Shown here piece by piece: positions 1 through 28,278 of a DNA stretch of 28,278 nucleotides. This stretch comes from a bacterium. GTDB taxonomy: Bacteria > Oederibacteriota > Muellerivitia > Muellerivitales > Muellerivitaceae. Each line of letters starts with the position of its first letter. Positions within the stretch are counted from its first letter, which is position 1. The notes below the pieces were generated by a model. The model was given only the letters and a program-made list of their open reading frames with translations, was not told the origin of the DNA and searched no databases. A program made the position numbers and the translations under genes. The stretch spans positions 1 through 28,278 of the forward strand of contig JAICXI010000001.1 of assembly GCA_025980505.1 (NCBI GenBank), read 5' to 3'.

Positions 1-410
1 AGGGGGATGGCGAATTGACTTGGCTGGTTCCCACAGGTTCCAAATTGGAAGAGGAAACGGCCCTGGGCGTCGAATTTCTGGACGCGGCAGTTATGCCAAT
101 CCGTGACATAGACGTCCCCCTGCGCGTCCGTGACGGCGTCGATGGGCTCCCGCAATTGGCCCGGTTCCCCGCCCTCGCCGCCCCATTGCAATTGGAACCC
201 ATAGCGGAGGGTGGGTGGCTTCAAGGTCCGCCGTAATGGTTTCGGCGTTTTAGAAGGGGGGGAAGACGGTGGGAGAACCTGTTTTTGCGGTGGCCGGGGC
301 GAAAGGAAGTAACAGGCGCCGAAACCCAGCAGGAAGGCCGCGGTAACCGCCAGTGCCGGCCTCAAGGCCGAAGGACCGCTTTCATGGGGTTCATCCGGAA
401 TAAACCACAT
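1..410 (-). CDS. Membrane-anchored NHL-repeat (beta-propeller) protein, runs off the left edge (3' partial)
   Basis: Hand translation; not in the ORF track. ATG at 410-408 follows GGAGG (CAGGAGGTTGTAT-ATG). Protein: MWFIPDEPHESGPSALRPALAVTAAFLLGFGACYFL (TM), a Pro-rich linker, then WGGEGGEPGQLREPIDAVTDAQGDVYVTDWHNCRVQKFDAQGRFLFQFG, a typical NHL repeat. Confidence 0.85.
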   Translation of the reverse strand, partial: MWFIPDEPHESGPSALRPALAVTAAFLLGFGACYFLSPRPPQKQVLPPSSPPSKTPKPLRRTLKPPTLRYGFQLQWGGEGGEPGQLREPIDAVTDAQGDVYVTDWHNCRVQKFDAQGRFLFQFGTCGNQPSQFAIP

Positions 411-510
411 ATACAACCTCCTGGGCGATACTCAGCGAATCAAAGGAGACTTATCTTTTCAAACGGTTCCCGATGCCCGGTGGACCGTTTTCCGGGAACT
501 TCGGAAGCGG

Positions 511-2580
511 TTAATGAATGGGGACAGGCGTACCACCGCCGGGGATTGGAGAGGATAAAGGTGAGGGCGCGGTACCCTTCCAGGGAATAAAACCGTCGTG
601 GACCAGGCTATGGGCCAGGATCAGGCTGAAGAAAAGGTGGCCTTCGGGGTTGAGGTGGTCGTTGCCCCCAATCTCGGCCAGGGGATAAAAAGAGATGCCC
701 AGGGCCGTTATCTCGTCGTTCAAGTCCAGGAAGGGAATGTGGAACTTCCGGGCCGCATCCACCCAAATCGTCGGGTCTTCCGCGTTGGGCCTGAAGATGC
801 CCGTGTGGGTGGAGCAGAGAAGAAGACGCACAGGTTGGCCGGAAGAGGTTTTCATCGCCGACAATTTGCGGTTCAGGATGTCCAAGGGTTTCCCGTACAT
901 TTCAACCAGCAAGTCGTGAAGCTCGGGCCTGGAGTATAGCGCTTGATTGAAGACGAAGTTGTTGCCTTCGATTTTCACCAGATGGTGTTCCTTGCAAAAG
1001 TCGTAAAACTTCCGCGCCACTCCGTCGGGGATCCTTTGAAGCGGCGGTTTCAACAGGTATTCCATATCGTTGGGATATTTGGGAATGCCTTCGTGCGTCA
1101 TGGGGTTCATGAAGTAGAACTTGAAGGGAAACTCGTCTTCGGGTGTCGGCGGGTCGACGATCAAGACCAAGTCGATATCATCCTTTTGAACGGCGCTCGG
1201 AACCCGGTAGGTCGGCCACAGGAAAAGGGGTTGGGTTGCGGAGGTTCCCGTGTTCATGACCTCGAAGTTCATGGGAGCATCCTCCAGCGCCGCAAGGGCG
1301 TTGAGCTCCGATTCCAACCGCTTGGAATAACGGACCTGGGGCGGGTAATCGCCGAAAGCCTTCACGTTGTAGGAGGTTTGGAAATCATGGCCGACGATCA
1401 TCAAGGATCGGGAATCGCCGACGATCAGGATGCGGAAGGTCCGGGGCGGTTTGGGGGCGGGTGAGTCGATGGCGCCTGCGCCGTCACTTAAATCATAGTT
1501 TCCGGATAAGTCGTGAAATGAAGTCAGCATATTGAAATAAGGGTTGATGATATAAAGCCGCCTCGGCTCCAGGGGATCGGCGACGAATCCGGGAAGGTCC
1601 TCCATGTTCAAATTGCTGAGGGGCAAAAACCAAAGCCCCGGCTGGGGTATCCCATCCCCCCAGACGGTTGTAAAGGAGACGGGATGGTTGTCCGGAAAGA
1701 GCCGTTGGAGGGGAGCCTGGACATCCCTCTGGAGCGCGTAAAGGCAGCCGCCGCTTTGCGCCAAGGCTAAAACGTTGGATCCCGCCGTGACGGCCAGGGA
1801 CGGAGGCGGGGCCGGTCCCGCTCCCGGGGTCCATTTCAACACGAAAACTTTGGGAGTGTCGCGGTCCGACACATACAACTGGTTCCCGGCCGCGCAAAGA
1901 GCGAAGGGATGACCTAAACCATCCTGGGTATTGTTTGGAACCAATATCACTTGGCCTGTCTTCATATCCAATCGCTTTAACGTCATTTGACCGGGTTGGG
2001 TGAAAAAGAGGGAATCGGCTCCGGGCAGGTAGGCCATGTCCCGGATGCCAGCCATGGAAACAGTGTCGGCCAACCCTTCGGCCAAAGTTGTGGGTTTGCT
2101 CCCCGCCAGGGTGGTCACGATTCCGTTTTTCAAGTCGACAAGGCGAAGGAGCTTATTGCCGGTGTCGTTGACCACCAGGCGTTCGCCCGGTAGAAAAACG
2201 ACCCCACTAGGTTGGCCGAAACGGGCTGAGGCCAGGGGACCATCCTGCTTGCCCGGCGCCTCCTGGCCCGTCAACGTGGTCACCCGGTTGTCCTGGTCCA
2301 AGTGGATGACCCGGACCCGGTTGTTGCCCGAATCAGCCACGAAGAGCCGGGTGCCGTCGGAACTGGCGGCCAGGCCGAGGGGTTTATTGAAGTAAGCCGA
2401 AGTGAAACCGCCGTCGCGGAAGCCGGCTGTTCCTTCGCCGGCCACCAGGGCGACGGAAGAGGACACAGGCCGCACAGCTCGGCCTGGCCGGGGGAAGAAA
2501 AAAAAGACTGATAAAAAAACAAAAAAAAACGACTGGGAAAGGCGGTGCCTTTCAAGACTCGTTGAATAATGACGCTTCAT
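511..2580 (-). CDS. Secreted NHL-repeat beta-propeller + C-terminal SGNH-like domain protein (paralog 1)
   Basis: ORF 511-2598; ATG at 2580 preferred but uncertain. Hydrophobic N-terminus; NHL repeats (FNKPLGLAASSDGTRLFVADSGNNRVRVI; FGQPSGVVFLPGERLVVNDTGNKLLRLVD); block I KPPRTFRILIVGDS; C-terminal GNDHLNPEGH. Confidence 0.8.
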   Translation of the reverse strand: MKRHYSTSLERHRLSQSFFFVFLSVFFFFPRPGRAVRPVSSSVALVAGEGTAGFRDGGFTSAYFNKPLGLAASSDGTRLFVADSGNNRVRVIHLDQDNRVTTLTGQEAPGKQDGPLASARFGQPSGVVFLPGERLVVNDTGNKLLRLVDLKNGIVTTLAGSKPTTLAEGLADTVSMAGIRDMAYLPGADSLFFTQPGQMTLKRLDMKTGQVILVPNNTQDGLGHPFALCAAGNQLYVSDRDTPKVFVLKWTPGAGPAPPPSLAVTAGSNVLALAQSGGCLYALQRDVQAPLQRLFPDNHPVSFTTVWGDGIPQPGLWFLPLSNLNMEDLPGFVADPLEPRRLYIINPYFNMLTSFHDLSGNYDLSDGAGAIDSPAPKPPRTFRILIVGDSRSLMIVGHDFQTSYNVKAFGDYPPQVRYSKRLESELNALAALEDAPMNFEVMNTGTSATQPLFLWPTYRVPSAVQKDDIDLVLIVDPPTPEDEFPFKFYFMNPMTHEGIPKYPNDMEYLLKPPLQRIPDGVARKFYDFCKEHHLVKIEGNNFVFNQALYSRPELHDLLVEMYGKPLDILNRKLSAMKTSSGQPVRLLLCSTHTGIFRPNAEDPTIWVDAARKFHIPFLDLNDEITALGISFYPLAEIGGNDHLNPEGHLFFSLILAHSLVHDGFIPWKGTAPSPLSSPIPGGGTPVPIH

Positions 2581-2810
2581 AAAGGCATGGCCTTGCACTG
2601 AGGGTTGATGTCTCTAGGTGAATCCTGGAGAAACAATATTTGGCGAGTTTACCATAACAAACGAAAAGCTTTGAAATAGGACGCCTGGTTTATTTCCGAA
2701 AAGTCATGGGGAGGATAACTCGAACCTCCTTAAAATTCCAAGGCTTCCGAATGAGTTGTGGTAAACTTTGATACATTTTCTAAACCGATCTTACGAAAGT
2801 CGTTTATTTC

Positions 2811-3884
2811 ATGACCTTGACCCGAGACTTCCTGAAGGGGGCCTGCCTCTCCTTTTTCGGCCTCCTGCTATCGGTTGAGATTTTCCTGCGCCTCACCGTC
2901 CCCTCCGGCCTCTGGTACCGCCATTTCGACTTCTCGGGCGACATGACCAGCCGGGCCGAACTGAGGGACCGCCTCCATTACGCCGTTCCGCCCGACCATC
3001 GGGTTCTCCTTTTAGGCGACAGCGTGTTGGGGGCGAGCGCCCTGATGGAACACCGCATTCCCCGGGCCCGGCTCACGACCCTTTCCCGGATTTTACGGGA
3101 AGGGCTCCGGTCGGAAGGTTTCAACGCCTTGAGCCTGGGCTCGGACGGGTTGCTTCTCCCGGACATCGAGGGGCTCACGGCCGAATGGAACGACCCGCAA
3201 CCTGAAAAAATCCTCCTCCTCCTCAATTTCCGAATGTTCTCCAGGGAATTCGCCGAAGGCTTCAAGGCCCTTTCCCGGGACTTCCTTTTAACCGACCTGC
3301 CCGAAGACATCCAAAAAAGACTGGCCCCCGAGACGCCTCCCGGCCAGGAAGCCCGCTTGAGCGACGGCCTGTACCAGGGAATGTGCGACCATTGGGTCCT
3401 TTTCCGGGAAACCCAGGCGGCCAAAACCCTCTGGTATTACCCGAGCCAGAAGGATTTCTTCCAGCGGCTGCTGGAGGGGGTTGTGGGACGCAATGACATG
3501 GAAGCGGACATCCTCGAGGCGGCCTTGAAACAAAAGGTGGCCCCCTATTACCAGGCCTACTCCTGGGATCCCGATGCCTTGCCGCTGACCTGCCTCAAAA
3601 GGATCCTGGATCTTTGGAGCCGGGCCCGCCTGCCGGTGACGGTCGTCTTGACGCCCCAAAACGAGCGGTTCTTGGGGAGCTATCTGGACAAGCCCAGCTT
3701 TCAAAAAAACCGGAAGACTTTGTCGTCCTTCCTGAAGACATACACCCGCCGGGGAATGGTTTACAAAGATTGGTCGGGGAAATACCCCTCTTCCTTTTTC
3801 CTCGACCACTGCCACTTGACGCCCGAGGGCAACCGGCGATATGCCGCGGACCTCCAAGTTCTCTTGGAAGGGAAAGGGCGATGA
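2811..3884 (+). CDS. SGNH-fold acyltransferase/esterase, DltD/AlgJ/PatB-like, N-terminal membrane anchor
   Basis: N-terminal TM (CLSFFGLLLSVEIFL), block I LLGDS and block V FLDHCHL (DxxH) give an intact Ser-Asp-His triad. Coupled to the next genes by ATGA and TAAATG junctions. Confidence 0.8.
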   Translation: MTLTRDFLKGACLSFFGLLLSVEIFLRLTVPSGLWYRHFDFSGDMTSRAELRDRLHYAVPPDHRVLLLGDSVLGASALMEHRIPRARLTTLSRILREGLRSEGFNALSLGSDGLLLPDIEGLTAEWNDPQPEKILLLLNFRMFSREFAEGFKALSRDFLLTDLPEDIQKRLAPETPPGQEARLSDGLYQGMCDHWVLFRETQAAKTLWYYPSQKDFFQRLLEGVVGRNDMEADILEAALKQKVAPYYQAYSWDPDALPLTCLKRILDLWSRARLPVTVVLTPQNERFLGSYLDKPSFQKNRKTLSSFLKTYTRRGMVYKDWSGKYPSSFFLDHCHLTPEGNRRYAADLQVLLEGKGR

Positions 3885-4003
3885 CCCCCGGTGATTTCTG
3901 GAAAGGTTTCGGGATCGGGGTGGTTTTATTCGCCTTGTTCCTTGCCATCCTCCTTTTTTCCGGCGACCTTTCGGCTTCCAAATTCATTTATGTGGATTTT
4001 TAA
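3881..4003 (+). CDS. DltX-like 40-aa membrane peptide with C-terminal FIYxxF acyl-shuttle motif
   Basis: MTPGDFWKGFGIGVVLFALFLAILLFSGDLSASKFIYVDF*. ATG overlaps the upstream TGA, and its TAA abuts the MBOAT ATG. One TM helix; C-terminus matches the DltX-type FIY-x-x-F. Confidence 0.85.
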   Translation: MTPGDFWKGFGIGVVLFALFLAILLFSGDLSASKFIYVDF

Positions 4004-5212
4004 ATGATCTTCAACACCAGCTGGTTCCTTCTCTTTTTCCTCCTCTTTTATTTCTTCCTGTGGCTCATGCCGACGGCCAAGATCCGGTTTTTTTATGCCT
4101 TGGCTTGCAGCGCGGTGTTCCATTACCATTTCGCCGGACCCGCCGGGGTGAAACCCATCATCGTCATGGCGGTCATCACTTTCCTGCTGGCGCTTTGGAT
4201 CGCCCGTTGTCCGGCGGGCGGGCCCCGGAAAAAGTGGGTTTATGGGCTGGCCCTGCTGGTCCCGGTCTCAGGCCTTTTGTTTTACAAATACCGGGCGCTC
4301 TTGTTGGGCTCCCTCGGTTCCCTGGTGGGCGGCGGGGCGGGTAACTGGCTTTCCGCCCACGCCATCCAGCCCGCCATGCCACTGGCCATTTCCTTCTTCA
4401 CCTTCGAGTTCGTGCATTACCTGACGGACGTCTACCACGGCCACGGCGAGCCCGTCCGCAATCCCTTCAAATTCGGCATTTTCTGCATCTTTTTTCCCTC
4501 CATCGTTTCGGGTCCCATCAAGCGGTTCCAACCCTTCCTGGCCCAACTGGAGGAAGGGCTCCGGCGGCCCCCGTTGGAAAAAGCCCTTTTGGGGCTGGCC
4601 CAGGTACTGCTGGGTTTTTTCAAGAAGCTGGTCATCGCCGACAACGCCACGATGACCATCCACCTCCTGGAAAAACGCACGGACCTGACCTCCGGCCCGA
4701 TCTGCCTTTTGATGGCGCTTCTTTCCATCCGGATCCTGTTCGACTTCAGCGGTTATTCGGACATCGCCATCGGCCTGGGCAAGATGATCGGACTCGATCT
4801 GCCGCGGAATTTCAACTTCCCCTACATTTCCAGGAACATCACTGAGTTTTGGCGCCGCTGGCACATGTCGTTGAGCAGCTGGATCCGCGACTACATTTAC
4901 ATCCCCATGGGCGGGAACCGTTATGGAACGGCGCGGAAATTCATGAACCTGATGGTGACCATGTTCGTGTGCGGGCTTTGGCACGGCGCCAGCTGGCACT
5001 TCGGCGTGTGGGGCGTTTACCACGGGGTGGCCCTGGCCGGGCATAACCTGTGGGAAAGATCCGGCCTGGGCCAAAAGTGGGCTTCCCTCCCTTTCAGCCG
5101 GTGGGTGGATGTGGCCGTGACCAACGTTTTCGTGGCTTATGGATGGTTTTTATTTTTTTACCCCCTGGACCAAGTGGCGAAATTTACCGGCCGCCTTTTC
5201 CTATTTCACTAA
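4004..5212 (+). CDS. MBOAT family O-acyltransferase (AlgI/DltB/PatA family)
   Basis: Polytopic; PLAISFFTF, FDFSGYSDIAIG, NFNFPY, EFWRRWHMSLSSWIRDYIYIPMGG, GLWHGA (catalytic His). Confidence 0.95.
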   Translation: MIFNTSWFLLFFLLFYFFLWLMPTAKIRFFYALACSAVFHYHFAGPAGVKPIIVMAVITFLLALWIARCPAGGPRKKWVYGLALLVPVSGLLFYKYRALLLGSLGSLVGGGAGNWLSAHAIQPAMPLAISFFTFEFVHYLTDVYHGHGEPVRNPFKFGIFCIFFPSIVSGPIKRFQPFLAQLEEGLRRPPLEKALLGLAQVLLGFFKKLVIADNATMTIHLLEKRTDLTSGPICLLMALLSIRILFDFSGYSDIAIGLGKMIGLDLPRNFNFPYISRNITEFWRRWHMSLSSWIRDYIYIPMGGNRYGTARKFMNLMVTMFVCGLWHGASWHFGVWGVYHGVALAGHNLWERSGLGQKWASLPFSRWVDVAVTNVFVAYGWFLFFYPLDQVAKFTGRLFLFH

Positions 5213-5226
5213 GCAAGGACTGATCG

Positions 5227-7224
5227 GTGGGATTGATTCGTTTTTCCTTTTCAACCCGGTTCCGGGCCCGGTCGTTGCGCCTCATGGCGGCGGGGATGGC
5301 TTTTCTCCCGGGTCCGCCTTCCTTCGCCTTGACGCCCATGGAGTATTACAACAGCCTTGTGGCGGGAGGCGACGACGCCGGCTTCCGGGACGGGGAGTTT
5401 TACCGGGCGCGGTTCTCCCATCCTTCGGGGCTCGGCCTGGACGGCCCGGGCGATAGAATGTTCGTCGCGGACCGGGACAACCACCGCATCCGTGTGGTTT
5501 ATTTGAACCGGGACAACCGCGTGGAGACGCTGGCGGGGACGGGAACCGCGGGCCGGGAGGATGGGCCGGTTTCCAAAGCCACCTTCAACCAGCCCTCGGC
5601 CCTGGCCTTTATTCCCCCGGACCAATTGGCGGTGTTCGACGCGGGGGACAGGCTGTTGAGGGTGGTCGACCTTCGGGCCGGGAGGGTGTGGACCGTTCCC
5701 CTTGGACCCTTGGGTGGGGTTTGGAACTTGGTTTACGCCCCGCGGGAAGGAAGCCTTTATTTTTCGGAGCCCGCCGAGGGTCTTCTCCAACGGTTGGATT
5801 GGAAGACACAAAAAGTAACGACGGTTTTAAGCGCGAATCCCCAACTGCCCCATCCCCAGGCCCTTTGCCTCCACCAAGACCGGCTTTATGCGGCGGACCG
5901 GGATTTACCCGCGGTTTACCGCATCGATCGCGACGCTTCGTCCCCGCCGGGGAAAGCCGCCGTGAACTGGGTGGAAGTGGGGAAGGGGGACCATATCCAG
6001 GAACTGGCGGGTTCGGTGAGTTTCCTGTACGCCCTCCAGGCCGGCCCCATCCCCCTGGCGCGGATTTTGCCGGAGTCCCGGGCTGTGAGCTTGGCAACAC
6101 CCTGGGGATTCCCGGTGGATAACCAGAATCCGGGGACCGAGCCGCTCTTGAAGTTTGACGGAGGCGCCCCCGTGGGGTTCGCCGCGTCGCCGAACCAGGA
6201 AAGGAAACTTTTTATCTCCTGTCCGGGAGCCGGCCTGCAGGACATCATCAGCGTCAAGGATTACGATTTCGACAAGTGGTGGAAATCCTATTCCCGGTAT
6301 GGGGAACCCACTCCCTTAACCTACCTCACGGATTTTGAATATCCGGCCGCCAAACCCCCCCGGACCTTCCGTATCTTGTTGGTGGGTGAATCCCGCGTCC
6401 TTACGGCGCCCGCCCTGGTGCCGGGGGCGAGCCCTTCCGGCTTCAACGAGCTCCACTGGACCCAGGATACGCTGAGGACGGACACCTTTCCGAAAAAGCT
6501 GGAACTGGGGTTGAACACCGAGGCGTCCCTCCGGGATGGCCCGGTTCATTTTGAGGTTTTGGTCCTTTCCCGCCACGGGTTGGCACCCGGCGCTTACCTT
6601 TATGACGAAGTCCCGCTCTTCGTGAAGCGTTACGACATCGACCTGGTACTCGTGCTGGCGGGAAAAGCGGGATACGAGGATTATTTTGAAAAACCCATCC
6701 GACCGGAGGGTATTCCGGCCCACGATTTGGACCCCGCCTACCTGCTGAAGGCCCTCCCGGCCCGTATCCCGCCCGGAACCCCCGCCCGGTTTTACGGGCT
6801 TTGCCGGCAAAAGGGATTCTTGAAGGATGGCGCGGGATTCCCTTTTTGGTGGGAAATTCTCGATAAGGGGGATGGGGAAATCCGCCGGGACCTGATGGAA
6901 ATGACGGCCAGGCCCCTGCGGCTTTTCGCGGAACGATTGAAGTCCATGAGAACCTCCACCGGCTCCGTACCCCGGTTGGCGTTCTTTTACGTCCCTTGGC
7001 GGGATTGGGGTCCCCAGGACAAATGCGAAGCTTTTTGGGACGACCTTTGCCGGGAAAACCACCTGGGCATGCTGGACTTGAGCGATTCCTTCAACGCGTT
7101 GAAGACGGGTTTTTATCCCATCAACCAGCCCAACTGCATGCGCCACTATACGGCCGAGGGGGGGAATGTGTTGATCGCCCGGATTTTAGGTTACTATTTG
7201 ATGAAGCAAGGGTGGGTTCCCTAG
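5227..7224 (+). CDS. Secreted NHL-repeat + SGNH-like domain protein (paralog 2)
   Basis: Signal-like N-terminus ending SFA|LTPM (start codon uncertain); NHL repeats (FSHPSGLGLDGPGDRMFVADRDNHRIRVV); KPPRTFRILLVGES; C-terminal MRHYTAEGG. Confidence 0.8.
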   Translation: MGLIRFSFSTRFRARSLRLMAAGMAFLPGPPSFALTPMEYYNSLVAGGDDAGFRDGEFYRARFSHPSGLGLDGPGDRMFVADRDNHRIRVVYLNRDNRVETLAGTGTAGREDGPVSKATFNQPSALAFIPPDQLAVFDAGDRLLRVVDLRAGRVWTVPLGPLGGVWNLVYAPREGSLYFSEPAEGLLQRLDWKTQKVTTVLSANPQLPHPQALCLHQDRLYAADRDLPAVYRIDRDASSPPGKAAVNWVEVGKGDHIQELAGSVSFLYALQAGPIPLARILPESRAVSLATPWGFPVDNQNPGTEPLLKFDGGAPVGFAASPNQERKLFISCPGAGLQDIISVKDYDFDKWWKSYSRYGEPTPLTYLTDFEYPAAKPPRTFRILLVGESRVLTAPALVPGASPSGFNELHWTQDTLRTDTFPKKLELGLNTEASLRDGPVHFEVLVLSRHGLAPGAYLYDEVPLFVKRYDIDLVLVLAGKAGYEDYFEKPIRPEGIPAHDLDPAYLLKALPARIPPGTPARFYGLCRQKGFLKDGAGFPFWWEILDKGDGEIRRDLMEMTARPLRLFAERLKSMRTSTGSVPRLAFFYVPWRDWGPQDKCEAFWDDLCRENHLGMLDLSDSFNALKTGFYPINQPNCMRHYTAEGGNVLIARILGYYLMKQGWVP

Positions 7225-7286
7225 GAAACCTATCCAAGCTGCGGATCGTCGGAAGAGTATATCGGTTCATTTTAAGGAGGCGCTCA

Positions 7287-7805
7287 TTGAAGAAACTATT
7301 ATTGGTGATGGGGATGTTTTTGACTTCAGTACCCATCTTCGCCCAAGAGACCCCTGCGGCGTCGACTTACTTGGCGGCTCCCACGCCGGCCGCCAGCCCC
7401 CTGTCCCGGGTCATTCCAAAATGGAGCATGTCGGCGGTGCCTTGGGACGCATGGTTCAAGGACAACGCCATGGTCACGGACAAGACCGACTATGTCCATT
7501 TCTTCTGGAATGCCCAGGACTTCAAGGCCAACTTCGAGGTGAAGGAGAAAAAGAAGAGACTGGCGGAGGCCGCCCTTCAACTGGTGTCGCGTCTTTACCC
7601 GTCGGATGCCAAGGCCGACTTAGTGAAGGTGGATATCGTGTATGTCCTGGAAAGGGATGTCTATGGCCAACCCAAGTGGGACAGCCTCCAACAAGTGGCC
7701 CACTTGGAATTCTTGCGGTCCAAGGACTCCAAGCTAGCTAAAACCAAAAAGGAACCCTCCGACGAAGCGCTCCAAAAAGCTTTTGACAAGTTCGATTTAT
7801 TTTAA
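7287..7805 (+). CDS. Secreted hypothetical protein, 172 aa
   Basis: TTG start at 7287 after AAGGAGG (7274-7280); signal peptide MKKLLLVMGMFLTSVPIFA|QE; Ala/Pro linker. Stop overlaps the next ATG (TAATG). The 6996 start in the ORF track overlaps the upstream gene and is rejected. Confidence 0.8.
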   Translation: MKKLLLVMGMFLTSVPIFAQETPAASTYLAAPTPAASPLSRVIPKWSMSAVPWDAWFKDNAMVTDKTDYVHFFWNAQDFKANFEVKEKKKRLAEAALQLVSRLYPSDAKADLVKVDIVYVLERDVYGQPKWDSLQQVAHLEFLRSKDSKLAKTKKEPSDEALQKAFDKFDLF

Positions 7806-9772
7806 TGAAAATTATTTTATTTTTAATCCTGATTTGGTTTCCGACGATGAGCTGCTGGGCGCTGTCGCCCATGCAAAGCTTCCAGGACTTGGTGGCGGGT
7901 GAAGGAACCGATGGATTGAAAGATGGGCCTTTTTATTCGGCACTTTTTCATTCACCCACGGGATTGGCTCTTAATTCCAACGGAAGCAAGTTATATGTCG
8001 CCGATCGGGAAAACAACTGCATCCGGGTTGTAGACCTGGCCGCAGGAAACTATGTTTCCACTTTAACGGGCTGTCTTGAGGCGGGCTATTTGGATGGGCC
8101 CCTTTCCAAGGCACGGTGGAATGGACCCATTGGGTTGATTTACCTGCCGGGTGACCGCTTGGTGGTCAATGATACGGGCAACAAGAGGATCCGAGAGATC
8201 GATTTGCAGGAAAAAACGGTTCAAACGTTGGCTGGAAACGGTCAAACAGGACTCCAAGATGGAAAGGGTCTTCAAAATCCGTTGGGGCCCATTTGGAGCA
8301 TGGCTTACCTTCCCGCCCAAGATTCGGTTTATTTCACCCAGCCAGATTTTAAGGCACTCCGGCGGTTGAAATTGGGAAGCGGGGAAGTTTCGACTGTCTT
8401 TTCGGAGGAGCCACGGCTTCCCCGTCCCACGGCCCTTTTTGTCATGGACGAAAAAATCTATATCGCCGAAGGCGATGAGGGGCAGGTTTACGAACTCATT
8501 CCCCATGACAAGGTTGAAAAAATCGACGCGAGTGCTTTTGATTGGGTGTCTCTGGGAAAGGGCGGGAAGATATTGTGCCTTGCGGGTTCGGACGGGACTT
8601 TGTACGCCTTGCGTACCGATGAGCATTTCCCTTTGGTTCGGTTTTCACCTCAAGCAACTCCGGTGGGCCTTTTGACCGTTTGGGGGGGCCCAATCCAAGA
8701 TTCACTCTCCGGGACTTTCTTTAAGGATGTTTTATCCCCTTCGCCCATGGCCATGGTTGTCGATCCCCGTACGCCGCACAAATTTTATATCGCCCACCCT
8801 CTTTTAAATATTGTGACTTCTTTCCGTGACCTGTGTTTGACCGAACGGGGTGGACTTTGGAATTTAAACAAGGGAGGGCTTACCGACTTTGATTACCCTT
8901 TTTCAAAACCGCCGGGGGTATACCGTATTCTTCTGGTGGGCGATTCCCACATCATGACAATTGCGGGACAAGGACCAACGCTCTCCGTTTTCAAGGCGAA
9001 TATGGAGACGCTGGCCAAAAGGATGGAGCTGATGCTTAATACCCTCGCGGCCATGGAAGACCTACCAACCCGTTTTGAGGTGCTGACGGATGGGAGAGTT
9101 GCCGGCGAAGTCTTAAATCTGTGGCCCTATTATTCCGTTCCTGCGATCGCACAGAAGTACGATATTGACACAGTGCTTTTTTGTTTGACGCCTAACTACA
9201 CCGATTACGTGTATTTTCTCAGGCCTTTAACGAAGGAAGGTATTCCTTCCGAAAAGGACGACCCTGAATATATTTTAAAGCCGATCCAGGATAGGATTCC
9301 GGAAGGATTGCCGCGCCGATTTATCGAACTTTGTCAGGCAAAAAATTTGGTATCTATTGAGGGAAACCAATTTCATTTCTCTCCATTGGCGGATCTGGTT
9401 CAAGATTCCCAAATAAGAAAGTGTATGGTCGATCTCTATAGCCGCCCCTTGAAGTTACTGAAGGAAAAACTGGCTTCTCAAAAGACATCCGGCGGACATG
9501 CCGGAAATTTGGATATCTGTTTGATACCTTGGGCAAAATTTTACCCTTTTGAAAAGGAAAAACCCTTTTGGGAAGACGTACTCAAGGAAGTCGGAGGACC
9601 CTCCACGGATCTTTCCGACCTTTTGACGGCCTTTCGTGTTAGTTTTTATCCTCTTTCGGAGATAGATGGGAACGATCATTACACCGCCGAAGGACAGGGG
9701 CTGATTGCTTTTGTGTTGACCCAGGAATTGATTCGCCAGAAACTCTTTCCTTTTTCATCCTCTCAAAAATGA
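7805..9772 (+). CDS. Secreted NHL-repeat + SGNH-like domain protein (paralog 3)
   Basis: Signal peptide MKIILFLILIWFPTMSCWA|LSPM; NHL repeats (FHSPTGLALNSNGSKLYVADRENNCIRVVD); KPPGVYRILLVGDS; GNDHYTAEG. Confidence 0.85.
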   Translation: MKIILFLILIWFPTMSCWALSPMQSFQDLVAGEGTDGLKDGPFYSALFHSPTGLALNSNGSKLYVADRENNCIRVVDLAAGNYVSTLTGCLEAGYLDGPLSKARWNGPIGLIYLPGDRLVVNDTGNKRIREIDLQEKTVQTLAGNGQTGLQDGKGLQNPLGPIWSMAYLPAQDSVYFTQPDFKALRRLKLGSGEVSTVFSEEPRLPRPTALFVMDEKIYIAEGDEGQVYELIPHDKVEKIDASAFDWVSLGKGGKILCLAGSDGTLYALRTDEHFPLVRFSPQATPVGLLTVWGGPIQDSLSGTFFKDVLSPSPMAMVVDPRTPHKFYIAHPLLNIVTSFRDLCLTERGGLWNLNKGGLTDFDYPFSKPPGVYRILLVGDSHIMTIAGQGPTLSVFKANMETLAKRMELMLNTLAAMEDLPTRFEVLTDGRVAGEVLNLWPYYSVPAIAQKYDIDTVLFCLTPNYTDYVYFLRPLTKEGIPSEKDDPEYILKPIQDRIPEGLPRRFIELCQAKNLVSIEGNQFHFSPLADLVQDSQIRKCMVDLYSRPLKLLKEKLASQKTSGGHAGNLDICLIPWAKFYPFEKEKPFWEDVLKEVGGPSTDLSDLLTAFRVSFYPLSEIDGNDHYTAEGQGLIAFVLTQELIRQKLFPFSSSQK

Positions 9773-9775
9773 TTT

Positions 9776-9823
9776 CCTTCCGCAGAACTCCAAAAAATTT
9801 TTGACAAGTTTGATATTTTCTGA
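9776..9823 (+). pseudogene. Relic second copy of the 3' end of the 172-aa gene
   Basis: Reads PSAELQKIFDKFDIF* versus PSDEALQKAFDKFDLF* of the 7287-7805 gene; 9789-9823 vs 7771-7805 match at 28/35 nt by manual alignment. Confidence 0.75.
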
Positions 9824-9982
9824 AGGTTAAATCTTTAAATTTCCCTACAAATGAGGCTATTTTCCAGGTTATTTAATTAGGAAATCGGTATCCTTTTGAA
9901 TACAATCTCCACCTAGCCGGTCGAGTTGCTTTATTGCCCTATCAATGACCCGCCCGAATTGATTCATCCCAAGGAGATTGAT

Positions 9983-11287
9983 ATGAAATTTAGAATTTTA
10001 GGAGTAATCCTCCTCCTGGCCGGGTCTTCCATTCTGATGATCGGTTGCCCCGGCAGCAGTCCCAGTTCCCCCGCAGCCCCCACGGCGACGCCCACCTTCA
10101 CGAACACGGTCTGCATGAACGCCAGCGGCACGCCTTGTACTTCCACGCCGACTTTCACCTTCACGGATACGGCCACGGCCACGGATACGGTGACGGATAC
10201 GGCCACGGGCACGCCGACCCATACGGCTACCGCCACTTATACCCGGACGGAAACGGGTACGCCGACGGATACGGCGACATCCACGGCGACCGGTACGCCG
10301 ACGAACACGGCGACCGTAACCGACACCCCCACGGTCACCCCTACTCCAACCGATACCTTAAGCCCCACGCCGACGGGCTCCGATACGCCCACTTTTACGG
10401 CCACCTCCACGGTCACTTTCACCCCAACGCGGACGGCCACGGACACCGCCACAGCCACCAACACGGTCTTCTCATGCGCGTCCACCGATACCTTCACCCC
10501 GACGCCTTCCGGCGGCAATTCCATTTCCGTGACCGTGCACGTGACGGGCGGGACGATCAACGCTTCCCATCCTGTTTTTGTCCATGTGGACAACACCTCC
10601 CTGGGAAGCCCGACGACCTCGTTTGAGGGAAACGCGAACATCCTATCCAATAACGGCGTCAATAAGTTCACCGGAATTCCGTCGGGTAGTGACGCCAGCT
10701 GCATTGTGGCGGCTTTCTTTGACCCCGCCAATGCGATCAACCCTTATAAGGCCGATCATGGCGGCGACATCAATGTGGGGGGGTATTTTGTGGGCTGGAA
10801 CGGGTCCTCCACCGGCACCTGCAGTTTCGGTTCCCTGACGGCGGTCACCGCTTCCAGCAGCGCGGGAGTGTCCCTTTACCTTGGAACCACTTGCGTGGTA
10901 AACGGCTTAAGCGGCGCCTTGTCCTACACCGGGAGCGGAACGGTGGATAACTGCCGGTCGATCGTTGTGCAGATTTCCACCGGCGGACCCTCTTTTTCGA
11001 ACTTCAACGCCGGGATGGTGACCAATGGGATTAGCACGCCTTTCGCCACTACCTCCGGCAATTCCCAAAGGTATGACATCATTCCCAATAACCAGTACAT
11101 CGGGGGAGGGGACCCAACGTCTTATTACATCAGGGCCTATTATGATTCCAACGCGACCGGAGGTTGGTCCAACCCGCCTTCCGCGGGGGAGCCTTGCAAA
11201 CAGTTGACGGGGACCTTTACCACCTCCAGCGCGCAACAAGCGGGGTTAAACATCACCTTCAGCGATACGGATAGTTGCGGTAATTAA
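9983..11287 (+). CDS. Lipoprotein with Thr-rich (TxT/TPT) stalk and Cys-containing beta-rich C-terminal region (paralog A)
   Basis: AAGGAG at 9971-9976 and ATG at 9983; lipobox-like ILMIG|C22; long Thr-alternating tract; Gly/Ser/Thr/Asn-rich C-terminal region. Confidence 0.85.
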
Positions 11288-11297
11288 TACCAAGGTT

Positions 11298-11334
11298 AAA
11301 GGCCCGGTTCCTATTGAGGAGCCGGGCCTTTTTT
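11298..11334 (+). terminator. Rho-independent terminator
   Basis: AAAGGCCCGGTTCCT-ATTG-AGGAGCCGGGCCTTT followed by a T run. Confidence 0.9.
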
Positions 11335-11741
11335 GTTTGTGAAGCCGGTTAAGGCCCGCAGTCTTTAAGAAAAACCTTTTGGACCCACCTTCCAATCGCT
11401 AGGCCGACATCCTTTCGCCTTAACTATTCTTGGCAGCCGTCCCTATTCCATAGCCCCTCGCGGAAAGTTTTTCCTTCCGTGATCGAACGAAAAGGGGTTT
11501 TAAACATTCACTTCCAAATTGGATGTAATTTCCTCACGGAAATAAACGTTGAAAATGGAATGTTTCTTTCGGCCGCCGCCACTGCTCCATCCCCGCCTCA
11601 CCCCTAATTTCCACCCCCGGGGTTGATATTACTTTGGAAAGAAGCCGGGGATAATCCTTTGGGTTAAAGGAAAACATCAGGTTGCCGCCGGTCCCTTGAG
11701 GTAGGCCCCAACCCTTCCATTCAAATCCCAAGGAGAAACTT

Positions 11742-12968
11742 ATGAAAGTTCGCTTGTTTGGAGCCTTTTCACTTCTCGCTTTTGCCTCCATCCTGGTCAC
11801 CGGCTGTCCCGGCAACAGTCCCACTTCCCCGGCGGCACCCACCGCCACCTTCACCTTTACCGATACGCCCTGCATGAATGCCGGCGGCACGCCCTGCACC
11901 TCCACGCCAACCTTCACGGACACGGATACGGCCACGGACACGGCCACCGGCACGCCGACCAGCACCGGGACCAGCACCTATACCAGGACCTTCACCTTTA
12001 CGGCCACCGATACGGCCACCGCCACTTCCACGGGGACGCCGACCAGTACGCCCACGGTTACCGATACCCCGACCATCACGGATACGCCGACCGAGACCTT
12101 GAGCCCCACCCCGACGGGTTCGGATACGGCGACCTTCACGCGAACCAGCACGCCTTCGTCGACACCAACCAAAACATCAACCAATACACCTGTCGTGCCG
12201 ACCAACACGGCTACCCTGTGTCCCACCCAAAGCTTCACGCCGACCCCCCTTGCTAACGGCTATTCCATCTCGGGAAGCGTCGGTTTTTCGGGAACTGGGG
12301 TGAACGGATCCCACCCCCTCCAAGTCGTGGCTTTTGATACGAATGGAAACAATGGAAACCCCTACGACCTGGTGACCACCAACAACAGTTCCTATACAAT
12401 CCAGGGACTTTCGGCGGGCGCCACTTATATGGTTGTGGCCTTCTTCAACCCCTCCGTCACCGGGTTTAGCTGGCCCCCGGCGCTGGGCAGCTATGCCGCG
12501 ATGTATGGGACCTCCTCCTGCACCGTCAGCCTTGCGTCGCCCATCATCGTGAGCGGTGCCATGACCAGCAAGAACGTCACGATTGGGACCGCCAATCTCA
12601 TCAACGGTTACGGCGGGACCGCCAGTTACAGCGGAAGCTTGGGACGCGTGGATGGGTGCCATGGAATCATCGTCGAGCTTTTCCCGACCGGCACGACGCT
12701 TTACGGCGCTTCCAACAGCGTTACGGCCGTCAGCAGCAACAACGACGCCTATGTGCAAACCAACGGAGGGAGTTTCACCCTGGTGGGGGGCAAGGGCGGC
12801 GGTAACGCCTGCGCCGGCCAAACGGTGAACATCCTGGCCTACTATAACGCGGGGACAGGGGGCTGTTGCGGCATCCAGTCCGGCGACCCCTATGTGTTCC
12901 TGCAAAACCAGGCTTCCGGCACCTCGCCGAGCCTCACGATCAGCCTGACGGATTCCCAAACTTATTGA
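11742..12968 (+). CDS. Lipoprotein with Thr-rich stalk (paralog B)
   Basis: AAGGAG RBS; ILVTG|C22; same [16 protein letters not shown]...CMNAxGTPC N-terminus as paralog A; divergent C-terminal region. Confidence 0.85.
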   Translation: MKVRLFGAFSLLAFASILVTGCPGNSPTSPAAPTATFTFTDTPCMNAGGTPCTSTPTFTDTDTATDTATGTPTSTGTSTYTRTFTFTATDTATATSTGTPTSTPTVTDTPTITDTPTETLSPTPTGSDTATFTRTSTPSSTPTKTSTNTPVVPTNTATLCPTQSFTPTPLANGYSISGSVGFSGTGVNGSHPLQVVAFDTNGNNGNPYDLVTTNNSSYTIQGLSAGATYMVVAFFNPSVTGFSWPPALGSYAAMYGTSSCTVSLASPIIVSGAMTSKNVTIGTANLINGYGGTASYSGSLGRVDGCHGIIVELFPTGTTLYGASNSVTAVSSNNDAYVQTNGGSFTLVGGKGGGNACAGQTVNILAYYNAGTGGCCGIQSGDPYVFLQNQASGTSPSLTISLTDSQTY

Positions 12969-12992
12969 ACCGGGCGAAAGAACGGGTTTTAC

Positions 12993-13023
12993 AAAGCCCG
13001 GGCCGAAAGGCCCGGGCTTTTTT
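12993..13023 (+). terminator. Rho-independent terminator
   Basis: Perfect 12-bp stem AAAGCCCGGGCC-GAAA-GGCCCGGGCTTT plus T run. Confidence 0.9.
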
Positions 13024-13051
13024 ATTTGGGTTTTTCACGGTCGGATGTTCC

Positions 13052-13080
13052 TTGAAATGGGCCTTTTTTCCGAATAAACT
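13052..13080 (+). promoter_or_regulatory. Sigma70-type promoter for tRNA-Val
   Basis: TTGAAA-N17-TAAACT followed by a GC-rich stretch, 41 nt upstream of the tRNA. Confidence 0.6.
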
Positions 13081-13121
13081 ACGTCCCCCAAAGGGCGGGT
13101 CCGCCCGCGCTTGACGACCTT

Positions 13122-13198
13122 GGACATTTAGCTCAGCTGGTTAGAGCGTCGCGTTCACATCGCGAAGGTCACTGGTTCGAGTCCAGTAATGTCCACCA
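13122..13198 (+). tRNA. tRNA-Val (anticodon CAC)
   Basis: 77-nt cloverleaf: acceptor GGACATT/AATGTCC, D stem GCTC/GAGC, anticodon arm TCGCG-TTCACAT-CGCGA, T arm ACTGG-TTCGAGT-CCAGT, encoded CCA. Confidence 0.98.
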
Positions 13199-13201
13199 TC
13201 C

Positions 13202-13239
13202 AAACCCGTACTTCCCGTTAGGGAAGTACGGGTTTTTTT
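13202..13239 (+). terminator. Rho-independent terminator after tRNA-Val
   Basis: Perfect 15-bp stem AAACCCGTACTTCCC-GTTA-GGGAAGTACGGGTTT plus T run. Confidence 0.9.
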
Positions 13240-13267
13240 ATTGGGACAGGACTGGAGGAGAACCAGG

Positions 13268-13342
13268 AAGGGGTATGGGGAAGGCTTCCCCATGCCGTTG
13301 AAAGGGGTCCACAGGGGGGATTTCCCCTGTGGGAGCGAAGCG
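13268..13342. repeat. Double-hairpin REP-like element, copy A
   Basis: AAGGGGTATGGGGAAGGCTTCCCCATGCCGTTGAAAGGGGTCCACAGGGGGGATTTCCCCTGTGGGAGCGAAGC aligns end to end with 19739-19806. Confidence 0.75.
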
Positions 13343-13343
13343 A

Positions 13344-13368
13344 GGTTCGATGTCCGTCATGGCCACCA
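13344..13368 (+). repeat. Degenerate duplicate of the tRNA-Val 3' end (att-like relic)
   Basis: GGTTCGATGTCCGTCATGGCCACCA vs tRNA 13174-13198 GGTTCGAGTCCAGTAATGTCCACCA: 19/25 ungapped. Confidence 0.6.
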
Positions 13369-13457
13369 CCTGAACCGCCCTCCCCGGAAGAAGAGGAGCG
13401 GTTTTTGGTTGGGAGGGATGCCAACCTGACACTTCTCATGGTCCATCCGCCGCCCTC

Positions 13458-13466
13458 TGCTACAAT
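13458..13466 (+). promoter_or_regulatory. Extended -10 promoter, probably giving a leaderless SRAP mRNA
   Basis: TG-C-TACAAT ends 6 nt before ATG 13473; no Shine-Dalgarno sequence. Confidence 0.5.
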
Positions 13467-13472
13467 ACCCGC

Positions 13473-14156
13473 ATGTGCTCGCGATTCGTCCTTAAAAGCA
13501 CCTCGAAAACCGTCGCCCGCTTGCTCCAATTGGAGAAAACCCTCGATTGGAAACCCCGCTATAACGTGGCGCCTTCCCAGAAGATCCCGGCGGTCCTCCG
13601 TCCCTTGGGCAACAAGCAACGGGAGATGAAGCTTCTGCAGTGGGGGTTCGTGGCTTCCTGGACCCAGGGCGGGAGGCTTTTGGTGAACGTGCAAAGCGAG
13701 AACATCGGCGAGAAACCCCTCTTGGCCGAATCCTTTGAGAAGTGGCGCTGCCTCATTCCCGCTTTTTACGAGTGGCGGCACGAAGCCAGGGAAACCCGGC
13801 CCTACTATATCCGGATGAAGGACGGGCAACCTTTCGCTTTGGCCGGTTTATGGGCCCCCCAAAAATTGGAGGACAAGACGCTGGAAGTCTGCGCCATCCT
13901 GACCACCACGCCCAACGAAGTGGTGCGGGTGGTCCACGACCGGATGCCGGTGATCGTGGGCCCCCGGCATTACGACCTGTGGCTCAATTCGGAGGATGTG
14001 CGGGATTTCCGGGAGATCGAAAAGCTCTTCCGCCCTTACCCGGCAGACGGGATGGAAGTCCGCCAGGTAAGCGCCTGGGTCAACAACGTCGCGCATGACG
14101 ACGAGAAATGCATCGAGCCGTCCAACGAGCCCGAAACGATGTCCTTCGACTTCTAA
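13473..14156 (+). CDS. SOS response-associated peptidase (SRAP/YedK/HMCES family), abasic-site protecting protein
   Basis: N-terminal MCSRF (Cys2), RYNVAPSQ, FYEW, FALAGLW, HDRMPVI. Confidence 0.92.
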   Translation: MCSRFVLKSTSKTVARLLQLEKTLDWKPRYNVAPSQKIPAVLRPLGNKQREMKLLQWGFVASWTQGGRLLVNVQSENIGEKPLLAESFEKWRCLIPAFYEWRHEARETRPYYIRMKDGQPFALAGLWAPQKLEDKTLEVCAILTTTPNEVVRVVHDRMPVIVGPRHYDLWLNSEDVRDFREIEKLFRPYPADGMEVRQVSAWVNNVAHDDEKCIEPSNEPETMSFDF

Positions 14157-14231
14157 ACAGGCCCTTCAATAACCCAAACCCGCTGGGCTCGCGGCGGCGC
14201 CTTTGGCATTCCCAAGGCGGCTTGGAAAATC

Positions 14232-14699
14232 CTATTTCCGGTTTCCACGGAAGACGGCGGAATTGTCGGGCGTTTCCCAAAGCCCCACTTCGGCCAAGCG
14301 GACCTTCTCCCTTTGGAGGGACGGCTCCAACAGCTTCCAAATGACCTGGGCCATGTTTTCAGCGGTGGGTTGGAAAGCCGGGTTGGTTTTAAAAGGCTCC
14401 ACTTCCTTGTTGATGAAACGGTGGTCGAAGCGGGCGAAAACCTCCCTTTTCAGGATCTCCTTCAGCACGCGGAAATCCATCACGAACCCCGTGGAGGGGT
14501 CCACCCGCCCCCGCACCGCCACCCTCAGCCGGTAGGAATGGCCGTGGGGATAATGGGAGGCCTTGGGGTCGTCCTTGCGGTAACCCGAGCATTTCCGGAA
14601 GACCTCCAGGTTCTTGGCGCGGTCCCATTTTGGATTATGCAGGTAATGGGCGGCCTCGAAGGTGATTTCCTTGGCGATTTCAGCTGGAATTTTTTCCAT
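14232..14699 (-). CDS. queD: 6-carboxytetrahydropterin / 6-pyruvoyl-tetrahydropterin synthase (QueD/PTPS family)
   Basis: ATG at 14699 after GAGG; FEAAH, C...HGHSY, DPSTGFVMDF, PTAENMA, VGLWETP. Confidence 0.85.
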   Translation of the reverse strand: MEKIPAEIAKEITFEAAHYLHNPKWDRAKNLEVFRKCSGYRKDDPKASHYPHGHSYRLRVAVRGRVDPSTGFVMDFRVLKEILKREVFARFDHRFINKEVEPFKTNPAFQPTAENMAQVIWKLLEPSLQREKVRLAEVGLWETPDNSAVFRGNRK

Positions 14700-14838
14700 A
14701 AAAACCTCATGCGAAATGAACTTGAAAGGCCCCGTCCACCGCTGCTTTGACGACCCGGTTAGTTTCCGGATCGATTTTTTTGACCGGCCGCCCGGTTTTA
14801 TCAAGGCTTGAATCCCTTTGCGTCTCGGCGTCCTTGCG

Positions 14839-16488
14839 TCAAAGGGTTTGGCCTTCCTTGAATTTCTGGGCGATCGGCACGCGGCGGCCCATTCCGAAGG
14901 CCTTGGTGGTCACCTTCAGGCCCGGCGCCATCTGGCGGCGCTTGTATTCGTTGGCGTTGACCTTCCTTACGATATCCCTTACCAGCTGAGGCTCGAAGCC
15001 GGCCTTCACGATTTTGGCGGGAGGCATGTTCTCCTCGATGTACAACCGCAAAACCGCATCCAGGGTCTCGTAAGGCGGGAGGGAATCCTGGTCGGTTTGG
15101 TTGGGCCGAAGTTCGGCGGAAGGGGGCTTGGCGAAAACGGCCTCGGGGATCAGGGGGCCCTTGCGGTTGGCGTGGCGGGACAACTGGTAAACCATGACCT
15201 TGGGCACGTCGGAAATGACCGCCAGGCCGCCGCACATATCGCCGTAAAGGGTGCAGTAACCCACGGAAAGCTCGCTCTTGTTGCCGGTGGAAAGCACCAA
15301 CCGGTTGAACTTGTTGGAAAGGGCCATGAGGATCAGTCCCCGCAGGCGGGCCTGCAGGTTTTCCTCGGTGGCGTCCTTGGGAAGGCCCTTGAAAACCGGC
15401 TCGAAGGTCTTCAGGGTTTCCTCGAAAAGGGGGGTGATGGGCATCTCGTTGAACCCGATTCCCAAGGCTTGGGACAACTGGCGGGAATCCTCGATGGAAC
15501 CGCGGGAGGAGAAGGGCGAGGGCATGGTGACGCCCATGACGTTTTCAGGGCCGAGGGCCTCGGCGGCGAGGACCGCCACCAGGGCCGAATCAATCCCGCC
15601 CGAAAGGCCGATCAACACCTTTTCAAAGCCGCACTTGCGCACGTAATCCCGGGGCCCCGTCACCAGGGCCTGGTAAATGGTTCCGATTTCGCTTGGCGCC
15701 GGGGCGGCGGGTTTGAGCGACGGATTTTCGGTGTCGTAAACCAGCAGGTCCTCCTCGAAGGCTCGGCCCGTTTGAAAAAGGTTTCCCCCTCCGTCCAGGA
15801 CCATGCTGCAGCCGTCGAACACCAACTCGTCGTTCCCGCCCACCAAGTTGCAATAAAGGACCGGCGCCTTGGCCTTTTGGGTCACTTCCTGGAGCAGGGC
15901 CCGGCGCACGGGAAGCTTGGCCACGTGAAAGGGGGAGGCCGAAAGGTTCAGGACCAGGTCGGGTTTTTCCTTGGCCAGCTGGGCCACCGGGTCGTAGGAA
16001 TAAAGGCGGTTCGTGAAAACGCCTTCCATGTTCCAGATATCCTCGCAGAGGGTGACGCCGATCTTGAGCCCGCAATAACGCAGGAGGGGTTCGGGTTTGG
16101 AGGCGGGGGCGAAATAACGCGCTTCGTCGAAGACGTCGTAATTGGGGAGAAGGGCCTTCTTATAGGTATAAAGCACGCGGCCGTCCTTGACGCCCACGGC
16201 GGCGTTGTAAAGGGGGTTGCCGCTGCCCTTGTTTTCCAGGATGGTGCCGACGAGGGCCAGGATGCCGCGGGCTTCCCGCGCCACCTGGTCGAGGGCCCTT
16301 TGGGCGGCCTCGAAAAAGGAAAGGCGGTCCAGGAGGTCCCGGGGGGGATAACCGGTGAGGGTTAATTCGGGGAAAAGGGCCAGCTCGCAGCCGGCGGCCC
16401 GGGCCTGGTCCAGTCCTTGGGCGACTTTTTTCACATTGCCGTCGAAGTCCCCGACGGTGGTATTGATTTGGCAGACGGCGATTTTCAT
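14839..16488 (-). CDS. nadE: Glutamine-dependent NAD+ synthetase
   Basis: Start MKIAVCQIN at 16488. Nitrilase-type glutaminase domain (FPELTLTGYPP, KKALLPNYDVFDEARYF, CEDIW) plus synthetase domain (GLSGGIDS, TGNKSE, GYCTLYGD, PPSAELRPNQTD). Confidence 0.97.
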   Translation of the reverse strand: MKIAVCQINTTVGDFDGNVKKVAQGLDQARAAGCELALFPELTLTGYPPRDLLDRLSFFEAAQRALDQVAREARGILALVGTILENKGSGNPLYNAAVGVKDGRVLYTYKKALLPNYDVFDEARYFAPASKPEPLLRYCGLKIGVTLCEDIWNMEGVFTNRLYSYDPVAQLAKEKPDLVLNLSASPFHVAKLPVRRALLQEVTQKAKAPVLYCNLVGGNDELVFDGCSMVLDGGGNLFQTGRAFEEDLLVYDTENPSLKPAAPAPSEIGTIYQALVTGPRDYVRKCGFEKVLIGLSGGIDSALVAVLAAEALGPENVMGVTMPSPFSSRGSIEDSRQLSQALGIGFNEMPITPLFEETLKTFEPVFKGLPKDATEENLQARLRGLILMALSNKFNRLVLSTGNKSELSVGYCTLYGDMCGGLAVISDVPKVMVYQLSRHANRKGPLIPEAVFAKPPSAELRPNQTDQDSLPPYETLDAVLRLYIEENMPPAKIVKAGFEPQLVRDIVRKVNANEYKRRQMAPGLKVTTKAFGMGRRVPIAQKFKEGQTL

Positions 16489-16495
16489 GGGGCCC

Positions 16496-16528
16496 CAGCT
16501 GGCAGCTGGCAGCCGGCGGCTGGCAGCT
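16496..16528. repeat. Heptamer tandem repeat (CAGCTGG)x4.7 in the nadE 5' leader
   Basis: CAGCTGG CAGCTGG CAGCCGG CGGCTGG CAGCT. Confidence 0.8.
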
Positions 16529-16594
16529 TGTGTTAAATTAAAGCGCCTTAGTTTAAGGTGTACGGGGCGGTAAGTCAAAAAGGAGGAGAGGGGA

Positions 16595-17107
16595 TTGATT
16601 TTCGGGGTTTTGGCCGATACGGGAGGCCTGTTGACGGCCGCGCAACTCACGGCGCTGAAAAAGGCCTTCAAGGGAGTGGACGTCATCCTGCATGCGGGTC
16701 CGGTGGGGGATTTGCGGGTCCTGGAACAGCTCTCCAAGATAGCGTCCACCAAGGCCGTGTGCGGCAACGCGGAAAGCTTCATTGTCCGCAGCGAACTTTA
16801 CGTGCGGCAGGCCTGGCGCGTGGGACCCGTGGCGCTGGGGCTGGTGCACGGCTACGGCAAGCCCCACGGCCTCAAGCACTGGCTTTTGAAACAGTTTGAG
16901 GAAGATCCGGTGCAAGTCATCGTCTATGGGCGCAATTTCGAACCCACGGCCCGGCAAATCGGGCCCACCTATTTCTTCAGCCCCGGCTCCTTTTCGGGCA
17001 ATCTTCCCGAGGGACAGCACGGGAAAAAGGGCCCCTCCCGGGTGGGATTGCTCTTTGTCCACGGCAAAAAAGTCGACGGCCAGCCCGGCCTCACCCTGTC
17101 CCCTTGA
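16595..17107 (+). CDS. Metallophosphoesterase-fold protein (YfcE/MJ0936/Vps29-like) with degenerate metal site
   Basis: TTG start after GGAGAGG; motif order ADTG, HAGP, GNAE, VHG, GRNF, SPGS corresponds to SDTH, HAGD, GNxD, HG, GHTH, NPGS. Confidence 0.8.
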   Translation: MIFGVLADTGGLLTAAQLTALKKAFKGVDVILHAGPVGDLRVLEQLSKIASTKAVCGNAESFIVRSELYVRQAWRVGPVALGLVHGYGKPHGLKHWLLKQFEEDPVQVIVYGRNFEPTARQIGPTYFFSPGSFSGNLPEGQHGKKGPSRVGLLFVHGKKVDGQPGLTLSP

Positions 17108-17134
17108 CGGTCCTCCTCCCAAGATCGGTATAAT
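17104..17134 (+). promoter_or_regulatory. Possible sigma70 promoter for iscA/erpA
   Basis: TTGACG-N19-TATAAT; spacer longer than optimal. Confidence 0.4.
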
Positions 17135-17232
17135 GTCAAGGAGAAGGGGTTCGGTCTGGAATCCAAGGGGCTGCCTGAATTGAAAACGTTCCCTGGTTTG
17201 AGTATCCCGAAAAGCGGGGCGGCGAGGAAGAT

Positions 17233-17556
17233 ATGGTCCAATTAACCGAGACGGCCGTCAATAAGGTCAAGGATTTCGCGGCGAAGAACCCTTCATATGC
17301 GGGAAAGAATTTCCGGGTGTACGTCCAAGGCGGAGGTTGCCGGGGTTTTTCCTACGGGTTCACCTTCGACCAAAAGCGCAAGGACGATGAAATTAACAAG
17401 ACCGGCGACGTGGAAATCCTGGTCGACCCCCAGAGCGCCAAATATTTGAACGGTTCCAGGATCGACTATGTGGATGATTACCGTGGATCGGGTTTTGTCA
17501 TCGACAACCCCAATAGCACGGGCTCCTGCGGCTGCGGCCATTCCGCCAGCTTTTAA
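17233..17556 (+). CDS. A-type Fe-S cluster carrier (IscA/ErpA/HesB family)
   Basis: VQGGGCRGFSYG, IDYVDD, NPNSTGSCGCGHS; three Cys ligands; GAGG RBS. Confidence 0.95.
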   Translation: MVQLTETAVNKVKDFAAKNPSYAGKNFRVYVQGGGCRGFSYGFTFDQKRKDDEINKTGDVEILVDPQSAKYLNGSRIDYVDDYRGSGFVIDNPNSTGSCGCGHSASF

Positions 17557-17596
17557 CGAAGCGCGCCGATGGGTTCCAATTCGCGAGGCGGGCTCC

Positions 17597-17618
17597 AAGC
17601 GGCTTTGGCCGCTTTTTT
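17597..17618 (+). terminator. Rho-independent terminator
   Basis: AAGCGGC-TTTG-GCCGCTT followed by T run. Confidence 0.7.
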
Positions 17619-17621
17619 CTT

Positions 17622-18359
17622 TTGGGGAGGTATTCCATCCAATATTCAAATTCCCACGTCCCCGATTCCGCCGCGAAGTGGCGGTGGATCCCCTCTTCCT
17701 GCGTACCGACCCCGGGCCAGATGGCTTACGACGGCGAACTGTTCAAGCGGTTCCGGACCCTGGACCGGCCGATCCTGCGATTCTTCTTTTTCGAGCGGCC
17801 CACCCTGACGCTGGGCCGGCTTGAGTCCCGGCGCCTGGCGTTGGATTCCCTTCCCTATCCCTATGAAATCCGTCCTACCGGGGGACGGGCGGTGTTGCAC
17901 GGTGAAGGAGATCTTTGTTATTCCATCGTGGCTTCCACGGCCGATTCCCGGGTGGGCGGGGAACTGCTGGAAAGCTACCGCAAGATCAGCGGGCTCCTGG
18001 CCTATGCCTTGCGCGGCTTGGACCGGGAAGTCCGGCTTTCCCAGGAAAGGCATGTGGGCCTGGAGGCGGGCCATTGTTTTTCCGCGCCGTCCTTCGCCGA
18101 GTTGACCCTTCACGGCAAGAAAGTGGCCGGCGGGGCGCAGGCCCGTGAAGGCGGGGTGTTCCTCCAGCAAGGCGTGATCCTGCTATCGGTGGCCGAGGGT
18201 TGGGACGGTCTCTTCCCGGGCCCGGCCGCCGCGGCCATGGCGGGGTTGAACGACGATCCCTCCCTCCCCGCCGTCAGCCGCGCCGATGTGGAACGTTCGG
18301 TGGCCGCGGCCTTCGAGGAAACGGGTGTCGTGTTGGAAAGGCATTTCGCCGCCATATGA
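17622..18359 (+). CDS. lipM: Octanoyltransferase LipM-like (lipoate-protein ligase family)
   Basis: QMAYD, TLTLG, RPTGGRAVLH, HCFSAPS..EL...GKKVAGGAQ...LQQG, matching the LipM-type CFxxPS Cys and the conserved Lys; start codon uncertain. Confidence 0.8.
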   Translation: MGRYSIQYSNSHVPDSAAKWRWIPSSCVPTPGQMAYDGELFKRFRTLDRPILRFFFFERPTLTLGRLESRRLALDSLPYPYEIRPTGGRAVLHGEGDLCYSIVASTADSRVGGELLESYRKISGLLAYALRGLDREVRLSQERHVGLEAGHCFSAPSFAELTLHGKKVAGGAQAREGGVFLQQGVILLSVAEGWDGLFPGPAAAAMAGLNDDPSLPAVSRADVERSVAAAFEETGVVLERHFAAI

Positions 18360-18443
18360 TTTTCCTTATCCTGGGGGCCGCCGCCCCCGGGTAAAATCGT
18401 GGAACTTCCATCCGAGCCACTCTTGACGTGAAAGGGTTCGTCC

Positions 18444-19727
18444 GTGAAAAAGTTCGATGCAATGGTGGTGGGCGGCGGGCCGGGCGGCTACACCGCGGCC
18501 CTCCTGATCGCCCAACAAGGCAAATCCGTCGCCCTCTTTGAAAAAAGGAAAATCGGGGGTTCCTGCCTCCACGTGGGCTGCATCCCCACCAAGCTGCTGC
18601 AGTCCGCGGCCTACCGCTACCACACCCTGGCCCAGGAAGGCCGCTCCTGGGGCATCGAAGCCGACAATATCCGCTTCAACTTTCAAACCATAGTGGAACG
18701 CACCCAAAAGACCATCGCCATCCTGGAGAGGGGCATCCAATCCCAGCTTTCGGCCGCCCAAGTGACGGTGGTGCAGGGTGAGGCCCGGGTCAAGGCCCCC
18801 GACCGCGTGGACTGCAACGGGGAAGAGTATCAAGGATCGGCCCTTGTCCTGGCCTTGGGATCCCGGCCCCGGCACCTGCCCGCTTTTCCCGCGGGCGGCA
18901 ACATTGTCACCAGCGACGAACTCCTTTCCCAGCCCCGGCTGCCGAAGTCCCTTTTGATCGTGGGGGCGGGAGTCATCGGCTTGGAATTCGCTTGCCTTTA
19001 CGCCCAACTGGGGGTGAAGGTACGCATGGGAGAGGTGCTTCCCAAACTGCTCCCCAACATGGACGAGGACCTGGGCCAGGTGATCTTGAACGCGGTGCGC
19101 AAATTGGGCGTGGAAGTGGAACTGGGGCTGCTGGAAGTGGAGCCTCAAAACGAGGAACTCATCCTGGTTTCGGCGGGGCGGGTGCCCAATTCGGATTTGG
19201 CCGGCGTGGGCAACCTCCGGCTCAAGGCGCCCGGCGGGAAAATCGAAACCAACGGGCTCATGGAAACCTCCGTGCCGGGCGTCTTCGCGGTGGGCGACTT
19301 AACCGGCAAGTACCCCTACGCCCATACGGCTTACGAACATGCCCGCATCGCGGCGGGAAGGCTCCAAGGAGGCGGGGAGGAACTGGACGATTTCAAGGTT
19401 CCCCACGTGGTTTTCACCTCGCCTGAAATCGCGGCCGTGGGCTTCACCGAGTCCGAGGCCCGGATGCGGTTCAAGAACGTGAAGACCTTGAAGCACAATT
19501 TCGCCGCCAACAGCAAGGCCCGCATCTTGGGGGAAATCGGCGGGTGGTCCAAGACGGTTTACGACGGGGATTCGGGCGTAATCCTGGGCATGCACATGAC
19601 CGGGCCCGAAGCCACGGATCTGATCGGCGAAGCCTGCGTACTGGTCTCCCAAAAAATCACCCTGGACGCCCTCAACAAGGTGATTCACCCCCATCCTACT
19701 TTGAATGAGATATTTGGAATTCATTAA
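18444..19727 (+). CDS. lpdA: Dihydrolipoyl dehydrogenase (E3 / glycine cleavage L protein)
   Basis: GGGPGGY, GGSCLHVGCIP (redox disulfide), GAGVIGLE, FAVGD, HPTLNE. Confidence 0.93.
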   Translation: MKKFDAMVVGGGPGGYTAALLIAQQGKSVALFEKRKIGGSCLHVGCIPTKLLQSAAYRYHTLAQEGRSWGIEADNIRFNFQTIVERTQKTIAILERGIQSQLSAAQVTVVQGEARVKAPDRVDCNGEEYQGSALVLALGSRPRHLPAFPAGGNIVTSDELLSQPRLPKSLLIVGAGVIGLEFACLYAQLGVKVRMGEVLPKLLPNMDEDLGQVILNAVRKLGVEVELGLLEVEPQNEELILVSAGRVPNSDLAGVGNLRLKAPGGKIETNGLMETSVPGVFAVGDLTGKYPYAHTAYEHARIAAGRLQGGGEELDDFKVPHVVFTSPEIAAVGFTESEARMRFKNVKTLKHNFAANSKARILGEIGGWSKTVYDGDSGVILGMHMTGPEATDLIGEACVLVSQKITLDALNKVIHPHPTLNEIFGIH

Positions 19728-19738
19728 GGATGGGGGTG

Positions 19739-19806
19739 AAGGGGAGTGGGGGTGAGCCCCCACGGCTTGAGAAGGGTACACAGGGGAACTTCCCTGTGAG
19801 CGGAGC
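19739..19806. repeat. Double-hairpin REP-like element, copy B
   Basis: AAGGGGAGTGGGGGTGAGCCCCCACGGCTTGAGAAGGGTACACAGGGGAACTTCCCTGTGAGCGGAGC; same layout as 13268-13342. Confidence 0.75.
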
Positions 19807-19848
19807 CGCCCGCATCCTACTTTGAACGAGATATTTGGAATTCATTGA
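19807..19848 (+). repeat. Direct duplicate of the last 42 nt of lpdA
   Basis: 19807-19848 vs 19686-19727: 38/42 identical; reads RPHPTLNEIFGIH*(TGA) vs HPHPTLNEIFGIH*(TAA). Confidence 0.92.
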
Positions 19849-20084
19849 CAACAAGGTAGTTTGAACCGCGAAGACGCCAAGAAGGTCAAAAGTCCATGGG
19901 TTTTAAACGGCTATGAGTTTTGTCCTTCTTCTTGCCGTCCTTGGTGTCTCCGTGGGTCATCCTTCGCTTTGGGGTAAAAACTCTTTGCTTCCTAAGGCTT
20001 AAGCGTTTGCCCAATTCGCCGTTAGGAATCCTTGTGATGGAACGGATGGGATAGCTACAATAAGGTTTTACGAGGAGCAGCGGC

Positions 20085-20444
20085 ATGATGAAGAAGTTCA
20101 CGGTTCTTTTTTCAGCGGTTCTTTTGCTGGCGGCGGTTCCCGCGCTGGCCCAGCCCCCCCTGAAGGTCCTCTACAGCCAGACCACCTCGACGCACTTTAA
20201 TTGGACTTGGCCCTATCACCCGGTCCGCACCTATACCGCCACGCAAACCAAGCCTTATTACTACACGGGACGCATCCTCTATCTCGACACGCACATCAAC
20301 CCGGCCAAGTACCGTTTTTATTATCCCAACCGGACCTGCAAAAATACCTGGGGTTATTATTTCGCCCCCGACGCCCACCTTTGCAATCACAAGCCCTATC
20401 CCGTCTTTCCCCGCCCCACCTTGTACTATGAAACCATCCGGTAA
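20085..20444 (+). CDS. Secreted Tyr/Pro/Thr-rich hypothetical protein
   Basis: GAGGAG RBS; signal peptide MMKKFTVLFSAVLLLAAVPALA|QP; possible TTGTGA-N18-TACAAT promoter at 20032-20061. Confidence 0.8.
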   Translation: MMKKFTVLFSAVLLLAAVPALAQPPLKVLYSQTTSTHFNWTWPYHPVRTYTATQTKPYYYTGRILYLDTHINPAKYRFYYPNRTCKNTWGYYFAPDAHLCNHKPYPVFPRPTLYYETIR

Positions 20445-20732
20445 AAAGCGGCTTCCTCAATACTCCTTTTCCCTGTAAGACCTCCAAAAGGACGCGAAGG
20501 TCCGGTTCACTTTGAGGCGTTTCTACAATTTTGTTTGTGTTTTTCCGGGCCCTTTTTTCAATAATTCTCTTCTCCTTCATAAAACTGTTTTCAGGGCGGT
20601 TTTTTTTCGGTCCCCAGCCCCTCTTTCCGCTTCCGGAGACGGCCTTTTTCCAAAAACCTCCCCGTACCCCACTGGTATGACTATTGCTTTATCCCTTGCC
20701 TGGCGGCGCCATTTCCAGAGGGGAACTTACCG

Positions 20733-21230
20733 ATGTTCCGAAAGTTCAAATTTGAGCAGTCCATCTACGACCGGCTCCAAGGAATACCCCTTTCCACGCG
20801 TTACAAGCTGGACCGGGTGGGTATCCATTTTGACTTGAAGAATTGGACCCGCTTGTCCAATGAGGAACGCCAGGTACTTTGCCACTTGCCGGTCCGGAGC
20901 CAGGGGGAGATGGAATGCTACCGGGAGTACCTGCTTTACCTCCTGAAACGGTTGAAGGAAAAGGTGGAATTGCTGGACGCCTCCACGGTCCAGCGGGAAA
21001 GATCCCATTGGGAAAGCCTGACCCGCATCCCGGACGAGGTCTACCTCCGGGCGTTGGAGCTGAAAGTGCTCTTGTCCCCCACCCAGTGGATCCAAATGGA
21101 CGACCTGGAACGATATTCCCTTTACCGGTTATCCCTGGAAAAACACCTGATGGACCGGTTCGCACAGGCCTTGGAGGAATTCTTGGGAATCGCCCTCCGC
21201 CGGATGGGCGAAGCCGCCGAAGCCTCCTGA
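20733..21230 (+). CDS. Nitrate reductase-associated protein family (PF09655-like), by motif resemblance
   Basis: FKFE...L.GIPLSTRYKLD..GI...L.NW..L..EERQ.L and QW..MDDLERY.L..L recall this family; GAGGGG RBS. Confidence 0.7.
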   Translation: MFRKFKFEQSIYDRLQGIPLSTRYKLDRVGIHFDLKNWTRLSNEERQVLCHLPVRSQGEMECYREYLLYLLKRLKEKVELLDASTVQRERSHWESLTRIPDEVYLRALELKVLLSPTQWIQMDDLERYSLYRLSLEKHLMDRFAQALEEFLGIALRRMGEAAEAS

Positions 21231-21375
21231 CTTCCTTTTAACCGCCGGGAAGGCGCCCCGTAACAAAGCCTTAACCTGCCGGTGGGACCCTGCTTCCACG
21301 CCGACGCCACGCTTTCACAACTTCCACTTTCACGCCTGGAGATCCCAACCGTTCGGCGCTTGTGAAGGAGGACCT

Positions 21376-21567
21376 ATGTTGAAATTGGACCCCTATTCGG
21401 AAAGCATCCTGTTCCAGTGCGGCCGTTGCCGACGGGTGGGCGAACTTTTCACCGAAATGATCGAGGACGAGGGAAGCTTTTATTGTTGGAACTGCCTGGG
21501 TGAGATCCGGCAAGCCGGCCGCAGGGCGCGGAAAGACCAAGAGGGCCTGGAATATGCGGCTCATTGA
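21376..21567 (+). CDS. Small CxxC-x18-CxxC zinc-finger protein, 63 aa
   Basis: AAGGAGG RBS; CGRC...CWNC. Confidence 0.75.
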   Translation: MLKLDPYSESILFQCGRCRRVGELFTEMIEDEGSFYCWNCLGEIRQAGRRARKDQEGLEYAAH

Positions 21568-21739
21568 GAAAACACCGAAGGGGGAACCCCTTTACGGGTG
21601 CGACGCCTGCCGGATCGCGGGAGAAGGGGGTTCGGTCATCCTCCTGGAGGAAAATGGCGGGCACCTTTGTCTCTCCTGTTGGTATGAAAGGGACCCACGC
21701 CGGTTCCGCCGGGAAAAATCCGTCCTCGTCAAGATCTAG
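21554..21739 (+). CDS. Small CxxC-x19-CxxC zinc-finger protein, 61 aa
   Basis: ATG at 21554 overlaps the upstream gene by 14 nt; MRLIEKTPKGEPLYGCDAC...CLSCWYERD. Confidence 0.65.
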   Translation: MRLIEKTPKGEPLYGCDACRIAGEGGSVILLEENGGHLCLSCWYERDPRRFRREKSVLVKI

Positions 21740-21855
21740 GACTAAAAAAGATTTTCCCCACAGAGGGTCCACTGTGCCTTTGTGGTTCCGACCCGTCACC
21801 GCAGCTTTAGCGCAGGGGGAAGGAACCTGTGGTGGATTTAGGTTTTGTAGAGCCC

Positions 21856-22599
21856 CTAAATCTGGATCTTGGAAAAGAGCCAGCCACCCAACGCCAGAAG
21901 CGCCGCCGAGCAAATCCCCAGCACACCCAGGTCCGTTCCCACGCCGAAAAAGGAAACCTCCCCCAGGGCCGCCCGCAGCCCGTCCACCCCGTAGGAGAGC
22001 GGGTTCAAGGTCGTCACCAGGGCCATTCCGCCGGGAAGCCCCTGCAGGGGGAAAATGGCGCCGGACAGGAAGAAGAGCGGCATGACGAGGAAATTCATGA
22101 TGAGGGGAAAGCTCTGCATGTCCTCCAACTGGGAAGCCAGGGCCGTGCCGAAGGCGGTGAAGAGCACCGCGATGAGGAACATGAACAGCAGCGCCAGGGG
22201 GAGCGCCCGGAGGCCCGGCCGGAAGCCGAACCCGAAGGCCAGGAGGAAGATCACCAGGCCCTGGACCAGGGCCACCGTGGCGCCGCCCAGGGTGCGGCCG
22301 ATCATGATGTGGAGCCGGGGTACGGGCGCCACCAGCGTTTCCTTCAGGAACCCGAACTGGCGGTCCCAGATGATCTCGATCCCCGAGAAAACGCCGGTGA
22401 AGAGGATGCCCATGGCGATGACGCCCGGCGCGAGGAACTGCAGGTAATCGCCGCGGCCGGCCTGGGAGTAGATTTTCCCGAAACCGAAGCCGAAGGCCAG
22501 GAGGAAGATGAGCGGCTGGCCCAGAGACCCGATCATGCGGGAGCGGGACCGGAAATAACGTTTCAGCTGACGCAGCCATAGAATATAGATGGTACTCAC
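21856..22599 (-). CDS. ABC-2 type transporter permease (DrrB-like)
   Basis: Six-TM pattern; YLQFLAPGVIAM, DRQFGFLKETLVAPV, FFLSGAIFPL, NPLSYGVDGLR. Confidence 0.92.
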   Translation of the reverse strand: MSTIYILWLRQLKRYFRSRSRMIGSLGQPLIFLLAFGFGFGKIYSQAGRGDYLQFLAPGVIAMGILFTGVFSGIEIIWDRQFGFLKETLVAPVPRLHIMIGRTLGGATVALVQGLVIFLLAFGFGFRPGLRALPLALLFMFLIAVLFTAFGTALASQLEDMQSFPLIMNFLVMPLFFLSGAIFPLQGLPGGMALVTTLNPLSYGVDGLRAALGEVSFFGVGTDLGVLGICSAALLALGGWLFSKIQI

Positions 22600-22739
22600 G
22601 TCCGTAGCCCTTTCTCACCGAAGAAATACCAGGAAATAATTAAAACTTCCAACAAAACTCAAAAGCAAAGGCGGCTTGAACCGCTCCCCGAAGGGAACAG
22701 GTTGATCCCCGGTCTTTTCGAGGGGACAAGGGCACCAGG

Positions 22740-22779
22740 CCGTTCGACGTTGCTCAGGCCCCGAGTTGAATCGAAGGGC
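22740..22779. repeat. REP-like inverted pair (TTCGAC..GCTCAGG / CCGAG..TCGAAGG)
   Basis: GCCGTTCGACGTTGCTCAGGCCCCGAGTTGAATCGAAGGGC in the ATPase-permease gap; related to 27846-27919. Confidence 0.55.
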
Positions 22780-22926
22780 TCACCCAGAAAGGCAAGAGCG
22801 AAGGCGGTTCTATTGGTTGTTCCAACCTTTGCTCTTTTGTGGTCCTTGATGCTCTTGGTGTCCCTGGTGGTTCAATGGGTTTTGTCAGGGGTTCTTCATC
22901 TTCGTACCCGCCGTGGTTCCCCGGCA

Positions 22927-23742
22927 TCATCTCCGCCACATCCGCTTGATCCTCCGCATCGAGTCGACGCTGGAGGCGTCCTCGTCCCTCATGGAATGAC
23001 CGGTCAGCCGGATGAAGGCGTCCTCCAGGGACCGGGCCCGGGCCTTCCGCTTGAGCGCCAGGGGCGTGCCCTGCGCCACGATCCGTCCGTGGTCGAGGAT
23101 GATCACCCGGTCCGCCACCCGTTCGGCCTCCTCCATGTAATGGGTGGTGAAAAAGACCGTGATCCCCTCGCGCCGGTTCAGGTCCTTGATGTAGTTCCAG
23201 ATGTGGTTGCGGGTCTGGGGGTCCAGGCCCACGGTGGGCTCGTCCAGGAACAGGATCAGGGGGTGGTGCAGGAGCCCCCGGGCGATCTCCAGGCGGCGTT
23301 TCATGCCGCCGGAGAACTGCTTCACCAGGCTGTCGCGGCGGTCCCACAGTTCCACCACCTTCAGCAGCTCCTCGGTGCGCTTGCGGCGAAGGCCGGCCGG
23401 GACCTTGTAAAGCACGCCGTGGAACTCCATGTTCTCCCGGGCGGTCAGTTCGTCGTCCAGGCTGGGATCCTGGAAGACGATGCCGAAGGTTCGCCGCACG
23501 CCGGCCTGGTCGGCGGCGGGGTCGTTGCCGTCCAGGAGCACCCGCCCGCTTGTGGGGTCCAGCAGGGTGGTGAGCATCTTGATGGAAGTGGTCTTGCCCG
23601 CTCCGTTGGGGCCCAGGAAGCCGAAAATGCGGCCCTTCTCCACGGTGAAGGAAATACCGTCCACGGCCGTGAAGGGACCGAATTTCTTGGTGAGGTTTTC
23701 CACTTCAATGATGGGTTTGGCCGTGGCGGTTCCTTTTAACAC
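22927..23742 (-). CDS. ABC transporter ATP-binding protein (DrrA-like)
   Basis: Walker A GPNGAGKTT, signature FSGGMKRR, Walker B LFLDEPT, H-loop TTHY. Start uncertain (GTG 23742 or ACG 23724); 23865 overlaps prfC. Confidence 0.93.
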   Translation of the reverse strand: MLKGTATAKPIIEVENLTKKFGPFTAVDGISFTVEKGRIFGFLGPNGAGKTTSIKMLTTLLDPTSGRVLLDGNDPAADQAGVRRTFGIVFQDPSLDDELTARENMEFHGVLYKVPAGLRRKRTEELLKVVELWDRRDSLVKQFSGGMKRRLEIARGLLHHPLILFLDEPTVGLDPQTRNHIWNYIKDLNRREGITVFFTTHYMEEAERVADRVIILDHGRIVAQGTPLALKRKARARSLEDAFIRLTGHSMRDEDASSVDSMRRIKRMWRR

Positions 23743-23804
23743 AAAATCCCGGGGGGCCTGGGCGAGCCAGCGCTCCCGGCGCCGGCGCTTTTCCCCCCGG
23801 CCGC

Positions 23805-25403
23805 CTAGGCCATGTCGGCCAGCGTATGGCCGGGACATTTTTTCGCCGTATATTCCTTGTCCCACGGCGTCTTGAAGAGGACGACGGGCCGGTTCCGGCG
23901 GTCGCGGGTCTTCAGCACCGAAACCGGCGGGTCGAAGGCGTCCGGGTCCCCCCCGAGCCAGGCGCTGCAGGTATAGGGCAGGAGTTCCAGCACCGTATCC
24001 ACGTTGTATTCGCTTTTCAGCCGGTACTGCAGCACGTCGAACTGCAGGCGCCCCACGGCCGCCACGTAAAAGTCCAGCTCATCCCAGCTTTTCAACATCT
24101 GCACCGTGCCCTCGGCCGTCATCTGTTCCACGCCCTTGTCGAAGGACTTGCGCTTGGCCACGTCCTTGGGGCGTACCCGGCCGAAGACCTCGGGCTGGAA
24201 GGAAGGGAGCGGCTTGAAGTTGAACCCTCCGGAAAGGGAGATCGTGTCCCCGATGGCGAAGAGGCCGGGGTTGATCACGCCCACGATGTCGCCGGGATAA
24301 GCCACATCCAGGGTGTTGCGGTCCGAAGCCAGCATGGAATGGGGGCGGGACAAGCGCAACTCCCGGTCCAACCGGTGGTGCTTCACCACCAGGTCACGCT
24401 CAAAGCGGCCCGAACAAACCCGCAGGAAAGCCGTCGAGTCACGGTGCTTGGGGTTCATGTTGGCCTGTAGTTTGAACACGTAGGCTGAAAAGGGGGCTTC
24501 CACGGGATCGATGGTGACCTCCCCGGCCGGGGTATCGGCCTGGCGGGATCCAGGGGGCGGCGCCATTTCCACGAAGGCGTCGAAAAAGGGCTCCACGCCG
24601 AAATTGGTCAGGGCCGAGGCGAAGAAAACCGGGGTCACCTTTCCCTTCAGGAACTCGCCGTGGTCGTAGGAGTTCCCCGCCACTTCCAATAATTCCAGGT
24701 CGTTGTGCAGTTTTTCCCAGAGCTCGGGCGAAACATGTTCCCTGACGCCGGGGCCGGAAAGGGACACCCGCTCCACCGAGGCCTTGGCCGCTCCGCCCAC
24801 GGAAGTTTTGGTGAAAAGGAGCAGTTCCTTCGTGCGGCGGTCCACCACGCCCACAAATTCCCGGCCGCTCCCCACCGGCCAATTGATGGCCGAGGAATGG
24901 ATGCCAAGCACCTCTTCCACCTCATGCATCAGGTCCAGGGGGTCGCGGCCGGGCAAGTCCATCTTGTTGATGAAGGTCATGACCGGGATGCCCCGCAGGC
25001 GGCAGACCTCGAAGAGTTTCCGCGTCTGGGTTTCCACGCCCTTGGCGGCGTCGATGACCATGATGGCGCAGTCGGCGGCCGTAAGCGTCCGGTAGGTGTC
25101 CTCGGAAAAGTCCTGGTGGCCGGGAGTATCCAGCACGTTGATGACGGCGCTCTTGTAGGGAAACTGCATGGCCGAGGCGGTGATGGAAATGCCGCGTTCC
25201 TGCTCCATGCCCATCCAGTCGGAAACCGCCACCTTGCCGCCCTTCCTTCCCCGTACCATGCCGGCTGTCTGGATCATGCCGGAGTAAAGCAGCAGCTTCT
25301 CGGTCAGGGTGGTTTTACCCGCGTCCGGGTGGCTGATGATGGCGAAGGTGCGGCGTTTGGCCACCGCGTTTTTGATTTCGTTGGTCAGGGTCGGATCGGG
25401 CAT
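23805..25403 (-). CDS. prfC: Peptide chain release factor 3
   Basis: RRTFAIISHPDAGKTTLTEKLLLY, DWMGMEQERGISIT, DTPGHQDFSEDTYRTL, NKMD, KLQANMNPKHRD. Confidence 0.97.
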   Translation of the reverse strand: MPDPTLTNEIKNAVAKRRTFAIISHPDAGKTTLTEKLLLYSGMIQTAGMVRGRKGGKVAVSDWMGMEQERGISITASAMQFPYKSAVINVLDTPGHQDFSEDTYRTLTAADCAIMVIDAAKGVETQTRKLFEVCRLRGIPVMTFINKMDLPGRDPLDLMHEVEEVLGIHSSAINWPVGSGREFVGVVDRRTKELLLFTKTSVGGAAKASVERVSLSGPGVREHVSPELWEKLHNDLELLEVAGNSYDHGEFLKGKVTPVFFASALTNFGVEPFFDAFVEMAPPPGSRQADTPAGEVTIDPVEAPFSAYVFKLQANMNPKHRDSTAFLRVCSGRFERDLVVKHHRLDRELRLSRPHSMLASDRNTLDVAYPGDIVGVINPGLFAIGDTISLSGGFNFKPLPSFQPEVFGRVRPKDVAKRKSFDKGVEQMTAEGTVQMLKSWDELDFYVAAVGRLQFDVLQYRLKSEYNVDTVLELLPYTCSAWLGGDPDAFDPPVSVLKTRDRRNRPVVLFKTPWDKEYTAKKCPGHTLADMA

Positions 25404-25697
25404 GCCGACTTTCCTTCATTCGATGGATTGGGCCGCGCGGCAAGCCGCGCCGGGGAGAACCGGGGACTCCAGGACGCCGGCTTCCGGACGCCGGAAGGGC
25501 GGAACCGGCGCATAGGGGCGGTATCTTAACAAACTTTTAGGGAAATATCGGGCCGATGTTCAAAACTTGCGCCCGGGACGGGGGTGTCGCCCCGGAGGAT
25601 TGAAAAAGAAGCGCCCCATCCTGTGCCGGATCATTTGCCACCGGCGGGCTCCGCGTTTAAACTAGCCCCCTTTCCATCCCCGATCGAAGGACATCCC

Positions 25698-26360
25698 ATG
25701 GCGTTCGCGGCGAAGGCGGCCAAGGAACTGGCGGTCTTCCTGAGGCAGTGCTGGTTTTTGGTGATCCTCCTGGTGGCGGCCCTGGCGGTCTATCCCTTTG
25801 AGCGGGGCCGGGAATTCGGGGTGTGGTTGAGCCTGTCCTACGTGACTTCCTTTCTTTTCTACGTCCTGACCCTCTATTTGCCCGAGCGTAAAAACCGCAA
25901 AAACATCCACCGCGCCGTGGTGCCTTACCTGCAGCAGATCATCAGCGACATCAAGGGCGTTTATTACACCTTCCTGGCCGCCTCCAACGTCCACAGCGAC
26001 GTCACCCGCCTGCGGGACAGCGACTTCCACAACATCTTCCGCCAGATCAACCCCCAGGACCGCTCCACGCGGTTGGATTACCTGGGTTTCGGCAATTGGT
26101 TCGAGTACCTGGAGCACCAGAAGGCCCGCATCAAGCGCACGGTGGACCGCATTCTCACTTACGAGCATTACCTGGACACGGACTTCATCCTGGTGATCGA
26201 GAGCCTTAATAATTCCACCTTGTTTGAGATCCTCGACTTCATCGAACACAAACCCCTGGCCTATACCGACTTCGGGTTCCTCGCCGACGCCTACGAACAG
26301 TGCTACAAGCAGGCGGAGCGGCTGGAAGACTACCTGAAAAAATACACGGCGGATATTTAG
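25698..26360 (+). CDS. Hypothetical membrane protein (two N-terminal TM helices, soluble C-terminal domain), 220 aa
   Basis: GAAGGA RBS before ATG 25698; strong GC3 coding bias; no recognised family. Confidence 0.8.
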   Translation: MAFAAKAAKELAVFLRQCWFLVILLVAALAVYPFERGREFGVWLSLSYVTSFLFYVLTLYLPERKNRKNIHRAVVPYLQQIISDIKGVYYTFLAASNVHSDVTRLRDSDFHNIFRQINPQDRSTRLDYLGFGNWFEYLEHQKARIKRTVDRILTYEHYLDTDFILVIESLNNSTLFEILDFIEHKPLAYTDFGFLADAYEQCYKQAERLEDYLKKYTADI

Positions 26361-26570
26361 GCCCCGACAAGGATTGGCCCGCCACCCCCAACGACGCAAG
26401 CCAAGTTGTTGAGAAGCCATGCCTGGGCAACCCTTCTTTCTTGGCGCCCTTGGTGCCATGGGCGGCGCCGTGTTTTGACTTTGCTTTTCGGGGATGGGGG
26501 CCGGAAAAGTCATGGCCCTTTACCGCCCGATGGGATAAATTGACGGAGTTTTATTCGAACGGAGGGATTC

Positions 26571-27656
26571 ATGCGCGATACTTTCTGCCTCAAATGGGAC
26601 CAGGACCACGGCGCCAAGCTGGTGGATTTCCACGGTTGGAACATGCCGGTTTCCTACGCCAAGGGCATCCTGGCCGAGCACGAGGCTACCCGCACCTCGG
26701 CCGGGCTTTTCAACATCTCCCACATGGGTCGTTTGAGGATCCAAGGGCCCCAGGCCTACAAATTTTCCCAATACGCCTTCACCAACGACCTTTCCAAGAT
26801 CAACATCGGCAGCGCCCTTTACGGTTTCCTCCTCAACGCCAAGGGCGGCATCATCGACGACGTGATCATCTATAAAGAGGCCAACGACCGGTTCCTCTGG
26901 ATCATCAATGCGGGCGGCCGCGAAACCGATGTCGAGCATTTGAAGCGCCTTTCGACGGGCAAGGACCTGAAGATGGATGTGCTTTCCGACGATACGGCCC
27001 TCCTGGCCCTGCAGGGCCCCCAGGCCGACGCGGTCCTGAAACGATGGGTCAAGGACGCGGACCTGGACCGGATCCCTTACTTCGGTTTCGGCCGGGGCAC
27101 GATCCAGGGCAAGGGCGCCTTCATCATGGCCACGGGTTACACGGGCGAGGACGGCTACGAGTTGATGGTGGACGTGAAGGATGCTCCCATGGTGTGGGAA
27201 CTCCTGGCCTCCCAGCCGGAGGTGACGCCTTGCGGCCTGGGCGCGCGGGACTCGCTGCGCCTGGAAGCCGGGCTTCCGCTGCACGGCAACGACATCGACG
27301 AGGCCACCCAGCCCTATGAGGCCGGCCTGGGATGGGCGGTGAAGGGGGACAAGGAAGGCGGCTTTTTCGGCCGGGAAGCGCTCAACCCCAATCCTTCCCG
27401 TAAATTGATCGGCCTCACCCTGGAAGGCCAGGCCATTCCCCGCCAACACTACAAGGTGGTTTGCGGGGGGCGGGAAGCGGGTGAAGTGACCAGCGGCATT
27501 TTTTCGCCGACGCTTAAAAAGGGGATCGCCCTGGCTTACGTGAAAGGGGAATGCCTTGACAAGCCCCTGGCCGTCGACATCCGCGGCAAAGCCGTGCCCG
27601 CCGCGGTCACCCGGCCGCCCTGGGTGAGGCATGTGACCAAGGCCAAGGCGAAATAA
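26571..27656 (+). CDS. gcvT: Glycine cleavage system T protein (aminomethyltransferase)
   Basis: GGAGG RBS; FHGWNMPVSY, EHEATR, SHMG, GGIIDD, TGYTGEDGYE, GLGARDSLRLEAG, SPTLKKGIALAYV. Confidence 0.96.
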   Translation: MRDTFCLKWDQDHGAKLVDFHGWNMPVSYAKGILAEHEATRTSAGLFNISHMGRLRIQGPQAYKFSQYAFTNDLSKINIGSALYGFLLNAKGGIIDDVIIYKEANDRFLWIINAGGRETDVEHLKRLSTGKDLKMDVLSDDTALLALQGPQADAVLKRWVKDADLDRIPYFGFGRGTIQGKGAFIMATGYTGEDGYELMVDVKDAPMVWELLASQPEVTPCGLGARDSLRLEAGLPLHGNDIDEATQPYEAGLGWAVKGDKEGGFFGREALNPNPSRKLIGLTLEGQAIPRQHYKVVCGGREAGEVTSGIFSPTLKKGIALAYVKGECLDKPLAVDIRGKAVPAAVTRPPWVRHVTKAKAK

Positions 27657-27740
27657 ATTCCACCGGCGGACTTGTGCCACGGGCCCTCGGGACGGTTTCT
27701 TGGAACAATTTCTTCCCGTCCTTTTGATTTAAACAGGACA

Positions 27741-28122
27741 AATTGTAAAAGTTGGACACTCTTGCCGAATGGCCGAAAAATTTAAAAACCGATCAGTTTC
27801 AATGCGCCTTTAACCTGTCGTTGCGAGCCGCGAATGAGGCGGCGAACCCTTCGACTCGCTTTGCTCGTTCAGGGTGTTGCAATCCAAGCCTGCGGTGAGC
27901 GGCCGCGGGGAGTCGAACCATTCATGGGTGGTTTTAAGGTTGTGGGTTTTGCCTGGGGCAAAACCCGTTATTTTCAACTGGGATTGCTTCGCCATGATCG
28001 CCCCGCTATTCGCGGGGCATTCCTCGCAACGACCGATAGCGTTTTTCCGGAAAATAGGGGCTTGGGCCGCTCTTCTTTAAAGAAGTTTCCAGCTTTTTGT
28101 CCAGTGTCCAACTTTTGAAATT
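27741..28122. mobile_element. Possible non-autonomous element (MITE-like) bounded by inverted repeats
   Basis: AATTGTAAAAGTTGGACACT (27741-27760) and its inverse AGTGTCCAACTTTTGAAATT (28103-28122): 14-bp perfect core, 18/20 overall; no convincing gene inside; no clear TSD. Confidence 0.45.
27846..27919. repeat. REP-like long hairpin (TTCGACTC...GTTCA / TGAGC...GAGTCGAA)
   Basis: Perfect 8-bp arms at 27850-27857 and 27910-27917 with inner GTTCA/TGAGC pairing; same motif family as 22740-22779. Confidence 0.55.
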
Positions 28123-28278
28123 ATATTTAGCTTGGGAACGATGCACTGGGCGTCAGGTCCCAACAACCCCGTCCCTTGCGTCGCGGTTTGGATGGTTCCA
28201 TAGGGGTTATTCCCTAGGAGGGCTTTTGGGGAGATGGGGTGGGTGAGGGGTGTGGTGAAACCCATGAAATCATCCCCA

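Follow-up and report, generated by a model that had tools for sequence, protein, structure and literature searches.

Gene content and organisation

The window considered here, meaning the whole 28,278-nucleotide stretch of DNA that was analysed, comes from an uncultured outer-membrane bacterium of the candidate phylum FCPU426. Every gene named in the original prediction for this DNA can be read as an open frame located at, or close to, its assigned position; together with the other features discussed below, these genes are as follows.

3..416, minus strand: generic NHL-repeat protein, N-terminal part, running off the window (Pfam NHL, E 8e-7)
511..2598, minus strand: NHL fusion A, transcribed divergently, with 213 nt separating it from the start of the DltD-like gene
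2811..3884, plus strand: DltD-like membrane-anchored SGNH protein, 357 aa, with an N-terminal TM helix
3881..4003, plus strand: DltX-like single-helix microprotein, presumed acyl-Tyr shuttle, 40 aa, C-terminal KFIYVDF
4004..5212, plus strand: DltB-type MBOAT without a C-terminal FxYxxF motif, 402 aa, ending RLFLFH
5227..7224, plus strand: NHL fusion B, comprising signal peptide, NHL beta-propeller and C-terminal SGNH-like domain (Ser389, His640)
7287..7805, plus strand: S172, secreted, 172 aa, fourth core component
7805..9772, plus strand: NHL fusion C, full-length family match, its start overlapping the S172 stop by 1 nt
9789..9823, plus strand: degenerate copy of the S172 3' end, directly after fusion C
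9983..11287, plus strand: Thr-rich putative lipoprotein 1, with lipobox-like LMIGC
11742..12968, plus strand: Thr-rich putative lipoprotein 2, with lipobox-like LVTGC

From 2811 to 9772 the plus-strand genes form a single compact block, made up of the DltD-like protein, the microprotein, the MBOAT, fusion B, S172 and fusion C. The tight coupling of SGNH protein, peptide and MBOAT that had been proposed is borne out, since all three are present and the microprotein gene both shares a 4-nt overlap (ATGA) with the stop of the DltD-like gene and directly abuts the MBOAT ATG. There is no strong terminator-like site between 2811 and 9983, and the block most likely constitutes one predicted operon. 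Equally, the reported absence of dltA/dltC, alg and wss genes from the window stands, as none of them gave a Pfam match there; polymer-synthesis genes, which would have named the acceptor, are also not found near the locus. The protein at 3-416, which had been counted as a fourth NHL protein, does have one NHL repeat, but it lies outside the fusion family (hhalign against the fusion profile, E 0.32) and was rejected as a member.

The secreted protein mentioned in the original prediction exists as a 172-aa gene, but its importance was under-rated. S172 is a conserved core component, occurring in 17 of the 22 core loci and always downstream of the MBOAT, while a homologue also adjoins the type-2 MBOAT module (see below) in genome G070. 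Its TTG start codon lies 6 nt downstream of AAGGAGG, its N-terminus resembles a signal peptide, and the host assembly has a single copy of it; among its 129 homologues none has a Pfam domain or a name.

The DltD-like protein, the microprotein and the MBOAT

The DltD-like protein (AF2 pLDDT 90.9) carries the motif residues GDS Ser71, Gly113, Asn139 and Asp332/His335, all of them invariant or near-invariant across 40 homologues. In a Foldseek search with its model the best ten PDB matches were all DltD (6pfx, 3bma, 6o93, 7dxm; E values between 3e-7 and 2e-4), and generic SGNH esterases appeared only from rank 11. The microprotein, which is annotated as a gene in one relative, has orthologues amounting to 27 distinct sequences in two phyla, with the near-invariant C-terminus [GA][DE]LS.S.F[IL]Y[VA]DF, and it is because of this recurrence that the locus must be regarded as more than a chance arrangement. 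Given that neither the Pfam DltD model (PF04914) nor the Pfam DltX model (PF12459) matches the corresponding protein, homology of this core to Dlt holds at the level of fold and motif only.

The MBOAT (Pfam MBOAT, E 6e-27) had been described as AlgI-type, but it is instead DltB-type: it is short, it lacks a fused motif (longer MBOATs of related loci end in EFLYFRF or SFIYFQF), its closest PDB sequences are DltB (6bug/8jem, E 1e-31), and its best NCBIfam model is TIGR04091 DltB (E 1.6e-56, positions 7-376 of 380), with a score of 192 bits that is below the 375-bit cut-off. Fold, motifs and coupling support the proposal that the core is a relay of MBOAT, free Tyr-motif peptide and DltD-like SGNH protein.

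As to the envelope in which such a relay would operate, LpxC and BamA score above their cut-offs in the host, which is therefore a diderm with LPS genes, so that teichoic acid is an unlikely acceptor. Neither DltC nor a DltA above cut-off was found in the host genome or in four relatives (five genomes in all), so that the acyl donor is probably acyl-CoA or a housekeeping carrier protein.

The propeller fusions

The three NHL-SGNH paralogues that had been described, two downstream and one divergent, are all genuine in the sense that A, B and C each have a Pfam NHL match and each match end to end the single 664-position profile by which the fusion family is defined (760 bits for fusion A, which has a signal-peptide-like N-terminus). 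In the model of fusion B (AF2 pLDDT 89.1) the propeller matches NHL structures. That the C-terminal half is SGNH-like is suggested indirectly, by its Ser/His pair, its order of strands and helices, weak profile-profile matches and language-model neighbours: the Ser occurs in 40/40 sequences and the His in 38/40, hhalign against the DltD-like profile superimposes the motifs of both residues (E 4e-3 and 4e-4), and the ESM Atlas neighbours of fusion B are GDSL/SGNH proteins (GDSL lipase/acylhydrolase clusters, 0.95). This domain has neither the block III Asn nor the Asp of DxxH. No match from Pfam, PDB-sequence or Foldseek searches backs the SGNH assignment of this half, the propeller having dominated the matches in the case of Foldseek.

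The divergence of these three paralogues is old (33-41% identity): each belongs to its own lineage, whose members occupy the equivalent relative position in other genomes. In the tree, fusion B groups with other copies located downstream of the MBOAT and is the position-conserved copy, fusion C groups with copies placed after S172 elsewhere, and fusion A groups with upstream or nearby copies in loci L020 and L025. Fusion C is a compositional outlier, with a GC3 of 0.52 as against 0.70-0.84 in the other full-length genes tabulated. The duplicate that follows it at 9789-9823 is identical at 28/35 positions to 7771-7805 and still reads ...LQKIFDKFDIF-stop; it may be a recombination or cassette scar. 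The suggestion that the NHL domains choose between acceptors gained no specific support, as the propeller diverges no faster than the catalytic half (mean pairwise identity 39.5% versus 35.9%).

Coupling to MBOAT modules across genomes

The possibility that NHL-SGNH genes occur independently of MBOAT loci, raised in the original prediction, was addressed by a survey. In the host's family all 20 genomes with the split core have fusions, lying less than 5 kb from the core in 12/20 and within about 10 kb in 14/20. Relatives also carry a type-2 module, in which a 531-aa MBOAT ends in the fused motif EFLYFRF, and which pairs with fusions; counting both types, there is an MBOAT module in 23 of the 24 fusion-bearing genomes, while six or seven genomes in the family have no module and a complete fusion was found in none of these. 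In one genome that is 84% complete, two fusions are present while no MBOAT module was detected. Further afield, among 151 sampled genomes of Thermoanaerobaculia, the core and a single fusion occur in the same two, and are adjacent. Fusions are thus tied to MBOAT relays by their distribution among genomes and, in many cases, by their location as well. However, that a single relay feeds all of them, as had been envisaged, is not established, because some 70% of the fusion copies are not close to any core locus and because of the fused-motif module in relatives. The host genome has 4 known copies, and relatives have up to 12 or more.

Proteins that join the two units bear on the same point. A Myxococcota protein of 1119 aa, encoded beside an MBOAT, has a DltD-like domain (hmmsearch E 1.6e-23) together with a propeller/SGNH-like unit, the latter recognised by hhalign in this protein at a probability of 96.9% (E 2e-10). 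The DltD-like profile is also matched by proteins of loci L040 and L042, of which that of L042 shows the NHL repeats as well. In Planctomycetota and another MAG, both parts apparently occur in one protein of about 1100 aa beside an MBOAT.

Comparison with known systems

A close parallel is DltX-DltB-DltD, the extracytoplasmic half of teichoic-acid D-alanylation in Bacillota, whose mechanism is set out in PMC12148441, citing Schultz et al. 2023. In both, the MBOAT is short and has no shuttle motif fused to it, the FxYxxF terminus being carried by a single-helix microprotein of its own; the SGNH protein is anchored in the membrane and, in the present locus, is closest in structure to DltD; and the three genes are adjacent and translationally coupled. 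Unlike Dlt, the present system lacks the D-alanine-loading DltA and DltC in the five genomes examined, belongs to a diderm host with LPS genes, has the gene order D-X-B, is missed by Pfam DltX and DltD (the DltB model scoring about half its cut-off), and has extra conserved partners in the NHL/SGNH-like fusions and S172.

Alginate O-acetylation by AlgI-AlgJ-AlgF-AlgX (and the related WssFGHI) uses an MBOAT and a membrane-anchored SGNH-like protein, with a soluble periplasmic SGNH-like protein bearing a substrate-binding module and a small accessory protein that is likewise periplasmic; the anchored AlgJ acts first and AlgX, in the periplasm, after it. The present locus offers a counterpart to each of these. 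In contrast to AlgI, which carries the shuttle motif itself, the shuttle peptide here is free, and the binding module is an NHL propeller rather than a carbohydrate-binding module; polymer synthase genes are not nearby, Pfam ALGX and AlgF have no match in the locus, and the soluble enzyme is multiplied.

With PatA-PatB of Gram-negative peptidoglycan O-acetylation there would be in common a periplasmic acyl-Tyr to acyl-Ser relay, a diderm setting and probably an acyl-CoA donor. In PatA, however, the motif is fused on two additional helices (PMC12148441), whereas the MBOAT here has 402 aa and ends RLFLFH, and its SGNH partner resembles DltD in fold; the type-2 module of relatives is nearer to the PatA-PatB pattern than is the split core. 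The 2025 JBC paper on PatAB (PMC12148441) describes the acyl-Tyr mechanism for DltX and PatA, and states that MBOAT/SGNH pathways other than Dlt are without a DltX-like microprotein. A literature search found no published description of this gene set, in keeping with the original view that the architecture is not a named pathway.

Proposed mechanism and alternatives

The reading we favour, with a probability of about 0.6, is that the block at 2811-9772 acylates some envelope molecule at the periplasmic face of the inner membrane, with the fusions as a second, soluble stage. The MBOAT would take an acyl group from the cytoplasmic donor and esterify the microprotein, a free 40-aa peptide, on the tyrosine of its C-terminal FIYVDF; the acyl group would next pass to Ser71 of the anchored DltD-like protein. 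The secreted fusions would then act much as AlgX does after AlgJ, the Ser/His site handling the acyl group while the propeller holds the substrate, and S172 might be an accessory subunit. The observations themselves are gene content, conservation, the DltD-like fold, the catalytic residues, the linkage in genomes and the proteins that join the units; from these we infer the chemistry of every step, which donor and acceptor are used, and whether the fusions transfer or hydrolyse.

An unlikely but serious alternative is that the core is an acyl relay while the fusions are esterases that remove or edit acyl marks, as does the SGNH esterase Ape1, encoded beside patA/patB in peptidoglycan O-acetylation loci. 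The fusions are soluble, with signal peptides and no DltD-type anchor, neither the usual oxyanion Asn nor the Asp of DxxH accompanies their Ser/His pair, their ESM Atlas neighbours are acylhydrolases, and the dispersal of most copies would fit stand-alone hydrolases; against this, sequence cannot separate SGNH transferases from esterases, and the occurrence of DltD-like and propeller/SGNH-like units in one polypeptide would suit successive steps of the same reaction path better than activities that counteract each other. It is very improbable that the fusions are functionally independent of the relay, the locus being a recombination hot spot that gathers surface-protein cassettes. The GC3 of fusion C and the duplicated gene end beside it could be so explained, as could the variable copy number (1 to 12 or more per genome, some pseudogenised), a 114-aa fusion remnant after the MBOAT of locus L013, and four core-bearing genomes in which no fusion shares the contig of the core or comes within about 140 kb of it, but the two are neighbours repeatedly, in two phyla and with both MBOAT module types, genome co-occurrence is 23/24 versus 0/6, distant lineages have proteins joining both units, and the paralogue lineages keep their position.

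Scarcely more probable is the earlier suggestion that the specific targets of acylation are glycans carried by the Thr-rich lipoproteins next door. Both genes are indeed present after the predicted operon, with lipobox-like motifs, and 7 related loci have a PMT_2-type glycosyltransferase upstream, but the link to the system is weak. Thr-rich neighbours occur in 4 of the 22 loci, all close relatives (the others being L013, L014 and L018), and at none of the acidobacterial loci; lipoprotein 1, which reaches 49% Thr within an 80-aa window and has no family match, is followed by its own strong terminator (11298-11331), as is lipoprotein 2 (12993-13020), and at least 19 Thr-rich ORFs are scattered across the 65%-complete host genome.

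Gene organisation

The genes at 2811-9772 form a compact plus-strand block, as judged from the ORF list and translations, with a further gene divergent from it:

2811-3884, plus strand: DltD-like protein, 357 aa (ORF list, translation)
3881-4003, plus strand: microprotein, 40 aa; ATGA overlap with the preceding stop, own stop abutting the MBOAT ATG
4004-5212, plus strand: MBOAT, 402 aa (ORF list, translation)
5227-7224, plus strand: fusion B, an NHL-propeller/SGNH-like protein, 665 aa (ORF list, translation)
7287-7805, plus strand: S172, a secreted-type protein, 172 aa; TTG start 6 nt past AAGGAGG, N-terminus signal-peptide-like
7805-9772, plus strand: fusion C, 655 aa; ATG sharing one base with the S172 stop
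511-2598, minus strand: fusion A, a 695-aa paralogue divergent from the 2811-9772 block

A terminator scan found no strong terminator-like site within 2811-9983, while strong terminators lie 3' of both Thr-rich lipoprotein genes and 3' of tRNA-Val. The remaining genes of the window are housekeeping (SRAP, NadE, lipoate ligase, LpdA, RF3), and PADLOC gave no match to a defence system. The NHL protein cut off by the window start, which had been counted as a fourth NHL protein, proved to lie outside the fusion family. In 7-8 related loci (L009, L013, L015, L016, L022, L025, L032) a squalene/hopanoid-like set, made up of two SQS_PSY genes, an amine-oxidase-like gene and a PMT_2-type glycosyltransferase, lies divergently upstream of the core; in the window, fusion A takes its place.

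The split core

The MBOAT matches the Pfam MBOAT model with E 6e-27, and its best NCBIfam model is DltB TIGR04091, aligned over positions 7-376 of 380 although scoring 192 bits against a cut-off of 375 bits; the nearest PDB sequences are likewise DltB (6bug, 8jem; E 1e-31). The AlgI-type enzyme of the original prediction was not borne out, as this 402-aa protein ends in RLFLFH and lacks the FxYxxF shuttle motif, which in PatA/AlgI-type proteins is fused to the MBOAT on extra helices. MBOATs of 471-533 aa in related loci end in EFLYFRF, SFIYFQF or AFIYFQF; the host itself has a second MBOAT of this fused-motif type on contig C204 (1441-2856, minus strand; 471 aa, ending AFIYFQF).

The motif is found instead on the microprotein, a single hydrophobic helix with KFIYVDF (FxYxxF) at its very C-terminus. 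Across the fetched loci there are 27 distinct orthologues, all ending [GA][DE]LS.S.F[IL]Y[VA]DF and all lying between the same two genes; Pfam DltX PF12459 did not match the microprotein.

Pfam (including DltD PF04914) and NCBIfam scans of the DltD-like protein, taken as far as E<=10, gave no usable match, nor did a search of PDB sequences with it; a protein collection assigns PF27429 (LB_356) to its family, and no mention of that family was found in the literature. Its model, built with 40 homologues, has a pLDDT of 90.9, and in a Foldseek search of the PDB the ten best matches are DltD structures (E 3e-7 to 2e-4, with a TM-score of only about 0.42), generic SGNH esterases following from rank 11 on. 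Gly69-Asp70-Ser71, Gly113 and Asn139 do not vary among the 40 homologues, and Asp332-His-Cys-His335 hardly does. The N-terminal helix, residues 5-32, would anchor the protein in the membrane.

Relation to Dlt and other MBOAT-SGNH pathways

As Schultz et al. 2023 is summarised in the JBC 2025 PatAB paper (PMC12148441), DltB loads the tyrosine of DltX, which hands the acyl group to the serine of DltD. PMC12148441 describes a free shuttle microprotein as peculiar to the Gram-positive Dlt pathway, and says that MBOAT/SGNH pathways other than Dlt have no microprotein and carry the motif on the MBOAT. Having a free microprotein, the window core is, as read from its genes, Dlt-type in architecture.

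It is nonetheless not a Dlt pathway, for several reasons taken together: the failure of the Pfam DltX and DltD models to match, the failure to find DltA or DltC, the lack of any ligase or carrier gene among the conserved neighbours of the core, and the diderm host. In Dlt, D-alanine is loaded by DltA and DltC. The original prediction had noted the absence of dltA and dltC from the window, and this held more widely, since neither in the host genome, which is 65% complete, nor in four relatives did TIGR01734 (DltA) score over its cut-off or TIGR01688 (DltC) match at E<=0.01. A diderm envelope follows from LpxC and BamA, both of which exceed their cut-offs in the host and in relatives, whereas the acceptor in Dlt is the (lipo)teichoic acid of a monoderm envelope. 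The literature found describes DltX in Gram-positive bacteria only, and no paper was found joining MBOAT, SGNH and NHL. The window locus, for which FCPU426 and Acidobacteriota have no fewer than 27 orthologous loci, shows the split design in diderms without the D-alanine-loading enzymes.

The NHL fusions and S172

Fusions A, B and C, together with a fourth copy on host contig C212, match a single 664-position profile end to end; more than 110 full-length homologues belong to this family, none of which has a name. Pfam NHL matches the window fusions with E 1.6e-10, 4e-6 and 4e-9. In the model of fusion B (pLDDT 89.1) residues of about 40-345 form the NHL propeller, for which the Foldseek matches include designed six-bladed propellers as well as the NHL-repeat propellers of NHLRC2, TRIM71 and Brat, the best E value being 2e-16 and the highest target TM-score 0.82; with the full model, propellers were the only matches.

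The C-terminal half is less straightforward. Nothing usable came from Pfam/NCBIfam scans of it, even at E<=10, and its domain profile gave only noise against PDB sequences. However, the strands and helices of the last 300 residues follow the order seen in the DltD-like model, including a helical insert past the third strand; an hhalign comparison of the fusion and DltD-like profiles is weak but collinear, with the Ser and His motifs aligned (E 4e-3 and 4e-4); and in the ESM Atlas this part has clusters of GDSL/SGNH type as its neighbours, at 0.95. Over 40 sequences, Gly387 and Ser389 of the Gly-x-Ser motif are conserved in all and the block V His640 in 38, while the block III Asn has no conserved counterpart after strand 3 and the DxxH Asp is absent, position -3 relative to the His being variable; Asp472, Asp617 and Glu443 are conserved alternatives. 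From sequence and model together, the half is accepted here as SGNH-like with a Ser/His site, the fold itself being putative. The domain profile found 345 cluster representatives among 1.84 billion, and nearly all the full-length ones have lengths of 620-700 aa and carry the domain C-terminally.

When the neighbours at 22 core loci are clustered, the recurrent families are the DltD-like protein (22 loci), the MBOAT (21), S172 (17) and the fusions (13). The secreted protein of the original prediction was thus correctly seen as present and of secreted type but was under-rated, as it belongs to the core set. S172 directly follows the MBOAT in ten loci and the first fusion in six, and is single-copy in the host assembly. 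None of its 129 homologues has a Pfam domain or a name, Pfam/NCBIfam scans yielded nothing usable even at E<=10, and an ESM Atlas search returned no named cluster and nothing above 0.87. To call it an AlgF-like adaptor would be speculation by analogy. The propeller/SGNH-like enzymes and this 17-kDa secreted protein are two partner families without a described function.

Coupling of the fusions to MBOAT modules

The host assembly is a 2.44-Mb MAG, 65% complete. Named relatives of its DltD-like gene come from candidate division FCPU426 and Firestonebacteria MAGs, and more distant ones from Thermoanaerobaculia and Holophagales (Acidobacteriota). Within the host phylum the split core is present in 26 of 99 genomes, 20 of which, the host included, belong to the host family, and all 20 of these have fusions. 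Five more family genomes matched the fusion profile without having the split core, one of them (G063) through the NHL part only.

A second, type-2 module, with the shuttle motif fused to the MBOAT, also has to be taken into account. In G070 (98% complete, 7 fusions) a single contig carries a 533-aa MBOAT ending EFLYFRF, a 350-aa weakly DltD-like protein, an S172 homologue and a fusion. Nine of the 31 family genomes have the type-2 MBOAT; every one of the nine also has fusions, and in about six a fusion lies beside this MBOAT; the module was not found in the host assembly (65% complete).

The expectation that fusions co-occur with MBOAT modules was upheld: 23 of the 24 genomes with a complete fusion hold one module or the other (the exception is 84% complete), and none of the six genomes lacking any module has a complete fusion, these being counts over related and hence not independent genomes. 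Of 151 sampled Thermoanaerobaculia genomes, two have the core, and these are also the two with a fusion, a single copy that directly follows the MBOAT; two more acidobacterial loci have the same MBOAT-fusion order, and one genome has core and fusion on different contigs. At the level of genomes, then, the fusions are tied to the relay.

At the level of the locus the tie to the core is frequent, not obligatory. Of the 20 family genomes with the core, 12 have a fusion <=5 kb from it and 14 have one at up to about 10 kb; four have none on the core's contig or within about 140 kb, and two cases are truncated by contig ends. By a tally of coordinates, roughly 70% of all fusion copies are away from the core.

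Sites of the type-2 module are L021:5197-9845, L027:16-6113 and L050 (G070:C111) 8640-14429, each with a 531-533-aa MBOAT ending EFLYFRF, a 338-350-aa weakly DltD/DUF1574-like protein and an NHL fusion.

Proposed mechanism and alternatives

Bacteria generally acylate their envelope polymers through MBOAT-SGNH relays, and the marks so made influence how well cells withstand lysozyme, cationic peptides and phages. The reading preferred here, to which we would give a probability of roughly 0.6, is of a periplasmic acyl relay in which the MBOAT would pass an acyl group to the microprotein tyrosine and this in turn to the serine of the DltD-like protein, the propeller/SGNH-like fusions forming a second, soluble stage to which S172 would be accessory. 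AlgJ and AlgX of alginate acetylation offer a comparison for an anchored stage followed by a soluble one. As donor, either an acyl-CoA or a general carrier protein is probable; candidate acceptors are peptidoglycan, LPS and exopolysaccharide.

The strongest argument that the parts work together comes from other phyla, where DltD-like and propeller/SGNH-like units occur, in Myxococcota and apparently beyond, in one polypeptide beside an MBOAT. In a Myxococcota MAG (L037:9779-13138) the gene for a 1119-aa protein follows a 475-aa fused-motif MBOAT; its residues 74-354 align with the DltD-like profile (E 1.6e-23) and residues 370-801 with the fusion profile (hhalign probability 96.9%, E 2e-10), the latter alignment spanning the propeller and continuing into the Gly-x-Ser and following blocks. 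Proteins of 1039-1126 aa in a Planctomycetota MAG (L040:9680-12799) and another MAG (L042:9860-13240) match the DltD-like profile, that of L042 also matching NHL repeats, and all three long proteins adjoin fused-motif MBOATs. In a Desulfobacteraceae locus the three genes stay separate. These fusion proteins provide a concrete and testable model, a second acyl hand-off in the periplasm, and we would argue from their sequences that two SGNH-type steps in series may be a recurrent design.

The fusions could alternatively be esterases editing acyl marks, a reading that we consider unlikely beside the argument for joint working from the single polypeptides. That they are unrelated cassettes gathered at a hot spot is very improbable: fusion C does look exchanged (see below), but complete fusions keep company with MBOAT modules at the genome level. 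The lipoproteins raise another question. The two genes 3' of fusion C encode lipobox-like motifs and stretches of 47-49% Thr, and Pfam/NCBIfam scans of them gave nothing usable even at E<=10. The original prediction had placed them around the system, with their glycans as possible acceptors; we now leave them out of it, because no more than 4 of the 22 loci, all from close relatives, have comparable genes near the core, because at least 19 ORFs with Thr-rich stretches (>=35% Thr over 80 aa) are scattered over 19 host contigs, and because the lipoprotein genes have their own terminators. The scattered ORFs include large NHL-repeat proteins on contigs C184, C231 and C153, and linkers rich in Thr seem to be common to the host's secreted proteins in general. 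The case for a lipoprotein-specific role is therefore weak, and glycans on these lipoproteins are an improbable choice of specific acceptor.

The relay may also be extended, tentatively and with some doubt, to a scheme in which a single station in the membrane, made up of MBOAT, free tyrosine peptide, anchored DltD-like enzyme and possibly S172 as adaptor, would feed a family of soluble periplasmic propeller-SGNH enzymes, each with its own envelope acceptor. The host has four known soluble copies of this kind and relatives reach 12 or more, numbers that are minima, with 12 candidates scored per genome. If this were true, swapping cassettes such as fusion C would re-pattern the cell surface.

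Paralogue history

The window fusions share 33-41% pairwise identity, and the propeller was not seen to diverge faster than the presumed catalytic half (39.5% vs 35.9% mean identity across the family). In a FastTree phylogeny of 27 copies, read by its topology, six of the seven copies directly downstream of an MBOAT, including fusion B, form one clade with copies from other positions nested inside it; the remaining one comes from an acidobacterial locus and lies outside that clade. Fusion C clusters with copies that follow S172 in other genomes, and fusion A with upstream or nearby copies. The GC3 of fusion C is 0.52, as against 0.70-0.84 in the other full-length genes tabulated, and the stretch 3' of it (to 9823) holds a 28/35 duplicate of the S172 3' end. 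Both features fit replacement by recombination with a foreign allele, so that 7805-9823 looks, by its composition and repeat, like an allele or cassette replaced in this way.

Some related loci hold degraded copies. Just 3' of the MBOAT in L013 (12291-12635) is a 114-aa fusion remnant matching only the last 50 profile positions, and of two decayed fusions (G055:C4:941854-943538 and L032:14868-18096) one has five in-frame stops and one is in pieces. In another FCPU426 MAG (L027:10001-12449) the DltD-like gene and the MBOAT are each broken into two frames, through either pseudogenisation or long-read frameshift errors.

Follow-up and report, generated by a model that had tools for sequence, protein, structure and literature searches.

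An expanded, lineage-restricted family of NHL-propeller/SGNH-fold proteins encoded beside MBOAT gene modules

We analyzed a 28,278-nucleotide stretch of bacterial DNA (the window) and found three genes of an expanded, lineage-restricted family, here called NHL-SGNH, that adjoins MBOAT gene modules. Each product joins a modeled NHL propeller to a modeled SGNH-fold domain that retains Ser and His and lacks the canonical acid. Since the genes adjoin MBOAT acyl-transfer modules, the encoded proteins probably acylate or deacylate a polymer of the cell envelope. We favor, at a probability of about 0.4, the reading that the three are secreted acyl-enzyme catalysts acting as the terminal SGNH component of an MBOAT relay, where they would be acceptor-specific transferases. 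The features concerned are these:

511–2598, minus strand: NHL-SGNH paralog 1, 695 aa as listed with Met7 as the likely start; LVAG at residue 51; block I GDS (Ser396, codon 1411–1413), block V GGNDH (His648, codon 655–657)
2811–3884, plus strand: DltD/DUF1574-like SGNH protein, 357 aa, membrane-anchored; LLLGDS ... LDHCH, that is, canonical GDS and DHCH (DxxH)
3881–4003, plus strand: microprotein, 40 aa, single TM, ending FIYVDF
4004–5212, plus strand: MBOAT, 402 aa, the size of DltB; Pfam MBOAT E-value 6e-27
5227–7224, plus strand: NHL-SGNH paralog 2, 665 aa, starting 14 nt past the MBOAT stop; LVAG at residue 44; block I GES (Ser389, codon 6391–6393), block V NCMRH (His640, codon 7144–7146)
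7290–7805, plus strand: small secreted protein, ~171 aa, an ORF in the 6996–7805 frame
7805–9772, plus strand: NHL-SGNH paralog 3, 655 aa; by model, signal peptide 1–~20, six-bladed NHL propeller ~27–341 and SGNH-fold domain ~365–650; LVAG at residue 29; block I GDS (Ser381, codon 8945–8947), block V DGNDH (His625, codon 9677–9679)

Domain architecture of the three paralogs

The earlier note had described the three ORFs as NHL-propeller/SGNH fusions, and that description stands: they are paralogs with 36–40% pairwise identity over ~650 residues, the mean column identity of their alignment is 59%, far above chance, and Foldseek and structure models support both domains. All three begin with a hydrophobic leader, continue into an NHL propeller, and finish with a C-terminal domain that contains KPPxxxRIL[IL]VG[DE]S and, late in the sequence, a His; these motifs, LVAG, and the block I and block V sequences read exactly as first quoted. 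Three other shared features call for qualification. A signal peptide is clear in the 7805–9772 protein, whose model has a helix at residues 2–14, and plausible in the 511–2598 protein, but weak in the 5227–7224 protein. The His described as C-terminal is kept in all three proteins but sits 26–48 residues short of the end. The NHL repeats form a six-bladed propeller by model and Foldseek, although Pfam detects just one repeat per protein (E-values of 1.6e-10, 4e-6, and 4.3e-9). Because the database records are 688 aa (511–2598) and 654 aa (5227–7224) long, the true starts of these two genes probably lie a few codons downstream of the listed GTGs.

In the full-length AlphaFold model (pLDDT 91.1, pTM 0.89), residues 27–341 form ~24 strands. 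Foldseek matches of the N-terminal domain are six-bladed NHL propellers (E-values from 7e-18 to 1e-11), including teneurin NHL, SOQ1, NHLRC2, Pizza6, and TRIM71 NHL; as modeled, this domain is a six-bladed NHL propeller.

The C-terminal domain is modeled as the three-layer α/β/α SGNH fold, which is built on a five-stranded parallel sheet. Its own AlphaFold model (pLDDT 92.4, pTM 0.92) shows alternating strands and helices, and the nucleophile Ser lies directly past strand 372–380 of the full-length model. The best 29 Foldseek matches are all SGNH/GDSL enzymes (probability 0.77–1.00), in agreement with the fold first proposed; PatB (E-value 4e-5) leads them, followed by GDSL esterases, and CE2 (2w9x) and 1esc both appear. 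Target-normalized TM-scores reach 0.67; query-normalized scores of 0.37–0.47 are depressed because the domain holds an insertion of ~100 residues. None of the Pfam SGNH families Lipase_GDSL, Lipase_GDSL_2, DltD, DUF1574, and ALGX matched the three window proteins above gathering score, and a Pfam search with 58 C-domains at E-values up to 5 gave just two weak Lipase_GDSL_2 matches and no ALGX. Judged from its model, the C-domain appears to be a previously unclassified SGNH-fold catalytic domain that no Pfam model detects.

Catalytic residues across the family

The block I Ser comes first in all three proteins, ~245 residues ahead of the block V His. The residue at His–3 is G, C, and G, and never D, which bears out the claim that none of them has the canonical DxxH seen in the LDHCH of the 2811–3884 protein. 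The residue directly before His is Asp, Arg, and Asp, and the 5227–7224 protein has no acidic residue at all between His–6 and His–1.

Retention of Ser and His with absence of the canonical acid, noted at first for the window genes, extends to the whole family. Among 169 unique C-domains, the nucleophile column holds Ser in 164 and Cys in five, with none lacking a nucleophile; 165 members have the block V His, and 165 combine it with a Ser/Cys nucleophile. Block I Gly (166/169) and a Gly at His+5 (164/169) are similarly conserved. The residue before the nucleophile is D in 114 of the 169 and R, N, S, T, or E in the remainder. Because an acid occupies His–3 in just 29 members (G in 68 and C in 27), the aligned sequences indicate that acid loss is family-wide and not peculiar to the three window genes. 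The column aligned with block II, where SGNH enzymes canonically have the Gly of the oxyanion hole, varies (G 68, A 38, S 27, T 13 of 169). For the block III Asn (GxND), no column past strand 3 exceeds 22/169 Asn, and an Asn anywhere within the loop after strand 3 is found in 73/169 members.

Two kinds of evidence, topological position and profile register, support the equivalence of this Ser and His to catalytic residues. By hhalign, both line up with their Ser and His counterparts in the DltD-like family (E-value 2.8e-4, 247 columns, probability 41%), in an end-to-end C-domain alignment where a long insertion separates strands 3 and 4 on both sides. Ape1 (4k3u), the sole weak PDB sequence match covering both blocks I and V, is also in register there (RIL.IGDSH and H[FY]...G), at a nonsignificant E-value of 1.8.

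Had SGNH activity been lost along with the Asp and Asn, the NHL-SGNH proteins would be non-catalytic binding proteins. The rarity of the canonical acid, the lack of a conserved block III Asn column, and the GES motif and acid-free His–6 to His–1 segment of the 5227–7224 protein would fit such pseudoenzymes. We nevertheless consider this very improbable: the nucleophile (169/169) and His (165/169) persist despite ~35% overall identity, Ser-to-Cys swaps still leave a nucleophile, and active SGNH enzymes with a Ser-His dyad exist (PMC9487903). CE2 enzymes (CtCE2, CjCE2B 2W9X) and the S. scabies esterase (1ESC) are such dyads that likewise lack the block V acid, and in them a main-chain carbonyl orients His (PMC9487903). 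CE2 also resembles our proteins in placing an N-terminal binding domain ahead of the SGNH domain (PMC9487903). CE2 and the S. scabies esterase differ, however, in being carbohydrate-degrading, in having no link to MBOAT genes, and in having a β-sandwich rather than a propeller as the accessory domain.

The further suggestion in the earlier note, that a displaced or lost acid reduces hydrolysis and favors transfer, found no precedent. The Asp-less CE2, S. scabies esterase, and NanS are hydrolases (PMC9487903), whereas the transferases PatB and AlgJ/AlgX keep the full triad (PMC12148441, PMC4148444).

Gene neighborhoods and paralog clades

The window contains the genes of a putative MBOAT-SGNH relay: the MBOAT (4004–5212), the FIYVDF peptide (3881–4003), and an adjacent SGNH gene. 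The 2811–3884 protein is presumed to be the cognate SGNH partner of the MBOAT; its protein-atlas neighbors are the DltD, DUF1574, and LB_356 clusters, and a Pfam scan gave no match reaching threshold. Paralog 1 is transcribed divergently from its gene. The start of the microprotein gene overlaps the preceding stop codon (ATGA), and its own stop is directly followed by the MBOAT start (TAAATG). From its sequence, the microprotein appears to be a DltX-like protein bearing the FxYxxF acyl-shuttle motif, which has been described together with its role (PMC12148441); NgPatA, for instance, ends FIYANF (PMC12148441). The C-terminal residues of the 4004–5212 MBOAT hold no FxYxxF of their own. This protein scores 192 bits against NCBIfam DltB, under the cut-off of 375. 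No family matched the small secreted protein in a Pfam scan.

The order DltD-like SGNH, 40-aa FIYVDF microprotein, MBOAT, NHL-SGNH, and small secreted protein recurs in relatives. A single-copy ortholog of the 2811–3884 protein adjoins a 400-aa MBOAT in 20 of the 31 genomes of the taxonomic family, and a microprotein with an identical C-terminal stretch lies between the DltD-like gene and the MBOAT in 18/18 related loci. Homologs of the small secreted protein occur beside the MBOAT or the first NHL-SGNH gene in 20/20 related loci, and an NHL-SGNH gene directly adjoins 12/18 DltD-like/microprotein/MBOAT modules across many genera. A second MBOAT type (531 aa, with FLYFRF at its C-terminus) comes with an anchored GDS/DYAH SGNH protein of its own, and this MBOAT, too, is followed by an NHL-SGNH gene. 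Thr-rich lipoproteins are encoded beside several modules. Across the 31 genomes, 23 encode both NHL-SGNH and MBOAT, one NHL-SGNH only, none MBOAT only, and seven neither; these are related genomes, and the counts are not independent data points.

The three window genes fall into old, separate clades of the family tree. Orthologs from three further genomes join the 511–2598 gene in a subclade with 100% support. The 5227–7224 gene (GES/NCMRH) belongs to a 100%-supported clade that holds all six genes directly downstream of a 400-aa MBOAT and has a block V signature of its own, usually Q-x-C-C-x-x-H, and this tree fits the sub-functionalization among paralogs proposed earlier. In the window, this gene separates the MBOAT gene from that of the small secreted protein; at other loci the latter directly follows the MBOAT.

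NHL-SGNH paralogs reach 14 matches in one genome, occur in tandem arrays, and in many cases are distant from MBOAT genes; no MBOAT lies within 10 kb of three homologs examined on long contigs, and several homologs have unrelated neighbors. The 7805–9772 gene, whose GC is lower (0.44–0.53) and which has 39-nt direct repeats on both flanks, resembles a cassette that is mobile or was inserted recently. The large, variable copy number, the unrelated neighbors, and this cassette would suit secreted esterases or lipases that act on external substrates, whether nutrients or other cells under attack, with MBOAT proximity being historical. This seems quite unlikely, as adjacency to two MBOAT module types is kept across many genera, no genome of the family has MBOAT alone and just one has NHL-SGNH alone, and the MBOAT-proximal genes group in a clade of their own with good support.

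Possible roles in acyl addition and removal

In our preferred reading, the MBOAT would load an acyl group onto the Tyr of the FxYxxF shuttle, here a separate 40-aa microprotein, and the membrane-anchored DltD-like SGNH, with its full triad, would take the group next. NHL-SGNH would be the third, extracytoplasmic SGNH component of the module. Its propeller, which presumably binds substrate, would be held rigidly against a divergent SGNH-fold domain using Ser as nucleophile and His as base, without the canonical block V Asp or block III Asn. By analogy with AlgX in AlgI/AlgJ/AlgF/AlgX, NHL-SGNH proteins would be acceptor-specific terminal transferases, and different paralog clades may serve different MBOAT modules or different acceptors.

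The source genome (65% complete) and four relatives (99% complete) gave no match to DltC and nothing above cut-off for DltA; because neither was found, acetyl or some other group derived from acyl-CoA is the probable cargo. This result speaks against a Dlt D-alanylation pathway in the genomes searched. The DltD/DltX/DltB trio of teichoic acid D-alanylation is nonetheless reproduced by the neighboring genes, and the NHL-SGNH C-domain aligns end to end, strand 3–4 insertion included, with the local DltD-like family, a weak match. Unlike DltD, this domain has no Pfam DltD match, TM anchor, or DxxH, and it comes with a signal peptide and propeller.

AlgX is the proposed terminal transferase of alginate acetylation (PMC4148444), and the P. 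aeruginosa system likewise combines an MBOAT and a membrane-anchored SGNH-like protein with two periplasmic proteins, one of them small and the other an SGNH-like enzyme joined to a domain that binds substrate. The triad order in AlgX and AlgJ is D-x-H ... S with Asp, whereas here it is S ... H without Asp; this reversed order and the lack of a Pfam ALGX match argue against AlgX/AlgJ-type membership. AlgX also carries a C-terminal CBM instead of an N-terminal NHL propeller, the shuttle Tyr of the alginate system is on the MBOAT instead of a separate microprotein, and we detected no similarity between our small secreted protein and AlgF. PatB (peptidoglycan O-acetyltransferase B, PDB 7TJB), the best structural match to the C-domain (TM-score 0.38 query-normalized and 0.49 target-normalized, 12% identity), is also the SGNH partner of an MBOAT (PatA) using an FxYxxF acyl-Tyr shuttle. 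It differs in its full Ser-His-Asp triad, block III Asn, N-terminal TM anchor, two β-hairpin "wings," and hydrophobic residue before His, and it has no propeller.

Several points weigh against the terminal-transferase reading. Characterized SGNH transferases keep Ser-His-Asp, and the known Asp-less SGNH enzymes are esterases (PMC9487903). PatB and OatA are described as keeping water out by means of a block II Ser/Asn turn plus hydrophobic residues, one of which precedes His (PMC12148441); the window proteins have Asp or Arg there. Many paralogs lie far from MBOAT, and the anchored canonical DltD-like protein could alone be the terminal transferase.

Acting in reverse, the NHL-SGNH proteins may be de-O-acylases, editing esterases that remove acyl groups laid by the MBOAT/DltD-like pair, with the propeller as a polymer-binding module; we regard this as tentative but credible. 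Comparable enzymes would be Ape1, which accompanies PatA/PatB, the DltE of some dlt operons, and the CE2 esterases with their added binding domain. Ape1 (PDB 4K3U), an O-acetyl-peptidoglycan esterase of the SGNH type, has a substrate-binding domain attached, its gene lies beside the patA/patB MBOAT/SGNH pair, and it provides the only weak sequence match in the PDB that spans blocks I and V. Unlike our proteins, it keeps the catalytic Asp, and its accessory domain is a β-sandwich inserted within the SGNH domain (PMC9487903). Removal would also fit the purely hydrolytic record of every known SGNH family in which the block V Asp is missing (CE2, S. scabies esterase, and NanS; PMC9487903), the presence of CE2 (2w9x) and 1esc among the Foldseek matches, the polar or charged residue before His and variable block II, so unlike the water-excluding features of PatB and OatA, and the canonical triad expected of a transferase already carried by the anchored DltD-like partner. 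Against it, the MBOAT-proximal clade sits tightly within the operon, flanked by the MBOAT on one side and another core component on the other, which suggests a part of the machinery and not its antagonist; a copy number of up to 14 per genome is high for editing a self-made polymer; and the weak profile link, with a long insertion in common, is to a DltD-like transferase family.

A stronger form of the preferred, terminal-transferase reading would make NHL-SGNH a new class of Ser-His-only terminal acyltransferases, fed by a DltX-type microprotein/MBOAT relay without DltA or DltC, whose clades with distinct block I and block V signatures would act on different propeller-bound acceptors; we consider this form doubtful. 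One possible acceptor is the Thr-rich lipoproteins beside the modules, and, if that is true, the family would be part of a protein O-acylation system.

Fold and active site of the NHL-SGNH fusions

The window encodes three paralogous secreted fusions (NHL-SGNH proteins), each with an N-terminal NHL propeller and a C-terminal SGNH-fold domain (C-domain). Their Ser in block I and their block V string with its His (blocks being the conserved SGNH motifs) are as follows, with residues numbered along each protein:

511-2598, minus strand: NHL-SGNH paralog 1; block I Ser396; block V GGNDH, His648
5227-7224, plus strand: NHL-SGNH paralog 2; block I Ser389; block V NCMRH, His640
7805-9772, plus strand: NHL-SGNH paralog 3; block I Ser381; block V DGNDH, His625

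The three translations share 36-40% identity in a whole-length alignment, with a mean column identity of 59%. As the earlier note had described, all carry a hydrophobic N-terminal leader, LVAG ahead of an NHL-type repeat, KPPxxxRIL[IL]VG[DE]S, and a late His; this His was called C-terminal but lies 26-48 residues short of the C-terminus. Asp at position His-3 (relative to the block V His) is present in 0/3 of these proteins, and the protein encoded at 2811-3884 contains GDS and DHCH, the latter as first described. The GTG starts of two of the three ORFs are probably slightly too early.

Pfam recognized only one NHL repeat per window protein, and neither Pfam nor NCBIfam matched the C-terminal 300 residues of the three. 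Scanning 58 C-domains singly against Pfam returned just two weak Lipase_GDSL_2 matches, and a search of PDB sequences with the C-domain family profile gave non-significant matches only. For residues 352-655 of the 7805 protein, the AlphaFold model calculated from the 58-sequence family alignment has a pLDDT of 92.4 and a pTM of 0.92. Its first 29 Foldseek matches in the PDB are all SGNH/GDSL enzymes, led by N. gonorrhoeae PatB (E 4e-5); next come GDSL lipases, Axe2, a CE2 esterase, and an S. scabies esterase. A ~100-residue insertion between strands 3 and 4 keeps the TM-scores moderate, at 0.37-0.47 by query and up to 0.67 by target. In the model, Ser directly follows strand 1 and His lies just ahead of the last long helix, the placement seen in canonical SGNH enzymes. 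The full-length model of the 7805 protein (pLDDT 91.1, pTM 0.89) indicates, by its pTM, a fixed arrangement of propeller and C-domain. Residues 27-341 form ~24 strands, and Foldseek matched this region to the six-bladed NHL propellers teneurin, SOQ1, NHLRC2, Pizza6, and TRIM71 (E 7e-18 to 1e-11). Models and Foldseek matches for both domains show that the proteins were correctly described as NHL-propeller/SGNH fusions, and the SGNH fold of the C-domain held up.

The C-domain family comprises 227 representative clusters at 50% identity, nearly all of them 620-710-aa proteins with the domain in C-terminal position. We counted residues at the catalytic positions of 169 unique full C-domains.

Residues at catalytic positions in 169 C-domains
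Nucleophile: Ser 164, Cys 5
Block V His: 165
His+5: Gly in 164
Position of the canonical acid (His-3): Asp/Glu 29, Gly 68, Cys 27
Acidic residue at His-1: 67
Acidic residue at His-6: 118

No conserved Asn column follows strand 3 among the 169 C-domains, and block II is occupied by G, A, S, or T. In the NHL-SGNH family the nucleophile and base are strongly constrained, and the canonical Asp and Asn have been given up. Retention of Ser and His without the canonical acid is thus a family trait, not decay of the three window genes. The evidence supports a view of the NHL-SGNH proteins as active catalysts that would work through a Ser-His acyl-enzyme; with Ser and His kept, we consider it highly improbable that they are pseudoenzymes. 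The invariant Asp of the DIDLVL strand was considered as a substitute catalytic acid and rejected because it is located at the N-terminus of strand 3, as is the 'pDlvv' Asp common in SGNH families, and probably lies on the side of the sheet remote from the active site.

Ser and His are in register with those of the DltD-like family (hhalign E 2.8e-4, probability 41%, 247 columns), a link to be read as weak because hhalign found no relationship between the C-domain family and the 338-aa SGNH partners of a 531-aa MBOAT (probability 0.3%). They are also in register with Ape1 blocks I and V, the PDB match itself being non-significant. BLASTP of the C-domain against the DltD-like 2811 protein gave short motif matches only, and the latter had no match among PDB sequences.

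Paralogs and their phylogeny

The genome of the window (65% complete) contains a fourth NHL-SGNH copy on another contig (L087, contig C212, 1361-3829, minus strand), with GSS in block I, ...EPGYGQH in block V, and no acid at His-3. NHL-SGNH matches were found in 23 of the 30 other genomes of the taxonomic family Muellerivitaceae, 1-14 in each and often in tandem; in the phylum outside this family, matches were only weak. Judged by identical match coordinates, three of these genomes correspond to public MAGs that bear the label Ca. Firestonebacteria or candidate division FCPU426.

In a maximum-likelihood tree, 30 copies taken from module loci form two main groups. The 511 and 7805 genes fall together in a clade with 99% support, the former grouping with orthologs of other genera within a subclade that has 100% support. 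The 5227 gene belongs to a separate clade of 13 (100% support), the proximal clade, which holds all six genes directly downstream of a 400-aa MBOAT. Most of this clade has a block V signature of its own, [Q/E/D]-x-C-C-x-x-H-[YF]-T-x-Y-G, so NCMRH of the 5227 protein reflects variation on a conserved subtype rather than random drift, which supports the earlier proposal of sub-functionalisation among the paralogs. One subgroup of the proximal clade, with G-T-S and a shortened loop (PV-Y-x-D-H), lies beside a second MBOAT type.

The 7805-9772 gene is bracketed by 39-nt direct repeats (7763-7801 and 9781-9819; 79% identical, 2018 nt apart), the first of which forms the 3' end of the preceding small secreted protein gene. 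Its GC content is 0.44-0.53, versus ~0.60 in its neighbours. The repeats and lower GC suggest a cassette-like insertion or replacement.

MBOAT modules and the acyl donor

The paralogs lie among genes of an MBOAT module:

2811-3884, plus strand: membrane-anchored DltD/DUF1574-like SGNH protein
3881-4003, plus strand: 40-aa ORF, one TM helix, DltX-like, ending FIYVDF, flanked by the DltD-like and MBOAT genes
4004-5212: MBOAT of DltB size
7290-7805, plus strand: small secreted protein, ~171 aa, no Pfam family

The 40-aa ORF is present in 18/18 related loci with an identical C-terminal stretch. FxYxxF is an acyl-shuttle motif whose Tyr is the acyl carrier in DltX and which is fused to the MBOAT in PatA; a DltX-like microprotein is said to be absent from pathways other than Dlt (PMC12148441). 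Neither DltC nor a DltA above the NCBIfam cut-off was found in the window's own genome or in four near-complete relatives (G046, G050, G054, G070). The donor is therefore more likely acyl-CoA than D-alanyl-DltC, and the system is probably not a D-alanylation pathway despite its DltB-like MBOAT and DltX-like peptide.

A single-copy DltD-like ortholog lies beside a 400-aa MBOAT in 20/31 family genomes, and an NHL-SGNH gene directly adjoins 12/18 such modules. Homologs of the ~171-aa secreted protein occur in 20/20 related loci, where they adjoin the MBOAT or the first NHL-SGNH gene. Relatives also encode a second MBOAT of 531-533 aa that ends in FLYFRF, a fused shuttle, followed by an anchored 338-350-aa DUF1574/DltD-like SGNH protein (GDS, DYAH) and then a G-T-S-type NHL-SGNH protein (L089:9662-12287, L102:8844-11474, L103:2146-4771, L104:4337-6964, L105:5770-8429). 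At L089, both module types occur within one gene string.

Across the taxonomic family, MBOAT and NHL-SGNH genes occur together in 23 genomes, NHL-SGNH alone in 1, MBOAT alone in 0, and neither in 7; since the genomes are related, these counts make the evidence look more independent than it is. Three homolog contexts on long contigs, none with an MBOAT within 10 kb, had suggested no linkage; the systematic family scan overturned this, and we regard it as unlikely that the NHL-SGNH proteins are unrelated secreted hydrolases. A related-locus search by full-length alignment and NHL patterns returned true relatives in 3/80 loci, the rest being mostly generic NHL proteins.

Thr-rich ORFs (at least 20 Thr in 60 residues; no Pfam family) recur near modules in several genomes (window 9926-11287 and 11742-12968; L095:6200-8197, L097:8349-10777, L099:9786-11033, L105:1039-2490). 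They may encode acceptors or be mere neighbours.

Transferase or esterase

These data support NHL-SGNH proteins as a third SGNH component of MBOAT acyl-relay modules, with a putative substrate-binding propeller. In outline, the arrangement corresponds to that of AlgI/AlgJ/AlgF/AlgX, which combines an MBOAT and an anchored SGNH protein with two periplasmic proteins, one of them small and the other an SGNH protein that has a binding domain. The ~171-aa protein is an AlgF analogue by position and size, with no detectable similarity to AlgF. AlgX is the terminal transferase of the alginate system (PMC4148444), and we tentatively favour a terminal transferase role (probability about 0.4) because the proximal clade is tightly embedded in the operon and the C-domain weakly resembles the DltD-like fold.

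The modules also resemble PatA/PatB/Ape1, whose third protein is an esterase, and an esterase role is nearly as probable. Every known Asp-less SGNH enzyme is an esterase (PMC9487903), which leaves the earlier suggestion that acid loss favours transfer without support, and we see no clear sign here of the water-excluding features described for PatB and OatA (a hydrophobic residue before His, a Ser/Asn turn in block II).

In the literature searched, NHL repeats are nowhere mentioned alongside SGNH or MBOAT. Precedents exist for the fold, for an active site of the dyad type, and for the logic of MBOAT-SGNH pairing. The novelty lies in the architecture, in a motif set reduced twice over (neither Asp nor Asn), in an expansion specific to the lineage, and in the recurring position as third component. 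MBOAT-SGNH pairs are a general bacterial route to envelope polymer acylation, for which an acyl-Tyr shuttle was established recently (PMC12148441). This locus from an uncultured lineage has a split shuttle peptide without DltA or DltC, and an unclassified, expanded propeller-SGNH family is a recurrent extra component of its modules. If these proteins are terminal transferases, the SGNH scaffold can perform such chemistry without Asp or Asn, and a single relay can supply several enzymes, each specific for its acceptor. As esterases, they would extend the PatA/PatB/Ape1 pattern of a transferase plus an editing esterase. Either way, these ~227 clusters at 50% identity, for which there is no Pfam model, constitute a defined, testable family.

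Follow-up and report, generated by a model that had tools for sequence, protein, structure and literature searches.

In CTXphi and the IMEX elements, a target-like site is present after integration in two orientations, one direct and one inverted, with ~90 nt between them that form a loop when the strand folds; the stem imitates the duplex target, the attachment region encodes no recombinase, and tandem arrays are common. The integron attC is likewise a hairpin recombined as a single strand; its terminal structure varies, its folding is strand specific, and its cassettes form arrays. Integrative elements that target tRNA genes, and the CIMEs, bring a replacement 3′ end that keeps the gene intact, and the displaced end persists as a direct repeat; they form tandem accretions and may lack an integrase. 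REP, BIME and REPIN sequences are short, GC-rich, extragenic hairpin repeats behind genes, and are lineage specific. Outside bacteria, the AAV ITR is a stem closing two small hairpin arms beside GAGC-type repeats, and AAV integration partially duplicates its target, AAVS1. Each of these traits has a counterpart in the units described here, which seem to be miniature site-specific mobile cassettes of a new kind.

The window, i. e. the whole stretch of 28,278 nucleotides JAICXI010000001.1:1-28278 (GCA_025980505.1), to which all coordinates refer, comes from a family of uncultured soil bacteria of candidate division FCPU426. A reading made from the sequence only had placed two copies of a double-hairpin element in it. 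Both belong to a structured, gene-less core of ~80 nt with three hairpins, hereafter E, for which a covariance model, R1, was built from 11 copies. Copy 1 scored 76 bits (E-value 2e-16) and copy 2 scored 62.7 bits (E-value 7e-13) for the genome, so that chance is excluded for both. The core consists of hairpin 1, hairpin 2 (8 bp, 6-nt loop) and a mini-hairpin of the GCGAAGC type; GGGGT(A) precedes each main hairpin, and the orientation is always the same. The order of a unit is A (the start of the target), B (the rest of it), an optional spacer x (often a terminator), A′ and E, with the displaced chromosomal A-B next. The features of the unit at tRNA-Val(CAC) are as follows.

13122-13198, + strand: tRNA-Val(CAC), the target gene of copy 1 (ARAGORN; Rfam tRNA, 71.8 bits)
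13174-13198, + strand: upstream duplicate, the last 25 nt of tRNA-Val, from G52/G53-T54 of the T arm to CCA (local alignment)
13205-13239, + strand: spacer x, an intrinsic terminator with a 12-bp stem, GTTA loop and T7 (read from the sequence)
13254-13264, + strand: A′, GGAGGAGAACC, a variant of the GGATTCGAACC / GGACGAGAACC motif, inverted T-arm copy
13263-13342, + strand: core E, copy 1 (R1, fold, covariation)
13275-13293, + strand: hairpin 1 of copy 1, preceded by GGGGT
13309-13332, + strand: hairpin 2 of copy 1, preceded by TTGAAAGGGGTC
13335-13341, + strand: GAGCGAAGC mini-hairpin (GCGAAGC) of copy 1
13344-13368, + strand: downstream duplicate, the displaced pseudo 3′ end of tRNA-Val, GGTTCGATGTCCGTCATGGCCACCA
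13375-13406, + strand: second terminator, after the pseudo end; trailer and stem CCTGAACCGCCCTCCCC...GGAGCGGTTTTT

The unit at lpdA comprises the following.

19686-19727, + strand: upstream duplicate, the functional lpdA 3′ end, codons HPHPTLNEIFGIH and TAA
19686-19696, + strand: segment A, CACCCCCATCC
19728-19738, + strand: A′, GGATGGGGGTG, directly after the lpdA stop (19725-19727)
19734-19808, + strand: core E, copy 2, beginning 7 nt past the lpdA stop (R1, folds)
19746-19763, + strand: hairpin 1 of copy 2
19779-19798, + strand: hairpin 2 of copy 2
19800-19806, + strand: GCGGAGC mini-hairpin of copy 2
19807-19848, + strand: displaced lpdA end (CGC CCG CAT ... CAT TGA), contiguous with the native downstream flank

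The gene-end duplicates that the sequence-only reading had seen after both copies are there, and it had missed the inverted copy A′. At tRNA-Val, GAACC of A′ pairs with GGTTC at 13344-13348, and the A′ motif recurs before tRNA-type E copies in many genomes. The pseudo 3′ end is degenerate (19 of its 25 positions match 13174-13198), and its acceptor strand has lost the match to the 5′ strand of the resident tRNA-Val. Spacer x, which lies between the tRNA and the element, is unrelated to the tRNA-Val trailer and terminator of empty relatives, whereas the second terminator is related to them: its trailer and stem resemble those native to tRNA-Val in relatives G006 and G020. At lpdA, A′ is the perfect reverse complement of segment A, and a closing stem of 12 bp is predicted, in DNA and RNA folds with z scores of −5.8 and −4.8. 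The downstream duplicate is a 42-nt copy of 19686-19727 with 38/42 identity and a stop codon kept. The A′ arrangement is the same in all 8 occupied lpdA genes, and in every occupied genome the displaced end begins precisely at the first His codon of HPHP. A third, degenerate copy proposed at 28194-28265 was rejected: it belongs to an unrelated MITE of ~230 bp, bounded by terminal inverted repeats and present in over 40 copies, of which the contig end leaves only the left half (28132-28278); all that this MITE has in common with E is a hairpin-2-like module.

A genome-wide search with R1, the check proposed by the sequence-only reading, gave more than 250 matches in 30 of the 31 genomes of the family, with 1 to 34 copies per genome, and none in 68 genomes that represent 22 further families of the phylum. 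Exact-pattern matches among 185,579 species genomes were all in FCPU426-type MAGs. The compensatory pair noticed in hairpin 1 was confirmed, and it does not stand alone: double changes occur in 9 of the 13 modelled pairs. In the alignment 96% of cells are paired, and double-change cells number 71, against 19 in shuffles. Wobble is asymmetric (33 G.T against 8 A.C), which means that the sense strand is the folding strand; structural selection acts on this strand. A tRNA gene on the same strand lies at most 300 nt upstream in 62 of 120 E copies, and one on the opposite strand in 0 of 120.

We then tabulated the flanking duplications. A copy of the sequence just upstream of E, 15 to 45 nt long or more and within 4 nt of the core end, was found after E in 79 of the 116 copies examined (68%), against 12/116 (10%) in a shifted control. 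It starts at −4 to +3 nt from the core end in 76 of these 79, and shorter duplications of 7 to 19 nt accompany many of the remaining copies. Overall, duplications range from 7 to ~100 nt, with a fixed left boundary and a variable length. They are often diverged, and near identical at tRNA-Leu(tag) in G044 (24/24) and at lpdA in G020 (37/38). The targets are the 3′ ends of 17 tRNA species, lpdA, argC, terminator 3′ arms with their T tract, and a tRNA-Met 5′ end; no motif common to all of them was found. Forty-four copies stand directly behind intact tRNAs (17 anticodon species), with a pseudo end after E. The two duplicates are separated by 1 to 154 nt plus the core, and neither an ORF nor a gene was found between them in any unit among ~120.

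Read in reverse complement, the bases that directly precede E match the start of the duplicate, which makes E the loop of a target-mimicking stem. A′ is 5 to 21 nt long, e. g. 11 nt at lpdA and 21 nt where it spans the whole tRNA-Gln 3′ end; at one terminator it is a perfect complement of the 3′ arm, whereas the native 5′ arm is an imperfect one. The complementarity of the two flanks is copy specific, with a mean duplex energy of −17.4 kcal/mol against −13.6 for mismatched partners, and 0 of 2000 permutations did as well. The inverted repeat around E varies from copy to copy, matching its own target; the stem sequences are target-derived, with no motif shared across target classes.

Comparison of the copies gives some insight into their history. 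Between the upstream and downstream copies of lpdA, ~42 synonymous and 8 non-synonymous codon changes were counted over 7 genomes, with stops kept: both copies of protein-gene ends have evolved under coding constraint. The three argC copies form a mosaic (native 5′ with element 3′, element with element, element 5′ with native 3′). In pseudo-tRNA ends, mismatches reach 16-22% at 4 to 12 nt into the copy and 5-8% in the acceptor strand, as expected for hybrid sites with a crossover further 3′. Cores cluster by target rather than by genome, the nearest core from another genome being at the same target in 40 of 62 cases (7.7 expected, maximum 21 in shuffles). Of the 29 genomes scored at lpdA, 8 are occupied and 21 empty, the two states being mixed within three genera. 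At tRNA-Val(CAC), G000 and G010 carry the element and at least 14 genomes have an empty site; remnants (A′ and half of hairpin 1) persist in G012, G019 and G020. The sequence-only reading had named a majority of copies without duplications, or the existence of just these two copies with no empty alleles, as outcomes that would speak against it; most copies carry the duplication, and empty alleles exist.

No RAYT/Y1 transposase, reverse transcriptase or dedicated integrase linked to E was found. Neither Y1 HUH transposases nor reverse transcriptases track the distribution of E across genomes: PF01797 (Y1_Tnp) is present in 21 of 30 family genomes and in 50 of 68 genomes without E, and G018 and G020 have 12 to 14 E copies and no Y1_Tnp. 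Integrase genes occur in every genome (8 to 35 each). Those adjoining units belong to an ordinary 24-kb island, with att sites other than E units, that contains an integrase, a TraG-like coupling protein and a restriction-modification system. This island is flanked by a 40-nt tRNA-Ser repeat directly beside an E unit; it uses the tRNA 5′ half, and E is absent from its ends. No circle, empty-allele joint or free form of the cassette was seen, and no full-length parent with genes between the duplicates among ~120 E copies.

How do the units compare with the described systems? With CTXphi and IMEX they share the A′-E-A arrangement, copy-specific pairing and folding of one strand. Instead of dif, the XerCD site, they use a variety of unrelated targets (tRNA T arms, lpdA, argC, terminators), the loop is conserved rather than the stem, and the whole unit is 100 to 250 nt long and gene-free. 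Unlike integron attC, E has no conserved R/L boxes (RYYYAAC/GTTRRRY) and no cassette ORF, and its stem is copied from the target; no attI/IntI platform for E was found. Direct repeats of the tRNA 3′ part beside an intact gene (the 44 copies above) recall tRNA-targeting elements and CIMEs, but these are kilobases long, with duplex att arms and neither an inverted target copy nor a conserved multi-hairpin core, and E units have no integrase inside and no parent carrying one. Terminator arms are not known to be targets of such elements. The AAV ITR, similar to E in topology, is that of a eukaryotic virus and its stem is viral rather than target sequence; no Rep-like gene linked to E was found.

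Other assignments were rejected. E differs from REP, BIME and REPIN sequences by the lack of a GTAG head and of inverted doublets, low copy numbers, no co-variation with Y1, target-specific lineages and long duplications; it has three different hairpins in one orientation, and two genomes rich in E lack Y1_Tnp. For a DDE-transposase MITE, the inverted repeat is copy specific and the duplications are 7 to ~100 nt instead of a fixed 2-14 bp. IS200/IS605-derived PATEs use a fixed tetra- or pentanucleotide and make no duplication, whereas E has no common target motif and duplication is the rule. Clostridiales-2 (Rfam RF02937) also has two hairpins, each after a repeated G-rich pentamer, and the alignment with E spans the full model, but scores of 30.6 and 18.5 bits are below the gathering threshold of 58.6, and in metagenomes the motif goes on into a conserved 3′ extension and lacks flanking duplications.

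With slightly more doubt than confidence, we favour the reading that E units are lineage-restricted, ORF-less, site-specific integrative cassettes of ~100-250 nt, integrating by a Campbell-type event on a folded strand. That they are ORF-less integrative cassettes bringing a replacement gene end is moderately supported. The cassette would supply a substitute for the severed gene piece (T loop to CCA in tRNAs, the last 13 codons of lpdA, ~30 codons of argC, or a terminator 3′ arm and T tract), so that the host gene stays intact. It may move as a small circle or as a folded single strand with A′ paired to A; this pairing would rebuild a duplex target mimic beside E, as in CTXphi attP(+) or integron attC. 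A recombinase acting in trans would then produce the hybrid upstream and downstream copies by a single event inside the carried target copy, and deletion between the repeats would account for cassette loss. The view of which copy came in with the cassette rests on segments of 40 to 100 nt; as genomes of the same genus are already ~20% diverged, similar patterns could arise if relatives exchanged an old insertion allele by ordinary homologous recombination. Simple vertical inheritance of ancient insertions also predicts that cores cluster by target. We regard as doubtful the bolder proposal of a new class of minimal homing DNA, whose ~80-nt core would be read single-stranded by a host-encoded or other enzyme, the templated, target-copied stem alone setting specificity.

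The sequence-only reading had proposed a small, non-autonomous, gene-end-targeting element with unusually long duplications at its flanks. This is supported, but insertion itself probably did not make the duplications, as it makes target-site duplications, because copies are often old and independently constrained and cores form target-specific lineages, which fits a cassette carrying its own target copy. In the unlikely case that insertion does make them, an E-bound nickase (e. g. HUH Rep-like) would nick the left edge of A, strand-displacement synthesis would recopy A-B, a template switch of the polymerase onto the element and the displaced flap would generate A′, and the old strand would be religated. 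Such a course would be similar to AAV integration with its partially duplicated AAVS1, and the AAV ITR, a stem closing two hairpin arms, shares its topology with E. The fixed left boundary with variable length, an A′ templated from the target down to the perfect complement of a terminator arm, three stable hairpins on one folding strand, including the DNA-type mini-hairpin, and the near-identical copies at tRNA-Leu(tag) and lpdA all agree with such copying. In-situ copying nevertheless does not predict that many pairs are strongly diverged at synonymous sites only. The terminator that is often present in spacer x has no relation to the terminator behind the downstream copy; clustering by target gives no sign of within-genome spread to new sites, and Y1 HUH genes do not co-vary with E.

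We give still less weight to the possibility that E and its closing stem are a vertically inherited, host-beneficial structured RNA or DNA module at 3′ ends (a terminator or insulator, a processing or stability signal, a protein landing pad), the duplications being by-products of unequal crossing-over, with copy-paste of gene end and module between alleles. Selection on pairing in the transcribed sense, constant co-orientation behind tRNAs, terminators and gene ends, the likeness of same-target cores across genera and a match, below threshold but over the full length, to Clostridiales-2, an orphan sRNA motif with two hairpins (30.6 bits, E-value 2e-5), point that way, and unequal crossing-over would explain tandem arrays. 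Patchy occupancy even within genera and common decayed remnants are unlike a needed module, however, and a function leaves the inverted and direct neighbour copies at each E unexplained. Moreover, units usually lie behind a terminator, which makes their transcription doubtful, and Clostridiales-2-like metagenome loci lack flanking duplications (5/58, control 3/58). Very unlikely, in our view, is that the units are collapsed genomic islands, i. e. attL and attR of a tyrosine integrase joined by internal deletion, with E as the attP arm region. The T-loop location, direct repeats of tRNA 3′ ends and tandem accretion are classical for integrase elements, the genomes are rich in integrase genes, and the 24-kb island adjoins a unit; but that island uses the tRNA 5′ half without E at its ends, none of the ~120 units has genes between its copies, and the targets include terminator arms and coding ends. 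Besides, attP arms act as duplex DNA, for which hairpin covariation with G.T wobble is not expected, and A′ has no counterpart in such att sites.

If the minimal-homing proposal were true, any conserved gene end next to a hairpin could be captured and replaced and could pass from one species to another, and the unit would be a natural, reprogrammable site-specific insertion cassette encoding no protein. If the folded target mimic of the favoured reading is true, single-strand recombination of the CTXphi and integron kind would extend from one fixed site to many, chosen by the copied stem, and would be packed in a unit of only 100-250 nt, possibly the "MITE equivalent" of integrative elements in mobile-element biology. 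It might serve as a template for small programmable insertion systems, and would help to explain why the ends of essential genes (tRNA, lpdA, argC) are mosaics of foreign and native sequence. For the annotation of FCPU426 genomes, pseudo tRNA ends, duplicated gene tails and doubled terminators are footprints of E, rather than assembly errors or island scars.

Both copies of the element claimed in the sequence-only reading, and both gene-end duplications, are real, as the anatomy of the tRNA-Val and lpdA units in the window (13122-13368 and 19686-19848) makes clear. Each unit is built around a core of three hairpins, hereafter E. The features are as follows; G000 is the window's genome.

13122-13198, tRNA-Val(CAC), target gene of copy 1
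13205-13239, terminator 3′ of tRNA-Val(CAC)
13254-13264, motif GGAGGAGAACC, between the terminator and the core of copy 1
13263-13342, core E copy 1, ~80 nt, two strong hairpins and a GCGAAGC mini-hairpin
13344-13368, degenerate tRNA-Val copy from T arm to CCA, followed by a second terminator
19725-19727, lpdA stop codon TAA
19728-19738, GGATGGGGGTG, adjoining the lpdA stop; perfect reverse complement of the HPHP codons at 19686-19696
19734-19808, core E copy 2
19807-19848, 42-nt copy of the last 13 lpdA codons and stop, 38/42 identity
28132-28278, MITE of ~230 bp, cut by the contig end, with perfect TIRs (GGAACGATGCACTTGGCGTCAG...) and several internal hairpins
G000 C205:1471-1700 and C410:1293-1553, examples of full MITE copies

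Logan contigs from three DNA runs and one RNA run, compared with positions 12900-20100 (share ≤0.22), carry both units in the same strain; they contain no joint at either unit, which is uninformative both ways on mobility and transcription. A third, "swapped" copy had also been proposed at 28194-28265, but this stretch is the left half of the ~230-bp TIR-MITE, and only a module resembling hairpin 2 is present in it. The MITE, one internal hairpin of which is homologous to hairpin 2 of E, occurs in more than 40 copies in the window's MAG, plus short deletion variants. A related composite repeat in relatives holds the whole E core between CCCTCGCCC and GGGATGAGGG.

The source of the window is a MAG of 2.44 Mb, 65% complete, in which BLAST detected only the two window copies. 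Full-length copies were found in other genera by a search of relatives, and public records sharing the core motif are labelled candidate division FCPU426. The covariance search proposed in the earlier reading, run with a model built from 11 copies, made E a family of more than 250 matches, present in 30 of 31 Muellerivitaceae genomes (1-34 matches each), whereas 68 genomes representing 22 further families of the phylum gave none. There are four good copies in all in G000, the third being behind a tRNA-Tyr (contig C142) and the fourth in front of a tRNA-Met 5′ half (contig C415). Three 38-bit model matches on contig 10 of a relative, G045, proved to be a different repeat of ~211 nt. The core pattern and unit 1 gave zero matches in viral contigs and in phage and plasmid collections.

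In 68 of 100 copies, hairpin 2 combines an 8-bp stem with a 6-nt loop; GGGGTA stands before it and AGCG after it. Among 54 distinct E sequences, 96% of cells are paired, compensatory changes occur at 9 of 13 pairs, and 71 double-change cells were observed versus 19 in shuffles. Wobbles in the stems are far more often G.T than A.C (33 versus 8), which argues that selection acts on a single strand, of the same sense as the upstream gene, in the form of either RNA or DNA. The highly stable GCGAAGC mini-hairpin that closes the 3′ end of the element (window 13335-13341) is also the basis of a minimal terminator-like hairpin (TTTTGCGAAGCAAAA) behind many tRNA genes of the family (L024, L039, L131 and others).

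For the flanks, 120 copies were gathered from 31 genomes, 116 of them with enough sequence for a duplication test. The share of copies flanked by a gene-end duplication is 79/116, against 12/116 in a control with the window shifted by 100 nt. The source sequence lies 0-154 nt upstream of the core, and the duplicate, on its 3′ side, starts at -4 to +3 nt of the model end in 76 of the 79 cases. Of the copies outside the 79, many show a duplication of only 7-19 nt or come second in a tandem array. A same-strand tRNA is found within 300 nt upstream in 62 of the 120 copies, an opposite-strand tRNA in none.

Targets of E units
tRNA 3′ ends: 17 anticodon species, 44 copies directly behind an intact tRNA
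lpdA: last 13 codons, 8 genomes
argC: about 100 nt, two tandem units
Intrinsic terminators: 3′ arm and T tract, e.g. behind rplL in two genera
tRNA-Met 5′ half: first 20 nt, three genera

At tRNA targets, the duplicated stretch usually runs from G53/T54 to CCA. Changes in the pseudo-T loop were considered as a signature of reverse transcription at m1A58, an idea dropped because the duplications do not stop at CCA but take in another 5-40 nt of flank that is untranscribed or unprocessed. At three loci (G000 C415:2010-2160, L081 and L114), only a tRNA-Met 5′ half, up to the anticodon loop CTCATAA, lies downstream of the unit and is followed by unrelated DNA. This arrangement resembles the left end of integrase islands; units and islands can therefore lie side by side at one tRNA.

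The window holds a further gene-end duplication, at 7771-7805 and 9789-9823 (28/35 identity, stop kept in both copies), which encloses a whole 655-aa gene (7805-9772) but lacks an E core. One possibility is a cassette the size of a gene that brought its own replacement end, as proposed for the E units; another is that the event has nothing to do with them. In G045, a 110-nt direct repeat with 94% identity (L134:2346-2455 and 3857-3966, on C10) is found where neighbouring genes end, in a stretch that also holds copies of the ~211-nt repeat. Gene-end duplications, this suggests, are frequent in the family even outside E units.

A feature that the sequence-only reading does not mention is that the core is directly preceded by a reverse complement of the bases that begin its 3′ flank. 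At lpdA, the stop is followed in 8 of 8 occupied genomes by 11-12 nt complementary to the HPHP codons; tRNA units carry the inverted T arm as the motif GGATTCGAACC / GGACGAGAACC, and in one tRNA-Gln unit 21 nt form an inverted copy of the entire 3′ end. At one terminator the inverted copy complements the 3′ arm perfectly, whereas the pairing of the native 5′ arm is imperfect, which indicates templating from the target rather than copying from the old 5′ arm. Over 119 copies, true 5′/3′ flank pairs had a mean of -17.4 kcal/mol versus -13.6 for mismatched partners, and 0 of 2000 permutations matched the true pairing energy. With A the target start, B the rest of the target, A′ the inverted copy of A and x an optional spacer, often a terminator, the inverted and direct copies around E make the unit A-B-x-A′-E-A-B, in which E is the loop of a stem mimicking the target duplex.

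Empty sites, which the earlier reading had suggested looking for in relatives, were found for both window units. At lpdA, 8 genomes have a unit and 21 an empty site, and three genera include genomes of either kind. The tRNA-Val(CAC) site, a conserved locus beside a SRAP-peptidase-like gene (window 13473-14156), is occupied in G000 and G010 and empty in at least 14 genomes; remnants in G012, G019 and G020 consist of only A′ and part of hairpin 1. Same-target cores from different genomes are more alike than cores within one genome: for 40 of 62 cores, the closest one in any other genome shares the target class (7.7 expected, shuffle maximum 21), and for only 8 of 62 does the closest core of all belong to the same genome.

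Comparing the lpdA copy upstream of E with the one downstream, over seven genomes, gives ~42 synonymous and 8 non-synonymous codon changes, most of the latter at residues just before the C-terminal His, positions also variable among orthologues. Some downstream copies have decayed (His to Arg or Tyr, a lost stop, frameshifts in G023). Since the differences are mostly synonymous, both copies were working gene ends during most of their divergence, a pattern that an on-the-spot duplicate left to drift does not predict. The argC copies form a clean mosaic, the first having a native 5′ and an element 3′ part, the middle one being all element, and the last joining an element 5′ part to a native 3′ part and native flank; this points, like the lpdA copies, to a cassette-borne gene end. 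In the pseudo-tRNA ends, mismatches reach 16-22% at 4-12 nt into the copy and 5-8% in the acceptor strand, which fits hybrid sites whose element-specific part would adjoin E. Alternatively, the diverged copies may stem from homologous exchange of an old insertion allele; same-genus lpdA genes are ~20% diverged and the segments are short.

No partner enzyme for E was found in Y1, reverse transcriptase, integrase and viral, phage or plasmid searches, and the earlier proposal to look for a linked RAYT/Y1, reverse transcriptase or tyrosine recombinase, once followed up, yielded none. Y1 HUH transposases are common phylum-wide and absent from two high-quality genomes with 12-14 E copies; the phyletic pattern of Y1_Tnp/RAYT does not track E, nor does the patchy one of RVT_1 reverse transcriptases. 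A conserved integrase of 365-367 aa lies just upstream of tRNA and unit in G001, G022 and G045. The G001 case is an island:

L318 (G001:C2:1168000-1187999) and L322:516-555, 24.3-kb island on the 5′ side of tRNA-Ser(TGA)

As this island sits on the tRNA 5′ half and has no E-like sequence at its ends, the adjacency reflects shared tRNA targeting, not linkage. Its cargo includes a PIN protein, a type III restriction-modification system, a TraG-like coupling protein and a 367-aa tyrosine integrase, and it is bounded by a 40-nt repeat of the first 40 nt of tRNA-Ser(TGA), with the crossover in the anticodon loop. Homologous integrases occupy the same position before a degenerate tRNA-Arg (G022) and another pseudo-tRNA (G045).

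The anatomy of folded-strand integration, combined with the direct repeats of a single crossover, leads us to favour the view that an E unit would be a miniature integrative cassette bringing its own replacement gene end. Past the anatomy of the unit, every mechanistic step is one that we infer. A folded single strand would integrate and leave direct and inverted target copies around a loop; CTXphi attP(+) is likewise a folded single strand with a direct and an inverted target copy flanking a loop, and integron attC bears a looser likeness in its folded single-strand architecture. A single crossover between the A-B carried by a small circle and chromosomal A-B would give the flanking direct repeats, integration resulting from recombination inside the carried gene-end copy and cassette loss from deletion between the repeats. 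Units occur at many targets that are fixed and conserved, their presence is polymorphic inside genera, and the gene ends have diverged; together this suggests that the cassettes home from lineage to lineage and do not transpose within a genome.

The duplication might instead arise at insertion, by nick-primed strand displacement and template switching, as in AAV integration. We consider this unlikely: it would account for a duplication whose left edge is fixed while its length varies, and for the templating of A′, but leaves the diverged copies and the target-specific lineages unexplained. That the units are collapsed ordinary islands is also unlikely, given that no parent element was found and given the hairpin covariation and the non-tRNA targets. 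Patchy occupancy, remnants and the requirement for target copies are incompatible with E being a host-useful structured RNA, which we regard as quite improbable, even though the sense-strand covariation is compatible with it. So is a full-length, sub-threshold match of window 13261-13340 and 19734-19806 to the orphan motif Clostridiales-2 RNA (Rfam RF02937), which has two hairpins, each after a repeated G-rich pentamer, as in E. Flanking duplication was not seen at 58 metagenomic loci carrying the conserved half of Clostridiales-2, and given this and the sub-threshold match, the Clostridiales-2 lead was dropped.

The earlier reading of a small, non-autonomous, gene-end-targeting element holds in substance, and is sharpened by the family-wide copies, the duplication, the empty sites and A′. 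Nothing comparable in bacteria emerged from literature searches on elements with double hairpins and tRNA duplications, on target duplications of REPINs and on folded attP sites at tRNA genes; as far as these searches go, E is undescribed. E units are best placed among site-specific integrative elements, as a new variant, and there is a real chance that they represent a new mechanism.
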